Positions 1 to 64,000 of a stretch of DNA of 64,000 bases are shown in pieces. The notes under the pieces are model-generated. The model saw nothing but the letters and a program-made list of their open reading frames with translations, ran no database searches and was not told the DNA's origin. Numbering within the stretch: the stretch's first letter is position 1; every line of letters begins with the position of its first letter. The translations under genes were made by a program, and so were the position numbers. The stretch is from Clostridiales bacterium Firm_09 (lineage in GTDB: Bacteria > Bacillota > Clostridia > Christensenellales > DTU072): the NCBI GenBank assembly GCA_001604065.1, contig LVAO01000012.1, positions 45,571 to 109,570 on the forward strand, given 5' to 3'.

Positions 1-1219
1 GTCGTATCGTTTCTTCAATACCGTTGTTCATGTTTCTGAGTTTGATCCGGCCGGACGCTCTTTCGTCTGCGCCCAGTACGGCGATATAGTTTGTCCGTAT
101 TTTGTCCGCGTACTTCATCTGCGCTTTCAGACTTCTGCCCATAAGGTCGGTTTCTGCGGCAATCCCTTTTGCCCTCAGCTCCTGCACAAGAAGGTAGGCC
201 GGCATAATCTGCTCTTCGCCGAGGGGCGCAATATAGATATCGGGCCTTTCCGGCATTCCCAGAGAAGCGCCCTCCGCTTCTGCCACCATCATCAGACGCT
301 CGATGCCCATGCCAAAGCCCACTGCCGGAGTAGGTTTGCCGCCGATTTCTTCCACAAGATTGTTGTATCTTCCGCCGCCGCAGACGGTGCTTTGCGCGCC
401 GATCGACTGCGAAATGAATTCAAACACCGTGCGGGTATAATAATCCAGACCGCGGACCAGACGCGGATTGATCACGTAAGGAATGTTGAGACCGGATAAT
501 ATACTTTTTAGCTTTTCCATATGCGTGACGCAGTCCCCGCAAAGATAATCGAGAGTGGAGGGCGCGTCCTTGGCAACTTCTCCGCATTCCGGCACCTTGC
601 AGTCCAGGATACGCAGCGGATTTTTGTTCAGACGCTCTTTGCAGGTAGGACACATCCGGTCAATGCGCGAAGCAAAATAATCTTTAAGCGCGGCATTGTA
701 ATCCTTGCGGCAGACAGGACAGCCGATGCTGTTGATATGCAGAACCAACTCCTGGATACCTAAGCGGTTAAGCAGTGTTTTTGCAGTCAAGATGACTTCG
801 GCCTCCGCAAAGGGGCTGTCGCTCCCGTACAGCTCCACGCCGAACTGGTGGTGCTCGCGCAGTCTTCCCGATTGCGGCTTTTCATAGCGGAAAACCGGTG
901 TGATATAATACATTTTGGTCGGTTGTGCCTGGTTTTCCAGCCCGTTTTCGACAAAAGCGCGCGCCGCACCCGCGGTGCCTTCGCACTTCAATGTGATGCT
1001 GCGCTTGCCTTTGTCCTCAAAGGTGTACATTTCTTTGTTGACAATGTCGGTCGTTTCTCCCACACCGCGCAAGAACAGCTCGGTATGCTCAAACGTCGGG
1101 GTGCGGATTTCGCGCCAGCCGTAGGTCCTCGCGAGTTCGCGGATGAGACCCTCGACATAGTGCCATTTATAGCTTTCTTCGGGAAGCACGTCTTTGGTGC
1201 CCTTAGGAATGTTAATCAT
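1..1219 (-). CDS. hisS: Histidine--tRNA ligase, N-terminal ~406 codons; 3' end runs off the left edge
   Basis: Absent from the ORF track because it is truncated. My reverse-strand translation from ATG 1219-1217 gives MINIPKGTKDVLPEESYKWHY...RLREHHQFGVE...GGGRYNNLVEE...GFGMGIERL, which are class II HisRS motifs. GGAG lies 6 nt upstream. Confidence 0.9.
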   Translation of the reverse strand, partial: MINIPKGTKDVLPEESYKWHYVEGLIRELARTYGWREIRTPTFEHTELFLRGVGETTDIVNKEMYTFEDKGKRSITLKCEGTAGAARAFVENGLENQAQPTKMYYITPVFRYEKPQSGRLREHHQFGVELYGSDSPFAEAEVILTAKTLLNRLGIQELVLHINSIGCPVCRKDYNAALKDYFASRIDRMCPTCKERLNKNPLRILDCKVPECGEVAKDAPSTLDYLCGDCVTHMEKLKSILSGLNIPYVINPRLVRGLDYYTRTVFEFISQSIGAQSTVCGGGRYNNLVEEIGGKPTPAVGFGMGIERLMMVAEAEGASLGMPERPDIYIAPLGEEQIMPAYLLVQELRAKGIAAETDLMGRSLKAQMKYADKIRTNYIAVLGADERASGRIKLRNMNNGIEETIR

Positions 1220-1257
1220 GATTTGCTCCGTGTTTCTGCCCGCATGCGGGCATTGCA

Positions 1258-2571
1258 TTAAAGAATGTATTTCTTAAGATTCATCGCCTTGAGCGCGGAT
1301 TCCAGATGTTCATCCACATATTTTTTGTCGATGACGATATCGATATCTTCATGACCGCCGCAGGCATTGAAGCTAATATCCTCTATCAGCATTTCCATGA
1401 CGGTATGCAGTCTGCGCGCGCCGATGTTCTCGTGGTTCTCGTTTTCATAAAATGCGACTTTTGCCATTTCGCAGATCGCATCGTCGGTGAATTTCAGATT
1501 GATATTGTCCACCTTCATCAGCGCCGCATATTGCATGATGATGGCGTTGTCCGGCTCTTTGAGAATCTTGACAAAATCCTGCTCCGTCAGGCTCTGGAGA
1601 GTGACGATCACCGGGAACCTGCCTTGCAGTTCGGGTATCAGATCATTGATTTTTGCAATATGAAAAGCGCCTGCCGCGATAAAAAGGATGAAATCCGTGC
1701 GCAGATTGCCATATTTGGTGTTGACGGTGCAACCCTCGACAATGGGAAGAATGTCCCTTTGCACACCCTCGCGCGAGACATCGGGTCCGCTGGTTTTTCC
1801 GCGGGAAGTAATCTTGTCGATCTCATCGATAAAGATAATGCCGTCCTGCTCTGCGCGGCGGAGTCCCTCCGCATTGATGGAGTCGGTATCAATCAGCTTG
1901 GATGCCTCTTCGTTGGTAAAGTATTCGAACGCTTCTTTGACGGTCATTTTGCGGCGCTTGCGGCGTTTGGGAAGAAGCCCGCCCAAAAACTCACCGACAT
2001 TGTTGTCGTTTCCGCCGCCGATGGGCCCCAGCTGCAGACCTTTCTGCTGCTCTTCAATCTCGATTTCCAGCGGAATTTTATCCAGTCTCCCTTCTCTCAA
2101 ATCGGCATAAAGCTGCTCACGCAACAAAGCCTCGGGGGTATCCTGATGGGATTGCTTTTTTGCCGGAAGAAGCGACTCCACAATCTTTTTTGCGGCTGCT
2201 TCTTTTGCTTTGGGTTCGACTTCTGAGATTTTCTCTTCGCGCACCATGCGTATGGCCTCTTCGACAAGATCTCTGACCATCGATTCCACATCGCGTCCGA
2301 CATATCCGACCTCGGTGTACTTCGTCGCTTCCACCTTGACAAAAGGTGCTTTGACCAGTTTGGCAAGACGTCTTGCGATTTCGGTCTTGCCGACGCCGGT
2401 CGGCCCCTTCATGATGATATTTTTGGGCGTAATTTCTTCACGCACCTCAGGCGGGAGCTGTGAGCGGCGGTAACGGTTCCGGAGCGCTACGGCAACGGCT
2501 TTTTTGGCTTCCTGCTGTCCGATAATATATCTGTCCAGTTCATTGACGATTTGTTTGGGAGTCAGTTCCAT
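1258..2571 (-). CDS. hslU: ATP-dependent protease ATPase subunit HslU
   Basis: 437-aa ORF starting MELTPKQIVNELDRYIIGQ, with Walker A GPTGVGKTEIARRLA. It lies 9 nt downstream of hslV. Confidence 0.95.
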   Translation of the reverse strand: MELTPKQIVNELDRYIIGQQEAKKAVAVALRNRYRRSQLPPEVREEITPKNIIMKGPTGVGKTEIARRLAKLVKAPFVKVEATKYTEVGYVGRDVESMVRDLVEEAIRMVREEKISEVEPKAKEAAAKKIVESLLPAKKQSHQDTPEALLREQLYADLREGRLDKIPLEIEIEEQQKGLQLGPIGGGNDNNVGEFLGGLLPKRRKRRKMTVKEAFEYFTNEEASKLIDTDSINAEGLRRAEQDGIIFIDEIDKITSRGKTSGPDVSREGVQRDILPIVEGCTVNTKYGNLRTDFILFIAAGAFHIAKINDLIPELQGRFPVIVTLQSLTEQDFVKILKEPDNAIIMQYAALMKVDNINLKFTDDAICEMAKVAFYENENHENIGARRLHTVMEMLIEDISFNACGGHEDIDIVIDKKYVDEHLESALKAMNLKKYIL

Positions 2572-2579
2572 ATTCCCTC

Positions 2580-3110
2580 CTATACGGTTTCCACGATCAG
2601 ATTATGATTGGTAAAAATACAGATATCCGCAGCAATCTTCATGGCGCTTCGGACAATCTGTTCCGCGCTCATTTGCGTATTTTCTTTGAGTGCGCGCGCT
2701 GCCGCAAGGGCATAGTTGCCGCCGCTGCCGATGGCGCAAACGCCATCCTCGGGATCCACCACGTTGCCGTCGCCGCTGACAATGAACAAATTGTCTTTGT
2801 CCGCCACAATCAGCATCGCCTCCAGATTGCGCAGCATATTGCCCTTACGCCACTCTTCTGCAAGCTCGACTGCGCTGCGCATCAAATTGCCGGAATATTT
2901 CTGCAGCATCTCTTCGAATTTTTCGCTCAGCGTAAACGCATCGCTGACAGAACCGGCAAAACCGACGACGACTTTTTCGTCGTAGATTCTTTTGACCTTC
3001 TTTGCATTGCCCTTCAAGACAACGCTTTGACCCATGGTTACCTGCCCATCGCCGCCGATTGCCGTTATACCGTCCCGGCGCACTGCGCAGATTGTCGTAC
3101 CTTCCAACAT
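2580..3110 (-). CDS. hslV: ATP-dependent protease subunit HslV
   Basis: 176-aa ORF with N-terminal Thr nucleophile context [10 protein letters not shown] and a proteasome-beta-like core (GGDGQV, GSGGNYA). Confidence 0.95.
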
Positions 3111-3138
3111 AATTCACCTCGTTTGCCGTTTTACGGCG

Positions 3139-4437
3139 TCAGTCATTGATAACTTGAGCATATTGTCTGATATCATGCAATGCGCGGTCGGCGTAAGCCT
3201 CCTTGCGCTTTGTTTTGTCTTTGACAGGTTCCGGAAGCGGCGGCACCAGCTCAAAATTGACATGCATGGGGGCAAAATCCCCCGTGGCATGCGCGAGATA
3301 TCCGCACAGACTGCCGCACATGGTCGTGAGCGGCGGCGGAATAAGCGTCTTGCCCTGCAACCGTCTTGATAAATGCATGCCCGCAAGCAATCCCGTCATG
3401 GCGCTTTCCATATAACCTTCCACTCCGGTCAGCTGCCCTGCAAAAAAGACCGCCGGACGCTTTATCATATGAAGACAGTCCGTGAGAAATCCGGGGCTGG
3501 CAAGATAGGTATTGCGATGCATGACACCGTAACGCACAAATTCTGCCTTCCTGAGCGCAGGAATCATGGAGAACACTCTCTTCTGCTCCGAGAAGGTCAG
3601 ATTGGTCTGGAAGCCGACAAGATTGTACATCCTGTCATATTTATCCTCCTTGCGGAGCTGGACAACGGCATAATATCGTTCCCCATCCGGGCCCCTGAGA
3701 CCTACCGGACGCATGGGTCCGAAGCGAAGGCTGTCCCGGCCACGCTTTGCCATCACCTCAATGGGCATACAGCCTTCAAAGACATCGCCCTTCTCAAATG
3801 ATTTTAGCACAACCGTACCCGCTCCGACAAGTTCTTTTACAAATTCCGTATATTCCTTCTCGTTCATCGGGCAATTAAGGTAGTCTGCATCGCCTTTGTT
3901 ATAGCGGGAGGAGTAAAAAGCATGATTCATATCAATGCTTTCCGCCGTGACGATCGGTGCGACCGCATCATAAAAGTGCAGATATCCTGCACCGGCAAGC
4001 TTTGCGATGCTCTCTTCCATCTTGTCCGAAGTCAGCGGACCTGTGGCAATGATTGTGTTGTCGGCAATATATGCGCATTCTTCACGGATGATGTTCAGCT
4101 TATCATATCCTTTTAATATCTGTTCAATATTGTCCGAAAATTGCGCCCTGTCCACGGCAAGCGCGCCGCCCGCGGGCACTCTTGCCGCTTCTGCCGCCTT
4201 CAGAACAAGAGAGTCCAACACTCTCAGCTCGGCCTTCAGCACACCCTGAGCGGTGGTCAGCTCTTCGCTCTTCAGGCTGTTGCTGCATACAAGTTCGGCA
4301 AGTGCCCCGGTTTTGTGTGCCGGAGAACTTTTGCCCGGTCTCATCTCATACAAGTCGACTTCAAATCCGGCATTCAGGAGCTTATAACAGGCTTCGACGC
4401 CTGCAAGACCCCCGCCGACGACGCGAACCCTATTCAT
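3139..4437 (-). CDS. trmFO: Methylenetetrahydrofolate--tRNA-(uracil54-C5)-methyltransferase TrmFO (Gid)
   Basis: The ORF track gives 3139..4476. I place the start at ATG 4437 (MNRVRVVGGGLAGVEA, FAD GxGxxG), which overlaps the topA stop by 8 nt. The sequence is GidA-small-form throughout. Confidence 0.92.
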   Translation of the reverse strand: MNRVRVVGGGLAGVEACYKLLNAGFEVDLYEMRPGKSSPAHKTGALAELVCSNSLKSEELTTAQGVLKAELRVLDSLVLKAAEAARVPAGGALAVDRAQFSDNIEQILKGYDKLNIIREECAYIADNTIIATGPLTSDKMEESIAKLAGAGYLHFYDAVAPIVTAESIDMNHAFYSSRYNKGDADYLNCPMNEKEYTEFVKELVGAGTVVLKSFEKGDVFEGCMPIEVMAKRGRDSLRFGPMRPVGLRGPDGERYYAVVQLRKEDKYDRMYNLVGFQTNLTFSEQKRVFSMIPALRKAEFVRYGVMHRNTYLASPGFLTDCLHMIKRPAVFFAGQLTGVEGYMESAMTGLLAGMHLSRRLQGKTLIPPPLTTMCGSLCGYLAHATGDFAPMHVNFELVPPLPEPVKDKTKRKEAYADRALHDIRQYAQVIND

Positions 4438-6544
4438 TTTCTTCTGCCTGTTTCTCCTCGCTGACCAATATCGCATGCTTGCATGCGCGGTTGGTGCAGA
4501 GATATTGTTTCTTTCCGCCCGTTTCCACGACGCGCATCGTGGAGTTGCATTTCGGGCAAAGGATGGGCGCGGGAATCTCCCATGACATGAATTTGCAATT
4601 GGGGTAATTGGAGCATCCGTAGAAGATTTTGCCCGTCTTGCTGTGGCATTTGGTGACGCTTCCGCCGCATACGGGGCATTTGCCCACAGGTTCTATAATG
4701 CTTTTGATATTCTTGCAACGGGGATAATTGGGACAGGCAAGAAATTTGCCGTACCTGCCGTCTTTAACCACCATATTCGCACCGCATTTTTCGCATTTGA
4801 CATCGCTCACTTCTTCTGCAACGGACAGCTTTTTCTCATTGCTGGCCGCTTTTAGAATATAATGCATGAATTCGGGATAAAAATCGGCGATGATCTTCTG
4901 CCATTGCACGCCACCCTCGATTTCATCCAGGTCTTTTTCCATGTCCGCGGTGAATTTGATGTCTACAATCTTGTCAAAAAAGGTTTCCATGAATTCCGTT
5001 ACCGTTTCGCCAAGGTTGGTGGGTTTGATGAATTTCTGCTCTTTGACCGTATATTCTCGTTTTGCCAGGACACTGATGACGCTTGCATAGGTGGACGGAC
5101 GTCCGATGCCGTTTTCTTCCATTGCCTTGACAAGGGTGGCATCGGTGAAGCGTGTCGGAGGTTTGGTAAACTTCTGCTCGGTCTTTATTTCCTTGAGCGT
5201 CATGGAGTCGCCTTCCTGCAAATCGGGAAGGTTGCCTCCCAGCTCATCTTCTTCAGAAGTCTTATCGGCTTCGTAAACAATGGTAAAACCTTTGAAAGTG
5301 ACCGTTTTGCCGCCCAAACGGAAGCCATAAGCGGTTTCGTTTCCGCAGGAAGCCTCAATGCGCACGTTCAGTGTATTGTATTCGGCATCCGTCATCTGGC
5401 TGGCGATAAATCTGTCATAAATCAATTTATAAAGCTTATAATGGTTTTTGGGCAACTTATCCCGGACGCTCTCGGGAGTGCGCTCCAAAGAAATCGGACG
5501 GATACACTCGTGCGCATCCTGCGTATTCTGGCTTTTGGTTGCATAAATATTGGGTTTTTCCGGAGCGTACTGCGCTCCGTATTTTTCTTTGATAAATTCA
5601 AGCGCCGCACATTGCATTTCTTTTGCGACGCGTACGCTGTCCGTACGGATATAGGTGACATAGGCCGTATGGCCCTCCCCTTCGGTTTCGATTCCCTCAT
5701 AGAGCTGTTGGGCAATCTGCATCACCTGCGGCGCGGTCAGCCCCAGCTTCTGAGACCCGTCCTGCTGAAGTGTGGAGGTCATGAAGGGCGCCTGAGGACG
5801 GGATCTGGAGGTTCCCCGCTTGACGTTTTCGACTTTCCAGGAGGCGTTATCAAGTTCCGCAAGAATGGCTTTGGCTTCCGCCTCGCTGCTAACTTTCAGT
5901 TTTTTGCCGTTTTTATCGGACAGCAACGCTTTGATTGCAGGCGACCGGGTGCCTGTCTTCAAAAGATTTGCGTGAATATTCCAGTATTCTTCGGGTACAA
6001 AAGCCCTTATTTCGCGCTCCTTATCCACAATCATCTTGAGCGCCGCGGACTGCACCCGTCCTCCCGAAAGTCCGCTTTTGATTTTTCTGGAGAGTATGGG
6101 ACTGATTTTGTAGCCCACAAGTCTGTCCAGCACACGCCTTGCCTGCTGGGCATCCACCAGATTCCGGTTGATCCTGCGGGGTTTTTTGATGGCTTCCGCC
6201 ACCGCGCGGTTGGAAATTTCATTAAATTCAATGCGGTTTTCATTATCCGGCAAACCAAGGGTATTGGCGAGATGCCAGCTGATTGCTTCGCCTTCCCGGT
6301 CCGGGTCGGTTGCAAGATAGACCGACTCGCTTTCTTTAACGGATTGCTTGAGTTTCTTGATGAGTTCTTTTTTCGTCTGATTGATGACGTATTCCGGCTT
6401 AAAATTATTTTCTACGTCCACTCCGAGCGTTTTTTCCGGCAGGTCGCAGATATGTCCGCCCGACGCCATCACCTTGTATTCAGCACCGAGGTACTTCTGG
6501 ATGGTTTTGGCTTTTGAGGGAGACTCGACAATCACTAATTTCAT
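4430..6544 (-). CDS. topA: DNA topoisomerase I
   Basis: 704 aa with Toprim N-terminus MKLVIVESPSKAKTI and DPDREGE. There are three C-terminal CxxC...CxxC zinc ribbons. Confidence 0.95.
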   Translation of the reverse strand: MKLVIVESPSKAKTIQKYLGAEYKVMASGGHICDLPEKTLGVDVENNFKPEYVINQTKKELIKKLKQSVKESESVYLATDPDREGEAISWHLANTLGLPDNENRIEFNEISNRAVAEAIKKPRRINRNLVDAQQARRVLDRLVGYKISPILSRKIKSGLSGGRVQSAALKMIVDKEREIRAFVPEEYWNIHANLLKTGTRSPAIKALLSDKNGKKLKVSSEAEAKAILAELDNASWKVENVKRGTSRSRPQAPFMTSTLQQDGSQKLGLTAPQVMQIAQQLYEGIETEGEGHTAYVTYIRTDSVRVAKEMQCAALEFIKEKYGAQYAPEKPNIYATKSQNTQDAHECIRPISLERTPESVRDKLPKNHYKLYKLIYDRFIASQMTDAEYNTLNVRIEASCGNETAYGFRLGGKTVTFKGFTIVYEADKTSEEDELGGNLPDLQEGDSMTLKEIKTEQKFTKPPTRFTDATLVKAMEENGIGRPSTYASVISVLAKREYTVKEQKFIKPTNLGETVTEFMETFFDKIVDIKFTADMEKDLDEIEGGVQWQKIIADFYPEFMHYILKAASNEKKLSVAEEVSDVKCEKCGANMVVKDGRYGKFLACPNYPRCKNIKSIIEPVGKCPVCGGSVTKCHSKTGKIFYGCSNYPNCKFMSWEIPAPILCPKCNSTMRVVETGGKKQYLCTNRACKHAILVSEEKQAEENE

Positions 6545-6547
6545 GTT

Positions 6548-7627
6548 CTAAACTCCGTAGTAGTTGTTATCCAGTTTTTTTATGATCCCGAACAGTTCGA
6601 GCTTGGTCAGCGTTGCGTTGAGTTCCGACGCGCCCAAACCTGTAAGTTCAAGAAGCTGTTCGAAATTAAGCTCTGCGTATCCGAGCCCGGCAACCAGCTT
6701 TTCTTCTATGAAGTCAAGCTGCATGGCAGAAACAGGCTCTTTATATCCGTGTATCCCCAGACGTTCTGCTACGTCGTCGGGCGAAAACACCGCACAATGC
6801 GGCATTTTTTTGATCAGCATATTGCTGCCGAAGCCGCGGGAAGAGGTTATATTGCAAGGAACGACATAGAGATCCCTTCCTTGGTCAACGGCGTTGTTCG
6901 CCGTATGGAGAGAACCGCTCTTTTGCCCCGCCTCGGTCACCAGCACCCCTTCCGATAAGCCGCTGATGATGCGGTTTCTCTCCGGAAACTGGAAATTGCT
7001 CGCCGGGACACCTGGTCCGTATTCTGAAATCAACAAACCGTCCTTTTCGATCTTTTTATATAACGGCGCGTTATCCGCGGGATAAATCTTATCGATGCCG
7101 CATCCCAGCACCGCTATCGTCTTTCCGCCCGCCTCCAGCGCCGCGCGGTGCGCCGTACTGTCAATGCCCCTTGCGAGACCGCTGACAATGGTCAATCCGC
7201 ATTTTGCAAGCGTTTTCGAAAACAGCTCTGTCACCTCCAGGCCGTATCGGCTGGGATCTCTGGAGCCGACAATACCTATGCAGCGCGTCTGCATAAGAGA
7301 GATGTCTCCTTTGCAATAAAGCAGAAGCGGCGGAAGCGGAATTTCTTTGAGCAATGCGGGATATTCTTCATCGGCATAGGATATTGTCCGAATTCCTGCC
7401 CGGGCAAGCAAATCAAATTCCCTGTTCAGCAGCTCCTCGTCGGTACAGGTCTGCATCATCAATCCTGCCGTATCCGAACCCATCATTTGGGCTACCCGGG
7501 CATAAAGAGAGGGAAACTGCCTGCGGATATCCGCATCTCCCGCAATGGCGAGAAGACGCTGCATTTTCTGCGTCGCAAAACCGCAGATTCTGTTCATCCA
7601 TACAAGGGCGCCGAGTTTGCCGTTCAT
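6548..7627 (-). CDS. dprA: DNA processing protein DprA (Smf)
   Basis: 359 aa with core GIVGSR...SGLARGIDSTAHRAAL...FPERNRIISGLS. Confidence 0.9.
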   Translation of the reverse strand: MNGKLGALVWMNRICGFATQKMQRLLAIAGDADIRRQFPSLYARVAQMMGSDTAGLMMQTCTDEELLNREFDLLARAGIRTISYADEEYPALLKEIPLPPLLLYCKGDISLMQTRCIGIVGSRDPSRYGLEVTELFSKTLAKCGLTIVSGLARGIDSTAHRAALEAGGKTIAVLGCGIDKIYPADNAPLYKKIEKDGLLISEYGPGVPASNFQFPERNRIISGLSEGVLVTEAGQKSGSLHTANNAVDQGRDLYVVPCNITSSRGFGSNMLIKKMPHCAVFSPDDVAERLGIHGYKEPVSAMQLDFIEEKLVAGLGYAELNFEQLLELTGLGASELNATLTKLELFGIIKKLDNNYYGV

Positions 7628-9150
7628 GCTTCCGTCTCCCTGACGCGGTACTGGATGGCTTCTGCAATGTCTGTTTCGCAGATTTCTGCGCCGCCCCGCA
7701 GATCGGCAATCGTGCGCGCAGTTTTAATGATTCTGGATACCCCGCGTGCACTCAGCTTGAAACGATCAAACGCGATTTCTACCAATCTGTCGCAGCCCGG
7801 TGTAAGGGTGCAGAATTTTTTGATCTGTGCATTGGACATCCTGGCATTGGTGTGCGTCAATGTACCCGCAAAGCGTTCGCGCTGGATTCTTCGCGCTTTT
7901 TCGACTCTTGCCTTGACTGCGGCGCTGTTTTCTCCGGGAATTCCAGTCTTCAGATCGCTGTAATCGACACCGTCGACATCGGCATATATATCTATCCTGT
8001 CCAAGAGCGGCCCGGATATTCTGGATTTGTATCTGCGTTTTTCCAGAGGGGTGCAGGTGCACTCCTTAATCCTGCTTCCGTCATATCCGCACGGACATGG
8101 ATTCATGCTTGCAATCAGCATGAACCCTGCAGGATATTCTATCACGCGGTGGATTCTTGTGACGGTTATAAATCCGTCTTCCAGCGGCTGACGCAACGTT
8201 TCCAGTGTTTTGGATTGATATTCGGGCATTTCGTCCAAAAACAGCACACCGTTATGTGCAAGACTCACTTCGCCGGGCTTGCTGTTCGGGCCGCCGCCTA
8301 TCATGCTGATGAGGCTCGCCGTATGGTGCGGCGTACGGAAAGGTCTTAAAGTGATGACGCCCTGCTCACTGTCCGTGCAACCCGCAACGCTGTGGATTTT
8401 GGTAGTTTCTATGGCCTCTTCAAAGGTCATATCCGGCATGATGGTGGGCACGCATTTTGCGAGCATCGTTTTGCCGGCGCCGGGCGGCCCGCACATCAAT
8501 AAATTATGGCCGCCTGCAACCGCGATTTCCAAAGCGCGCTTCGCCGCATTCTGACCCTTCACATCCGACAGGTCAATACCATATTTATTTACGCCGGGAT
8601 CGGATGAATATTCGCTGTGTTCGACAGGCTTGCTGTCCAGGATGCCGCCCAAAAAAGAACAAACCTCCGAGAGCGTCTGCAGCGCATATACCTCTGCCCC
8701 AAGAATATAGCTTGCCTCCTTCGCGTTGTCCCGAGGCACGATAAACTTTTTATGTCCCGCCATCAGGGCGCTTATAAGAAGAGGAAGAATACCGTTCACT
8801 CTCCGCACGCCGCCATCCAGAGACAATTCTCCTATAATGACATAGTCCTTGAGCGCGGCATCGGGAATCTGCTCCGTACCCGCAAGAAAACCCACAGCAA
8901 TCGGCAAATCAAAGGCAGAACCGTTCTTTTCGGTATCGGCGGGAGCGAGGTTGACCGTCACCTTTCGGGGCATGAAATCAAAACTGGAGTTGCGGATAGC
9001 CGATCGCACGCGATTGCGCGCTTCTTTAATTGAAGAGCCGGGAAGTCCCACAATATCAAAACCCGGTATCCCGCTCTGCACATCCACCTCGATATCGACT
9101 GGGTATCCCTCGATCCCTTCCAGCGCATAGGATTTGATGACTGCCAGCAT
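7624..9150 (-). CDS. comM: YifB/ComM family Mg-chelatase-like AAA+ ATPase
   Basis: 508 aa with N-terminus MLAVIKSYAL and Walker A GPPGAGKTMLA. It overlaps the dprA start by 4 nt. Confidence 0.9.
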   Translation of the reverse strand: MLAVIKSYALEGIEGYPVDIEVDVQSGIPGFDIVGLPGSSIKEARNRVRSAIRNSSFDFMPRKVTVNLAPADTEKNGSAFDLPIAVGFLAGTEQIPDAALKDYVIIGELSLDGGVRRVNGILPLLISALMAGHKKFIVPRDNAKEASYILGAEVYALQTLSEVCSFLGGILDSKPVEHSEYSSDPGVNKYGIDLSDVKGQNAAKRALEIAVAGGHNLLMCGPPGAGKTMLAKCVPTIMPDMTFEEAIETTKIHSVAGCTDSEQGVITLRPFRTPHHTASLISMIGGGPNSKPGEVSLAHNGVLFLDEMPEYQSKTLETLRQPLEDGFITVTRIHRVIEYPAGFMLIASMNPCPCGYDGSRIKECTCTPLEKRRYKSRISGPLLDRIDIYADVDGVDYSDLKTGIPGENSAAVKARVEKARRIQRERFAGTLTHTNARMSNAQIKKFCTLTPGCDRLVEIAFDRFKLSARGVSRIIKTARTIADLRGGAEICETDIAEAIQYRVRETEA

Positions 9151-9252
9151 TCTTTTACCCCTTGAACTATCTTTTTCTCCCCTGAGGGTATCCTTTCATG
9201 TTTGTCGAAGAATGACAGAGGCCGCTTTTTTAGAACGGCCCCCATTTTATAT

Positions 9253-11538
9253 TTAATCTTTGTCTTTACCGGACGGATTTTTCTGATCTGCTTTTTCTTT
9301 CTGCTTTAGCTTTCTTTCGGCAATGTCTTCCTTTACCGCATCTCCGACGGATTTGAGAAATGCTCCCGCTTTTGCCGATGCATTATACAGCGCAATCCAG
9401 ATATTTTTTGCGACACTCCCGACATATTGACCGTACGGCACGCGGAGAACAAGAAATTCCGAAGATTTGTTATTGATTACCGCATCATAACCGACGATGA
9501 CAAAATAAATGATCAGCACGATGTTTAGGGAGCCGAAGACATACATCATCGCGTTGTCATAACCGATATCGCCGATGCCGGAAGAAGTATATCCGCCTAC
9601 CATCATCACATAGGCCGCATTGACAAAAACCGATGCCGCATAAAGTGCAGAAGCAACGTACAGCCTTCTGTCGCGCACCATTGCCGTATAGATGAACAGC
9701 AGCGGCAAAGCAAGAAGCAGCGTTGTGGAAGAAAGGCTGTTGCAGAACATCCAGTAAACAACAGCAAACCCTCCCGCAAGGACAACCAGTTGCAACCTGC
9801 TTTTGCTGCGGAAATACGCAACCACAAACAGCGAAACAATAAACAGCACAAACAGAATCGTTACAAAAGTGGATTCGTTGGTGACCGGTTTGAAATTGTT
9901 TCCTATCAATCCCTGGAAATTAAAAGCGTTGGCCGAATAAACATTCAGACCTTTTACCGCTTCAATGTATTTGTCAAAAGCAATGAATGCGTCGCCTTTG
10001 CCGATATCATAAACAAAGAAAGGCAGCGAAATAAGATAGAACAGGACCAGACCTCCGACAATGGCAAGCACAGGCTTGAGCCAATCCCAAAGTTTTCCTG
10101 CACGGATGCCTTTATAAATCAGAAGCCCCGTGTAGCTCAAAATGAACGGGCAGACAAGCAGAGCGGACGGGGTCAGCAACGCTGCGGCAAAATAAGAAAT
10201 TGCCATACCCCAGTAATTCTTGTTCAGAAGACAATAGAACGAAAGCACAACGAGGAAAGTCGTTATGGATTCCATAGAACCCCATGCGGCGCTGAAAGAA
10301 AAGGCAACCGGCAGAAGGGTATAGAAGCCTGCCATAATGACAGCCGCGGGCTTCCCCTGTTTTGCAGAAACAAGCTTGTAAATCAGAACAGCGACGCCCA
10401 TATCCGCAGCAACCGCAAACGCCTTGATCGTCGCGGCCGTTGTCAGCGTCACCACCATATCGGTTGCCCCAATCGCATCGGCCACTCTGCCGATAAGTCC
10501 GGCAAATGTGGCAATGTAAAGCGAAATTGGCATAAACGCCGCGTCTGCGTTGTACTTGTAAAAATACGGCATACCGTAATCCGCGAGCCAGTTGCCGAAA
10601 CCCGCATTGGTTTCCAGATTGTAGCCATAATAAACGGTCTGCATGATGCTTTGTCCGGCAATCAGCGATTCGGTAAGCAGGATGGCCAACCGCACTATCA
10701 GTCCGGCGCCGACGACCATCAGCAATCCTGCATTTTTCTTGTTGCTGACCAGTGCAGAGAATCTGCTTTGGGAGCTGCCTTCTTCTGCGGCAATGCGGGC
10801 GCGGAAGATATAGAACATATATGCAAGAAGCAGACTTCCCGCGCCGCCCAAAATGACATAGATGTTATTGAATTTCGACGGCGCGCCGTAAGTGGTGCGT
10901 CTGAGGGTGTACAAAGCGCCCGTGCCCTCCAGATTGACGGCTTCGGATTTGTCAACCTTTGTCAATTTAATATCGCGCAGCACAAGGCTGGATACTTTGA
11001 CCTGCGCATCCTTGGAGCCGACAAAAACGGTAAGCGTAGCCTCGCGTATGTTCTTTGTTGCAATATAAAAATAATCCGTTTCTACGCCCGAAGTGGACGG
11101 CCCATCAAATCTGGTATTGTCACCGTCCTTGACATTGTTGAAATACTTGTCTTCAAGAAAACCGACATACAGCCCCACATAACCGGCAGATTCGTCTTTG
11201 GCCGTCATTGTTGTCGAGGTAAAACTGTATTCCACCTTATAATACGAATACGGCTTGAGCACAACCTTCTGCGAGGCGGTGGCATAGCCGGAAGTTTCGG
11301 TATTTATGGTTAGATAATTGGAAGAATTGGAAAAGGTACCCGATATCGTTCCATCCTCGCCTGCGGTAAGCGTCCAGTCTTTCTGAAGAGCGGACAAACT
11401 TTCGCCGTAATCAAAGGCAGATGTCGTACCGGCTTTAAGGATATTGACACCGTTCTGCGTTTCTGCCGCGGGAATGCATCCCATGAGCGTAGCCGCGCAT
11501 ATTGCCAGCATGCAAGCTATAAAAAGAAGTTTCTTCAT
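9253..11538 (-). CDS. Hypothetical lipoprotein-signal / CBM-like ectodomain / GT-C-like polytopic membrane protein with Lys-rich C-terminal tail
   Basis: 761 aa. The signal MKKLLFIACMLAICAATLMGC is lipobox-like. A ~210-aa beta-rich ectodomain is followed by about 12-14 hydrophobic segments. The SANAFNFQG-type loop recalls ALG6/PMT-like GT-C enzymes. AGGAG RBS is present. The function call is from memory only. Confidence 0.6.
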   Translation of the reverse strand: MKKLLFIACMLAICAATLMGCIPAAETQNGVNILKAGTTSAFDYGESLSALQKDWTLTAGEDGTISGTFSNSSNYLTINTETSGYATASQKVVLKPYSYYKVEYSFTSTTMTAKDESAGYVGLYVGFLEDKYFNNVKDGDNTRFDGPSTSGVETDYFYIATKNIREATLTVFVGSKDAQVKVSSLVLRDIKLTKVDKSEAVNLEGTGALYTLRRTTYGAPSKFNNIYVILGGAGSLLLAYMFYIFRARIAAEEGSSQSRFSALVSNKKNAGLLMVVGAGLIVRLAILLTESLIAGQSIMQTVYYGYNLETNAGFGNWLADYGMPYFYKYNADAAFMPISLYIATFAGLIGRVADAIGATDMVVTLTTAATIKAFAVAADMGVAVLIYKLVSAKQGKPAAVIMAGFYTLLPVAFSFSAAWGSMESITTFLVVLSFYCLLNKNYWGMAISYFAAALLTPSALLVCPFILSYTGLLIYKGIRAGKLWDWLKPVLAIVGGLVLFYLISLPFFVYDIGKGDAFIAFDKYIEAVKGLNVYSANAFNFQGLIGNNFKPVTNESTFVTILFVLFIVSLFVVAYFRSKSRLQLVVLAGGFAVVYWMFCNSLSSTTLLLALPLLFIYTAMVRDRRLYVASALYAASVFVNAAYVMMVGGYTSSGIGDIGYDNAMMYVFGSLNIVLIIYFVIVGYDAVINNKSSEFLVLRVPYGQYVGSVAKNIWIALYNASAKAGAFLKSVGDAVKEDIAERKLKQKEKADQKNPSGKDKD

Positions 11539-11610
11539 AGTCGCTCCTAATTTTTCTGTCTCAGTCAGGCGACAGGATTCGCCTTCATAAAATTTGTGTG
11601 CGAGGTATAT

Positions 11611-11654
11611 AGAAAAGAAAACCCGGGCGGCACATAGTACCTGTGCCGTACGGG
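11611..11654 (-). terminator. Rho-independent terminator after rplS
   Basis: On the minus strand: CCCGTACGGCACA-GGTACTA-TGTGCCGCCCGGG followed by TTTTCTTTTCT. The core stem is 7 bp plus a 4-bp extension. It begins 13 nt after the rplS stop. Confidence 0.7.
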
Positions 11655-11666
11655 ATGGTTTTTTTG

Positions 11667-12020
11667 TTATCTGTCGGCGATATCGGCCTGTTTTGTTCTG
11701 GCGGCTTTGCCAGTGCGCTTGACAAGATAGGTAAGCTTGGCTCTTCTGACCTTGCCGCGACGGGTGATTTCTATGTGGTCAATCTTGGGAGAATGAAGGG
11801 GAAAGGTTCTTTCTACGCCCACTCCGAAAGAAATGCGGCGGACTGTGAATGTTTCGCGTATGCTGCCGTTTTTGCGGCTGATGACAGTGCCTTCATAGGC
11901 CTGCACTCTTTCGCGTCCGGATTCCATGATTTTGACAAAGACCTTGACGTCATCGCCGACCTTGAAATCGGGAATATCTGTTCTCAGACCCTCTTTCTCA
12001 ATTGTGTCAATAATGTTCAT
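11667..12020 (-). CDS. rplS: 50S ribosomal protein L19
   Basis: 117 aa: [11 protein letters not shown]...[10 protein letters not shown]...[24 protein letters not shown]. Confidence 0.95.
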
Positions 12021-12134
12021 AATGACTTACCTCCGTGTATCTACCATGACGTACGTACGGGCTTTGGATTGTTTTCCCGCATAGGTCCGCCACAAAGTCT
12101 TATATATGTTATCAAATAAAATTGCTTTAATCAA
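12021..12134 (-). promoter_or_regulatory. Candidate own promoter and ~78-nt leader of rplS
   Basis: On the minus strand: TTGATT (12134-12129), 17 nt, TAACAT (12111-12106), preceded by TG (extended -10). The leader GACTTTGTGGCGGACC...CAAAGCCCGTACGTACG can fold. An L19-leader-type autoregulatory element is only a hypothesis. Confidence 0.3.
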
Positions 12135-12192
12135 GCGTTTTTTTCTTTATTTTTCGCAAATTCTTTTAATATTAATATCCATATATATGTGG

Positions 12193-12552
12193 CTAATAAA
12201 AATCACCGTAAAAAGCATTCACAACATGTTCGCATCCTCTGTCCGTCACACAAACAACATCAAAACGCACCGGACGGTCATAAAGTTTCCTTTCGGCCAG
12301 ATATCTCTCCGCAGTTCTGATAATTCTGCGCATTTTGGGCTTCGTAATGCTTTCTAACGGTGACCCATATTCGCCATCCTTGCGATAGCGCACTTCTACG
12401 ACAACGATGGTTTTCTTGTCTTCGCAAACGATATCCAGTTCGCCCGCACCCTTATATGCGATATTTCTGTCAAGAATTCTGTACCCTTTCTTTTCGAGGT
12501 ATTCTCCCGCCTGAACTTCGGCGAGTATGCCGTCTGCGGCAGAATATGTCAT
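12193..12552 (-). CDS. yraN: YraN family endonuclease-like protein (UPF0102)
   Basis: The ORF track gives 12193..12603. I start it at ATG 12552, which forms an ATGA overlap with the rnhB stop. Motif GELDIV...VVVEVR...ESIT. Confidence 0.85.
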   Translation of the reverse strand: MTYSAADGILAEVQAGEYLEKKGYRILDRNIAYKGAGELDIVCEDKKTIVVVEVRYRKDGEYGSPLESITKPKMRRIIRTAERYLAERKLYDRPVRFDVVCVTDRGCEHVVNAFYGDFY

Positions 12553-13190
12553 ACCGCGCCTTCCAGAATGCTGCGGATAAAACTCAAGCGATGGATAGGA
12601 CACGGCCCATATTTTTTAAGCATTTCAATATGGTGCTGTGTTCCGTAGCCCTTGTTTTCTTCAAAACCGTATTCCGGATACAGCTCGGCATAGCGTATCA
12701 TCATGTCGTCTCTTTCGACTTTGGCAAGAACAGACGCCATGCCAATCGAATAGCTCAACGCATCGCCATGCGTAATCGCCAGCTCTCTGATTCCCGTTTC
12801 CAGCTTGAGGGCATCTATCATAAGAAACTGCGGTTTGACAAGGAGTCCTGCAACAGCTTCGCGCATTGCTCTTTTGGTCGCTTGCAGAATATTGATCCGA
12901 TCGATGTCAGCAGGCTCAACAATTGACGTATGGGCGGAGATTGCCGTTGCGCGAATCTCCGGATACAGCTCCCTGCGAAATTTATCGGTGAGTTTTTTGC
13001 TGTCATTGATGCCGATAATCATTTTATTGAAATCCGGTATCACCGCGCCCGCCATTACAGGCCCCGCAAGAGGTCCTCTTCCAACCTCGTCCACACCGCA
13101 GATAAGAGAAATACCTTCTGCGAACAGATCCTTTTCGTAGAACAGATTGTCAATAATCGGCTGCTTAAGTGTAATTTTTTTGTCGGTCAT
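12549..13190 (-). CDS. rnhB: Ribonuclease HII
   Basis: 213 aa with GVDEVGRGPLAGPV and DSKKL motifs. Confidence 0.93.
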   Translation of the reverse strand: MTDKKITLKQPIIDNLFYEKDLFAEGISLICGVDEVGRGPLAGPVMAGAVIPDFNKMIIGINDSKKLTDKFRRELYPEIRATAISAHTSIVEPADIDRINILQATKRAMREAVAGLLVKPQFLMIDALKLETGIRELAITHGDALSYSIGMASVLAKVERDDMMIRYAELYPEYGFEENKGYGTQHHIEMLKKYGPCPIHRLSFIRSILEGAV

Positions 13191-14029
13191 ATCGGTTTCT
13201 CCAGACTGATTTTACCAAAATACCCTTTCCGAAGATCCATGACGATGGCTCTTCCCGTTTTTTCGAAGTCGGCGTCGCCATCGGATGAAAAATATCCTCT
13301 CTTTGCGGCAACCATGCGCATTGCTTCCAGCGGGGGCATTTGTGCATTGACTTCTTCCCCATAACGGGAGGCAAACCTGTCCGGATAGGCCGACAGAAGA
13401 AATCTGACTGCCTCCAGTCCCAGTTCACCAATATCAAGTATCTCATCCTTGATGCTGCCCAGCAGCGCCAGCTTAACCGCCTTGCTTTGGTCATGGAAAT
13501 CGGGATACAGCACACCGGGACTGTCCAGAAGGTCAATGTATTTATCAATGGATACCCATTGCTTGCCGCGCGTAACACCCGGTTTGTTGCCGGTACGTGC
13601 TTTTTTGCCCTTGATCAGACTGTTGATGAGGGTTGATTTGCCGGTATTCGGCACGCCAAGCACCATTGCGCGAAGGGTATGGTTGACGCCCTTTGCCTTA
13701 TACTTATCCAGCAGGGGCGCGTTGAGCGCAAGCAGCCCCTCTACCACCTCCCGCGCATCCGTACGGGACAAGCTGTCGGCAGCAATGCAGGGAGCGGATT
13801 TTTTGAAGTAAGCAATCCAGGCCTGTACGATTTCCGGCTCCACCATATCGGCTTTATTAAGAACATACATCCTCGATTTATTGCCGATAACCTCATCAAA
13901 GGCTTCGTTGACGCAGGACATCGGGGCTCGCGCGTCCAGCACATAAAGGATGCTGTCCACAACCGCGGTCTCCTGCTTCATCATGCGCATTGCCTTGGTC
14001 ATATGACCCGGAAACCAATGTATATACAT
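13187..14029 (-). CDS. rbgA: Ribosome biogenesis GTPase A (YlqF)
   Basis: 280 aa starting MYIHWFPGHMTKA, with circularly permuted GTPase motifs (NKADM..., GVPNTGKST). Confidence 0.9.
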   Translation of the reverse strand: MYIHWFPGHMTKAMRMMKQETAVVDSILYVLDARAPMSCVNEAFDEVIGNKSRMYVLNKADMVEPEIVQAWIAYFKKSAPCIAADSLSRTDAREVVEGLLALNAPLLDKYKAKGVNHTLRAMVLGVPNTGKSTLINSLIKGKKARTGNKPGVTRGKQWVSIDKYIDLLDSPGVLYPDFHDQSKAVKLALLGSIKDEILDIGELGLEAVRFLLSAYPDRFASRYGEEVNAQMPPLEAMRMVAAKRGYFSSDGDADFEKTGRAIVMDLRKGYFGKISLEKPI

Positions 14030-14694
14030 TATTTATTTCCTCTTCTTTCTTTGGTAATCCTTTCGCTCTGTTCTTTTCGCCATTCCGCAACCTTTTTATG
14101 GTCACCCGAAACAAGAACTTGAGGAACCCATAGTCCCATAAACTCTTGAGGGCGTGTATAATGCGGATATTCCAGCGTCCGGCCGTCGGCAAAGCTTTCT
14201 TCTTCGGTGGAACTTTCTGATCCCAGAACCCCCGGGATATACCGTGCGATTGCATTGATGACAACAAGCGAAGCAAAATCCCCCGAAGTCAATACATAAT
14301 CACCGATAGAAAGCTCCATATCAATATCCAATGTGATAATCCGCTCGTCAATGCCCTCATAACTTCCGTTAACAAGTACGATATGCGAAAGCTTGGAAAG
14401 TTCCAACACCTTTTTTTGATTCAAGTGTTCCCCTTTGGGGCTCAAATATATGCGCACGGCTTGATGTCCGGGATCGGTTGCGGTGATGCAGTCATGAAGG
14501 GGCTGCGGCGTCATCACCATGCCCGCACCTCCTCCAAAAGGATAATCATCGCATTTTTTGTGTTTGTTCAAAGAATAATCCCGGATGTTGACCACATTCA
14601 CTTCAAAAACACCCGCTTCAAGCGCTCTGCCGATGACGCTTTCTTTTAAAATACCGTACATCTCGGGAAAGAGTGTCAGAACGCTAATCTTCAT
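14029..14694 (-). CDS. trmD: tRNA (guanine37-N1)-methyltransferase
   Basis: The ORF track gives 14029..14733. ATG 14694 (MKISVLTLFPEMY) is the family-typical N-terminus. The stop shares one base with the rbgA start (TAATG). Confidence 0.93.
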   Translation of the reverse strand: MKISVLTLFPEMYGILKESVIGRALEAGVFEVNVVNIRDYSLNKHKKCDDYPFGGGAGMVMTPQPLHDCITATDPGHQAVRIYLSPKGEHLNQKKVLELSKLSHIVLVNGSYEGIDERIITLDIDMELSIGDYVLTSGDFASLVVINAIARYIPGVLGSESSTEEESFADGRTLEYPHYTRPQEFMGLWVPQVLVSGDHKKVAEWRKEQSERITKERRGNK

Positions 14695-15178
14695 AAACCG
14701 CCACCTTCGCAAGTTCTTTTGCGTCCGCTTCAATCAATTTGCCGGAAAAATCGAATTTTTTTATGACGCCTTCTACGAAGGCGAACATAAAAGGCTTCTC
14801 TCCGCTTACCTCCCAGACATCGGCGCCGACATTCTGCAAAACATCCGTAACCGTACCCAGTTCGACACCATCGGCAAAAAATCTGCATCCGATGATGTCC
14901 GAAATATAATACCTGTCATGGCTTAATTTCGGACGGTTGTTTTCGTCGACAAGCAGCTCCTGTCCGCGCAAGAGTTCGGCGGCATTGCGGTCCTCCACGC
15001 CTTTCAGCTTGATGCAGGCAAACCCCTCTTCCACACGCAGTTTTTGTACGGCAAACGTTTGCCCGCCTATTACCACCTCTTTGACGGAACGACTATCCGC
15101 AAAGGCATCGGCGAAATATCTTATCTTCACCTCGCCCTTGATGCCTTGCGGCTTTATGATTTGACCCAAGCAAAACAT
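14684..15178 (-). CDS. rimM: Ribosome maturation factor RimM
   Basis: 164 aa with GQIIKPQGIKGEVKI and a PRC barrel tail. Confidence 0.9.
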   Translation of the reverse strand: MFCLGQIIKPQGIKGEVKIRYFADAFADSRSVKEVVIGGQTFAVQKLRVEEGFACIKLKGVEDRNAAELLRGQELLVDENNRPKLSHDRYYISDIIGCRFFADGVELGTVTDVLQNVGADVWEVSGEKPFMFAFVEGVIKKFDFSGKLIEADAKELAKVAVYED

Positions 15179-15242
15179 GAATGCAATCCTTAAGGTTTTT
15201 GATCATTTCTGCCATACGGACAGCAGATTTCTTCCATTAGAA

Positions 15243-15280
15243 GAAGCGCGTAGAATTTTTTAATAAACTCTGCGCGCTTC
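15243..15280 (-). promoter_or_regulatory. Intra-operon hairpin between khpA and rimM (possible attenuator or processing site)
   Basis: GAAGCGCG (15243-15250) pairs with CGCGCTTC (15273-15280), extendable to about 12 bp. On the minus strand it is followed only by TTCTAATGG, so it is not a canonical terminator. Confidence 0.3.
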
Positions 15281-15287
15281 AAAAAAC

Positions 15288-15524
15288 TCAGTCTTTCTTT
15301 TCTTCGATAAACACATCGTAATGTTTATCGCTGTTCTGCGACGCTGCCTTTACGATTGTTCTGATTGACTTCGCAATGCGTCCGAACTTGCCTATCAGCT
15401 TTGCAACCTTTGTTTTATCAACAAAAACCTTAATTTCGACGTTGGAATCATCCTCGAGCATGACGATCTCGTAGGAGTCCTCGTCAAGAATCTGCTTGAC
15501 CAGATAATCCACTAATTCGCGCAT
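15288..15524 (-). CDS. khpA: KH-domain RNA-binding protein (YlqC/KhpA family)
   Basis: 78 aa: MRELVDYLVKQI...LIGKFGRIAKSIRTIV (GxxG KH motif). It is in the conserved position after rpsP. Confidence 0.85.
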   Translation of the reverse strand: MRELVDYLVKQILDEDSYEIVMLEDDSNVEIKVFVDKTKVAKLIGKFGRIAKSIRTIVKAASQNSDKHYDVFIEEKKD

Positions 15525-15526
15525 AA

Positions 15527-15811
15527 TTACTCCTTATCGGATGCTTTCTTCTCAAAAATCCTGGCGGACTCAATCAGCCCGGCATGATACAGAAGATTGC
15601 GCACGGTTTCTGTGGGTTGGGCACCGGCATCCAGCCATTTCTTGGCAATCTCTTTATCGATGCGGATTTCTGCGGGCGTTTTGACGGGATTGTAGATGCC
15701 TACCTGCTCGATGTACTGTCCGTCACGCGCCTTGCGAGAATCCATCGCGACGATACGATAGAAAGGGGTTTTTTTGCCGCCAATCCGGGTGAGTCTTAAT
15801 TTTACTGCCAT
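15527..15811 (-). CDS. rpsP: 30S ribosomal protein S16
   Basis: 94 aa: [26 protein letters not shown]. Confidence 0.95.
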
Positions 15812-15855
15812 ATTGGTATTTCCTCCAGTGAAAAATATTGACTGTTTTATGATTT

Positions 15856-17172
15856 TCAGAACGGGAAACGACGTTTGCCGCTGCTGAATTGTCTCATCAT
15901 TTCTTTAGTCTGTTCAAATTGATTGAGAAGTTTGTTGACTTCCTGCACGGTCGTGCCGGACCCTGATGCAATCCGCTTTCTTCTTGAACCCTTGATGATA
16001 TCGGGGTGAGTGCGCTCATAAGGTGTCATGGACAGGATAATGGCGCGCACGCGCTCTATCTGCTTTTCGTCCACATTGAGATTTGCGCCTTTCAGTTTGC
16101 CAGCAAGTCCGGGAATCATGCTGATCATTTCTGTCAGGTTGCCCATTTTCTTCATATGGGAAATCTGCTCCAGATAGTCCTCCAGGTCAAAGGTCCTTTC
16201 CTTCATTTTTTTTGCAAGCTTAAGGGCATCCTGCTCGCTGATGGCGCTCTGAGCCTTTTCGATAAGCGTCAGCACGTCGCCCATGCCCAAAATACGGCTT
16301 GCCATTCTGTCGGGATGGAACGGTTCGATATCGGTAAGTTTTTCTCCGACACCCACATACTTGATCGGCTTGCCGCAGATAGCTTTGATGGAGAGTGCCG
16401 CCCCGCCGCGGGTATCGCCGTCCAATTTTGTCAGAATAACGCCTGTGATATCCATTTCTTTATTGAAAGCATCCGCCACGTTGACACTGTCCTGTCCGAG
16501 CATCGCATCGACCACAAGAAGGATTTCTTTGGGCCTGACCTTCGCTTTGATGTCGCGGATTTCTTTCATCAACTGTTCGTCAATATGAAGACGTCCGGCG
16601 GTATCGATGATGACGGTATCAAAACCGTTCTTTAATGCATATTCCACCGCTTCGTAGGCAATTCTGACAGGGTCTGTCTGTCCTCTTTCAAACACTTCTG
16701 TCTTAGCCTTCTCGCCTACTACCTGAAGCTGTTTGATTGCCGCAGGACGATAGATATCGCAGGCAGCAAGGAGCACCTTCTTGCCTTCCTTCTGAAGCAT
16801 GACTGCAAGCTTTCCGCACATCGTCGTCTTGCCGGAGCCCTGCAGGCCGCACATCAGATAGACAGTGGGCGGACGGTCTGAGACTTCCAGCCTGGCGTGC
16901 TTGCTGCCCATCAGACTGATAAGTTCGTCATGGACAATCTTGATTACCTGCTGCGAGGCATCCAATCCCCGTATGATGTTTTCGCCAATCGCTTTCTCCG
17001 ATACGGTTTTGATAAAATCTTTGACAACAGAAAAATTGACGTCCGCCTCAAGGAGAGCGATACGCACCTCTCTCATGGCCTCCTTGATTTCCAGTTCGGT
17101 CAAGGCGCCTCTGTTTTTGAGCTTCGAAAAAGCGTGGTTGAGTTTTTCGGACAGACTTCCAAACATAGCCAT
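15856..17172 (-). CDS. ffh: Signal recognition particle protein Ffh
   Basis: 438 aa with an NG domain ([14 protein letters not shown]) and a Met-rich M domain. Confidence 0.95.
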
Positions 17173-17504
17173 CAGATTTCTTTTACCTCGCGAATGATTT
17201 CTTTGAGACGCGCGCGCACTGTTTCGCCGTCTTCCTTACCCTCTGAAAGCGCTTCAAGTTCTGCAGTCAGCTTGGAGAGCTTGCCCACAAGACCCAGAGA
17301 CGCCTCATATTCTTTTAATTTTTGTTCTGTGCGTACCAATACGTCACGAACTGCCTGACGGCTGATTCCGTAGCGTTCCGCAATCTCGGCAAGCGAAAGG
17401 TCCAGATCGTAATAGAGTGCAACGATTTCTGACTGATGTTCGGTCAGCAGTGAACCGTAATAATCGTTCAGTAAACCTACGCCTAAGCTTTTGCGGATTT
17501 CCAT
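17172..17504 (-). CDS. ylxM: YlxM (UPF0122) putative DNA-binding protein
   Basis: 110 aa with a sigma-70 region-4-like HTH (LSLAEIAERYGISRQAV). The stop overlaps the ffh start (TGATG). Confidence 0.85.
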   Translation of the reverse strand: MEIRKSLGVGLLNDYYGSLLTEHQSEIVALYYDLDLSLAEIAERYGISRQAVRDVLVRTEQKLKEYEASLGLVGKLSKLTAELEALSEGKEDGETVRARLKEIIREVKEI

Positions 17505-17537
17505 ACCACCCTGTTAAGTATTTTATCTTTACACCTT

Positions 17538-17566
17538 ATTATAAAGCAAAGGAGCGGTGCTGTCAA
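17538..17566 (-). promoter_or_regulatory. Consensus sigma-A-type promoter for the ylxM-ffh-rpsP operon
   Basis: On the minus strand: TTGACA (17566-17561), exactly 17 nt, TATAAT (17543-17538). It lies about 34 nt upstream of the ylxM ATG. Confidence 0.55.
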
Positions 17567-17642
17567 ACGATTTGAAGACAAGAACCGCTCTTTTTTCTTC
17601 TTATTACTCTATCAAATTTATTATAACAGAAACCTCCTGCTG

Positions 17643-18539
17643 TCATGCAAATATGGCATCAATGAAGTCTTTGGGCTCAAATTTTATAAGGTCGTCTATT
17701 TTTTCTCCTATTCCGGCATACACGACGGGGATTTCGAGTTCTGCAGAGATGGCAAGCACTACGCCGCCCTTCGCCGTGCCGTCCATTTTGGTAAGAATAA
17801 TGCCGTCAATATCGATTGCCTCATTGAAGATATCCACCTGCGTCACCGCGTTCTGCCCTGTTGTCGCATCCAGAACAATATAATTCCTTCTGTCCGCTTC
17901 GGGCAATTCGCGCGAAATGACGCGATGGATCTTTTTCAGTTCTTCCATCAGATTCTTTTTGTTATGCAATCTTCCGGCCGTGTCAACAAGAATGACATCC
18001 GTCTTCTGCGCTTTCGCGGAGGCGATCGCATCAAAAACGACGGCAGCCGGGTCGCTGCCCTCGCTGTGTCTGACAATGCGCACACCGGCACGCTTTGCCC
18101 AGATTTCCAGCTGTTCGGACGCCGCCGCACGGAAGGTATCCGCCGCCGCGACGACGACCGTCTTGCCCTCCGTCATAAACAGCTTGGCAAGCTTGCCGAT
18201 GGCCGTGGTTTTTCCCACGCCGTTGACGCCCGCGACCAGAATGACCAGCGGGTAGGTATAATCGGGAATATCATAATCGATGCTTTCGAGCATGATTCTT
18301 TTTAATTCTATTCTTGCCGCTTCCGGATTGGCAATCTTCTTGCGGTAAAGTGTGTCCTTCAGTTCACCTATGATTTTTTCGGCGGCCGTCACACCCACAT
18401 CCGCCGAAATGAGCGCGGTTTCCAGATTCTCATAAAAATCTTCGTCCAAGGCTCTCGCCTTAAAGACCTCGAAGATTTTCCGGCCCAGGTTGTCTTTGGT
18501 TTTGGATAAAAACTCTTTGATGTTCGCAAATATTCCCAT
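17643..18539 (-). CDS. ftsY: Signal recognition particle receptor FtsY
   Basis: The ORF track gives 17643..18593. ATG 18539 is preceded by AGGAG. NG domain motifs GVNGVGKTT and DTAGR are present. Confidence 0.93.
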   Translation of the reverse strand: MGIFANIKEFLSKTKDNLGRKIFEVFKARALDEDFYENLETALISADVGVTAAEKIIGELKDTLYRKKIANPEAARIELKRIMLESIDYDIPDYTYPLVILVAGVNGVGKTTAIGKLAKLFMTEGKTVVVAAADTFRAAASEQLEIWAKRAGVRIVRHSEGSDPAAVVFDAIASAKAQKTDVILVDTAGRLHNKKNLMEELKKIHRVISRELPEADRRNYIVLDATTGQNAVTQVDIFNEAIDIDGIILTKMDGTAKGGVVLAISAELEIPVVYAGIGEKIDDLIKFEPKDFIDAIFA

Positions 18540-18614
18540 ATAATCTCCTGTTATCGGTTCTCGAAAATACTTTACATGTCGGGTCTGCATCAATAGTCTT
18601 GCGGATGCTTTTTT

Positions 18615-21600
18615 CTATGCTCCTTTGACTTCTTTAATTGCGTCTTCCAGCTTTGCCGATACCAGCTTGGAGATTCCTTTCTCCTGCATTGTAACGCCGT
18701 ACAGCATATCGGCAAGCTCCATCGTCGGCTTGCGATGGGTAACGACGATAAACTGGGTAGACTTGGAAAATTTATGCAGATATTGTGCAAACAAGCTTGC
18801 ATTCGCTTCATCCAAAGCCGCTTCTATCTCATCCAGAATACTGAAGGGCATGGGATTGAGCTTGATTATGGCAAACAGAATCGCGATTGCCGTCAGCGCG
18901 CGCTCTCCTCCCGACATCAGACTGATGCGCGTCAGTTTTTTGCCCGGAGGCTCCGCCATAATCTCAATGCCGGCATCCAAAACAGATACACCCTCTTCTT
19001 TTTCAAGTTCCAGCCTCGCCGATCCGCCGCCGAACAGCTCTTTGAATACTTCCTGGAAATTGAGATTGATCTGAGCAAAACTCTTGGTAAACTTCTCTGT
19101 CATCTCGGTCGTCAGTTCTTCGATAATCTTTTTTAATTCCGCTTCGGCCTTCACAAGGTCATCGTATTGCCGGGACAAATCGTCATACCGGCTTTTTTCA
19201 TTGAGGAATTTCTGTTCGGCAAGCTCGTTGACCGGACCCAGCCGTTCTATTTTTCTGCGCAAAGAAAGCGATTCCTGCTGCGCTTTGGCATAATCAAATT
19301 CTCCGTCAAAAGGATTCTCGGCGACGAATCGCTTTGCACTGTCATAATCCAGGTCATAATCCTCTTTGATGCGGACAGAAAGATTGGACAAATCGATATC
19401 AATGCGTTCCAGGTTGGCTTCTTCACGTATCCGCCTTTCGTTAATATCTCCGCACAGCTTGTTCAACTCGGTTCTTTGGGTGTCCATGCGGGAGAGCTTT
19501 TCTTGCAATCCTGATTTATATTGTTCAAGGTCATCGATTTCTTTGCGGAGTCTGATTATCTCTTCATTGCTCTCCTCATTGCCGGCCGAATTCTCTTTTG
19601 CCTGCGCTTCCATGTCCTTCAACTGCTTTTCATTGCTCATGCGGCGCGCCTTGAGATCAAGAAGACTCTGTTGAATCATCACCCCTTCCGCCTTTATGGC
19701 GGCAAGATCTTTGTTGATGGAATCAATCTCATTCTGGAGGTTGCTGACTTCGACATACGCTTCGGTTACGCGTTTATTGAGCGCATTGAGATTCTGTTTG
19801 TCATTAAAAAGCTTATCTTTCGCTTCATTGACATAATCGGATGCGCTTGTCTTTTCTGCCGCCGTATCGTCCTTGAATTTCTCGGATTCTTTAATCAGCC
19901 TGATCAGTTCTTCCGACCTCGCCGAATCCTCCGCGATACCGGACTCCAGCCTGCGCACATCTTCTCTGAGCGCTTCGACAACCGAATCGGCATTGTACAG
20001 CTTGTTCTCCAGCGTACCGATATCGACCTCCAGCTTATGCACTCTGGCATCGATGATTCCGACAGCTTTCTCCAGTTTCTGCTGCTCCTCCTCATATTCG
20101 AGTATGCCGGCAGCAAGCATATCAATTTTCTTTTTTGTGGAAATCTGTTTTTTCTTAAGGTCTTCCAGTTCTGACTCGCGCGACAGTATTCTGTTCGAAC
20201 GGCTGGCGTTGCTGCCGCCGCTGACAGAACCGCTTTGACTTACTATATCACCATTAATATCTACAATACGGAATCCGAAATTATATTTTCTGGCTACCGA
20301 AAAAGCAATATCCCTGTTTTCTACAATCAAAGTTTTTCCTAAAAGACTGGACATCACGTTGGAATATTTGTTATCGTAGCGTATAAGGTCAGAAGCAATG
20401 CCGATTACCCCGTCCTCATCCAGTGCGCGTTGGTGTTCGCGGGCAAGCGGATTGGCGCGCACGGTGGTCAGCGGCAAAAACGTCGCCCTGCCGTAGCCCT
20501 TCTGACGGAGAAGGTCGATCAGGGCACCCGCATCGTGTTCGTTTGGCGTGATGATGTTCTGAATTGCCGCGCCCAGTGCGGACTCCACCGCCACTTGCAA
20601 ATCCTGCGGAACGGTAATCACATCGCCCACCGTTCCCAATATTTTGCTTCGTACAGAGGGATTATTCTGGGCCTCATTCATCAGACGCCGGACGGATTCC
20701 TGATAACCCGTATAATCGTTGATGAATTCCTCGACCATACGGATTTTTGCCTCCAGAGCGGCAAGATACTGTTCGGCCTCATTTTTATCTTTCTGGGCGG
20801 CGCGGAGGTCTGTCTGGCATTCACTCAGATTCTTATCTGCAAGCGCTTTTTCGTTCTGCCGCTCATTTCTCTCCTTATTTATGGCATCCAGCTCCGCGCG
20901 GTAGCCATCACGCTCTTTTTCTGCCGTGCTTAAATTCTGCCTTGCCTCTTTAAGCGCTTCCTTAGAAGTGCGTATGTTCTCTATCAGCACATCACGCTTG
21001 ATTTCCAGCCTCGCTTTATCGCTGTCAATCCTGGACAATTTATCCATGCTGTCCAGCATCAGAAGATTGGTACGCTCGATTTCTTTTTCCTGACGCGCGA
21101 CAGAATCCGACAGTTCGGTCTGATTCTTTTGCAGCAACTCAAAAGTGCGGCGCTTTTCGGCAAGAATAAGTGTTTTTTCGTTATAAGAAGCTATCTTTTC
21201 TTCTTTCTCAAGTTGCCTTGCGGCGAGTCTGCTTTCAAGCTGCATCGTTTCTGTAGAGATATTCTGAGCTTCTCTTCGCAAATTGTTCAGACGTTCAGCA
21301 AACAAACGGGATTCGCCCGCAGCTTTTTCTGCGTCCACAAGCAGCCGTGTCACATTGTCACGCAAACGGTTGCCGTAGATGCTGCTGTTATTCAGATCCG
21401 CCATTGCCGTATTATATTCGGCAGTAAGCGCTTTCAGCTCGGCGTCTTTTGCTTCAAATTCCTTTATTGCTTTTTGAAGATTGTCCCTGATGCGGTCACG
21501 TTCGGAAGAAGTGTTCTCGCATTGGTGGAGAAAGTATCGGACTTCGATCTGTTTCAATTTGTTTTTAAGCTCTCTCGCCTTTGCCGCGTCCTTTGCCTCC

Positions 21601-22220
21601 TGCTCCAACGGGCCCAGATTGGAAGAAACTTCGCTCAGAATATCATTGATTCTGGTCAGGTTCTCGCGGGTACGCTCCAGCTTCCTTTCTGTTTCCAGCT
21701 TGCGTGCTTTATGGCGGCTGATGCCGGCGGCTTCTTCAAAAATCTGACGTCTTGCCTCGGGTTTTGCAGAGAGTATCTCCTCGATTTTCCCTTGACCGAT
21801 GATGCTGTAGCCCTCTCTTCCGATGCCGCTGTCCCGAAAAAGATCGATGATGTCCCGCCAGCGGCATATATTGCGGTTGATATAATATTCGCTGTCGCCG
21901 CTTCTGTACAGCTTGCGGGTAACGACAACCTCGTCATAATCGACAGGATACCTCCTGTCCTCATTATCAAGGAACAACGAAACCTCGCAATAGGACATGG
22001 ATTTCCGGTTGGTTGTTCCGCCAAAGATGATTTCGGGCATTTTCTTGCAGCGCAGAACAGAGGGGCTTTGTTCCCCCAAAACCCATCTTACCGCATCCGC
22101 CACATTGGATTTTCCGCAGCCGTTGGGACCGACGATGCCGGTGATATTGGATTTGAATTCGATTTCCGTTTTGTCTGCAAACGATTTGAAGCCAAAAAGT
22201 TCTATTTTTTTAAGATTCAT
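18615..22220 (-). CDS. smc: Chromosome partition protein Smc
   Basis: 1201 aa. N-terminal Walker A is GPNGCGKSN. Long coiled coils surround a central hinge. The C-terminal signature is LSGGERALTAIAILFA plus Walker B ILDEIEAALD. Confidence 0.95.
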   Translation of the reverse strand: MNLKKIELFGFKSFADKTEIEFKSNITGIVGPNGCGKSNVADAVRWVLGEQSPSVLRCKKMPEIIFGGTTNRKSMSYCEVSLFLDNEDRRYPVDYDEVVVTRKLYRSGDSEYYINRNICRWRDIIDLFRDSGIGREGYSIIGQGKIEEILSAKPEARRQIFEEAAGISRHKARKLETERKLERTRENLTRINDILSEVSSNLGPLEQEAKDAAKARELKNKLKQIEVRYFLHQCENTSSERDRIRDNLQKAIKEFEAKDAELKALTAEYNTAMADLNNSSIYGNRLRDNVTRLLVDAEKAAGESRLFAERLNNLRREAQNISTETMQLESRLAARQLEKEEKIASYNEKTLILAEKRRTFELLQKNQTELSDSVARQEKEIERTNLLMLDSMDKLSRIDSDKARLEIKRDVLIENIRTSKEALKEARQNLSTAEKERDGYRAELDAINKERNERQNEKALADKNLSECQTDLRAAQKDKNEAEQYLAALEAKIRMVEEFINDYTGYQESVRRLMNEAQNNPSVRSKILGTVGDVITVPQDLQVAVESALGAAIQNIITPNEHDAGALIDLLRQKGYGRATFLPLTTVRANPLAREHQRALDEDGVIGIASDLIRYDNKYSNVMSSLLGKTLIVENRDIAFSVARKYNFGFRIVDINGDIVSQSGSVSGGSNASRSNRILSRESELEDLKKKQISTKKKIDMLAAGILEYEEEQQKLEKAVGIIDARVHKLEVDIGTLENKLYNADSVVEALREDVRRLESGIAEDSARSEELIRLIKESEKFKDDTAAEKTSASDYVNEAKDKLFNDKQNLNALNKRVTEAYVEVSNLQNEIDSINKDLAAIKAEGVMIQQSLLDLKARRMSNEKQLKDMEAQAKENSAGNEESNEEIIRLRKEIDDLEQYKSGLQEKLSRMDTQRTELNKLCGDINERRIREEANLERIDIDLSNLSVRIKEDYDLDYDSAKRFVAENPFDGEFDYAKAQQESLSLRRKIERLGPVNELAEQKFLNEKSRYDDLSRQYDDLVKAEAELKKIIEELTTEMTEKFTKSFAQINLNFQEVFKELFGGGSARLELEKEEGVSVLDAGIEIMAEPPGKKLTRISLMSGGERALTAIAILFAIIKLNPMPFSILDEIEAALDEANASLFAQYLHKFSKSTQFIVVTHRKPTMELADMLYGVTMQEKGISKLVSAKLEDAIKEVKGA

Positions 22221-22284
22221 AGCACGTCCTGAAGGGGGAGCGGAGAACCGTCCCCGCGATGATTGATTACAATGACACGATTGA

Positions 22285-25200
22285 TTATAGCTTTAATCCG
22301 CTTCCGTCCAATATATCGGGAGGAAGATTGGCAAGATTATCGGGGAAGATAAGAAAAGCAAGGTTGCTGCATCCGGCAAAGGCGCGGCTGCCGATGTATT
22401 CTAGAAATTGTGCTTGAGTCAGATCCACACCCAAAAAGGAGCGGCAGTTTTCAAACGCACCCTCGCCGATGGAGATCAGTGCAGAAAGGTCACCGTAAAA
22501 TGCGGCGAGCCCTGCGCATCCGGCAAAAGCATAGTCGCCTATGGCTGTCTGTGCTCTTGCAAACGTAATTGCAGCAATGCCCTCGCAACCGGCAAAAGCA
22601 TATGCCTTCACCTGTGTGCTGACCGTCAGTGTCACATACCTCAGCGAGAAGGGAATTCTGTAATAATTCTGTGTGCCTGCCTGACGATATACGTTGACAT
22701 CGTATCCCGTTGCCGTACCGAAGATAGCGCCGAACTGAGCGGAATCGCCGGTTGCGGACGGCGAAGTGCCCGCGAACGGCAGCGAAATCGATACCAGACT
22801 GCTCATTCCTTCCAGGGCTCCCGCCGCGATTGTTGTCACGGACTGCGGTATCGTCAGCGCGGTGACAGACGCACAATTGTAAAATGCTTTTTGCGGGATT
22901 GCCGACAATCCTTCGTTGATGACGATAGATCGGACGCGCGTCATATTGCAGAAGACACCGTATCCGAGGGAAGAAGCGGAGGTGAGCGTGATGCTTTCCA
23001 ACAGGTCGGGTATGTAATAGATCCGGCTGGATGCTGCGTCAAAATATTGGACCGTCGCGCCCGAAACGCTTGCGTCGACTGTTCCGAAGACATATCCGAA
23101 CAACGCGGTAGCGCCTGTTTCTGTTCTGCTTGTGCCGGCAAAGGGCAAGACCATGGATTTCAGAGAGGAGCAGCCCGAGAAAGCGGCAAACGCGATATTG
23201 GTCACGCTGTCGGGAAGGATGATTGACTCCAGACCCGAACAGTTTGCAAAAGCCAGTCTTCCGATTGTCTGCAGACCGCTGTTGAGCGTGAGCGAGGTAA
23301 TCTCCGCGCAGTTATAGAGCGCGCCATAGCCCAATGCAGAAGAAGAAGTAATGCGCAGCTCATAAAGATGATCGGGAAGAATCGTATAAATAACATTATT
23401 GGATTCCGTATAGATTTGGGCCGTCGTCTGTGTGCCGGGACTGCTTTGGATGCCGAACATGTATCCCAACAATGCATTCTGTCCTGTGGCGGTACGGCTC
23501 ATACCGACAAACGGAGTAGTGAGCGATTCCAGATGCATGCATCCCGCCAGTACCCCTTCGCCCAACGTAGTAACAGAATCCGGAATCACAAAAGTGTTGA
23601 CGGCAGTATTTGCAAAGGCTCTCTCACTGATTGTTGTCAATACGCCGCCTTGGAAGTGAATCGAACTCAGTCCCGTACAGCCCGAAAAAGCATAGGAGCC
23701 GATGGTGCGCAATGTTGAGGGCATATTGACAGAGACCAAAGAGGTCATATTCAAGAAGGCGTTGTTTCCGATGGCTGTGATGCCCTCATTGAGAACAATC
23801 GTTGTGATTCTGGTATTGTTGGCAAAAGCGTTCGCCCCTATTTTGGTCGCCCCGGTCACATTGATTACCTTGAGGCTTGTCGGCGTGCTTCCAAACAGAT
23901 AGGTCAGGCGCATTTCTGCATCCTGTGTTGTGGTTCTGGTTCTTCCGATGAACGGTACGGTGATTGTTTCAAGAGCGTTGCTGCCTTTGAAGACATTCTG
24001 TCCGAACTCCGTCAGGCTGCTGTTGACGACAACAGAAGTCAGCGACGCAAGGTAGGACAGTGCGCCGTATCCAAGCTTGTATGCAGAAGTAACGGTGATA
24101 TTGGTCAGACCAAGCGGAATGACCGCATAATAGTTCTGCTCGGTCACGTTCATATAGACTTGTGCGGTTATGCCGCTTCCGGAAGCTGTTTTGCGCTCGA
24201 ACCAATACCCCAGCAAAAACTGCTCCGGCGTGCTTTCTGAAGGCATCATCCTTGAGCCGATATACGGAACGGTCATTGACTGCAGATTTGTACAGCCGGC
24301 AAAAGCGCCCTGCGCAATCGAGTTGATGCCGTTGTTCAGTGTTACCTGAACCAGTCCCGTCATGCCGGCAAAAGCGGATGATGCAATAACTTGTGCCGCA
24401 GTGATATGGAGTGTCTTGACGTTCCCGATGCCGCTGTCTGATGCGTCTCCATAGAGATACCGCATGATTGCCATATTGCCCGATGCGGCGGCAGCGTTGC
24501 CCGGATAAGGCAGCGTCAGCGTTTCCAGTCTGGTGGTGCCTTCCAAAGAAAGCTGGCCCAGGGATTCTGCCGCAGAATTCACAGAAATCAGCGTCAGTTC
24601 GCCGCAGCCGGAAAACGCACCGTAACCGATATTGACAGCAGAGGTGACATATACATTTTTCAGGGTGGGGGGTATCGCATAGACCGCAGAAGCATTGGGG
24701 GCATATTTTTGTGTGACGCCGGAGGCCGAAGCACCAAAGAAATAGCCCAGCACCGCGTTGGCTCCGCTTGCCGTTCTGGAAGCGCCGATAAACGGCACAG
24801 ACAGACGTACATTCAGAAGCGCACCGGTAAAGGCTCCTGCGCCGATATACGTAACGCTGTCGGGCAGAACGACATCCGCAAGAAGGGAACATCCCTCAAA
24901 AGCATGGCTTCCGACAGTGCTTAACAGACTTCCTGACGCGGCGGAGAACGAACGCAAGCCGCTGTTGAAGAAGGCATAATCCCCTATTGAAAGCACCGAC
25001 GCGGGCAGAACAAGCGTATTGAGAGGCACGCCGCTCAACGCATGATTGCCTATCTGAAGGATTCCCTCGTTAAGGCTTAGCGCAGAGATGAGCGAACCCT
25101 GCAGCGCGTTTGCCGCAAGATAGGTGGCGGATGTCAGAGTCAGCGCCGACACCGACATCGGTATTGCTCCGAACAAGTAGGCAATGTTATCGGTCGCGGG

Positions 25201-28200
25201 ATTCGCCGCACCCGTTTTGTCGGGACCGAGGAACGGCACACTGAGCGAGGTCAGGTTGACGCAGCCGGCAAATACATCCGAACCGATTGAATTAACCGAA
25301 GAAGGAATCCGTGCGGAAGAAAGCGCAAAGCAGTTTCCGAAGGCATTGTTGCCTACTGAAAGCACACCTTCGGGCAAAGATATATTCTGCAGCACTGTGC
25401 ATCCGTAAAATGCATTGCTGCCCACCGAAACAAGCTGTGAGCCAACCTCAAACATGACCGACGTCAGACTTCCGCAGCCTTCAAAGGCATGCGCCCCGAT
25501 ATCGGTGACGCCGGCAGAAATTACAACAGATTCGAATCTGGCTCCGGCAAAGGCATAGTCTCCCACAGAGAGCAGTTTTGCCGCTCCGTTCAGGACAAAT
25601 GCCTGCATGTTGACGCAGCCGTAAAACGCATTATCGCCGACGGCGATGTTTCCGCTCGCGGCAACCGTCTGGAGAGAGGTGACGTTGCTGAAGCTGCCGT
25701 TTGAAATGGAAATCGGACGTTCAAGCGTCACACGGTTAAGCGTAGCGGGAATTTCGCTGTAATAATAGGTCGGTACGCCGGAAGAGAAAACAGCCTGTGC
25801 GACCGTATGGGCGGTGGGCGACTCTTTGAATCCGAAGAGATATCCAAGAAGCCCTTCCTGATGGACCGCGCCGGCGGATTTTCCCACAAAAGGCAGCGTC
25901 AGATCGACAAGGGATGTGCAGTTTGCCAGCAGCCCTTCCGGCATTTCCGTAAGGGTTCCTGCAATCGAGAGCGATGTCAGCGCACACACAGCGTCCAACG
26001 CGTTTTCTGTCAGAATTTCAACTGCGGTCAACCGCAGCACCGCCAGTGCCGAAAGCGTGCCGCCGCTCAGATAACTGATCTTTCCTTCTGCGCCCATAGC
26101 CGATGCGGAGGCACCCGGATAAGGAAGCGTCAGGGAAGAAAGCGATGTGCAGCCGGCGATAAGGTTTTTGCCAAGAGCCGCTCCGTCGTTTACGGTGACT
26201 GTTGTCAGGGATGAGATGCCGGAGAGAACGCCGTATCCGGACGCGCTGTCCAGTGTAACGGCAGTCAATGTGGCGGGAATCCAGGCATAAATGGTCTCCG
26301 TGTCGCTGTATCTTTGCAGAATTTTTCCTGCACCCGGCGTGCTGTCAAAGCCAAAAAGGTATCCTAACAGACCGTCTCTGCCGGTTGCCGAGGCCGAAGC
26401 GCCCGCAAAATGCAGATAAAGCGATTCAATGGGCAATCCGTTCAGAATGCCTTCTTCAACCCAGACCACACCGTCGCCGAACGTAACATTTTTTAAGGCA
26501 TCAAAGGATTCAAAAACGTTCGCGGAGAGAGAAATTTCTTCTCCGGTATTGCGGATAACAAGGGTTTCGATGCCATTGACCGTATTCCCGAAAACATATT
26601 TTATTCTTGCATTTTCGCCGATTGCCTGCACAGAAGCCCCGATGAAGGGAAGTGTCAGCGATTTAAGGTTCGCGCAACCTGCAAAAGCGTCTTTGCCGAT
26701 GACCGACAGCGTATCCGGGAGCACCAGCGAACCGAGATAGCAGTACGAAAAAGCTCCTTCCTCTATCTCCGTAAGGGCGCCGTTTGCCGCAAACGCAACG
26801 GCCGACAAGGAAGAACAGAGAGAAAATGCTTCCTTCCCGATTGTTTTCACATTTGCGGGAATGCCGACGGTCAGGAGTCCGCAGCCCAAGAAAGTATAGT
26901 CCGGGATTTCGGCCAGGGCTGAAAGGCTGTTGAGATTGAAGGCCGTCAGCGCCCCGCAATGCGCGAATACGCCTTCTCCCAGTTCCTTAAACGAAACGGG
27001 CAGGCGCACATCGGCGAGTGCACTGCAGCCAGAAAAAGCGTAATCCCCGATATACACCAATTCCGATGCATCGTTTAATTGAATCGCGGTCAGCGCGGTG
27101 GAAGAAAATGCTCTGCGTCCTATCCGTATCAGGCTTTGCGGCAACGGGAAGGCGGCAAGCGAAACGCAGTTCTCAAACGCATTTTCTTCTATCACCAGAA
27201 GCCTGGGGTTGGCACCGAAGCTTACGGAAACAAGTTCGCCGCAGGATTGAAATGCGTTTTTGCCGATACTCAGAAGACCGGAAGGCAATGTAACGTTTTT
27301 CAAGGAAGGATTGCCCTCAAACGCGTAGGACTCAATCCGCGTGACGCTATCCGGCACTGCAAACGATACTGCAGACAGCGATTGCGGATAAGAAATGAGA
27401 ATCGTTCCGTCAATCGAATACAATATATTGTTCACTACCTTGTAGCCCGTGCGGTATCCGCTCAGAGAAAGCGATGCGACAGGCGTATTGAGGAAGGGAT
27501 TGAGCCCTATCGACCGTACACCGGAAGGAATTTCTATGGATGTCAGCATAGACCCTGCAAAAGCAAAATCCCCGATAGAAGAGAGTGCGCTGGATTCCCC
27601 GCCGAAAGTAACGGTTTTCAGCTGGCTGGAAGCAAATATCTCGTTGCCCAGCGAAACCGTTGTCGCGGGCAATGCAATGGTCTGGATTGCGGTATTTCTG
27701 AAGGCTCCCGCTCCGGCAGAGACAAGCTGCGCGCCGTTTGCAAAGGATACTCCGGCGAGCGACAAACAGCCGGAAAAAGCGTCTTCCTCTATACGCAGCA
27801 AGGAAGCTGGAAACTGCATATACGCCAGCGCGGCGTCCCCCCGGAAAGCACTCTTGCCGATTTCGTTCAGCACACTGCCGGAAGCAAACGTGACGGAGAC
27901 CAACGCAGAGGCGCCCAAAAAGGCTTCTTCTCCGATTGTTTCCACGCTTGCGGGAATATTGATGGCACCGAGCGAGGCGTTGTCTGCAAAAGCCCTTTTC
28001 TCTATCGTCTTCAGCCTGCTGGCCAGCGGGAAAGTTATCGACGAGAAACTTGAAGACAAAAACGCTTCTTCTTCTATCGCCACAACGCTTGCCGGCATTG
28101 AGAGGGAATTGATATCCGCTTCATAGAACGCATATCTGCGCACAACAGTGATGCCTTCGTTCAGCGCAATCGTAATCCCCGACAATCTGCTGAACGCGCC

Positions 28201-31200
28201 GCCGCCCACCTGAACGGCATTGGTAATGATGACCGTTGTAAGCGAATCCGGAATATAGAAGGTCTCTTCTATGCCGACGCAGCATTGTACGACAGCGGTT
28301 GTCGACGCCGTATTGAATCCGCCGAATATATACCCGAACATCGCCTCACGGGTACCCGTTGCCGAAGCATATGCTCCCGCAAACGGCACGCTTACCCTCC
28401 GCAACGAAGTGCAGCCGGCAAGGATGCCCTCGCCGATCAAGGTCAGGCTGTTGGGAAGGGCAATGATTTCAAGTCCGTCATCCCCTCTGAAAGCATAATT
28501 GCCTATCGTTGTCAGGCTGCTGTTGTAAAGGCTGATGTCGATCGTCCTCAGGGCGGTTATGCCGGCAAAAGCATAGTCTCCTATCGATACGACGCTTTCG
28601 GGAAGGACAAGCGAAGCCAACGCCGTTTCAAAAAACGCATAATCCCCTATCGTACGAGTCCTGCCAAGCGAAACGGCGTGCAGACCCGTGCACTCTCCGA
28701 AGGCTTCGCGTCCGATGGTCAGAACAGAGTTGGGTACAACGAAGGAAGCGAGAGCGGCATTGCATGCAAAGGCGGCTTCCCCGATTGCTTCAATTCCGTC
28801 GTTGATGATGATCTGAGCAATGGACGTATTTGAAAACGCGCCATAAGGAATGATGTCTGCGCCGGTCAGCTCCACGCGCAAAATACCCGCGGGAATATTG
28901 TAGACTGCGGATTCTGTCAGAGAATAATTTTGTTCGATGCCGGATGTTCCTTGTCCGAACAGGTAACCGAATACAGCGTCCGGTGTGCCCGCCGCGTTTC
29001 TGGATGATCCCACAAAAGGAATCACCAATGTCTTCAGATTGTCACATCCGCAGAGGATTTCTTCTCCGATGGATGCGATGTTGGCGTTCAGCGCGATTTC
29101 CGTCAAGGAAGACATGTTGTAGAATGCGCCGCGGCGGATGTTCACGGCGTCGGTAATCTCTATGCTTTTTAGTTGCGGGATTGCATAGGTGCCTTGCCGG
29201 CCCTCGCCGAACACCTGTGTAATGCCTGCCGAATCGTTGCCAAACAGATAGCCGAGAATTGCTTCTTCCCCTTCCGCTGTCCTGGACGCGCCGACAAAGG
29301 GCAATACGAAAGACTCCAGCGCGCCGCATCCCTTAAAGACGTTCTCTTCTGCCGTGAGAAGCGCCTTGCCGATTTCGACATTGACCAGGGCAGCCATATT
29401 GGAAAAGGCGCCGTAGGGAAGGTTCTTTGCGTTGGTGAGGATCACTTCCTGCAGCCCCGCAGGAATGAAATAATAGGCGCTCTTGCCCGGCGCATAATAT
29501 TGCAGAGTATATACGCCTTCTGCGGGCTGTGTGCGGGAATATCCGAACAAATACCCCAGTACGGCGTCCTCGGTGCCGGATACGTAAGCGGCCGACCCGG
29601 TAAAAGGAAGCGTCAGCGAAACAAGGGAAGTGCAGCCGTAAAGCAGATTGCTGGAAACTCTGGCGAGTTTTGCCGAAAGCTTGATGATCGTGAGACCGGA
29701 GCATCCGGCAAAAGCAGCGTTGCCGATGGCAAGCACGCTGTCAGGAACCTGAACATTCGACAAATGACTGCAGTCCGCAAACGCATAATATCCTATTTCT
29801 GTCAGCGACGAGGGCAACGTCAGCACGCTGAGTGACGAGCAGCCCTTAAACGCGGCGTTGCCGATGCTGGTCAGACTGTTGAAACCCGCAAGTCTTGCGC
29901 CGCTGGTTCCATTGACAAAGGCAAGTGCGGCGCAGCCTTCGAAGGCACTGCCGGCAATCGAAATGATTTTGGAAGGCAGTGTCAGCGAAATCAGGTTTTC
30001 GCAACCGAAAAACAATTTTTCGGCTATATTGCTCACACTTGTGATATTAAAATCGATGACTTGCGTCAGCGCGGCGCAGTTCCGGAAGGCTCCCGCTTCT
30101 GCGGTTGTCAAAGTATTGGTAAAGCTGATCCTTTGCAGTCTGCTGTACGCGAACGCTTCCTGAGCAATGGTTTTCACAGTCGCCGGCACGGTAAATTCGG
30201 ATGCCGTAGAACCCGCGGGATACTGCAGCAGCAGCGTACCGAATTTATCATACAGCACGCCGTTGGCATCCGAAGAATACTTTGAATTCAGACCGTCCAC
30301 GCTGATGTACATCAGATTGGTGCAGCCCGCAAATGCGCCTCTTTCGATAACCGTAATATTTTCATAAATCGTTACGGATTGCAAATGATTGTTGCCGGCA
30401 AAGGCATATTTGCCGATGGAGGTGACGGGAGTGCCGTCCGACATTGTCTTCGGGATAATCAGGCTTTCTGCAGTCCCGGTATATCTTGTAATGATGGCTT
30501 TGTTGTTCACAACATAATAATTAAAGTTGTTTTCATAAAAAATATCATTGTAGCCGACATTCCAATAAATAGCGGGATCATCCCATCTGTCCGTCCAGAC
30601 TTCCGGCTTGGAGGCTCCTTTTGCATAAATGGCAAGATAGCCGCAGCCTTCAAAGGCATTCCTGTCCAGTTTTGTAATTCCGGAAGGCAATGAAATCGTA
30701 TACATACCGGTTTTATATTGGAAAGCTTTGCCTATCGATACGGTTTCGGGTATATCGAGTCTTTCCGGTACGACCATATTGTCGCTCAATGTTCTGGTGT
30801 ATTCCAAAATATATGCCGCGTCGGTCATTCCTACGTCGCCGTATTCGAGGACCACATAATCGTATCCGTCCCTGCTGAACGCCGCGGACTCATAGGTTGC
30901 GGCGGCGGGGCAATTATGGAACGCATAGTTTCCGACATATGTCAGCGAAGCGGGCAGAACGAGATTCTCCAGTGCGATGCAGCCGTTAAAAGCGTCGTTG
31001 CCGATGCCGGTAAGCGAACGCGCAAACAGCACCTGGGTCAGACCGGAGCAGCCGAAAAAGGCTTTTTCGTCAATATAATTTGTGATTTCCAGCGTCACGG
31101 AATTGATTCCGGTACAGCCCGAAAAGGCTCCGTAAGGCACTTCATAGGTATCGGTCAATGTCACTTCGGCAAGCGATGCGGGAAGGTAATACCGGACAAC

Positions 31201-33615
31201 GTTGACCGAATCATACCACTGATAAGCGGGCACACTGCCGGAGAAACCGGTATTGCCGAAAATATATCCGAACAAGCCTTCGGAAGTTCCTGCCTTGGCT
31301 TTGGAGCTGCCTACAAAAGGTAACGTGAGCGACGAGAGCATGGCGCATCCGTCAAAGGCATTGCTGCCTATCCATGTGACGTTCTTTGAGAGAGTCATCT
31401 CCGTGACAGAGGTATTGGCAAAAGCATAGCAGCCGATGGAACGTACGGAATTTCCCAGCACGATAGAGGTCAGCGATACACAGTTGCTGAAGGCGTAGTT
31501 GCCCAGTGTATTCACTCCGGAAGGAACCGTGAAGCTCGTAGTATTTCTTCCTTGGGGAAATTGAATCAGGCTGGTCCCGCTTTTGTTGTAAAGCGCGCCG
31601 TCCGTACCCGCCGCATACAGCATATTCTCTTCATCGACAATGATGTCTGTCAGCGACTCACAGCCTCTGAAGGGAGCGTTGCCGATAACGCCGACGCCCT
31701 TGGGCACCGTAAAGCTTACAAGCGAAGCGCAATTCAAAAAGGTCTCGGCTTCAATATTCTGGATCGACGGCGGCAAGTGGATTGCCGTGAGGTTGCGGCA
31801 ATTTTCAAAAGAATTGCTTCCCAGTCTGCGGATGCCGTCATGCAGCGCTACCATTGTCACGGACTGATTGTTTTTGAATGCGTTGTCCGAAATGGATATT
31901 ACGGGTCGACCATTGTAGGAAGAAGGTATATATACCTCCGCCTCCACGCCACTGTATCCGGTAACGCTGTACGTGTTGTCCTGCAGAAGAGTGTATTTGA
32001 GCCCCTGCGTGCTTTTTTCTGTATAGGAAGCAAGCAAGGTGAACTTCCCGTTCACAGCCTCATCATAGTCAATCGTCCAGCGTTGGGGCGCAAACGGAAC
32101 ACCCTCATGCGTCCAGCCTGCGAAATCATAGGCAAACCGTACGGCTCTGATGTTGCTCAGACGATACAGAAAATCCTCGTCATACGCTACTTCAATATAT
32201 TCCGCTTCTGAAGGTATCCCTTCGATAGAGGCGTCTTCTGCTTCCGCAGAAAAATACAATTTATATGTTTTGGGAATCAGATATCCTTTGACGCTGATAT
32301 CGGAATCCGGCATATTTGCCGGCAGCCCAGACCATCCCGAAAACGTGTAGCCCGTTTTCTCCGGTGCGTCGGGAATCTCTTCCTCAAGAATCGGGGATTG
32401 ATAGGTATACGTCAACCTGGCGTATTCCTGCCCGTCCAAAATAAAGATCACATAAAAAACATCGGTGAAGAAACCATAAATTTCTATATTCTCATTGGGC
32501 ATTGTCACGGGAGCGCTTCCGCTTTCTGCGTTCAGCCAGCCGGAAAAACGGGCTCCCGGTCTGACGGGCGCAGGAAGGTAAGAAATGGGTGTGCCGTAGG
32601 CGGCAGTCCGCACGTCATACATCACACCGTCCACAAAATAAGTAATGGAATATTCCAGCGGGGTAAGACTGCCGTACACATTCAGGTTCTGCGCCGGCAT
32701 CGTTTCCGGAAGGACGGAGCCGTCATTCAGTTTCCAGCCGGAGAAGGTGTAGCCTTCTATGCTGAGAGGCGCCAATACCCCTTCCAGCGGCGCACCGTAC
32801 GGATAGGTCAGCACAACGGGTGTATGATCGGGTGCATAGGGACTCCCGTTCAGATAATAGACAAGCTGATAATTGTTGACGGTCCATTTTGCATATAAAC
32901 GGAGATTGCCCGTAGTTCCTGCAGGAATCGCGGTCACCCTTGTCCTGTATTCTTCTTCCGCATACCAGCCGTCAAAGGTATAGCCGGTTCTTGTTGCGTT
33001 CTGAAGTGTGATGCGTCCTGTTTCAACATTATAAACGGCAGGATTTGAGGTGATGCCTCCGCCCAGATTGTATACAATACTGTAATTTATCAGGCGCCAT
33101 CTGGCGGTCAGCGTGACATCTTCTTCCGGCCAGAAAGGAAATTCTGTTTTTACGGTATCATTTTCGCTCTTGTACCAGCCTAAAAACTGGTATCCTGCAC
33201 GCGAGGTGACAGGCTCTGTCTCAATGACCTCAACATCCTCAAAAGTCGGCACTTCGCTGCCGCCGTCGGCAAAAAAAATCACATCCGGTTTTTCTTCGGG
33301 TTCCGGCGGCTGCGTCTCTTTTTCCCATTTTGCATAAACCGTCTTGTTTTCGTAAATACCGGTCTGAAGAATGAGCGTCAAAGAAACAGGCTGGTTCCAG
33401 ACATCCTTATCAAAATACCATCCCGCAAACAAATATCCTTCTTTGGAGGGCTCCGGCGGAAACGCAAGTTCTGAAGTACCATCCAGAACGATGACCGTAT
33501 TTTCTCCTCCTCCCTGCGTGTCAAACGTCAGAGTGTACACCTCGGTCGTGTCGTTGCAGGCCGCAAGACCAACGGCCAGACAAACAGCCATAAGGATAAA
33601 CAGGAGTTTTTTCAT
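22285..33615 (-). CDS. Giant (3,776 aa) surface lipoprotein: N-terminal Listeria-Bacteroides (Flg_new-like) repeats followed by >3,200 aa of BspA-type leucine-rich repeats
   Basis: A single uninterrupted ORF with GGAGG RBS. The signal MKKLLFILMAVCLAVGLAAC carries lipobox LAAC. There are seven G(Y)xF.GW modules. After that the BspA/LRR_5 signature (IP.SVt.IG..AF.gC..L.si) recurs throughout. There is no C-terminal TM or LPXTG. Confidence 0.88.
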   Translation of the reverse strand: MKKLLFILMAVCLAVGLAACNDTTEVYTLTFDTQGGGENTVIVLDGTSELAFPPEPSKEGYLFAGWYFDKDVWNQPVSLTLILQTGIYENKTVYAKWEKETQPPEPEEKPDVIFFADGGSEVPTFEDVEVIETEPVTSRAGYQFLGWYKSENDTVKTEFPFWPEEDVTLTARWRLINYSIVYNLGGGITSNPAVYNVETGRITLQNATRTGYTFDGWYAEEEYRTRVTAIPAGTTGNLRLYAKWTVNNYQLVYYLNGSPYAPDHTPVVLTYPYGAPLEGVLAPLSIEGYTFSGWKLNDGSVLPETMPAQNLNVYGSLTPLEYSITYFVDGVMYDVRTAAYGTPISYLPAPVRPGARFSGWLNAESGSAPVTMPNENIEIYGFFTDVFYVIFILDGQEYARLTYTYQSPILEEEIPDAPEKTGYTFSGWSGLPANMPDSDISVKGYLIPKTYKLYFSAEAEDASIEGIPSEAEYIEVAYDEDFLYRLSNIRAVRFAYDFAGWTHEGVPFAPQRWTIDYDEAVNGKFTLLASYTEKSTQGLKYTLLQDNTYSVTGYSGVEAEVYIPSSYNGRPVISISDNAFKNNQSVTMVALHDGIRRLGSNSFENCRNLTAIHLPPSIQNIEAETFLNCASLVSFTVPKGVGVIGNAPFRGCESLTDIIVDEENMLYAAGTDGALYNKSGTSLIQFPQGRNTTSFTVPSGVNTLGNYAFSNCVSLTSIVLGNSVRSIGCYAFANTSVTEMTLSKNVTWIGSNAFDGCAMLSSLTLPFVGSSKAKAGTSEGLFGYIFGNTGFSGSVPAYQWYDSVNVVRYYLPASLAEVTLTDTYEVPYGAFSGCTGINSVTLEITNYIDEKAFFGCSGLTQVLFARSLTGIGNDAFNGCIALENLVLPASLTYVGNYAFHNCPAAATYESAAFSRDGYDYVVLEYGDVGMTDAAYILEYTRTLSDNMVVPERLDIPETVSIGKAFQYKTGMYTISLPSGITKLDRNAFEGCGYLAIYAKGASKPEVWTDRWDDPAIYWNVGYNDIFYENNFNYYVVNNKAIITRYTGTAESLIIPKTMSDGTPVTSIGKYAFAGNNHLQSVTIYENITVIERGAFAGCTNLMYISVDGLNSKYSSDANGVLYDKFGTLLLQYPAGSTASEFTVPATVKTIAQEAFAYSRLQRISFTNTLTTAEAGAFRNCAALTQVIDFNITSVSNIAEKLFFGCENLISLTLPSKIISIAGSAFEGCAALAFVNGTSGARLAGFNSLTSIGNAAFKGCSSLSVLTLPSSLTEIGYYAFADCSHLSNVQVPDSVLAIGNAAFAGCSGLTIIKLSAKLARVSSNLLYGCTSLVSLTLPFTGSAAYVSGTEDAVLGYLFGYSRTQPAEGVYTLQYYAPGKSAYYFIPAGLQEVILTNAKNLPYGAFSNMAALVNVEIGKALLTAEENVFKGCGALESFVLPFVGASRTAEGEEAILGYLFGNDSAGITQVFGEGRQGTYAIPQLKSIEITDAVNIRRGAFYNMSSLTEIALNANIASIGEEILCGCDNLKTLVIPFVGSSRNAAGTPDAVFGYLFGQGTSGIEQNYSLTESAVYNIPAGILRVELTGADIIPYGAFSNTSIAQIIINDGIEAIGEAAFACNAALASFVVPNSVLTIGREAFGECTGLHAVSLGRTRTIGDYAFFETALASLVLPESVVSIGDYAFAGITALRTIDISLYNSSLTTIGNYAFRGDDGLEIIALPNSLTLIGEGILAGCTSLRRVSVPFAGAYASATGTREAMFGYIFGGFNTASTTAVVQCCVGIEETFYIPDSLTTVIITNAVQVGGGAFSRLSGITIALNEGITVVRRYAFYEADINSLSMPASVVAIEEEAFLSSSFSSITFPLASRLKTIEKRAFADNASLGAINIPASVETIGEEAFLGASALVSVTFASGSVLNEIGKSAFRGDAALAYMQFPASLLRIEEDAFSGCLSLAGVSFANGAQLVSAGAGAFRNTAIQTIALPATTVSLGNEIFASSQLKTVTFGGESSALSSIGDFAFAGSMLTSIEIPSGVRSIGLNPFLNTPVASLSLSGYRTGYKVVNNILYSIDGTILISYPQSLSAVSFAVPDSVTRIESYAFEGNPSLKNVTLPSGLLSIGKNAFQSCGELVSVSFGANPRLLVIEENAFENCVSLAAFPLPQSLIRIGRRAFSSTALTAIQLNDASELVYIGDYAFSGCSALADVRLPVSFKELGEGVFAHCGALTAFNLNSLSALAEIPDYTFLGCGLLTVGIPANVKTIGKEAFSLCSSLSAVAFAANGALTEIEEGAFSYCYLGSLVLPDTLSVIGKDAFAGCANLKSLTLPFIGASVQAIGENARIKYVFGNTVNGIETLVIRNTGEEISLSANVFESFDALKNVTFGDGVVWVEEGILNGLPIESLYLHFAGASASATGRDGLLGYLFGFDSTPGAGKILQRYSDTETIYAWIPATLTAVTLDSASGYGVLSGISSLTTVTVNDGAALGKNLIAGCTSLSSLTLPYPGASASAMGAEGKISYLSGGTLSALAVLRLTAVEILTENALDAVCALTSLSIAGTLTEMPEGLLANCTSLVDLTLPFVGKSAGAVHQEGLLGYLFGFKESPTAHTVAQAVFSSGVPTYYYSEIPATLNRVTLERPISISNGSFSNVTSLQTVAASGNIAVGDNAFYGCVNMQAFVLNGAAKLLSVGDYAFAGARFESVVISAGVTDIGAHAFEGCGSLTSVMFEVGSQLVSVGSNAFYGCTVLQNISLPEGVLSVGNNAFGNCFALSSARIPSSVNSIGSDVFAGCVNLTSLSVPFLGPDKTGAANPATDNIAYLFGAIPMSVSALTLTSATYLAANALQGSLISALSLNEGILQIGNHALSGVPLNTLVLPASVLSIGDYAFFNSGLRSFSAASGSLLSTVGSHAFEGCSLLADVVLPDSVTYIGAGAFTGALLNVRLSVPFIGASRTASGANAVLGYFFGASASGVTQKYAPNASAVYAIPPTLKNVYVTSAVNIGYGAFSGCGELTLISVNSAAESLGQLSLEGTTRLETLTLPYPGNAAAASGNMAIMRYLYGDASDSGIGNVKTLHITAAQVIASSAFAGMTGLVQVTLNNGINSIAQGAFAGCTNLQSMTVPYIGSRMMPSESTPEQFLLGYWFERKTASGSGITAQVYMNVTEQNYYAVIPLGLTNITVTSAYKLGYGALSYLASLTSVVVNSSLTEFGQNVFKGSNALETITVPFIGRTRTTTQDAEMRLTYLFGSTPTSLKVINVTGATKIGANAFANNTRITTIVLNEGITAIGNNAFLNMTSLVSVNMPSTLRTIGSYAFSGCTGLSSIHFQGGVLTTISERAFANTAVNTFVIPDSVTTLGEGVLAGCMHLESLTTPFVGMSRTATGQNALLGYMFGIQSSPGTQTTAQIYTESNNVIYTILPDHLYELRITSSSALGYGALYNCAEITSLTLNSGLQTIGRLAFANCSGLESIILPDSVTNIAFAAFSGCSSLKSMVLPFAGTSRTETGATALFGYVFGTVDASVSGATVQYFDAASSRIYYIPDLLESITLTSASSLGYGVFCNMTRVRSIVINEGLSAIPQKAFYNCASVTALTIPQSVTTIAAGALEGMSSLVSISLPFAGTSPSATGDSAQFGAIFGTATGYDVNVYRQAGTQNYYRIPFSLRYVTLTVSTQVKAYAFAGCEGIAAITFARAQTAIGDYAFAGCAGLAAFYGDLSALISIGEGAFENCRSFLGVDLTQAQFLEYIGSRAFAGCSNLAFLIFPDNLANLPPDILDGSGLKL
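22690..31330 (-). repeat. Coding periodic super-module (17 copies, ~178-aa period) inside the LRR region
   Basis: The motif L.(L/V)PF(V/I/A)G.S....G.....LGY(L/I)FG...(Q.Y)...YY.IP..L..V.LT.A..I.YGAFS recurs 17 times. The first copy is LTLPFVGSSKAKAGTSEGLFGYIFG (P766, nt 31320). The last is ISLPFAGTSPSATGDSAQFGAIFG (nt ~22780). Confidence 0.75.
32017..33540 (-). repeat. Coding tandem repeats: seven Flg_new-like ~70-80-aa modules (aa ~26-533 of the giant LRR protein)
   Basis: Anchors seen: YLFAGWYF, YQFLGWYK, YTFDGWYA, YTFSGWKL, ARFSGWLN, YTFSGWSG, YDFAGWTH. Several end in ..Y(A/G)KW. Confidence 0.7.
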
Positions 33616-33678
33616 ACCAGACTACCTCCAGCGGGACGCTACTTAATCTATCTCATATAAACGCGCATACGTATATAC

Positions 33679-33714
33679 ATTATACATTCTACATATTTAA
33701 GCAGTCAAAGTCAA
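33679..33714 (-). promoter_or_regulatory. Candidate tandem promoters of the giant LRR gene
   Basis: On the minus strand: TTGACT (33714-33709), 17 nt, TAGAAT (33691-33686). A second pair overlaps it: TTGACT (33708-33703), 18 nt, TATAAT (33684-33679). Confidence 0.4.
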
Positions 33715-33894
33715 TACGCAAATGCAAATAGAATCCCGTAAAGCTATTTGACTGCCCCAACAACACCAACCGGATTCGACGCAAAAAAATCTGTGTTTTT
33801 TGACGATACGACGCCCTTTATCGTCGTGCGGTTGTTTGACACGCAACAGAAAAAATGGTATACTTATGTTAATTTCGGAAAATCGTTCCGCACA

Positions 33895-36018
33895 ATGGAA
33901 TATAATATGGAAAAATACAAAAAATTTACCTCAAAGAAAGCAAAGAAACGCCTTCCCCGCCTTGCATTGGGCATTCTGACCCCCATTTTATGTCTTATTC
34001 TCATTCTCGTTTGCTGGGTCGCGGGAGATCTTATAATCAACATGCAAATTGAAGCCGCGCCGCGCCGAGTCTCCGATCCTTCCTTATATGACGGCACAGA
34101 ACTTCTGCAGATGGTATGGCTCTATGGGAACAAAGGGCAGACCAATGAGACCTTCTCTCTTAAAATGGAAGATATCACCGCAGAGAGAGTATTCAATGCG
34201 CTGCCCGGGTACATCCGATATCTGGAAGAAAGGCTTGACTGTGCCGATTTCAGGGCTGTTTTCTTGTTGAAGCTTTTATTTGACGGCGGCGAAGATCTTG
34301 ATGCCCTCTCTCCTCTTATACGTCAAAAAATTGGGGCGGCTTTGACCGGCTTCAAGTTCTGGATTACTTCGCCGGGCGCAGACAGCATGTGCTATTATTC
34401 AGAGAACCATCAGATTAATTTTGCCGTCATCGAATATCTGACAGGCCAAGCATTTCCCGATGCGGTATTTGCCGTCGACGGCAAAACCGGCGCCGAGCAT
34501 GTCCGGATTGCGGCAAAACGGATAGAAGACTGGCTCGACATGCGCTTCCTTTACGGTTTTTCGGAGTGCTTTTCGGCCAATTATTATGTGGTGGACATTG
34601 CCGCGCTCACCATGCTGCTTGCTTATGGCAACCGTGCGGACGGCATTCTTATGGAGCGGGCAAAAATGGCGCTTGATCTGATCTTTGCTGATTTTGCGCT
34701 CCAGATGTATGATTACACCTTTGTCAGTCCTTCCGGGCGCGCATACCAATACAACAATCTGTGCTGGGAAACCTCCGACGCCGCGCGAATTGTCGACCAT
34801 GTCTGGAATCTGAACAGAATCCAGGACAATCGTTTCAACTATTATCTTATCACTTCGGTGGTCAACAATAATCTTGACCTTCTCGCATCCGGAAGCACGC
34901 CGTATTACAAAATTCCCGAAGTGATTCTGGAACTCGGCAGGAGCAACGAAAAAATCGTCCGCACCTCTACGGGTCTGAACCTTTCCGATCTGGATGCGCA
35001 CGGACTTCTGGGGCAAAGCGACCGCCAAATGATGTTCCAGTTGGGCATGGGCGCTCTCTCCAATCCGGAAATCATCGAAAACACTTTGGATTACATCAAC
35101 AAATACAATCTGCTCACCAATCAGTTTTTAACAAATTTCAAATATTTCAACATCAAAGCCATACGTTATTCCGGCCTGATGCCCGTTATGTCAAAATGGG
35201 TGAATCCCTATATCAACGGCTTTGCCAACCAGGAATACAATGTTTATACATACATAAAGAATTCCTACAAGCTTTCCACCAACCAGGCATATTTTCCGGG
35301 TTCCTTCGGTTCGCAACAGCTCCAATCGGTCGCACTTCTTCCGGGAGGGATCCCCATATACACAACCCATCCCGTTGACACCATGACCGGCACGCCCGGC
35401 TATTGGGCGGGCTACGGTGTCGCGCCCCACGCCGTACAGGAGCAGAACATTGCCCTTCTTATGTATAAACTTCCCAAAAACATTGCTTTGCTCTCAGATA
35501 AGCCTCTTCCTTACACTCATACCTACTTCCCCGAGGCGGAGTTTGATGAAGTAATGATTGACGGAAGCCGCGCTTTTGCCAGACGAGGAGATACTTATAT
35601 CGCCCTTTTGGGAAGCGGGACATTGCGCTACGCCGACCGAGACGAAGCCCGCCTGGAGGGTTTGCCGTATAAAACCGCCGGGCGCTTCGATCTGATTCAG
35701 GAAGGAAAAGAACAGGCATGGGTCTATGAGCTTTCGGATGCCTCCGAGGGCAGCTTTTCGGATTTCATACAGAGAATACGCGGCAACACCCTGCGCTTTG
35801 ACGGAGACTCTGTACGCTATATCAGCAATGCAAAAACGTATTCCGTCGAATACAAAGGTTCCTTTGCCATAAACGGTCAGACCATCCGGACGGATTACGC
35901 CCGCTACGAAAGCGACTTTGTCCATGCCGCCAAATATCAGACGACCTTTGAATATGCCTTCCATGGCAAGAGTCTTGTTCTGGACTATCCGAACGCCAAA
36001 CGCACCGTTCGCGATTAA
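33895..36018 (+). CDS. Membrane-anchored hypothetical protein, possible alpha/alpha-toroid plus beta-sandwich polysaccharide-lyase-like (heparinase II/III-like) fold
   Basis: The ORF track starts at TTG 33748. I prefer ATG 33895 (or 33907), just before the basic stretch and TM (KKAKKRLPRLALGILTPILCLILILVCWVAG). The helical N-half carries a YYSENHQ (Asn-His) motif and the C-third is beta-rich. The family call is from memory and weak. Confidence 0.6.
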   Translation: MEYNMEKYKKFTSKKAKKRLPRLALGILTPILCLILILVCWVAGDLIINMQIEAAPRRVSDPSLYDGTELLQMVWLYGNKGQTNETFSLKMEDITAERVFNALPGYIRYLEERLDCADFRAVFLLKLLFDGGEDLDALSPLIRQKIGAALTGFKFWITSPGADSMCYYSENHQINFAVIEYLTGQAFPDAVFAVDGKTGAEHVRIAAKRIEDWLDMRFLYGFSECFSANYYVVDIAALTMLLAYGNRADGILMERAKMALDLIFADFALQMYDYTFVSPSGRAYQYNNLCWETSDAARIVDHVWNLNRIQDNRFNYYLITSVVNNNLDLLASGSTPYYKIPEVILELGRSNEKIVRTSTGLNLSDLDAHGLLGQSDRQMMFQLGMGALSNPEIIENTLDYINKYNLLTNQFLTNFKYFNIKAIRYSGLMPVMSKWVNPYINGFANQEYNVYTYIKNSYKLSTNQAYFPGSFGSQQLQSVALLPGGIPIYTTHPVDTMTGTPGYWAGYGVAPHAVQEQNIALLMYKLPKNIALLSDKPLPYTHTYFPEAEFDEVMIDGSRAFARRGDTYIALLGSGTLRYADRDEARLEGLPYKTAGRFDLIQEGKEQAWVYELSDASEGSFSDFIQRIRGNTLRFDGDSVRYISNAKTYSVEYKGSFAINGQTIRTDYARYESDFVHAAKYQTTFEYAFHGKSLVLDYPNAKRTVRD

Positions 36019-36021
36019 AAG

Positions 36022-36325
36022 CTGTTAAGGACAAACTTCACAAATACCTTGGAAGGCGAAAAAAAGAAGTTTGCGATGACAGCGGATGGGAATACAGACG
36101 AAAAAGTCCGCGCGGAACAGACAGAGTATCTGTTAAGGAAACACTTCATAAATCCCACAAATCATAGGATAGGTCTGACCAAAAACAGCAAAAACCGAAT
36201 AAAAAGGCTGAATATCAGCCAAAAACCAGAGAGAAACCACCATCAGATTCCGCTATAATTTCGAAATCCGCACCTGAATATCAAAATTCATTCTGTAAAC
36301 GTGATTTGTGAAGTGGTTCCTTAAG
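36022..36325. repeat. Three copies of a 21-25-nt element (two direct, one inverted) in the rnc-proximal non-coding boundary
   Basis: Copy 1 is 36022-36046, CTGTTAAGGACAAACTTCACAAATA. Copy 2 is 36130-36154, CTGTTAAGGAAACACTTCATAAATC (21/25 identical to copy 1). Copy 3 is 36304-36325, whose reverse complement is CTTAAGGAACCACTTCACAAAT. Copies 1 and 3 form an inverted pair bracketing about 300 bp. Confidence 0.8.
36191..36220 (-). terminator. Weak candidate terminator downstream of rnc
   Basis: On the minus strand: GGCTGA-TAT-TCAGCC (36220-36206) followed by TTTTTATTCGGTTTTTG. The stem is only 6 bp and lies about 150 nt after the rnc stop. Confidence 0.4.
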
Positions 36326-36369
36326 TTTGCCCTCAAGCATTCAAGGCACATGCACGTCGGCAAGAAGCA

Positions 36370-37038
36370 TCAGATGTGTTGCTCCGTTTTTGAAAAATAA
36401 TCATACGCGGCCTGCTGCTCTGCCCTTCTTTTTGAACTTCCGACGCCGCTTCCCACCTTTTCGTCCATGATATACACAGCCGATTCAAATCCATTCTGAA
36501 CGGGCACGGTCTTGAACACCGCTTTGACGGCTTTCTGCGCGCATTTCTCCAGAAGCATGGATTTGTAATCCGTATTGACGCTGTCTTCGGAAATCCGATT
36601 TTCCAGATTGCGGAGCACAAATTTTTTACATGCCTCCATCCCGCCCCCGTCCAAAAAAATCGCCGCGGTGATTGCCTCAAACAGATCTGCCCGGACACCG
36701 ATGCTCCCGATAACCTCATCCGCAATCGGGCCGGAGGATGTCCGCATATACTCTATGACGCCGAGGCTGTCTGTTGCCGCGGCAAGCGTCTTTGTCGATA
36801 CCAGCGCCGCGCGCATTTTTGTAAGAAAACCTTCATTCTGCGCAGGATATTTATTAAAAAGGTATTCTGCAACAACAAAATTAAGGATGCTGTCGCCCAA
36901 GAACTCCGACCTCTCATAGGAATTCACACCGTGTTCGTTGGCATACGAAGCATGCGTGAATGCAGAAAACAGCAACTCCCAATCTTTGAAGACATACCCG
37001 ATTTTCTTCTGAATATCAATCAGGTCAAAATGCTTCAT
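36370..37038 (-). CDS. rnc: Ribonuclease III
   Basis: 222 aa with the signature ERSEFLGDSILNFVVAEYLF and a C-terminal dsRBD. Confidence 0.93.
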   Translation of the reverse strand: MKHFDLIDIQKKIGYVFKDWELLFSAFTHASYANEHGVNSYERSEFLGDSILNFVVAEYLFNKYPAQNEGFLTKMRAALVSTKTLAAATDSLGVIEYMRTSSGPIADEVIGSIGVRADLFEAITAAIFLDGGGMEACKKFVLRNLENRISEDSVNTDYKSMLLEKCAQKAVKAVFKTVPVQNGFESAVYIMDEKVGSGVGSSKRRAEQQAAYDYFSKTEQHI

Positions 37039-38063
37039 TGCGGTTCTCCCGGCAGCTGTTCTTTGGCGGGAAGGCGTCTTTGAATTTCGTCAATGATCCC
37101 CTTTTCTGCAAGATCTTTTGCCTGTAGGATCGCCGCAGCAATCGATTTTGCCTTAGAACTGCCATGAGCTTTGATAACGATTTTCGAGAGCCCCAGAAAT
37201 ACGGCTCCGCCTTTGTTGTTATAATCCATTGCATCCTTCACTTCCTTAAAAACGGGCTTCAGGAGGAGATAGCCAAGCTTCGCGCGCAGTCCTCCTTTCA
37301 TAATCCCTTCTTTGATTAAGAAAAACATGGACAATGCAGTGCCTTCGCAGGCTTTCAAGGCAATATTGCCCGAGAAGCCATCCGCAACAACCACATCATA
37401 GTTTCCGGACAGAATTTCTCTTGCTTCCATATTGCCCATAAAAACAACCGACGGTTCTTGTTTGAGAAGAGGAAACGCTTCTTTATTCAAATCATTGCCT
37501 TTTTTTTCTTCTGTTCCGTTGGAAAGGAGCCCGACTTTGGGTTCCCGGATACCCGTAATTGCTTTTGCATAAGCAGCCCCCATACAAGCGAACTGCTGGA
37601 GATACACAGGCTTGCATTCCGGGTTGGCTCCGCAGTCAATCAAAACAACATGGGTGCCTTTTACGGTGGGGAGAACCGGCGCAAGCGCGGGACGCAAAAT
37701 ACCGGGGATACGGCGCACAAGAAGCGCCGCCGCTGTCAGCACCGCTCCGGTGCTTCCGGCGGATACAAAAGCCGCCGCGTCCGTATCCTCTGACAGTCGC
37801 TTCAGGCCCGCGACAATCGAAGAGTTCTTCTTCTTCCGTACCGCTTCAGTCGGCTGGTCGTCATTGGAAATGATTTCGGGAGCATCCAGAATTTCGATAC
37901 GTGAAAAATCACAGCCGGCGGCCGTGCATTCTTTTTCTATTCTTTCTTTGCTGCCCGACAGAATAAGCGAAAAACCTTTTTCTTTGGCGAATGCCAACGC
38001 TGCGCCCTTGATCACCTCGGACGGCGAATAATCTCCTCCGTGTGCGTCAACGATGATTTTCAT
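37035..38063 (-). CDS. plsX: Phosphate acyltransferase PlsX
   Basis: The ORF track gives 37035..38081. ATG 38063 (MKIIVDAHGGDYSP) has GGAGAG upstream. It overlaps the rnc start by 4 nt. Confidence 0.93.
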   Translation of the reverse strand: MKIIVDAHGGDYSPSEVIKGAALAFAKEKGFSLILSGSKERIEKECTAAGCDFSRIEILDAPEIISNDDQPTEAVRKKKNSSIVAGLKRLSEDTDAAAFVSAGSTGAVLTAAALLVRRIPGILRPALAPVLPTVKGTHVVLIDCGANPECKPVYLQQFACMGAAYAKAITGIREPKVGLLSNGTEEKKGNDLNKEAFPLLKQEPSVVFMGNMEAREILSGNYDVVVADGFSGNIALKACEGTALSMFFLIKEGIMKGGLRAKLGYLLLKPVFKEVKDAMDYNNKGGAVFLGLSKIVIKAHGSSKAKSIAAAILQAKDLAEKGIIDEIQRRLPAKEQLPGEPQ

Positions 38064-38371
38064 AAACTCTCCTTTGCCCATATGATGGGAAATGCGTGGT
38101 TTTTTATTGGCCGATGATTACGTTTGCGGACTGCCGATTCTTGGTCCGGCATCTATGGAATACGGATAATGCTAAAAACTTGCATGGCTCAAAAAGCATC
38201 CGCTGCAGACAATTCTGTCCGATGAAAAGATATATAAAATCGCGGACAGGTTGTCTCATTTTGCGAAATCAAAGACACCTTGCCGCAAAAACCGGTCTGC
38301 CGATCCTCCCTTTCAATACGATTGCGGAACATTTTGCATGACGTCTTTTGCCCAATGAAACAATCTTTCCT

Positions 38372-38397
38372 CAAAAATAAGGGAGGCTGGGCCTCCC
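38372..38397 (-). terminator. Rho-independent terminator after rpmF
   Basis: On the minus strand: GGGAGGC-CCA-GCCTCCC followed by TTATTTTTG, starting 5 nt after the rpmF stop. Confidence 0.7.
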
Positions 38398-38401
38398 TCG
38401 T

Positions 38402-38593
38402 TTATTTTTCTTCTTTTACTTTTTTTGTGACAACCTGAACGCCTTTGTAGTATCCGCATTCCGGACATACGGTATGGCTTTCAATCAGTTCGTGGCATTG
38501 TGGGCATTCAATCAGATTGGGAGCGGTCAGCTTCCAGTTTGCGAACCTGCTATTGCCCTTTGCTTTCGAAATTCTCCGTTTTGGTACAGCCAT
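38402..38593 (-). CDS. rpmF: 50S ribosomal protein L32
   Basis: 63 aa starting MAVPKRRISKAKGN, with a CPQC...CPEC zinc ribbon. GGAGG RBS is present. Confidence 0.95.
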   Translation of the reverse strand: MAVPKRRISKAKGNSRFANWKLTAPNLIECPQCHELIESHTVCPECGYYKGVQVVTKKVKEEK

Positions 38594-38622
38594 GTTGCAC
38601 CTCCTTCATGATTAGCTAGATT

Positions 38623-38651
38623 ATTATACCTAAAAACCGGCCTTGTGTCAA
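38623..38651 (-). promoter_or_regulatory. Consensus sigma-A-type promoter for rpmF
   Basis: On the minus strand: TTGACA (38651-38646), exactly 17 nt, TATAAT (38628-38623), about 30 nt upstream of the ATG. Confidence 0.55.
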
Positions 38652-38694
38652 ACTTTTTTGCAAATGATTCTTGTTCCGCGCAAAAATAGTTCTT

Positions 38695-39891
38695 TCACGC
38701 CTTGGTTTGCGTCAGGTTTTTTGCATCTCTTGCTATGACAAGCTCTTCGTTGGTGGGGATGACAAGAACCTTGACCTTGGATGCGGGTTTCGAAAGCTCC
38801 GTAAGAACGCCTCTTTGCATGGTTTCGTTCAGCTCAAAATCAAAATCAACACCAAAGACCTCCAGCCCGGTCATAATCAGTTTTCTTGCATAGGAGGCAT
38901 TTTCACCGATGCCGCCTGTCAATACGATGCAATCCAGACCGCCCATTGCCGCGACATAGGCACCAATATACTTGCGGATGCGATAGGCGAACATATTGGC
39001 CGCAAGGTTGGCTCTGTAGTCGCCCGCCAGACAGCGCGCCGTCAGATCGCGGAAGTCGCTGACACCCGCAATCCCCAAAAAGCCGCATTCTTTATTAAGG
39101 TAGGTGGTGACGTCGCAGGAATGCATATTCTTTTGGATCGCAAGAAAGCTTATGACGGCAGGATCAATATCGCCGCTTCGCGTGCCCATCACAAGCCCTT
39201 CCAAAGGCGTCAGACCCATCGTTGTGTCGATGCACTTCCCATCGACTACGGCCGCCATAGAACTGCCGTTGCCAAGATGGCAAGTTATGATTTTGGAATG
39301 CTCTTTCTTCAAATATTTTACCGCGATCTCGGAAACATATTTATGGGAGGTTCCGTGAAAGCCGTATTTGCGTATCTTGAATTTTTCATAATCGCTGTAA
39401 TTGATGGCGTACATATAGGCATAATCCGGCATTGTCGAGTGAAACACGGTATCAAAGACCGCAACATTGGGGACACCGGGCATCAGCTTCATACAGCTTT
39501 CGATGCAGTCGATGTTTGCGGGCATATGCAAAGGACCGAGTACAGAATTCTTGCGGCAGATTCGTATCACTTCGTCCGTCACCACCACACTGGAACGAAA
39601 GTCTTCGGCGCTGTGCAGTACTCTGTGTCCGATGGCGCCGATTTCTGAAATGTTGTCCAAAATACCCTTTTCTTTATCCGTCAGGGCCTCCATAACCAGC
39701 ATAAAAGCCTCGGTATGGTTTTTCAGATTGCTGCAGATGTTGATTTCGCCCCGTTCACTCTTCTGATTCAGTTTGGAGCCGTTAAAACCGATACGTTCTA
39801 CGATGCCTTTGCCGAGCATCATCTCATTCTCCATATCGATAACCTGATATTTGAGAGAGGAGCTCCCGGCGTTGATAACCAAAACTTTCAT
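38695..39891 (-). CDS. ackA: Acetate kinase
   Basis: 398 aa: MKVLVINAGSSSLKYQ...GFHGTSH... Confidence 0.95.
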   Translation of the reverse strand: MKVLVINAGSSSLKYQVIDMENEMMLGKGIVERIGFNGSKLNQKSERGEINICSNLKNHTEAFMLVMEALTDKEKGILDNISEIGAIGHRVLHSAEDFRSSVVVTDEVIRICRKNSVLGPLHMPANIDCIESCMKLMPGVPNVAVFDTVFHSTMPDYAYMYAINYSDYEKFKIRKYGFHGTSHKYVSEIAVKYLKKEHSKIITCHLGNGSSMAAVVDGKCIDTTMGLTPLEGLVMGTRSGDIDPAVISFLAIQKNMHSCDVTTYLNKECGFLGIAGVSDFRDLTARCLAGDYRANLAANMFAYRIRKYIGAYVAAMGGLDCIVLTGGIGENASYARKLIMTGLEVFGVDFDFELNETMQRGVLTELSKPASKVKVLVIPTNEELVIARDAKNLTQTKA

Positions 39892-39912
39892 TGTATTTTC
39901 CTTTGTCGAAAT

Positions 39913-40914
39913 TTATTTGATGGCTTCCGCTTGCAAAGCAGTAATGGCGACGACACCGACGACATCGCTTGCGGAGCAGCCGCGGGATAAATCATTGACG
40001 GGTTTTGCCATGCCCTGGCAGATGGGTCCGATTGCTTCGGCGCCGCCCAAGCGCTGCGCCAGCTTGTAACCGATGTTTCCTGCCTGAAGGTCGGGAAAAA
40101 TGAGCACGTTCGCCTGACCGCCCACAGGGCTTCCGGGCGCCTTAAGCGCGCCTACTTTGGGGACGATGGCTGCGTCCAACTGCAGTTCGCCGTCAAAAAC
40201 AAAATCAGGCTTTCTTTCTTTAAGAATCGCAACGGCGGCGGTCACCTTGTCAACAAGCTCGTGCGAAGCGCTGCCCTTTGTAGAAAAAGACAGCAACGCG
40301 ACTTTGGGCGCCTTGATGCCCGCAATGTTTCTTGCACTGTCCACCGAAGCTTCGGCAATATCAGCAAGCTGTTCGCTGGTAGGATTGATGTTGACAGCAC
40401 AGTCGCCGAATATCATGACGCCGTTCTCTCCATATGCGCTTCCCTCGGGAAGGCACATCACAAAACAGCTTGACACCGTTTTTATGCCCTTGCGCGTCTT
40501 GATGATCTGAAGCGCGGGGCGCAACAGCTCGCTTGTGGGATAAATTGAACCTCCCACCATGCCATCGGCATCGCCTGCCTTCACCATCAGACAGCCAAAA
40601 TACATCGGGCTCGATGCAAGCTCAGCGGCCTTTTCCATAGTCATGCCCTTATCCTTACGCAGCTCATAAAGGAGCTGCACATACTCTTCTTTTTTGGGCG
40701 ACGTTGCCGGATCAATAATTGTGATGCCGGGTATTTCACCGCCGAGAAGCTTAAGCACAACATTTCTTCTGCCAAGGAGCGTCAGTCTTGCAATTCTGTC
40801 GGCCGCGATGATCTTTGCGGCTTCTATGATTCTCGGCTCTTCGCCTTCTGCCAGTATGATATGCTTATTGAGCGACTTTGCGGTATCCAAAATGCCGTTC
40901 ATCAGTTTCGACAT
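39913..40914 (-). CDS. pta: Phosphate acetyltransferase
   Basis: 333 aa of the PTA_PTB short form, with GDADGMVGG and SRGCS motifs. GGAGG RBS is present. Confidence 0.92.
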
Positions 40915-40967
40915 GGTTGAACCTCCTTAAAATCCTGCTTCCATTTTAGAAAGATTTAGTATATACT

Positions 40968-40995
40968 ATTATAGAATTATAATGTCCCGAATCAA
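40968..40995 (-). promoter_or_regulatory. Candidate pta-ackA promoter
   Basis: On the minus strand: TTGATT (40995-40990), 16 nt, TATAAT (40973-40968). Confidence 0.35.
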
Positions 40996-41061
40996 CCTTA
41001 TCTATATTACATCGTTTGAATCAAATAATCAAGCGGTTTATTGAATAAAAGAGGCACAACC

Positions 41062-42255
41062 ATGAAAATCACCGCCATCATCTGTGAATACAATCCTATG
41101 ACCAACGGCCATCTCCGGCATATGGAACTCGCCCGCACTCAGACAGGAGCAGACACCATATTATGCGTCATGAGCGGCTCCTTTGTGCAGCGCGGCGATG
41201 CGGCCATTTTAGACAAATACATTCGGGCAGAAATCGCCGTCAGGCTGGGAGCCGATATTGTCGTTGAGCTTCCCACCATTTATGCGATATCCCCTGCGGA
41301 CAATTTCGCATATGGCGCGATAAAAACCATTTCTGCCTTCCCCGATGTAGAATATCTGAGCTTCGGCAGTGAATGCGGGGATGCAGAACTCCTTCAGAAG
41401 ACTGCAGAGCTGCTTGTCAACGAGCCGGAAGAACTCAAAAATCTTATACAGGAAAAGCTTAAAGACGGCAGCTGTTTCCCAAAGGCGCGAGCCGCAGCCG
41501 TCAATGAATATGCAGAACGGAATCCGGAGTATGCCGCAATAAAAGGCGTGCTTGATACTCCCAACAACGTGCTTGGCGTTGCCTATATCCTCGCAATCCT
41601 GCGCGCAGGGCTCAATATCCGGATACACACAATCAAACGCGAGGGCGGCGAATACAACGACGAAGCCATCGATATCGATTCCCCCTCCTCTTCCGCTGTT
41701 CGCCGCGCGCTTGCCAAAGAAGACTATGCGAGCGCCGCAAAGGCCGTCCCGCCGCTTGTTTTTGATTATATAAAAAATCTGAAACCCAACGACAACAGTC
41801 TGGGCGATATGATTCTTTTCAAATTAAAATCCATCAACGGCTACGAGCTAGAAAATTATTATGATATCAGCGGCGGCATCCATAACCGCCTGAAGATTGC
41901 CGCGGCATCCGCCACCACCCTGCCGGAGCTTCTGGAAGCCGCAAAAACAAAAAAATTCACCATGGCGAGGCTCAAACGAATCTGTTTGTACATTCTGTTC
42001 GATATCACCAAAGAGGCCTACGAAGAATCTTTGAAATGCCCGGTCTTTGTACAGATTCTTGCCATCCGCAAAGAACGCAAAGACATCCTCTCCGCGCTGT
42101 CCGGCAACTGCCGCAACGTGCTTACCCGATACAGCGATGTCAACCGCGTCGACAAATCCCTGCGCTACCTTGTCAAGCTTGATTTTACCGCCCAGGGAAC
42201 ATTGGATATCATCAATCGTTCAAAATATTACAACAAAAAGATGCTGCTGATATAG
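41062..42255 (+). CDS. tmcAL: tRNA(Met) cytidine acetate ligase TmcAL (YlbM/UPF0348 nucleotidyltransferase)
   Basis: The ORF track starts at TTG 41041. ATG 41062 (MKITAIICEYNPMTNGHLRHME, an HxGH-like motif) follows AAAGAGG. Confidence 0.85.
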   Translation: MKITAIICEYNPMTNGHLRHMELARTQTGADTILCVMSGSFVQRGDAAILDKYIRAEIAVRLGADIVVELPTIYAISPADNFAYGAIKTISAFPDVEYLSFGSECGDAELLQKTAELLVNEPEELKNLIQEKLKDGSCFPKARAAAVNEYAERNPEYAAIKGVLDTPNNVLGVAYILAILRAGLNIRIHTIKREGGEYNDEAIDIDSPSSSAVRRALAKEDYASAAKAVPPLVFDYIKNLKPNDNSLGDMILFKLKSINGYELENYYDISGGIHNRLKIAAASATTLPELLEAAKTKKFTMARLKRICLYILFDITKEAYEESLKCPVFVQILAIRKERKDILSALSGNCRNVLTRYSDVNRVDKSLRYLVKLDFTAQGTLDIINRSKYYNKKMLLI

Positions 42256-42334
42256 CAGTTCTCAAATCCGGTTCCGGCAGGCGGCTGTCCCGATCAGATA
42301 CGCGTGGCGGCCTTCGAGTCCGAAACAACAAAAC

Positions 42335-42362
42335 TGCCGCTATTTTTGCGGCAATTTGTTTG
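42335..42362. terminator. Bidirectional terminator between the convergent tmcAL gene and the giant-protein cassette
   Basis: TGCCGC-TATTTTT-GCGGCA is flanked by AACAACAAAA upstream and ATTTGTTT downstream, so a U-tract is available on both strands. Confidence 0.45.
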
Positions 42363-42405
42363 GGCCCGGTCTGAATTCCTTTTGGTTGGAAATTCTGCCA
42401 TCGGA

Positions 42406-43308
42406 CTATTCTTCTTCGTTTTCGATCTGGTTGACGACCGTCACCTCGTCCACATAGAACTTCTTTTTGTTAAAAGTATGATATGCGACAAGATTCAGCG
42501 TGGCGGTCTGTATCAGAACAAACGGGATGGATAACGCCGGCAAAAGTCCGAACGTAAAAAGAAACGTCGTCATCACTACAGAAAAAAACAGGATATTTAC
42601 CACAAAAATGACGGGCATAACCTTCCAGAAATATTTGATTGAAAACCGGAAGGCCTCGCGGAAAGCGCACGCCACGCTTTTCTTTTCACAAATCATCTGC
42701 GGCACCCATTGCCCGAAAAGCGCCATTCTGGAAGAAAGCAATCCAAAGAATATCAGCATCGCAATCGCAATCGCAAACGGGCCAAGAGCGAAATACAAAA
42801 TCCGCATGAAATAAAAACAAAGTACCGTAATCATTGAATCCGCAATCAATGTCACCGTCGTATTGACAAGCGAATACAGAAGGGCCTTTCTTAAAGAAGA
42901 TACCAGCACATTCCTGAATTTCATAGAGAAGTTTTTACTCATTCGACCGTAGATCACTTCGCTCAGCGGAACATCTATCATCGAAAAGAAAAACTTTGCG
43001 AAAAAGACAACCAGAACCATCAGGAGTATGGCAATATCTATCTGTGAAGAAATATCGTTGACGACTGTATTGAGATCCTGTAAAAACTGTCCGAAAACAT
43101 CCATATTCTCGTGGTTGATGAAATCAGAAAGGATTTCTCTCAGCCGTCCCGAAAAATCGAGATTACTGTTCAAGGCATCCAAAATCGGATTGGCAATGGC
43201 AATCAGAAGTGCGGAACATATCAGCATCAGCACAAAACCGTAAATCAAAACTTTGAGCACCAGATCAAAATTTCTGCCGAGCATGGTGATGGAATATCTA
43301 GGTATCAT
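42406..43308 (-). CDS. Hypothetical polytopic membrane protein (300 aa), last gene of the cassette
   Basis: This is the in-frame internal ATG 43308 of track ORF 42406..44016, preceded by GGAGAAAAT. The protein starts MIPRYSITMLGRNFDLVLKVLIYGF and has about 6 hydrophobic segments. I recognise no motif. Confidence 0.7.
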   Translation of the reverse strand: MIPRYSITMLGRNFDLVLKVLIYGFVLMLICSALLIAIANPILDALNSNLDFSGRLREILSDFINHENMDVFGQFLQDLNTVVNDISSQIDIAILLMVLVVFFAKFFFSMIDVPLSEVIYGRMSKNFSMKFRNVLVSSLRKALLYSLVNTTVTLIADSMITVLCFYFMRILYFALGPFAIAIAMLIFFGLLSSRMALFGQWVPQMICEKKSVACAFREAFRFSIKYFWKVMPVIFVVNILFFSVVMTTFLFTFGLLPALSIPFVLIQTATLNLVAYHTFNKKKFYVDEVTVVNQIENEEE

Positions 43309-43319
43309 ATTTTCTCCTG

Positions 43320-44150
43320 TTATTTTCTGTTGCGGAAGAAGTATTCTCTGGGATAATCCTCCCGCGGAATATTTTCGATGTCGTAGTAAGAAACCATGGT
43401 CAGGGTCACCAGATACGGAAACATCATCGAATATGCGACGATGTCCCATATTTTTGATAAAAGGGATATCCGTATCAGAGCCAGCAGCCCGCCGCTGACG
43501 GCCAATACGGCAAGAGGAACCGCAAGCGCCGGCACGATGCGCCACAGAACACGCCCGCATTTCTGTACGCTCCCGGCAACAGCAGGCCTGAAACGCAATC
43601 CGTTGAACGACATCAGCGGCAATAACAGCAAGGTAAAAGAGCCAAACACACACATCCCGAACATAACGGCAAGGAGCGTAACTCCTGACAATACAGCAGA
43701 GAAAAGCACAGAACGTACCGTCTGCCACAATACCATAAGAAGCGTCACAAGCGTCTTGCCCACAAGAAAAAGGATCATATAAAGGGAAGCCGTAAAAATC
43801 CCTGCAAAAAAGGAATCGTTGAACTCCTCCGCAAGGCTGTTGATTTTGAATTTGCCCACACGCAACGACCGCGAAACAATGGAAGACAGCACGGATATGC
43901 AGAATACAGACAGAAAATACAAAACAGCCAGCCAGATCCAGAAAAAGAGTCCCCTGCCGCCATAATTCCATAAAAACCAGAAATCGGTATTCCCTACGGT
44001 ATAATGGCTCAGCCACTCTGTCAGCATCCCGGTAGGTGCTACAAAACTCAACGTTACCCCTGCGGGAACAGAAATCAGAAATAAGAGAATAGCTCGTTTG
44101 CCCCTTTCCAGCACGAACAAATACTCAAGCGTCTTCTTCAGGTAGGTCAT
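43320..44150 (-). CDS. Hypothetical polytopic membrane protein (276 aa)
   Basis: The protein starts MTYLKKTLEYLFVLERGKRAILLFLISVPAG and has about 6 hydrophobic segments. Its start forms an ATGA overlap with the upstream gene's stop. I recognise no motif. Confidence 0.7.
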   Translation of the reverse strand: MTYLKKTLEYLFVLERGKRAILLFLISVPAGVTLSFVAPTGMLTEWLSHYTVGNTDFWFLWNYGGRGLFFWIWLAVLYFLSVFCISVLSSIVSRSLRVGKFKINSLAEEFNDSFFAGIFTASLYMILFLVGKTLVTLLMVLWQTVRSVLFSAVLSGVTLLAVMFGMCVFGSFTLLLLPLMSFNGLRFRPAVAGSVQKCGRVLWRIVPALAVPLAVLAVSGGLLALIRISLLSKIWDIVAYSMMFPYLVTLTMVSYYDIENIPREDYPREYFFRNRK

Positions 44151-45850
44151 TCGATATCTTTCCCCCTGTATTTTTTTAGAGTGTCATCTTCCAGAAGATC
44201 TTCTTTTGTTTCATCGTCTCCGGCCGAGGCATCTTTTCTGACGGCGGAACGGCCTCCGATTTTAATGACACCTTTCTTAACCAAAAGAAACATCACAACA
44301 ACAAGCAGAACCAATCCTCCGGCTCCGGCGGACAGTCCGATCAGCAATCCTTTATTTGCCCTTTGATTTGCGTATTTTATAACAAAGAAAAATTCTTCGC
44401 TGTGCACATCGGAAGTAAATTGCACGATATTGCCGTCCCGGAGTATATCCTTGACTGCAAACGTTTTTGCGTTGTCAGTCGTGCTCACCAAGACAATTTG
44501 GGCATCTGCAGGAAATTCAACCTGGTAAATCATAGCGATGCGCGGGAGACACAGGATATCGTTTTTCATGAGGGTTGCCGTAATGTCAATCACTTTATCG
44601 GGTTCTTTTATCCCGGCAATCTCCAGCACCTCCGGATAAGCGAATCTTTTGATATCCTCTCCGTTGTAGGAAGTGATGATGCCTCCCAGCTCCAATTTGT
44701 CGCCGGGCAGCAAAGACGTTACATTGTCCAGATTAATTACTCTGAGGGAACCGTCCAGAAGCTCTGTATTGACAAAATCCGGTTGCGGAACAACGATTTT
44801 CGCCTCGCCGAACGCCGTTCTGGCAGCCTGCAGCGCCATGTATGCTTTGCGGATATTCTCCTGCGTATCATTGATCTGACATGCCGCGATAAAGCTGTTC
44901 AAAGTGTTTTTAAGATTATTATAGATATCCACATTGATTTTGCCTTCCCATTCCTGAAGCAAGGTTTGCGTTTCGGAAACCAGATCATTTTTATTGTATG
45001 CCGTATAACCGTTCCCGAAATCAAGATATACAATAAACTGCGGCTGTTCGGTATACTTGAACAGCGGCACATAAGTATTGTTGCCCAGCCAGTCTTCCAC
45101 AAACAGAATATACCAGCCGTTCTGATTTGCGGTAAACTGCACCGATTCCGTTATGGCGACAGATGTGGTAATGTTATTTTTCTTCACCACTTCGGTAAAT
45201 GCGCTTTTGAGCGATTCTATCACGTTTTCCGTTGTATCGTTCAAATCGATTTCCACAAACGGATTATAATGGAAGACGGTTATCTGCCTGATGCCGCTTC
45301 TTGCCGTAAGCTGCACATCGCTGTAATTATCCGTTATGGTCACCTCATATTTTAGTCCCGTACCGATCAGATTCTCTTTTAATACAAGATTGGCTATCTT
45401 CGGCGGTTTGTTGTCAATTTTTGTGACCTTCAGTTCCAGTTCGTCCGTATACTCATTTTCTGTGTCGCCCTTATTCAGCACCGCATAAAAAATGACATCG
45501 CAATTTTGGGAAAAAGAGACCGTTGCGTATTTATATTGCAGGATTTCCCCTTCGTAATGATTCTGCAAACTTGCCGTTATGTCTATGGCAGCAGGAGAAT
45601 CGATGAAGTTATCGACGGTATATCTCAGTTCGTCCGTTTCGGGGTCGCACTTCACAAGGTAGCGCATCGCGCCATTTGAGTAGCCCTCTTTGCCGGAATA
45701 TACATTGTAACCCGTATTGATGAGCGATGCTTCCAGCCGTTGTGTGACGACAGAGGAATCATCGGCGAACGCAGAAGCTCCCGCTGCCCACAACGCAGAC
45801 AGCAGGACGACAGCGCAAAGAAGAATAATTATACCTGACGTACGTTTCAT
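44147..45850 (-). CDS. Hypothetical secreted single-pass (type I) membrane protein, 567 aa
   Basis: The ORF track gives 44147..45880. ATG 45850 (MKRTSGIIILLCAVVLLSALWAAGASAFA) follows AAGGAG. The ectodomain is beta-rich (IDNKPPKI Ig-like cue). The C-terminal TM is GLLIGLSAGAGGLVLLVVVMFLLV, followed by a charged tail. There is no LPXTG. Confidence 0.75.
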   Translation of the reverse strand: MKRTSGIIILLCAVVLLSALWAAGASAFADDSSVVTQRLEASLINTGYNVYSGKEGYSNGAMRYLVKCDPETDELRYTVDNFIDSPAAIDITASLQNHYEGEILQYKYATVSFSQNCDVIFYAVLNKGDTENEYTDELELKVTKIDNKPPKIANLVLKENLIGTGLKYEVTITDNYSDVQLTARSGIRQITVFHYNPFVEIDLNDTTENVIESLKSAFTEVVKKNNITTSVAITESVQFTANQNGWYILFVEDWLGNNTYVPLFKYTEQPQFIVYLDFGNGYTAYNKNDLVSETQTLLQEWEGKINVDIYNNLKNTLNSFIAACQINDTQENIRKAYMALQAARTAFGEAKIVVPQPDFVNTELLDGSLRVINLDNVTSLLPGDKLELGGIITSYNGEDIKRFAYPEVLEIAGIKEPDKVIDITATLMKNDILCLPRIAMIYQVEFPADAQIVLVSTTDNAKTFAVKDILRDGNIVQFTSDVHSEEFFFVIKYANQRANKGLLIGLSAGAGGLVLLVVVMFLLVKKGVIKIGGRSAVRKDASAGDDETKEDLLEDDTLKKYRGKDIE

Positions 45851-45885
45851 AGAACTCCTTCCCCTCTCGTCTCTCCGCAACAGAG

Positions 45886-48800
45886 CTACCTTAATATTCG
45901 GCCTCTTCTCGCAACAGCCGCCATCCTTGCGGCGCGGCTTGCGGCTTTTGCTTCAGCATACTGATTTGCCCCATAAATATAACGCGCCATGCCGGGAATC
46001 CTCTTGCGGCGGCGAACAGGCGCAAATGCGAACAAAAAGAACGCGCCAATGATTATCATTAGTATTCCGCCGCCTACCACAATTATCCAGTAAGGGAAGT
46101 CGTTGGTATAGAAGATGATTTCACCGGACCGATCGGCATAAAACGTCATATAGTCTCCTTCGCGGATGAATTGTATATTCTCCTGAGACAAATCGCCCAA
46201 AGGTTTTACTTCCAAGGTTGGCGAATTGCGGTATTTTTCGGGAATCAGCACATGGAACTTAACTTTCTTATCAAGGACGACATCGGCGCCCAACTCTTTG
46301 ATAGAGATGGTCTGCACAATGGCAGTCTGCCCGAATAAACTGGAGAAGAAATTGGATTTATTCTGCGCAGAATAGACTTTCTCAAAAGAAACCGTGACGT
46401 TGGAGGAGAATCCTTCGTCGCAGGAAATATAAGAGCTTGTCTTGGGGTCCGTGATTACCTTCTGGTTGATCTTGACGGTTCCATTGAAGACGGGCGGAAT
46501 AACATTGTAATTGGATGCATGCAATCCGCTTATTTCCCAGGTCAATATCTCGACGCCGTATACTCCCGGCTCTGTCTCGCCGTTTTTTGTGCGGGCGGTC
46601 ATGGCAAGCCGTACCTCGTCGCCTACGATAAGACCCGTCAGCGTGCCGCTGACCGCAATAATATCCGTGCCGTCATACGGCTTGTTTACCACCTGGATGT
46701 TGTCAATGGTAATATCCTTTTTATAAATATAGAACATGCTTGTTTTTTCTGCCGGATAGAAGTTCTCATCGTTGACAACCACTTTTATGCGGTGCGTGCC
46801 TGCGGTTGTCGGCATGGACTCATAACCCGGGAAAGAAATGGTGTATGCGATATTGGCCGGACGTGTGACAACGGTCGGAACCTTCACCTTGCCGTACACC
46901 AGATTGATCAATGTCGACGCGTCAAAATCCAGATATTCCACCCTCGCCTTAGTGATGTCGTAATTGGGACGAACCGCCGCGGAATCAATATAATAATCCT
47001 CGTTTTCCAGCACCGCGTAGACAGTATATTCTCCGACATTCTCCGGCAGCGTCCTCCATACCGTAGAAGAACTGCTGTCGCGTTTGATGTATCGGTAAGA
47101 AAGACCGGCTTCGATGACGGAGATCCTCTGCAGGTCCTGCGGCAGGATGCTCGCTGTCAAAAGCCTTGCCCGGGCTGCCTTGGTTGCCGCATAGGTATAG
47201 CTGTACCATGTCGTGGCCTGGGAGTCTTCATCGTAGAACTCGATCTGCGCCTTGCGTTTGTTGATGGATACGTTATACACCAGCTCTCCGGTATAATTGG
47301 CATCATTGATTCTGGCGGTGTACATATATGTTCCGGCTGATGGCGTTTTGTTGAAAATGCCCTCGGAGGACATATATTGTGCGTTTGAAACGACAAGACC
47401 CAGCGGTGAGGTTCTGAAGGTAAGCTCGGGAAGCGTATCGCCGTAAACAAAGGAGGTTACGTTGCCGTATTTCATGCTTAAGCTGTCATATACAGTGATG
47501 GTCGCGGACGCCTTCATCAGTACCACTTCGATGGTGCTTTCGTAAATCTCATAATTTGCGGTATCCGTTGGAACAAAGCGGTACGGCATCGAATAATACG
47601 TACCGAGAATGCTGCTGATCTGACCGTCCGGGGATACATACGGCACAAATTGATACGGATTGCTGTTATCCGAAACACCACCCATTTCTACGCTGGCTCC
47701 CAGAAGGGTCAACCCCGTATAGGTAAAGCGGAAGGAGCCCGCAATCTCGGTATTGTTGGCAGGATTGATTGCGCGTCCCCCCACAAATGCTCCGTAAGAA
47801 AGGGACTGTCCGTATGTCAGCGCGCCGACAGTCGGCGCAACCACATCGTTATCGGTTATGACAGCTTTTGTAATCGTGAAGCTGACGGTTGAAGAACCTT
47901 CATAATTGCCGTCGCTGATTTTCATGACAACCTCATAGGTGCCTGCGGACTTAGGCTTATTGACGCCCTGCCTCAGTCCATTTATATATTGATAATAACT
48001 GTATGTGACGGCAAGATTGCTGACCGGATTGGTGCGTATCACCGGCTGCTGCTCCAATCCATTATAAGGCAGCGTCAACTGAATGCTTTCTATGGATGCC
48101 GCAGCCTTGAGAATCTTGATGGAAACGCCGGAAATCTCAGCCTCCGCATAATTTGGATTGGTGGGTACGAACACCAGCGTAACACTCCTGTCTCCCGCCG
48201 GCAGATCGTTTTTTTGCGGCTCTTTGAAGAAGAATTGACCCTGGACGTCCGAACCATCAAGATCCAGCACCGCAGCGCCGCCCGAAATAACAGCATTATA
48301 AAGTTCCTGTCCGTAAATCAGATTGGACACGACGGGCACTGCAGTGATATTGACTTTTAATTGGGTAATATCCATACGGACTTCACCCTGCCCCTCCGCA
48401 AGCACATAGTTCGTACCGGTCAGAATAATCTGCGCTTTATAGCTGCCGGCATTGACAGGTGTATCATCAAGCATTCTCCATCCGGTGCCCGTATTTGCAT
48501 AATACCGGATAATATAGCCGATATTGGACATCGCATTGCCGGAACCCGGTGATATTGTGAACATCGGATTGATGACAATGGCTTCTCCGAATTCAAAACT
48601 GTATGCCGCTTCCAGACTGACATAAATCTGCATCGCCGTGACAGTATACGGGAACTCCTGTCCTCCTTGATTGAAAGGATGGGTGGACAAAAAGGTTGCT
48701 CTGACAATGTAGCTGCCTGCGGCAACGGGTGCGCTCTGACCATAATCGATGTACTTGTCTGCAGAATAATAGGTCAGCTTGATTTCGCTTTCGTCCGCAG

Positions 48801-51800
48801 GATAATAAAGTGCTATCTTATATATTGCGGGATCCGAGGCAATGCCGCCCTGCGGAGAAGAAGAATAAATGGTAAACGGAATCACCACCGATGCTCCGGG
48901 CGCATCCGAAATGCCCATCGCCGCATTCTGAACCAGAGAAATTGTCAGACGGTACGTGCCCGGCATCGTCGCCGAAAGCACGGTTTCATAAAGAGAAGTC
49001 GACGTATTGTACCGCTGTATCTTCGTGATTTCATATGCCGGAAGGTCCTCGGTATCGATAAACCCGATGCCAAGATATTCTGCGGTCAGCGGCGCCCCGT
49101 CATATACTTTGCCTGCACGAGCGATCCCGAAAAAGTACTTTTTATATTGGTAATATACATTGAGATCTCCCGCCGTCTGACCGTATACGGTGTTGTTGCC
49201 TGTGATATGAATGAGATTGCTGTCCTCAGAAAGTCCTCCGTCAAATTCTTTCTTTTCTATCACATAATCAAATAGGCAGCGGCCATCGTACGTCATGGAT
49301 GTTTCTTCGTCCTGCACGTCATCAAAAACAAGTATTTCTACTTGATAGGTGCCCGGATCGCGCATTTCGGAGACCTGTATACCGTTTTTGTAGATTATCA
49401 TCCGGAACACGGAAAGATCGAGCTGTTCCTCGGTTCCGACCAGTCGGATATCAAGATTTTCAAGCGTCACCGGCTCTGCATCATATTTTTTTGATTGATT
49501 GGCAACATAGAAGTTTTCGCTGCCCAGATAAACATAAGTACGTATCTGGGTCAGTATTTCCAGAGGTTCATAATTTGGATGGCTGACAACCAGCTTGCAG
49601 GAATATGTTTCTTTGGAGTTCAGAATAATCTGATTCAAATCGGCGATATCCTCAATGGCATAGGTTGCTCCTTGAACTTTCAAAGAAGGATACAGGCTGT
49701 GCCATAAGTCAATATGAATATTGTTTACCGCGCTGCCCAAGGTCTCTCCCACATATCCTTTAATAAGAAGGGTATCCGGATTGTAACTCATTTCTGCCGT
49801 TCTTATATCGATATTGACAGAACCGTCGTATATGATGTTGTACACATCGGTGTTGTCCGGTATAAACATATAGCTTGCCTTCGCTCCCACGTCTACGATC
49901 TGCGTGCTGTCGGTCCAGCGGATTTGTCCGGGAACGGTAGACGTCGTATAGGTCAGGATGGATTGGCTGAGCGGCTGTCCATAATAGATTGAAGTGGCAG
50001 ACACCCCCGCCACAGACACATCGATGCCCAGCACGCGCACCTCAATCTGGAACAGCGCAATATCATAGGTGCTTAAAGAAGAAGGTGTAAACACCACCCA
50101 GACCTTATGATAGTTTGCCTTATCCATCACCAAATCGGGATCGCGGAAGGAGAACGTGCCTGCAATGCTGCGGAGCTGATTTTCATTTTCGCTTCCAGCG
50201 ATATAGGCAAGACCCGATGTCAGTCTGGATTCTGACAATGCGGAGCCTACGGGGATCGGGGATGCGGATGGCGCTTTTATTGCGGGTTTGGCTCTGTCGA
50301 TGATCAATGTGCCGGCAAGCGACTGCCCCTGGTAATTGGCATCCGATAGTTCGGCAACGATCGCATACGTTCCGACATTGGTCGGCAGCGTATAGGTGCC
50401 GTTATATTTAATACGTATCGTGAGCGCTCTGCCGTTATTATAAGAACTCTCAATCCCGGCCGCCTGCGCGTCCAGCCAGGCCGTGCAGCTTATCTGCTGC
50501 TGAGTAAACGCTTTATGAATTTCTACGCCATTTGCCCAACTGAGCAGCACACCGTTATCTGTAAAATAGAGATACTGTCCGATATCCTTTTTGCTGATGG
50601 TCAATGTTATGGTGCCGGTCGGCTGAATATAATTGATATCGGCTTTCCCGTTCTTCATCGGTATGAATCGGACGGTCACATTGCCATAAGTGCCAACTTT
50701 AAGAGAAGAAATATCCGACACTATCTGCCATATGCCGGAAACCGTAGTGCCCGATGCCGCAAAGCGCACCTGTCCTGTCCCGGGTACAAATGCAACCGGC
50801 TCGGTTTGTCTGTAAACCACATTGCCTGCAACCGCGGGCATCGTATCTATGATGAGGGTGGCCGGATTGATGCGGAGGGTAGGCTTGACATAATCTCCCA
50901 GCTGATAATCGTTGTCATTGAGCGTAATGGTCAGCACATAGAACCCTACGGACACCGGTCGGTTGTAGCTGTCAAATACCACGTCCGATACATCCGTCTT
51001 GGGTACCGGAGCGCCGCCGACCAGTGTCGGAACAACCTGCCCGTCCGAAATCGTGAATTCGCAAGGCGTATACTTATATACCGCCGTCAGATAAGAAGGA
51101 GAAAATACGGGAACAATCGCAAAACCGCTGCCGTTGTAGACAACGCTTCTGTTCTGGCTTCCGGAAGGTATCGTCATGACCGCATAGGCCTTTGAAATGC
51201 GCATGAACAATGGGAAATTGGGTGTGAGCGGTACTTCGGCGACTTTATCCTCATATTCCCCTTGATAAGACTGCATGATGGTCAGATTGACGGCGGGGTC
51301 TGTCAGATTGATGCCGTCCTGCACTGCGCTGAACACATCGATTTCTTTGTAATAGCCGTTTTCGTTGATGATGATGCGGACCTGGTATCTTCCGGCGTCC
51401 TTGGGTCTTGTCTCGCTGAAGAGGCCGATCAGATTGTTTTCGTCGTCGCGCTGCTCCGATCTGTAACGTACAGAATAGGATACCCCGGAAGGAACCACCT
51501 GAATGCCGATCTGCTTCTGTGCATCGTCATAAACATAATTCCAGTTCGTTATCGTGATAGAGGAAGGAATAATATAATAATTTATGTTCGCGGTGCCCTG
51601 ATAATTGTTCTCCGTAATCGTAATTTTTGCAATGTATCTGCCGACATCGGAAGGCACCTGATCGTACATGGATACGCCCGTATAGCGATAATATTGTATA
51701 GTGTATTTTATCGGTCCCGAATCGCCGGCATAACCGTCAAAATTGAGGCTTCCGAAGCCCTGGCTTTCACCGTTGTAAAAATAATACCTTTCTGCGAAAG

Positions 51801-54800
51801 CGATGTCTATGGTTTGCTTGGCAATGACCAGAGTCGTTGTCAGCGAGCCCGAATAATTGGGGAAATTGTCCAGCACTCTTATCGTCACTCTGTAAGAACC
51901 TGCTTCCGAAGGCGCCTTGGGATACACAATCTGGCCATCCAAAGAAGTATACGTCACTGTAGAATATTGCTTGATGTTCTCGTTGCCCGGATATGTGATG
52001 TTGTAATCTACCGGACGCTCGCTTCCGTTGTAAACAGTGCTGAGGGTCTCGGGTACGGGTACGATAGAAACGTCTTTGGTATTCTTATTAATTTTATATT
52101 CCCAGGTTAGATAATACACATTGTAGTAATCATACAATGTGCTGTCTGTGGGATAGAATTGCAAATCACGCCTTACCGGCTGGCCGGGAATATCCGCATG
52201 GGGCTTGTAGGTTTCGTCACCAGCCTGTGGAACAAGCCTGAAGACGCCGGAATACGCTGTACGCGTATACGGATTCTGCACCTGACCATTATAAAAATCG
52301 ATATCGGCAATCAGAACGCCGTATTCGACAACCTCCTGTGTGGGGTTGGACAAAATGCTCAGCGTTCCGCGGTGAATGACAAAATTATCAAAAACTCCGT
52401 TGCCCATGTAGTCATTGCTGGTGATATTGACGGTCAGAACATAATCCGATGCAGGCATGGCGGATACATAAGTTGTCATTCCCAGATTGGAAGAAATGTT
52501 GACTGTCTGTCCGTTCCTCGTATAAACATATTCCAGCATGTTCCGGATATCGCCCTGGAGATAGACTTTCTGATCCCCGTTCATATAATAAATCCTGCAT
52601 TCCGGAACGGTATACAGATTTCCGTAGGTCAATTCCCTGGATATTCCTGAACCCAGCTCAACATACGCCTGCATGGCGTTGACGGTAAGCGGAATCCTGA
52701 TATTGGTGAGCGGCCGGTAATTGTTGACGTCCACCGGCGTGAACGTGCAGGGAATCTCATGGATACCTTTTGAAAAAATGACGCTGGCGTAACTCGCATC
52801 GTATCTGATCGTATAGGTTCCGTTCGCCATGCCGCGATCAGGGTATCCTTCCTCAGGATAGCCTGTCGCAGGGGCAACCGGTTTCCCGATCAGAGTATGT
52901 CCGGCGCCAAAAGGCGTGCCGTATATAATGGGAGTAAAGGACATCCGGGACAAATCCGCCGTCGCCCTGGCGACAACCAGACTGACGCTGTATTCCATCA
53001 GATCAAAGTTGATGTTGGGCACGAACACACCGTCATGCCACTCTCCCGCCTGCCAGAACAAACGGATCGAGTAGCTGCTGACAACCCTGTTGTCGTATGC
53101 ATCGTATCGCACAGGCAGAATATACCTTCCCAGATAATCTTCATGGAGAATGACTTGGCCGGATGGATCGGATGCATAAAGAACATTGTATCGCGCGCAT
53201 ATTTCTGATTCGGTTTCAAAAAGAAACCTTCCATAAATCGTCGTCGATACTCCGGCGAGCACATAAGTTGCCGTATCGGATACGCCGCTCAGAAGGTTCG
53301 CCTTCCTGTCCTCTATGGTCTGGCCGTACTCAATATGCCCCTGGGTCGAGTCTCCCAGATAGCTCTGCAGAGAACCGTCCTTGTTGTATACCGCATATTC
53401 TGAATTCAGGCGGGGTGTCGGCTGACTGATGTCGGTAATCAGCGCTTTCTGGATCACCAATAAAACAAACACCGTGCCTTCATTGTTCGCGTCATTGACG
53501 CGGATCCGCAAGGCATACGTTCCGACCTCAAGGTCTTTGGGGAACATTGCTGCGGTATAATCCTGGCTGTATACAGCAGCGGACTCCGGCACAATGTCGC
53601 CGTTATAATATTTTACCTGCATGTAAGAATAGACATACGCCACATTCAGCGTCCCGCCGCCGGGTATGTTCGCCGTTGGTTTGGGTAAAAGCTGCGCATT
53701 CGTCTTTCCGTATTTGATCGTATAATATTTGTCAAATTGCTGTTGGGCATAGGTTTCGGGAGGGATGGAATTGTAGTTGACCGGCGTCAGTTCAAGTTCC
53801 CTCTTTTCTATAATGACCTTGGAAAACAATATTTTACTGCTCATGTAGTTGCAGGCGGAAGCATCGATATAATAGGTGATGCGATATTCCCCTGCGTTCA
53901 TGATGTTGTTGTATACCGTCCCTTCGTCTATGTATCCGCCGACATATGGATTGTAGTAATACCGTACCGGAAGACCTTCAATCACCGTTTGGTTGACTCT
54001 GGTGATAAAAACAATATCCTTGTACGTGCCGGTATAATCCAGCACAAGCGTGTTTTCTGCATTGATGCCTTCAATCTCAAGGTCGGCTTCGGCGTTCATC
54101 ACCGTAATATAAATGGTATGTGTGGTGGAATCAAAATTCCCGCTGTGATACATTCCTTTTTTAAGAACATAAACGCCGTTTACGTAATCGTAATAATCAT
54201 GTAAAGGACCGGGATTGCCGTTTACGGTCAAGAAGTTTTCATGAATCACCTGCTGCGTGAATACTGCCGTATCCGTAAGAGCAATGGGATTGAAGCGCAC
54301 TTCCACCCTCATATTGGAGGAAACATTGGGGAGCATATAATCCAGAGAGTTATGCGCCGGATAAATGATTTCATATGTCCCCAATACGCCGGATTTCGTC
54401 TCAAAATAATCCACACCTTTAATATTGAATTTCGCATTGATGATGTCTGCGCCGCTTGCATTCTGACTGATAAAGCTCAGATCATCCAGACTTTCGCCGT
54501 AAACAATGCCCGGGCTGTAAAGTCCCGTCACCTGGGGATTTGCCTTGATGATTTTGTAATATCCGGATTTTGTGCCAAAATACAGCGTCGTCGTCGTCAC
54601 GTCAATCGTGATTGTATAATAATATTCTCCGACATCCACCAGTCCGTTGTTAAGCCCGGAGCCTTCTTTATACATGGTTGTCTGATAGATTGTCTGCCCG
54701 TTGACAACATATTGCGTCATTTGGAGAATATGATAGCTGCCCTGTCCGGCAATTATAATGGTGTTATTGAGACTCAGCAGGCCTGTATAATTGTAGCGGT

Positions 54801-57126
54801 AGCTCCCGATGACTACGCTGCCGTAATCCTGCATTACGCCGTTTATGTATGTCGGTTCGACAGAATAGCGCACGGGTTCATAGTATACGGTATTGAAGCT
54901 TAGGCCGGTAATCATTGTTGTGCCTTCGTATGCCTCAATATAGTCTTCCAGTCCTTGGGATCTCCCGTTAAAAACGAATTCTGTGGAGGTGGTCGTGATG
55001 TTCAGGGATTTCCTGAAATAGAAGAATACCGCTCTTACACCATCCATATATTCTTTTGTCAGCTTGAACGTAATATCGATATAATCCGGCCTGCCTGTCG
55101 ATCCGGGATTGAATACAATGCCTTCATTATTGGATTCATTGATGCCCGCTTCATCGCTTCGATAGCGAATCAATTTATATGCCGCGGCCTGCGCCGAGGT
55201 AACGGAAATACGTATCGTCAGCCATTGATCCATCTTGAACTTCATGTTTACTTCTTTATCGGAACCGTAACCGTATGACGTGACACCCAAAAATGTTCCG
55301 TCCGCAGTATGATAAGTCGGTCCCCAGAAGCACTCCCGGTAGGCAGCTTTGGTATGGTTTGCACCCAGAAGTTCGTTGGCATGGCCTTCATCGCCGCTGC
55401 CGATCAAAAAGCTGGTGGTAATATTGTAATAGGTGGAGTCCACTTTGACAGGGTTGCCGTCGGCGGTGTAATAGATTTTGGGCACGCTGACATTTCCTGC
55501 GGCATCTATGCGGAACAGCACCAGCGCCTGCTCCTGTTTGTTTCTGAACGTGATCGGCCTGGTTTTCTGCGTATACCGTCCGGGACTGATTTGATTGTAA
55601 TAAATCAATTCCTGCCGCACATCGCTCTGTTTTGGTTCGTTGTTGCGATTGTTATACGATATGCTTGTGTAAAGAAGAGGAGTAAAATCATAGTCCGAAT
55701 AATCTATGGTGAGAAGCATTGGGTCTTCGCAGACAAACGCGTATACGTATTCTCTTGATTGAACGGGCACGGTGGATGCGATATAGCTCAGCAATACGGA
55801 ATCGCTGTCGATGAACCAGTTTCCGTTTGCAATGGCCGTTCCCAGCACAGAATCAGGATCGATTTCGGGCGCGGACGGCGCTCTGCCGTCAACGTTGATG
55901 CGCAGCGGGTCCTGACTGATTGAGGCCGTTCCGCGCACGCAGGATGGCCCGTCTTTATCGTAAGTGACCAAAAGCTGCGGCACAATAACAAGCTGGTAAA
56001 TATTTCTGACGCCGGAGTCCACTTGAAACGATATCTGATAATATGTCACAGGCTGCGAATTTTCTATCACTGTCGTATATCCGCTTTCTTCTGCAAGGAT
56101 GGAAAGAAATTTCAGGTCCAGATTATCTTCCGGATCGCCCGTCACGACATTAAGGCTTGTGGAATACTGCTGCCAATATACACCATAGCGGGAATCATTG
56201 CCGAAAACCTTGGTGTATATCGCAGGAAGCTGATAGCAGGTGGTTGTATCGCCGTCCCGGAAGACCTTGGTGCGCAGCGTGATCTTGTCTCCTGTCTTCA
56301 CATAGGTATCGGCAAGCTGGTTGATATAATCGGGCGTATTTTTATTGAATGTATCCAGAGCGACATCTCTTTTGTTGGAGCCCGAAATTTCAAAAACAGA
56401 ACTGGTGCGGAAGGTAATCGCATCCGTAAGGCTGGTGGCTGTTTCGATCACGATGTTGGAAAGGCGTATCCAGGTCCCCGTACCGTTGATTTGAATGTTT
56501 ATTTTGAAATAAGCGTTTGCATTGAGTCCCGTACTGCCCAATGCGTTATCAAACGACATTTCGACGGGATAGTTGGTCATATCCAATGTCGCGCTTATTA
56601 CTTTTGTTTGTTCTGTGGTGCCGTTTGCCGACCATGCAAACGTAATCACGACAGGAACATTCGGGCCTGAAATAACACTGATATTGAAATTGAGCGTCGC
56701 GGTTGTGACGAAGTCTCCGGTGAGACCTCCGAGCATCGCATTATAGAAGTTGTTATCGTTGTAGTTGGAGCTGAATTTTATGATGGAACGGATGCTGTCG
56801 CCGCTGGCATTGGGCAGATATTCCAACTCTGTTCTGCTTGCCCTGTAGCGGCCGCCCGTCGTGTTGGTGGAAAAAAGATCCGCGCCGTCAAACTGTCCGA
56901 CATGTTCGGAAATATCGCCGCTGTCCTGCGCCTGTGTCCGGACGGAATTGGAGCCGAGAACAACGCCCATCCCCGAGCTCAATGTCGTTCCGTTGATGCC
57001 TGCCGCACCGGCCGGCAGCTCAGACGCTTTCTGCCCGAACGTAATAAAAGCAAACGTGCCGATCATCAGACATACCGCAATCAGAATCAGTGAGGATACG
57101 GTCAGGCGGGAAACCCTTTTTTTCAT
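45886..57126 (-). CDS. Giant (3,746 aa) repeat-rich surface protein with N-terminal signal, jelly-roll-like tip, dozens of Ig/MBG-like modules and a C-terminal TM anchor
   Basis: A single uninterrupted ORF. The signal is MKKRVSRLTVSSLILIAVCLMIGTFAFITF. The motif (A/V)G(T/S/E)Y.(V/I)...(I/V).D.NY.G recurs at least 14 times. A YDGT module is present (VVNKPYDGTDIIAVSG). The C-terminus is WIIVVGGGILMIIIGAFFLFAFA followed by PVRRRKRIP and a basic tail. Confidence 0.88.
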   Translation of the reverse strand: MKKRVSRLTVSSLILIAVCLMIGTFAFITFGQKASELPAGAAGINGTTLSSGMGVVLGSNSVRTQAQDSGDISEHVGQFDGADLFSTNTTGGRYRASRTELEYLPNASGDSIRSIIKFSSNYNDNNFYNAMLGGLTGDFVTTATLNFNISVISGPNVPVVITFAWSANGTTEQTKVISATLDMTNYPVEMSFDNALGSTGLNANAYFKINIQINGTGTWIRLSNIVIETATSLTDAITFRTSSVFEISGSNKRDVALDTFNKNTPDYINQLADTYVKTGDKITLRTKVFRDGDTTTCYQLPAIYTKVFGNDSRYGVYWQQYSTSLNVVTGDPEDNLDLKFLSILAEESGYTTVIENSQPVTYYQISFQVDSGVRNIYQLVIVPQLLVTYDKDGPSCVRGTASISQDPLRINVDGRAPSAPEIDPDSVLGTAIANGNWFIDSDSVLLSYIASTVPVQSREYVYAFVCEDPMLLTIDYSDYDFTPLLYTSISYNNRNNEPKQSDVRQELIYYNQISPGRYTQKTRPITFRNKQEQALVLFRIDAAGNVSVPKIYYTADGNPVKVDSTYYNITTSFLIGSGDEGHANELLGANHTKAAYRECFWGPTYHTADGTFLGVTSYGYGSDKEVNMKFKMDQWLTIRISVTSAQAAAYKLIRYRSDEAGINESNNEGIVFNPGSTGRPDYIDITFKLTKEYMDGVRAVFFYFRKSLNITTTSTEFVFNGRSQGLEDYIEAYEGTTMITGLSFNTVYYEPVRYSVEPTYINGVMQDYGSVVIGSYRYNYTGLLSLNNTIIIAGQGSYHILQMTQYVVNGQTIYQTTMYKEGSGLNNGLVDVGEYYYTITIDVTTTTLYFGTKSGYYKIIKANPQVTGLYSPGIVYGESLDDLSFISQNASGADIINAKFNIKGVDYFETKSGVLGTYEIIYPAHNSLDYMLPNVSSNMRVEVRFNPIALTDTAVFTQQVIHENFLTVNGNPGPLHDYYDYVNGVYVLKKGMYHSGNFDSTTHTIYITVMNAEADLEIEGINAENTLVLDYTGTYKDIVFITRVNQTVIEGLPVRYYYNPYVGGYIDEGTVYNNIMNAGEYRITYYIDASACNYMSSKILFSKVIIEKRELELTPVNYNSIPPETYAQQQFDKYYTIKYGKTNAQLLPKPTANIPGGGTLNVAYVYSYMQVKYYNGDIVPESAAVYSQDYTAAMFPKDLEVGTYALRIRVNDANNEGTVFVLLVIQKALITDISQPTPRLNSEYAVYNKDGSLQSYLGDSTQGHIEYGQTIEDRKANLLSGVSDTATYVLAGVSTTIYGRFLFETESEICARYNVLYASDPSGQVILHEDYLGRYILPVRYDAYDNRVVSSYSIRLFWQAGEWHDGVFVPNINFDLMEYSVSLVVARATADLSRMSFTPIIYGTPFGAGHTLIGKPVAPATGYPEEGYPDRGMANGTYTIRYDASYASVIFSKGIHEIPCTFTPVDVNNYRPLTNIRIPLTVNAMQAYVELGSGISRELTYGNLYTVPECRIYYMNGDQKVYLQGDIRNMLEYVYTRNGQTVNISSNLGMTTYVSAMPASDYVLTVNITSNDYMGNGVFDNFVIHRGTLSILSNPTQEVVEYGVLIADIDFYNGQVQNPYTRTAYSGVFRLVPQAGDETYKPHADIPGQPVRRDLQFYPTDSTLYDYYNVYYLTWEYKINKNTKDVSIVPVPETLSTVYNGSERPVDYNITYPGNENIKQYSTVTYTSLDGQIVYPKAPSEAGSYRVTIRVLDNFPNYSGSLTTTLVIAKQTIDIAFAERYYFYNGESQGFGSLNFDGYAGDSGPIKYTIQYYRYTGVSMYDQVPSDVGRYIAKITITENNYQGTANINYYIIPSSITITNWNYVYDDAQKQIGIQVVPSGVSYSVRYRSEQRDDENNLIGLFSETRPKDAGRYQVRIIINENGYYKEIDVFSAVQDGINLTDPAVNLTIMQSYQGEYEDKVAEVPLTPNFPLFMRISKAYAVMTIPSGSQNRSVVYNGSGFAIVPVFSPSYLTAVYKYTPCEFTISDGQVVPTLVGGAPVPKTDVSDVVFDSYNRPVSVGFYVLTITLNDNDYQLGDYVKPTLRINPATLIIDTMPAVAGNVVYRQTEPVAFVPGTGQVRFAASGTTVSGIWQIVSDISSLKVGTYGNVTVRFIPMKNGKADINYIQPTGTITLTISKKDIGQYLYFTDNGVLLSWANGVEIHKAFTQQQISCTAWLDAQAAGIESSYNNGRALTIRIKYNGTYTLPTNVGTYAIVAELSDANYQGQSLAGTLIIDRAKPAIKAPSASPIPVGSALSESRLTSGLAYIAGSENENQLRSIAGTFSFRDPDLVMDKANYHKVWVVFTPSSLSTYDIALFQIEVRVLGIDVSVAGVSATSIYYGQPLSQSILTYTTSTVPGQIRWTDSTQIVDVGAKASYMFIPDNTDVYNIIYDGSVNIDIRTAEMSYNPDTLLIKGYVGETLGSAVNNIHIDLWHSLYPSLKVQGATYAIEDIADLNQIILNSKETYSCKLVVSHPNYEPLEILTQIRTYVYLGSENFYVANQSKKYDAEPVTLENLDIRLVGTEEQLDLSVFRMIIYKNGIQVSEMRDPGTYQVEILVFDDVQDEETSMTYDGRCLFDYVIEKKEFDGGLSEDSNLIHITGNNTVYGQTAGDLNVYYQYKKYFFGIARAGKVYDGAPLTAEYLGIGFIDTEDLPAYEITKIQRYNTSTSLYETVLSATMPGTYRLTISLVQNAAMGISDAPGASVVIPFTIYSSSPQGGIASDPAIYKIALYYPADESEIKLTYYSADKYIDYGQSAPVAAGSYIVRATFLSTHPFNQGGQEFPYTVTAMQIYVSLEAAYSFEFGEAIVINPMFTISPGSGNAMSNIGYIIRYYANTGTGWRMLDDTPVNAGSYKAQIILTGTNYVLAEGQGEVRMDITQLKVNITAVPVVSNLIYGQELYNAVISGGAAVLDLDGSDVQGQFFFKEPQKNDLPAGDRSVTLVFVPTNPNYAEAEISGVSIKILKAAASIESIQLTLPYNGLEQQPVIRTNPVSNLAVTYSYYQYINGLRQGVNKPKSAGTYEVVMKISDGNYEGSSTVSFTITKAVITDNDVVAPTVGALTYGQSLSYGAFVGGRAINPANNTEIAGSFRFTYTGLTLLGASVEMGGVSDNSNPYQFVPYVSPDGQISSILGTYYSMPYRFVPTDTANYEIYESTIEVVLMKASATITVYDSLSMKYGNVTSFVYGDTLPELTFRTSPLGLVVSNAQYMSSEGIFNKTPSAGTYMYTARINDANYTGELVYNVSINKRKAQIEFYDEDSQATTWYSYTYAATKAARARLLTASILPQDLQRISVIEAGLSYRYIKRDSSSSTVWRTLPENVGEYTVYAVLENEDYYIDSAAVRPNYDITKARVEYLDFDASTLINLVYGKVKVPTVVTRPANIAYTISFPGYESMPTTAGTHRIKVVVNDENFYPAEKTSMFYIYKKDITIDNIQVVNKPYDGTDIIAVSGTLTGLIVGDEVRLAMTARTKNGETEPGVYGVEILTWEISGLHASNYNVIPPVFNGTVKINQKVITDPKTSSYISCDEGFSSNVTVSFEKVYSAQNKSNFFSSLFGQTAIVQTISIKELGADVVLDKKVKFHVLIPEKYRNSPTLEVKPLGDLSQENIQFIREGDYMTFYADRSGEIIFYTNDFPYWIIVVGGGILMIIIGAFFLFAFAPVRRRKRIPGMARYIYGANQYAEAKAASRAARMAAVARRGRILR
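46400..54700 (-). repeat. Coding region of divergent tandem ~90-110-aa Ig/MBG-like modules
   Basis: Examples: VGEYYYTITIDV (nt ~54600), EAGSYRVTIRVLDNFPNYSG, NVGTYAIVAELSDANYQG, SAGTYEVVMKISDGNYEG, SAGTYMYTARINDANYTG, TAGTHRIKVVVNDENF, PGVYGVEILTWEISG (nt ~46550). The modules are often bounded by I.K(A/K)...I. Confidence 0.65.
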
Positions 57127-57234
57127 AACGTGAGAACCTCCGATAAGCTATTAATATAATACACGATAGTATCCGGGACGTTGCCATACGTAACGCGCCC
57201 GCGGAGCATATTAATATTAATACAGTACAGTCTT

Positions 57235-57263
57235 ATTCTATTATATATAAGGCATCCCGTCAA
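57235..57263 (-). promoter_or_regulatory. Candidate promoter of the giant-protein cassette
   Basis: On the minus strand: TTGACG (57263-57258), 17 nt, TAGAAT (57240-57235). This predicts a ~100-nt 5' UTR. Confidence 0.4.
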
Positions 57264-57374
57264 CCCGCAGAAAGCAATATTTACTTTAATATTTCCCCGC
57301 GCCCGTCCGTTGGCACGCTTTGTACGCATAAACAGAGAAATATTTTTGTCCGTTCTTGAATAGTATATTATGCA

Positions 57375-58259
57375 ATGGATTATTCGCCATATTATTGCAG
57401 AAATTTCTATAAAGACCGGCGCAAGAAGACGGAAGAAAACAGGATCCAATCTCCGGCGATTCAGAACTGCTCCGCTTTTCCTCCGACGGAATCTCCGGAA
57501 ACGCCCGGCTGCGACCCGGCCCGGAAAGCAGCCGTCTGCTGCGGCAGACCCTTCCGCAGCCGGCGCAAAGGGAAAGTATTCTTTTCGTTTCTCTTGATAA
57601 TCCTTTGTTTCGGCATCGTTTTTTTATCGGCGGACATGTTCAGCGGCGGCGCCGTAATGGATTCGCTGAGAGCCACGTTCGGCTCCGGCAATCTTGAAAC
57701 ACATTATTTTGTCGCACAGGGAATTTATTCACAAAAAGCCAAAGCCGAATCCGAAGCGGCCGTTGTGCGTGAAACCGGAGGAGCAGGTTATCTGTACAAC
57801 ACGGGCAGCGGCTACTATGTCATTCTGTATTCTTTTAATGACAGAAAAGCTGCCGAAGCCGCGATAGGGACAGGCAGCAAACTGGAAATCATAGAAATCA
57901 ATCTCCGAGAGCCGGAAGAAACGGGATTGAGCGACACCCAAAAAAAATTGTGCGACGAAACACTCAGAATGGTATGCGATGATATAAAAAGCTTGTACGG
58001 CATTATCTCCTCGCTCTCGACAGGCGCAATCAGCAGGCAGACCGCGCTCAAATCCCTTACGGAGATGCGCAATACTCTTCTGTATAAAAAACAAGAACTT
58101 CTGGACGGCGGAATCTGCCTGGACAACGCCTATCTCGCTTTGCTGGAGCCGTTGTTCGGAGGGCTGGATGCCATCGTCAGCAACGAACCTGAAAAATATT
58201 TTCTGGAGGCTGTGCGCTATGTCCAGATAGGGGCAATCCTGGCATTCCCGCGAGAATAA
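57375..58259 (+). CDS. Membrane protein with SPOR-like peptidoglycan-binding domain
   Basis: 294 aa. A basic, Cys-containing N-terminal tail is followed by TM FFSFLLIILCFGIVFLSADMF. The stretch YFVAQGIYSQKAKAESEAAVVRETGGAGYLYNTGSGYYVILYSFNDRKAAEAA has a SPOR-like pattern. The start codon is uncertain. Confidence 0.55.
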   Translation: MDYSPYYCRNFYKDRRKKTEENRIQSPAIQNCSAFPPTESPETPGCDPARKAAVCCGRPFRSRRKGKVFFSFLLIILCFGIVFLSADMFSGGAVMDSLRATFGSGNLETHYFVAQGIYSQKAKAESEAAVVRETGGAGYLYNTGSGYYVILYSFNDRKAAEAAIGTGSKLEIIEINLREPEETGLSDTQKKLCDETLRMVCDDIKSLYGIISSLSTGAISRQTALKSLTEMRNTLLYKKQELLDGGICLDNAYLALLEPLFGGLDAIVSNEPEKYFLEAVRYVQIGAILAFPRE

Positions 58260-58303
58260 GACCGTCGTTGCACGAAATCCGCCATGCCGCACCGGTTGTC
58301 CCA

Positions 58304-58786
58304 TCAAATGTCTTTCGAACCGGGGGTGTCCTTTTCCAGATCCTTGTACTTCACCACTTCGACGCCCGCTTCCGAAAACATTTCCATAGAAAAGGCATCC
58401 GGATAGCCCTCGTCGAAAATCACTTTTTTTATGCCGCTGTTTATGATCATTTTTGCACAGATGCTGCACGGCTGATGGGTGCAATACATTACCGCGCCGT
58501 CAACAGAAACACCGATTTTTGCCGCTTGAATAATCGCATTCTGCTCCGCATGCACGGCGTAGCAAATCTCCTGGCAGGTGCCCGATGCGATTCCTTTCTG
58601 CACGCGGATGCAAACGCCACGCTCCTTGCAGCTTTTTATGCCCGCACCCGCGCCGTTATAGCCCGTCGTAATGATGCGTTTATCCCGCACAATCACAGCG
58701 CCCACCTGTCTGTTTTCTTTAAAGCAGGACGACCATGTGCTGACCAGCTTTGCCATTTCCATAAAACGTTTGTCCCATTTGTTCAT
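58304..58786 (-). CDS. comEB: dCMP deaminase (ComEB family)
   Basis: The ORF track gives 58304..58822. ATG 58786 (MNKWDKRFMEMAK) follows GGAG. Zinc motifs HAEQNAI and PCSICAKMI are present. Confidence 0.88.
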   Translation of the reverse strand: MNKWDKRFMEMAKLVSTWSSCFKENRQVGAVIVRDKRIITTGYNGAGAGIKSCKERGVCIRVQKGIASGTCQEICYAVHAEQNAIIQAAKIGVSVDGAVMYCTHQPCSICAKMIINSGIKKVIFDEGYPDAFSMEMFSEAGVEVVKYKDLEKDTPGSKDI

Positions 58787-58940
58787 GCAGGTATCTCCGG
58801 TAAAAAGATTTTCATAAATCATAACACAACTCCGCCGGGATTACAACCCTATCCGAAGCAGCCTTTCGAAAAACCGATGGACAAATCACAAAACGGATAA
58901 AAACTGTGTTACTTCTTCCGTATGCAAAATATATTGTTAT

Positions 58941-59903
58941 GTGAAGAAAAAAATCAGAAACTTCATTATACTCTTTGTAGCCTTCTTCCTGATGATGCTG
59001 GTGTTTTTCCCGGGACGCTATATGACGGCGATCAGCGACGGATTGCTTCTTTTTGTGCTTACCGTTCTGCCTGCCATGCTCCCGTTTTTCTTCTTCTCGC
59101 GCCTGCTCACTTCTCTCGATGTCGCCGCCACGCTCTCGGACGCACTCGAAAAACCGATAAGAAAACTCTTCAACGCACCCGGAGTCGGCGGATATATTTT
59201 GACAATGTCTATGCTGTCCGGGTATCCGATTGGAGCGAAATTGGTATCCGATTGTGTCGAAAACGGCATTTGTTCTTCCGACGAAGCCAAACGGCTCGTC
59301 GCGTTTACCTCCACCTCGGGTCCTCTGTTTATTCTGGGTACAGTCGGCATCAATATGCTTGGGAATTATAAAGCAGGCGTCATTATCCTTTTATGCCATT
59401 ACATCGGTGCACTGATCAATGGATTAATCTTCCGCGGCAAAACAGAGCCGAAAAAAGAAAACGCAAAGCTTCCGCCCGTCCGGACGGACAACATTCTTTC
59501 GGAGGCCATCAACAGCAGTATTGCTGCAGTGCTTGCTGTGGGGGGCTATATCGCCATATTCAATATGATCATCATGATTGTTCAGGATATCCGGGTCCTT
59601 TCCTTTGTCGCCGATACGCTCAGCCGATTGGGGCTTTCCTATTCTCTTTGTCAAGGCACGCTGACAGGGTTGATAGAAATCACCCGGGGCTCCTATGTCC
59701 TCGCGGCCTCCGGACAGGGACTGCGGAAGACCGTTCCCGTTCTTGCGGGCATTATTTCTTTCGGGGGATTGTCGGTAACTGTTCAATCTATGACTTTTCT
59801 TTCTAATGCGGGCATAAAACCGGGATATTATCTTATCACCAAGCTTTCTCAGGCAATCGTCACCTATGCCATCGCTTGCGGAGCAAGCTGGATTTTCTTC
59901 TGA
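58941..59903 (+). CDS. ylbJ: Sporulation integral membrane protein YlbJ-like (nucleoside-recognition Gate domains)
   Basis: 320 aa with a GTG start. The sequence is polytopic and carries the family-typical LTVLPAMLPFFFFSRLL and ITRG motifs. Confidence 0.75.
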   Translation: MKKKIRNFIILFVAFFLMMLVFFPGRYMTAISDGLLLFVLTVLPAMLPFFFFSRLLTSLDVAATLSDALEKPIRKLFNAPGVGGYILTMSMLSGYPIGAKLVSDCVENGICSSDEAKRLVAFTSTSGPLFILGTVGINMLGNYKAGVIILLCHYIGALINGLIFRGKTEPKKENAKLPPVRTDNILSEAINSSIAAVLAVGGYIAIFNMIIMIVQDIRVLSFVADTLSRLGLSYSLCQGTLTGLIEITRGSYVLAASGQGLRKTVPVLAGIISFGGLSVTVQSMTFLSNAGIKPGYYLITKLSQAIVTYAIACGASWIFF

Positions 59904-60004
59904 ATGATTGCCGTGCAAAAACAGGCAATACCGTGACGGACGCTTCTTATGTTTTTTTATGCTCACCGCCACAAACAACGGCTTCTGGAATCCTCGTCAT
60001 TCCA

Positions 60005-60247
60005 TCAGAGCATCGGATATAATTTCCCCATGGCTTCCACCTCATCTTCGCCTTGCACATCCAGGTAAATGGACTCATCCTTTTTGATATTGAGGCTGAT
60101 AAGGCCCATGACGCTCTTTGCATTGATTTTTTTGCCATTTTTGATGATATTGACGGAGCTGCGGAACTTTCCGGCTGCCTGTGCAAATACGGCGCAATCC
60201 TCAGCTTTCAGACCGTTCGCGCGGGTGATCTTCTTCAATTTCAGCAT
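60005..60247 (-). CDS. crh: HPr-like protein of the Crh type (Ser46 region present, His15 absent)
   Basis: The ORF track gives 60005..60271. ATG 60247 follows AGGAGGA. GLKAEDCA occupies the place of GIHARPA, so there is no His15 or Arg17. KSVMGLISL matches the Ser46 loop. It sits directly after whiA, as crh does in B. subtilis. Confidence 0.75.
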   Translation of the reverse strand: MLKLKKITRANGLKAEDCAVFAQAAGKFRSSVNIIKNGKKINAKSVMGLISLNIKKDESIYLDVQGEDEVEAMGKLYPML

Positions 60248-61199
60248 AATTTCCTCCTGTGTCCTTGGCAATTTCTATCAGTTTTCTCAACCTGTGATTG
60301 ATGCCGCTCTTGGATGTGGGATAGCGGAGCATCTTGGCAAGCTCCGTAAGCGTTGCGTCCGGATTGGCAAGACGCACTTCGGCGGTATCCCGGAGAACAT
60401 CGTCCAAAGCAGATAACAAACCGCTTTTCTTGATTGCTTCTATTGCGCTCACCTGCTTTGCGGATGCCGAGAGTGTCTTGTCTATATTGGCCACCTCACA
60501 GTTGTTTTTACGGTTGACATCGTTGCGAAGCGAACGGGATGCAAGAATATTCTGCAGAGCAAAATAGCCCTTTTTCGCATCGATTGTTATGCAAAAATCC
60601 GCAATCTTCTCACTGTTTTTCAAATATACGGAAAAATTATTCTTTTTTGTGCGCACACCCGGGACAATATCCATAGAGGACATCAGAGAGGCGACGGACC
60701 TTGCCGATTCTTCTGAGGACAGGGCGATATCCAGATAATAGCCTTTGGTATTGGCATTTTTGTCCGCCGATACGAGAAGCGAGCCTGCGGCACAAAAAAT
60801 TCCGCGCAAAAAGCTTTTTTTGCAGCAGAGGTTTGATAGTATATATTCCGGTACCGTTTCCTTTATCGTATAAGGGGGCTGCAAAATCCCGGTTTTGACC
60901 AGCAGCGGCGCAGCCGTTTCGCTCGGAAGCCGGAATTCATACACGATGCGTTGCCCGAGGGACAGCTCTTTATCCTTTTTTACAATATCCGCCTCGGCTT
61001 TTGTGAGCAACGCTGCCAATTCGACGCATCGCTCTATCAGTTCCTCCGAGGGGCTCTGGATAATCAACCCCAGTCCTCCGTGTTCAATGGGAAGACTTCC
61101 TCCGCCCAGAATCGCACCGGCGAGAAAGGCCCTGCGGCAGCACTCCTTTGCAGGTTTGACAGACAAAATATCTTCCTTAAGCGTATTGGTAATATTCAA
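60201..61199 (-). CDS. whiA: DNA-binding protein WhiA
   Basis: 332 aa with degenerate LAGLIDADG-like domains and a C-terminal HTH (LTELAKMLRYPTSKSGINHRLRKL). The acidic tail overlaps the crh start by 47 nt. Confidence 0.9.
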   Translation of the reverse strand: MNITNTLKEDILSVKPAKECCRRAFLAGAILGGGSLPIEHGGLGLIIQSPSEELIERCVELAALLTKAEADIVKKDKELSLGQRIVYEFRLPSETAAPLLVKTGILQPPYTIKETVPEYILSNLCCKKSFLRGIFCAAGSLLVSADKNANTKGYYLDIALSSEESARSVASLMSSMDIVPGVRTKKNNFSVYLKNSEKIADFCITIDAKKGYFALQNILASRSLRNDVNRKNNCEVANIDKTLSASAKQVSAIEAIKKSGLLSALDDVLRDTAEVRLANPDATLTELAKMLRYPTSKSGINHRLRKLIEIAKDTGGNYAEIEEDHPRERSES

Positions 61200-61208
61200 G
61201 ACTGTCTC

Positions 61209-62093
61209 CTAACCGAGAATATGAATCTCGGGCTCCAGCTCTATCTTGTATTCGTTGTAGACCATCGACTGAGCAAGTCCCATAAGGGACAGATAGTCCC
61301 TTGCCGTTCCTCCGCCCAGATTGACAATAAAATTTGCGTGTTTTGCGCTGATGGCGGCGTTCCCTATCCTAAAGCCTTTTAATCCCACAGTTTCTATCAG
61401 ATATCCCGCGGCAAAGGCCAAAGGATTTTTGAAGACACTGCCAAGGGACGGTTCTCCGGGCTGTTTTTTGAGCCGGTCTTCACAGCAGTGCCTATGCAGC
61501 GCCCGGTCATAACCGTCCTGAAACCGGAACGTTGCGGCATAAATAATATTGTATTGAAACGCATCTCCGCTGCTCCTATAGGAAAACGGGATATCCGTCC
61601 TGTCTTTTTTTGAAACTTCCAGATTTCTGGCATCCAGTATCTCCGCTTGTGTCAGGAGACCCGCAATTTCTTTTCCATACGCTCCCGCGTTCATGCGGAC
61701 CGCGCCTCCGACCGTCGCCGGTATCCCGGAGAGCGCTTCCATTCCGCCTAAATCATGTTTTGCCGCAAATGCCGCCAAGCTCGATAGCGTTTCACCCGCA
61801 TAAGCGGTCACAAAAGATCCCGATTGCGAGATGCCCTTCAAACGGGTGGTACGGATGACCGCTCCCGGATATCCGCTGTCCGGCACCAGACAATTGGAGC
61901 CCGCACCCAACAGGGTATACGGCACTCCGGCATATTTTATCTCAGCAAGTGCTGTTTTTATTTCGTCAACACTCTTTGGACAGATGACAAGCGCCAGATT
62001 TCCTCCGCCCCGATAGGACGAAACGGTTCTTCCCTCCACATCAACAAAATATTCTATGTCTGCATCGTGCAGACGGCGCTTTAATTTTTCCAT
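61209..62093 (-). CDS. murB: UDP-N-acetylenolpyruvoylglucosamine reductase
   Basis: The ORF track gives 61209..62147 (TTG). ATG 62093 (MEKLKRRL) lies just after the upstream stop. The protein has an FAD-binding PCMH domain, GAGSN, and the C-terminal motif GSVFKNP. Confidence 0.92.
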   Translation of the reverse strand: MEKLKRRLHDADIEYFVDVEGRTVSSYRGGGNLALVICPKSVDEIKTALAEIKYAGVPYTLLGAGSNCLVPDSGYPGAVIRTTRLKGISQSGSFVTAYAGETLSSLAAFAAKHDLGGMEALSGIPATVGGAVRMNAGAYGKEIAGLLTQAEILDARNLEVSKKDRTDIPFSYRSSGDAFQYNIIYAATFRFQDGYDRALHRHCCEDRLKKQPGEPSLGSVFKNPLAFAAGYLIETVGLKGFRIGNAAISAKHANFIVNLGGGTARDYLSLMGLAQSMVYNEYKIELEPEIHILG

Positions 62094-62100
62094 TATTATA

Positions 62101-63066
62101 TCACCCCCGAAGAGAAATTTCAACCCTTCTCTTTTTGAACCGCACAAATAAGAGCCTCACCAACCCCGCGCAGGATAATGCGGCTCCGAGCACGCCGATG
62201 ACCGGATAAACCGTATTGACGATGGCTGTGAATCCAAAAATTGCCGCAATCCAGCCGGCTCCCAATAACAAAAGCACAGGAATCGGCTTATCCGAAGAAG
62301 CAAGCGAAAGCGCGCCGGCCATTGTCGTGAGAATTGCAAGGTAAACAAGTATGCTGCCTATCCATTCCAGATGCAGACTCTTCGCAACGACCAACAACGG
62401 CATAGCCTCGTCCTCAAGGCCTCTGATTGACAAATACACCGGCAAAATCAGCATGGCAAGCAGAACCGCAACAGCTGCCGCGCAAAACAAGGATTCCTTT
62501 TTTGTTATATCCTTTGCAAGCTTTGCTGTCAGCAACCCGCAGGAAAGCATATTCATGGCGGCATACAAAAGCGGCGAAATCAATCCGAAAGCTCCCAAAC
62601 TTTTTTCGTATCCCGATACGTTGAAAAAAATAAACAGAATCATGGCGGCAATCAGCGGAACGATTGCCGTATTCAGATTCTTTATTTTTTCTACGCCTCC
62701 CAGGACAATCGCGGCGGCAAAAATACCGCTCAGAATGCCGCCTCCGGCAAAACCCAGCGCATCCTTTATGATGTATTCTGCGCCGGCCAGCATGGCGGCA
62801 AAAACAGCGAAGTTGGCCCCCGCCAGCAGAATTTCCCATACCTTGCTCGTTTTTGGAAAGATTGCCTTGAGCGGCTCACCTTCCGATATTCTTCCGAGTT
62901 CCAAAAAAATATAGGCCATCGCTCCGCAGAAGACAACGGATAAGACGGGCACAATCAAATTTGCTCCTCCGAAGAAAAGGGCGATTTCCCTTCCCGACGC
63001 AAAGCCGGCACCGATGAAGGTGCCGACAAAAGCAAAGACAATTTTCAGGCTGTTGCCGAAGCGCAT
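62101..63066 (-). CDS. ykvI: YkvI family membrane protein (transporter-like)
   Basis: 321 aa with N-terminus FAFVGTFIGAGFASGREIALFF, typical of YkvI. There are about 10 TM segments. Confidence 0.7.
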   Translation of the reverse strand: MRFGNSLKIVFAFVGTFIGAGFASGREIALFFGGANLIVPVLSVVFCGAMAYIFLELGRISEGEPLKAIFPKTSKVWEILLAGANFAVFAAMLAGAEYIIKDALGFAGGGILSGIFAAAIVLGGVEKIKNLNTAIVPLIAAMILFIFFNVSGYEKSLGAFGLISPLLYAAMNMLSCGLLTAKLAKDITKKESLFCAAAVAVLLAMLILPVYLSIRGLEDEAMPLLVVAKSLHLEWIGSILVYLAILTTMAGALSLASSDKPIPVLLLLGAGWIAAIFGFTAIVNTVYPVIGVLGAALSCAGLVRLLFVRFKKRRVEISLRG

Positions 63067-63129
63067 AATAAAATATATTATGCGTATGCGTCAAATAGCA
63101 CATCGCAAAGCCGTGTGCCGGCAGGACCG

Positions 63130-63918
63130 TCAGTACATCCGCTTAATAATTTTTTCCGCCAGCGCCACGATGAGATACATTGCGGTCGCGAGGACGCACA
63201 GAAGTATGGTGGAGGCCATCACCAGATCCAATTTGAAAATCTGCGAGCCGTATACGAGAAGATATCCGATGCCTTCCCGTGATACGAGGTATTCTCCCAT
63301 GATCGTCCCTACCCAGCTCAGACCAACGTTGATTTTCAACACCGACACCAGGGTGGGAATGTTTCCCGGAAGCACCAGTTTATACAGAATTTGAAATTTA
63401 TTCGCCTTCATTGATTGAAGAAGCTGCATTTTTCCTTTTTCTATGGATAAAAATCCCGTCAGCATACTGATGATCGTAATGATTATGCAAATGAGAAGAG
63501 CCATAACGATAATCGCTTTTTTGCCGGCGCCCGCCCAGATAATAATCAGCGGCCCCAAAGCAATCTTCGGGAGGGCGTTCAATACAATGATATACGGCTC
63601 CAGGATTCTTCTTATGGTCTCATTCCACCATAAAATCACGGCAATCAGCGTGCCGAGAAATGTAGAAAGCGCAAAGCTGAGCATGGTTTCGGCAAGCGTT
63701 GCCTTCATATGGATAAAAAGTGCGTCGGACAGATAAAGGTTATAGATTGAATTTATGACGCGCGAAGGTGAGCTGGTTAAAAACGGATCAATGATTTCAT
63801 AATATGCAAACAGCTCCCACAATCCAAAAAAGAGGAGAAGAAGCCCTGCCTGAGCAAGTTTGATAAGCATGCTTCTGCGTTTTAATCTTCTCAGATATTC
63901 TTTGTGCTCTTCAGACAT
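63130..63918 (-). CDS. ABC transporter permease (NitT/TauT, SsuC-like family)
   Basis: The ORF track gives 63130..63975 (GTG). ATG 63918 follows GAGG and overlaps the upstream stop. The EAA-loop region is LLQSMKANKFQILYKLVLPGNIP. Confidence 0.85.
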   Translation of the reverse strand: MSEEHKEYLRRLKRRSMLIKLAQAGLLLLFFGLWELFAYYEIIDPFLTSSPSRVINSIYNLYLSDALFIHMKATLAETMLSFALSTFLGTLIAVILWWNETIRRILEPYIIVLNALPKIALGPLIIIWAGAGKKAIIVMALLICIIITIISMLTGFLSIEKGKMQLLQSMKANKFQILYKLVLPGNIPTLVSVLKINVGLSWVGTIMGEYLVSREGIGYLLVYGSQIFKLDLVMASTILLCVLATAMYLIVALAEKIIKRMY

Positions 63919-64000
63919 AAGTAACCTCAAGATCGGACCATATTTTTTTGAAATACTCCGCAAAACCTTTTTCACGCCGCTGCAGAGGAGATAAAGCTTT
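63911..64000 (-). CDS. 3' end (29 codons) of an upstream ORF, probably the cognate ABC ATP-binding protein
   Basis: My translation is ...KALSPLQRREKGFAEYFKKIWSDLEVTYV*, with stop TGA at 63913-63911 overlapping the permease ATG. The product is inferred only from operon logic. Confidence 0.35.
   Translation of the reverse strand, partial: KALSPLQRREKGFAEYFKKIWSDLEVTYV

What the first reader, a model, noticed from the sequence alone, without database searches (positions are those of the whole stretch)
45886..57126. Architecture of the 3,746-aa protein: distal jelly-roll-like tip, ~8 kb of divergent Ig/MBG-like modules, C-terminal TM anchor instead of LPXTG
The first ~800 aa lack the repeat motif. 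They include a beta-rich segment (TATLNFNISVISGPNVPVVITFAWSANG...YFKINIQINGTGTWIRLSNIVIE) that looks like a carbohydrate-binding jelly roll.

From nt ~54700 down to ~46400 the motif (A/V)G(T/S/E)Y.(V/I)...(I/V).D.NY.G recurs at least 14 times, and a YDGT-type module is present. This pattern is typical of the MBG/YDG modules of giant Firmicute adhesins.

The protein ends in a 23-residue TM helix (nt ~46019-46087) followed by RRRKR and a 40-aa basic tail. The predicted topology is a fibre several thousand residues long projecting from the membrane. The repeats are divergent at protein level, which suggests an old, stable gene rather than recent amplification.
Basis: partly seen in the sequence, partly recalled or inferred. 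Interest (0 to 1): 0.65.

Follow-up and report, generated by a model that had tools for sequence, protein, structure and literature searches.

The report
Giant membrane-anchored surface fibre protein
This 3,746-residue gene encodes a long, membrane-anchored surface fibre of an uncultured gut-type Clostridia bacterium (Christensenellales): an ordinary kind of bacterial adhesin, but one whose length, module order and a co-encoded partner protein are unusually well conserved across its relatives.

Summary
ORF 45886-57126 (-) encodes 3,746 aa. It has an N-terminal signal sequence and a ~750-aa repeat-free head. A stalk of about 26 divergent beta-sandwich modules follows: 17 match Pfam MBG_3, and 9-10 belong to a second kind with no Pfam family. 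Then come a family-specific juxtamembrane domain, one TM helix (aa 3680-3702), RRRKR and a basic tail. There is no LPXTG.

A predicted head structure matches CBM4/11/22/61-type jelly rolls at fold level only. The gene is not a chimera: the identical protein sits on independent assemblies, and 25 further full- or near-full-length relatives (22 from genome loci, three from the protein library) align colinearly.

- The family was found only in MAGs labelled Christensenella/Christensenellaceae/Christensenellales, Candidatus Stercoripulliclostridium, Catabacter or unclassified Clostridia. Its length is nearly fixed (3,187-3,824 aa) and its module order is conserved.
- Conservation rises from tip (16-19% identity) to membrane end (42%).
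- A ~540-670-aa bitopic protein follows the giant in most related loci. It appears to share the giant's juxtamembrane domain (hhalign E 7e-6). Two unannotated polytopic membrane proteins follow it in the nearer clade.

Best reading: a Sec-exported, sortase-independent fibrillar adhesin. This is a new variant of a known kind and of moderate interest. Binding has not been shown.

The parts
57235..57263 (-). Promoter-like site TTGACG-17-TAGAAT, about 110 nt upstream of the start codon.
   Evidence: Consensus scan, 10 of 12 matches; sequence read. Function is inferred only.
57137..57141 (-). Shine-Dalgarno GGAGG, 10 nt before the ATG at 57126.
   Evidence: Read directly from the sequence.
57004..57126 (-). 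Signal sequence, aa 1-41: MKKRVSR, then a ~17-23-residue hydrophobic core, then a conserved A-x-A (AGA, aa 39-41).
   Evidence: Hydropathy. An A-x-A lies 8-16 residues after the hydrophobic core in 25 of 25 relatives, although this region is only ~16% identical. Cleavage is inferred, not shown.
54760..57003 (-). Repeat-free head, aa 42-~789. It is mostly beta structure in several domains and has no Pfam, NCBIfam or PDB sequence match.
   Evidence: An exhaustive HMMER search of 1.84 billion representatives found only 6 relatives, all giants of the same build. AlphaFold model: mean pLDDT 65.8.
56383..56964 (-). It is the least conserved part of the protein.
   Evidence: pLDDT 85-92 over aa ~140-248. 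Foldseek hits to CBM11, CBM4 (1gu3_A, target TM-score 0.60), CBM22, CBM61 and lectin-like domains, E 2e-5 to 1e-3. Foldseek gave no query coordinates, so assigning those hits to D1 is an inference. Relatives are 13-34% identical with no invariant residue. A profile of D1 finds nothing in PDB or Pfam.
55396..55905 (-). Head domain D3, aa ~408-577: a beta sandwich framed by the conserved VDxxAPxxPxID and DAAGNVS motifs.
   Evidence: Invariant D, P, P ... D, G, N, S columns in alignment A1. pLDDT 70-88. Only weak hits to the OmpL47-type barrel (E 0.045) and CHB_HEX_C_1 (E 0.1).
46498..54759 (-). Stalk, aa ~790-3543: about 26 divergent beta-sandwich modules of two kinds. Type A is MBG_3-like ('Y[DN]G ... 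[AVP]G.Y.V ... NY'), 17 copies. Type B is 'YGxxL ... GxFxF ... FxPxDxNY', 9-10 copies.
   Evidence: Pfam MBG_3, 150.7 bits. Self-trained profiles. Among B modules, 3 of 40 weakly hit Big_3_5, one hits MBG_3 and one hits MBG_2. A and B profiles are only marginally alike, E 8.7e-4 over 18 columns. No DNA repeats.
46501..46722 (-). Last stalk module, aa 3469-3542, YDG-like (NKPYDGTD...).
   Evidence: Pfam YDG E 2.8e-4, 21.5 bits, below the cut-off of 25. Well predicted in the tail model.
46096..46497 (-). Juxtamembrane domain, aa 3544-3677. It is specific to this family, is the most conserved part (REGDYxTFYADxSGE ... DFPYW), and has no Pfam or PDB match.
   Evidence: Mean identity to distant relatives is 42%. 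A profile-profile match links it to the partner protein's juxtamembrane region: probability 84%, E 7.4e-6, 110 columns, with a reversed-sequence control at E 0.34.
46021..46089 (-). C-terminal transmembrane helix, aa 3680-3702.
   Evidence: Hydropathy. Predicted as a helix, model residues 582-603. Present in all 23 full-length proteins compared.
45889..46020 (-). Cytoplasmic basic tail, aa 3703-3746: PV-RRRKR plus 37 residues, predicted helical.
   Evidence: Relatives have basic tails of 14-44 residues.
44147..45850 (-). Partner gene (567 aa): signal peptide (ASA|F), ~470-aa ectodomain, C-terminal TM helix and a charged tail. It starts 35 nt after the giant's stop and has a strong ribosome-binding site.
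   Evidence: Of 27 loci with enough downstream sequence, 21 have a 540-670-aa bitopic gene directly after the giant, often overlapping its stop codon. Shared juxtamembrane domain.
43320..44150 (-). Polytopic membrane protein (276 aa, ~5-6 TM) with no known family. Its start overlaps the partner gene's stop by 4 nt.
   Evidence: Only 11 protein clusters are known, none annotated. It follows the partner in about 16 loci.
42406..43308 (-). Second polytopic membrane protein (300 aa, ~5 TM) with no known family; a weak paralogue of the 276-aa protein.
   Evidence: hhalign against the 276-aa family: probability 62%, E 7.7e-5. Conserved position in about 16 loci.
42331..42357 (-). Terminator-like hairpin followed by a T-run, just after the last gene of the cassette.
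   Evidence: Consensus scan: 10-pair stem with 5 G-C pairs. Inferred only.

Best explanation
The gene encodes a Sec-exported, sortase-independent fibrillar adhesin of a Christensenellales-type Clostridia bacterium.

Proposed mechanism:
1. The N-terminal signal sequence takes the chain across the membrane and is cut at a conserved A-x-A (inferred).
2. The C-terminal helix (aa 3680-3702) acts as a stop-transfer anchor, leaving the RRRKR tail in the cytoplasm (inferred from sequence and the positive-inside rule).
3. About 26 divergent Ig-like modules form a stalk. At a typical 3.5-4.5 nm per Ig-like domain this would be roughly 90-120 nm long (inference from general knowledge).
4. The stalk holds out a ~750-aa head. 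The head's outermost domain is a CBM-like jelly roll and is the fastest-evolving part, so it is the likely ligand-binding tip, probably for a glycan (inferred).
5. The conserved juxtamembrane domain is shared with a bitopic protein encoded immediately downstream. The two probably form the base of the fibre in the membrane, in the nearer clade together with two co-conserved polytopic membrane proteins (inferred from gene linkage and remote homology).

The architecture, its conservation and the gene neighbourhood are shown. Cleavage, fibre length, ligand and the partner complex are not.
For: - Architecture: ORF and translation; MBG_3 at E 1.2e-44; 17 type-A and 9-10 type-B modules.
- Structure: the tail model (pLDDT 74.5, with aa ~3230-3580 at 85-93) matches strings of Ig/cadherin-like domains such as titin/MyBP-C, the GhpA grappling hook, DSCAM and cadherins.
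- Topology: only two hydrophobic segments, no LPXTG, and basic residues flanking both on the cytoplasmic side. A-x-A follows the signal core in 25 of 25 relatives.
- Head: a jelly-roll domain with top Foldseek hits to CBMs and lectin-like domains.
- Conservation gradient: 16-19% identity at aa 1-300, rising to 42% at aa 3451-3746.
- A real, old gene: the identical protein is on independent assemblies. The scan found 40 loci, labelled Christensenella, Christensenellaceae, Christensenellales, Candidatus Stercoripulliclostridium, Catabacter or unclassified Clostridia/Clostridiales/Bacillota/Firmicutes. Twenty-three full-length proteins (the window's plus 22 from loci) span 3,187-3,824 aa, SD 143. 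The alignment is colinear at 22-70% identity. Module order is conserved. Positional counterparts are 32-39% identical against 26-27% for modules within one protein. There are no DNA repeats.
- Operon: promoter-like site, ribosome-binding sites, 4-nt and 11-nt junctions and a terminator-like site.
- Neighbours: conserved downstream genes. Partner and giant share the juxtamembrane domain.
- Literature: MBG and YDG are listed as stalk domains of fibrillar adhesins, and N-terminal annotation gaps in such proteins often hide adhesive jelly-roll domains (PMC9210967).
Against: - No binding or localisation data exist.
- The head has no sequence relationship to any CBM or adhesive domain. Its model is only moderately confident (pLDDT 65.8, pTM 0.50). 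Foldseek did not report which head residues matched.
- The signal's hydrophobic core is long (17-23 residues) and the A-x-A lies unusually far downstream, so it might stay uncleaved.
- SignalP and TMHMM were not available.
- The partner homology is remote: 14% identity, hhalign probability 84%, HMMER scores of only 5-10 bits.
- The two polytopic genes are absent from the more distant clade, where a pgsA-like gene and an ~870-aa ORF that I read by eye as valyl-tRNA synthetase follow instead.
- Christensenella is reported to stain Gram-negative (PMC12692188). I did not examine the envelope type.
Confidence: 0.62

Rival explanations
1. Doubly anchored loop. The N-terminal hydrophobic segment is an uncleaved signal anchor, so both ends sit in the membrane and the 3,640-residue ectodomain forms a hairpin or arch. 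The 'head' would then be membrane-proximal rather than a distal tip.
For: The hydrophobic core is 17-23 residues, long enough to span a membrane. Basic residues precede it and follow the C-terminal helix, which fits an N-in/C-in topology.
Against: A-x-A is conserved at the same place in 25 of 25 relatives although the surrounding sequence is ~16% identical. The head is the fastest-evolving part, which fits an exposed tip. Gram-positive signal peptides are commonly long (general knowledge).
Confidence: 0.1
2. A structural or cell-cell fibre rather than a glycan-binding adhesin. On this reading the fixed-length stalk serves as a spacer, a coat element, or a homophilic (cadherin-like) link that holds cells together in flocs, and the head is not a lectin.
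For: Length and module order are unusually fixed across relatives as distant as 22% identity. This is unlike repeat-number-variable adhesins (PMC9704523). The tail model also matches cadherin and protocadherin strings. Christensenella species flocculate by an unknown mechanism (PMC7002349).
Against: Cadherin-like matches are generic for strings of beta sandwiches: target TM-scores are 0.06-0.23 with rmsd mostly above 14 A. The tip evolves fastest, which suits changing external ligands better than self-recognition. None of the 40 loci carries the name of a cultured Christensenella species.
Confidence: 0.18
3. The C-terminal module is a sorting signal. The conserved [DE]F.Y[WGT] motif plus helix plus basic cluster, present on both the giant and its partner, would be recognised and processed by the adjacent polytopic proteins. 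This would be analogous to exosortase, archaeosortase or rhombosortase systems, and the fibre would end up covalently attached or released.
For: Two neighbouring proteins share the juxtamembrane domain, helix and basic tail, and in about 16 loci sit beside two unannotated polytopic membrane proteins. The motif directly before the helix is conserved in most relatives.
Against: The polytopic proteins match no exosortase, CPBP, rhomboid or other family even at E 10. They have no conserved Cys or His. They are missing from the distant clade, which keeps the giant and partner. The tails (14-44 aa) are longer than in known C-terminal sorting signals (the comparison rests on general knowledge).
Confidence: 0.08
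4. The head is an enzyme (for example a glycoside hydrolase or protease) displayed on a stalk, not a binding module.
For: About 500 residues of the head (aa ~250-800) are only moderately modelled and have no assigned function.
Against: No catalytic family is hit in Pfam, NCBIfam or PDB. The head is almost all beta sandwich. Its invariant residues are Gly, Pro, Asp and Asn of structural motifs.
Confidence: 0.04
5. The long ORF is an assembly artefact or chimera.
For: None was found. The only general ground is that long repetitive genes are prone to mis-assembly.
Against: The identical 3,746-aa product is on three contigs from at least two independent sources. There are no DNA repeats to mis-join. 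Relatives are colinear over the whole length.
Confidence: 0.01

Closest known systems
Fibrillar adhesins of Gram-positive bacteria with MBG/YDG stalk domains (the class defined by Monzon, Lafita and Bateman; PMC9210967 and bioRxiv 10.1101/2020.12.07.414375)
   Same: It is very long, with an N-terminal non-repeat region distal to the anchor. The stalk is made of repeated beta-sandwich domains that include a Pfam stalk family (MBG_3). There is a C-terminal anchor. The protein is rich in Thr, Val, Tyr and Ser.
   Different: - No known adhesive domain is present.
- The anchor is a transmembrane helix plus a family-specific juxtamembrane domain, not LPXTG.
- About a third of the stalk modules have no Pfam family.
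- A partner gene that shares the anchor module is co-conserved.
Periscope proteins (Rib, SasG, Aap, SraP and similar; PMC9704523)
   Same: A rod-like stalk presents an N-terminal functional region away from the cell.
   Different: Periscope proteins have near-identical DNA repeats whose number varies between strains. Here the modules are ~26% identical, there are no DNA repeats, and length and module order are almost fixed across the whole lineage.
Carbohydrate-binding modules CBM4, CBM11, CBM22 and CBM61, and lectin-like domains of phage tailspikes (for example PDB 1gu3, 6r3m, 4xup, 2xom, 8iq9)
   Same: They share the jelly-roll beta-sandwich fold of ~150-190 residues, at Foldseek probability 1.0 and target TM-score up to 0.60.
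   Different: No sequence similarity is detectable even with a family profile. Ligand-binding residues are not identifiable, and there are no invariant residues across relatives.
GhpA, the giant 'grappling hook' surface fibre of Aureispira (PDB 9flp, 9flu, 9flv)
   Same: It is a giant surface protein built of long strings of Ig-like domains, and it is among the top structural matches for the stalk.
   Different: It comes from a different phylum, with different secretion and anchoring. The match is generic for tandem beta sandwiches (target TM-score 0.11-0.23) and there is no sequence relationship.

Membership tests
Pfam MBG_3 (PF18887) domain-containing proteins | The HMM score must reach the gathering cut-off of 25 bits. 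| tested here: met
   150.7 bits, E 1.2e-44, 7 stretches. A relative is named 'MBG domain-containing protein' by NCBI.
Pfam YDG (PF18657) | The HMM score must reach the gathering cut-off of 25 bits. | tested here: not met
   21.5 bits, E 2.8e-4, at aa 3469-3542. The module is YDG-like but below threshold.
Fibrillar adhesins (Monzon et al.) | A stalk of several tandem copies of a recognised stalk domain. | tested here: met
   17 MBG_3-type modules. MBG and YDG are listed as stalk domains (PMC9210967).
Fibrillar adhesins (Monzon et al.) | A recognised adhesive domain. | tested here: not met
   No Pfam, NCBIfam or PDB sequence hit in aa 1-800. There is only a fold-level likeness to CBMs.
Fibrillar adhesins (Monzon et al.) | A cell-surface anchor. 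| tested here: inconclusive
   No catalogued anchor domain or sortase motif was found. A C-terminal TM helix and basic tail are predicted and are conserved in all 23 full-length proteins compared.
Fibrillar adhesins (Monzon et al.) | Demonstrated adhesion. | not testable with these tools
   This needs binding assays.
Sortase substrates (LPXTG cell-wall sorting signal) | An LPXTG-type motif within about 50 residues of the C-terminus, followed by a hydrophobic stretch and a short basic tail. | tested here: not met
   No LPxT[GAN], NPxTG, LPxAG or SPxTG motif anywhere in the protein. The hydrophobic stretch is present, but the tail is 44 residues.
Carbohydrate-binding modules (CBM4/11/22/61) | Sequence membership in a CBM family. 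| tested here: not met
   No Pfam or PDB sequence hits for the domain or for its 18-sequence profile.
Carbohydrate-binding modules (CBM4/11/22/61) | The jelly-roll beta-sandwich fold. | tested here: met
   Foldseek E 2e-5 to 1e-3, probability 1.0, target TM-score 0.38-0.60, on a domain with pLDDT up to 92.
Carbohydrate-binding modules (CBM4/11/22/61) | Carbohydrate binding. | not testable with these tools
   This needs glycan arrays or calorimetry with the recombinant domain.
Periscope proteins | Highly identical tandem repeats whose number varies between strains. | tested here: not met
   No DNA repeats. Modules are 26-27% identical. Length SD is 143 aa across 23 proteins.
Exosortase/archaeosortase/rhombosortase-type C-terminal sorting systems | A cognate polytopic sorting enzyme of a known family encoded nearby. 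| tested here: not met
   The 276-aa and 300-aa polytopic proteins hit nothing in Pfam or NCBIfam at E up to 10. They have no conserved Cys or His.

The most novel reading that the evidence does not exclude
The giant, its bitopic partner with the same juxtamembrane domain and helix, and (in the nearer clade) two unannotated polytopic membrane proteins together form a previously undescribed, lineage-wide, sortase-independent apparatus. This apparatus would build a fixed-length (~100 nm) surface fibre in Christensenellales. The fibre would underlie the cell-cell aggregation and partner capture (for example of methanogens) for which cultured Christensenella are known but for which no molecular basis has been reported.
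Probability: 0.13. Interest if true: 0.7.

Novelty: new variant of a known kind. Interest (0 to 1): 0.4.

Why it matters
Christensenellales are heritable gut bacteria associated with leanness. Cultured members form flocs that host methanogens, and the search terms for adhesion found nothing in the paper describing this (PMC7002349).

A surface fibre conserved across this lineage gives a concrete candidate for how these cells contact glycans or other cells. It comes with a fast-evolving tip, a fixed length and a dedicated membrane partner. It is also a natural counter-example to repeat-variable 'periscope' adhesins.

The practical gains are modest:
- Two unannotated domain families are defined: the type-B stalk module and the juxtamembrane anchor domain.
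- A head region is delimited that could be expressed and tested for binding.

If the protein is only a generic adhesin, this is an ordinary annotation refinement.

Tried and rejected
- The whole-protein homology search timed out.
- The word-index search with aa 1-784 returned nothing, not even the protein itself, because the candidate list was saturated. It was replaced by the exhaustive HMMER search.
- The head alignment was too divergent to seed a genome scan. The tail alignment was used instead.
- BLASTP of the giant against the downstream 577-aa ORF and against the second giant ORF gave nothing. Only profile-profile comparison revealed the shared juxtamembrane domain.
- I tested whether the partner is a 'stalkless' copy of the head. 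Only a motif-level match to DxxGN was found (E 0.02), so I rejected this.
- I looked for a c-di-GMP or other riboswitch in the 5' leader. There is no Rfam hit in the leader or anywhere in the window.
- I considered a prophage or tail-fibre origin, because Foldseek listed phage tail proteins. I rejected it: the flanks are housekeeping genes (ack-pta, whiA, murB, smc) and the locus is syntenic across species.
- Lipoprotein anchoring was rejected: there is no lipobox, and the Cys in the signal core is not conserved.
- The 68-aa ORF that public gene calls place just upstream overlaps the promoter-like site and looks spurious.
- Literature searches for 'MBG domain' returned almost nothing specific.
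Full report
**Observation**

The ORF is real. Window 45886..57126 on the minus strand runs from ATG to a stop and encodes 3,746 aa. Hydropathy finds only two hydrophobic segments, aa ~4-33 and aa ~3675-3706, and there is no LPXTG-like motif anywhere.

The C-terminal helix WIIVVGGGILMIIIGAFFLFAFA is aa 3680-3702 (nt 46021-46089).

A looser form occurs 11 times against 1.0 expected, and a still looser regex finds 14. Pfam MBG_3 scores 150.7 bits (E 1.2e-44, 7 stretches). YDG scores 21.5 bits at aa 3469-3542, just under its cut-off of 25.

**Anatomy of the stalk**

Profiles trained on the protein itself find two module kinds:
- Type A: 17 modules between aa 1017 and 3543. The pattern is Y[DN]G ... 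[AVP]G.Y.V ... NY, and this is the kind Pfam calls MBG_3.
- Type B: 9-10 modules between aa 869 and 3296. The pattern is YGxxL ... GxFxF ... FxPxDxNY.

Type B has no Pfam family. Of 40 B modules from the family, three weakly hit Big_3_5, one hits MBG_3 and one hits MBG_2. The A and B profiles are only marginally alike (E 8.7e-4 over 18 columns).

There are no direct or tandem DNA repeats in the gene. Modules within the protein are ~26-27% identical.

An AlphaFold model of aa 3098-3746 has mean pLDDT 74.5, with aa ~3230-3580 at 85-93. It shows tandem beta sandwiches, then a separate domain, a TM helix and a helical tail. Its best PDB matches are strings of Ig/cadherin-like domains: titin/MyBP-C, the GhpA grappling hook, DSCAM and cadherins. 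'Ig/MBG-like modules' is therefore right, with the refinement that two module kinds alternate.

**The head**

Residues 1-~800 hit nothing in Pfam, NCBIfam or PDB sequences, apart from faint OmpL47-barrel and CHB_HEX_C_1 signals around the DAAGNVS motif.

An exhaustive HMMER search of 1.84 billion representative proteins with aa 33-769 found six relatives. Five are 3,285-3,743 aa and one is a 962-aa partial protein.

With those as an alignment, the head model reaches pLDDT 65.8 overall. Foldseek against the PDB gives, as the best single-domain matches:
- CBM11 (6r3m)
- CBM4 (1gu3_A, target TM-score 0.60, rmsd 4.7 A)
- CBM22 and CBM61
- the lectin-like domains of Klebsiella phage tailspikes
- a legume lectin

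All of these have E 2e-5 to 1e-3 and probability 1.0. This supports a jelly-roll, CBM-like fold. Foldseek did not report which head residues matched, so assigning the hits to D1 is an inference. A profile of this domain from 18 relatives finds nothing in PDB or Pfam, and the domain has no invariant residue. Carbohydrate binding therefore remains an inference.

**Not a chimera, and an old gene**

The identical 3,746-aa product is on three contigs from at least two independent sources, a Logan assembly of SRR29904086 and JGI 3300044580. The sequence is also held by NCBI on a 118-kb contig.

A genome scan seeded with the conserved tail found 40 loci. Their records are labelled Christensenella sp., Christensenellaceae, Christensenellales, Candidatus Stercoripulliclostridium, Catabacter, or unclassified Clostridia, Clostridiales, Bacillota or Firmicutes.

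Twenty-two loci hold complete genes. Together with the window protein, lengths run from 3,187 to 3,824 aa (median 3,595, SD 143). Every one has a single N-terminal hydrophobic segment, a single C-terminal helix and a 14-44-aa basic tail.

All 25 relatives align colinearly with the window protein at 22-70% identity. The A/B module order is conserved, for example ...BABBAA(A)BABAAA in the C-terminal half. Modules are closer to their positional counterparts in ~30%-identical relatives (32-39%) than to their neighbours in the same protein (26-27%).

This is the opposite of 'periscope' adhesins, whose near-identical repeats vary in number (PMC9704523). The length differences that do exist map to a few module-sized indels, for example low alignment occupancy at aa 2551-2850.

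**Gradient and topology**

Mean identity to 23 distant relatives rises from 16-19% at aa 1-300 to 42% at aa 3451-3746. This fits an exposed, fast-evolving tip and a conserved base.

Despite that divergence, an A-x-A lies 8-16 residues after the signal core in 25 of 25 relatives. I read this as a signal-peptidase I site, which makes the head a free distal end. Basic residues flank both hydrophobic segments on the cytoplasmic side.

SignalP and TMHMM were not available, so cleavage is inferred. The rival, an uncleaved signal anchor giving a doubly anchored loop, keeps about 10%.

**Neighbourhood**

The gene sits among housekeeping genes: ack-pta, a HIGH-family nucleotidyltransferase, whiA, murB and smc.

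It heads a tight operon:
- a promoter-like TTGACG-17-TAGAAT at 57263-57235
- GGAGG 10 nt before the ATG
- the giant
- 35 nt later, a 567-aa protein with a signal peptide (ASA|F) and a C-terminal helix and tail
- a 276-aa polytopic protein whose start overlaps the partner's stop by 4 nt
- 11 nt later, a 300-aa polytopic protein
- a terminator-like hairpin at 42357-42331

None of the three downstream proteins matches Pfam or NCBIfam, even at E 10. The 276-aa protein has only 11 known clusters, none usefully annotated.

Of 27 related loci with enough downstream sequence, 21 have a 540-670-aa bitopic gene directly after the giant, often overlapping its stop. In about 16 loci the two polytopic genes follow. 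In the most distant clade the next genes are instead a pgsA-like gene and an ~870-aa ORF that I read by eye as valyl-tRNA synthetase. Only the giant-partner pair is therefore conserved across both clades.

Profile-profile comparison links the partner's juxtamembrane ectodomain to the giant's C-terminal domain. The result is hhalign probability 84%, E 7.4e-6 over 110 columns, with a reversed-sequence control at E 0.34. HMMER scores are weak (5-10 bits). Even so, the partner profile's best hit lands on that same ~120-residue domain in at least 14 of 26 giants. I regard this homology as probable, not proven.

The giant's C-terminal domain itself is family-specific. It has no PDB match, and the only database hits are fragments of the same family.

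**Mechanism proposed**

The proposed sequence is Sec export, signal cleavage, and stop-transfer anchoring by the C-terminal helix. The stalk has about 26 modules. At a typical 3.5-4.5 nm per Ig-like domain (general knowledge) it would be roughly 90-120 nm long. It would present a multi-domain head whose outer jelly roll binds a ligand, probably a glycan. The partner, sharing the juxtamembrane domain and helix, would form the base of the fibre.

Shown: the architecture, the conservation, the gene linkage and the fold-level likenesses. Inferred: cleavage, length, ligand and the partner complex. My confidence is about 0.6.

**Comparison and novelty**

The protein fits the class of Gram-positive fibrillar adhesins, for which MBG and YDG are catalogued stalk domains. 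In that class, N-terminal annotation gaps have repeatedly turned out to be jelly-roll adhesive domains (PMC9210967).

It fails three membership tests: sortase substrates (no LPXTG), sequence membership of any CBM family, and periscope proteins. One relative is already labelled 'MBG domain-containing protein' by NCBI, and the others found are 'hypothetical' or unnamed.

What is new is modest:
- a sortase-independent anchor module shared with a co-conserved partner
- an unannotated second stalk module
- near-fixed length and module order across the lineage

I rate it a new variant of a known kind, interest 0.4.

The boldest reading not excluded is that the cassette is a dedicated fibre apparatus underlying the flocculation and methanogen association of Christensenella (PMC7002349). 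I put that at about 0.13. One reason for caution is that none of the 40 loci carries the name of a cultured Christensenella species, although the pattern-based scan could have missed them.

Noticed in passing
window 22285-33615 (-): A second giant ORF of 3,776 aa. It has 24 BspA-type LRR_5 stretches plus Flg_new repeats. It has a lipoprotein signal (MKKLLFILMAVCLAVGLAAC) and no C-terminal helix. The same genome therefore anchors a second giant surface protein in a different way. It shows no similarity to the finding's protein.
   Followed up: partly
window 57375-58259 (+): A divergently transcribed 294-aa gene just upstream of the giant. It has only a sub-threshold SPOR-domain hit (20 bits against a cut-off of 21). 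Weak homologues (23-27% identity) lie upstream of the giant in five other loci: L007, L017, L018, L021 and L041.
   Followed up: partly
window 57123-57329 (-): Public gene calls place a 68-aa ORF overlapping the giant's start by 4 nt. It covers the promoter-like site and has no family hit. It is probably not a gene.
   Followed up: partly
window 58941-59903 (+): A 320-aa membrane protein resembling the sporulation protein YlbJ. It scores 241.7 bits on TIGR02871, below the 304.65 cut-off. This is of note because, from memory and not checked here, cultured Christensenella are described as non-spore-forming.
   Followed up: no
window 33748-36018 (+) and 62101-63066 (-): Two sizeable ORFs (756 aa and 321 aa) with no Pfam hit at E 0.01. 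The second lies between murB and an ABC permease, near whiA.
   Followed up: no
window 46000-58000: GC skew is about 0 across the giant gene but about -0.09 in the flanks; the flanking regions include genes on both strands. I suspect this reflects the Thr/Val/Tyr/Ile/Ser/Gly-rich composition rather than foreign origin, since GC content matches the flanks, but I did not test it.
   Followed up: no
window 48577-49476 (aa 2551-2850 of the giant): Alignment occupancy among relatives falls to 0.51-0.65 here. The window's lineage therefore seems to carry an extra two or three modules. This appears to be the main source of length differences in the family.
   Followed up: partly
window 42406-44150 (-); loci L004-L041: The 276-aa and 300-aa polytopic proteins look like distant paralogues of each other (hhalign probability 62%, E 7.7e-5). 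The 276-aa family conserves a cytoplasmic-loop motif R94-S-x-R-V-G-x-F and a C-terminal YY.I....R.DY. Function is unknown.
   Followed up: partly
window 44147-45850 (-), partner protein aa ~145-257: The partner carries ID..PP and D.xGN motifs like those framing domain D3 of the giant's head. The profile-profile match is not significant (E 0.02 over 23 columns).
   Followed up: yes
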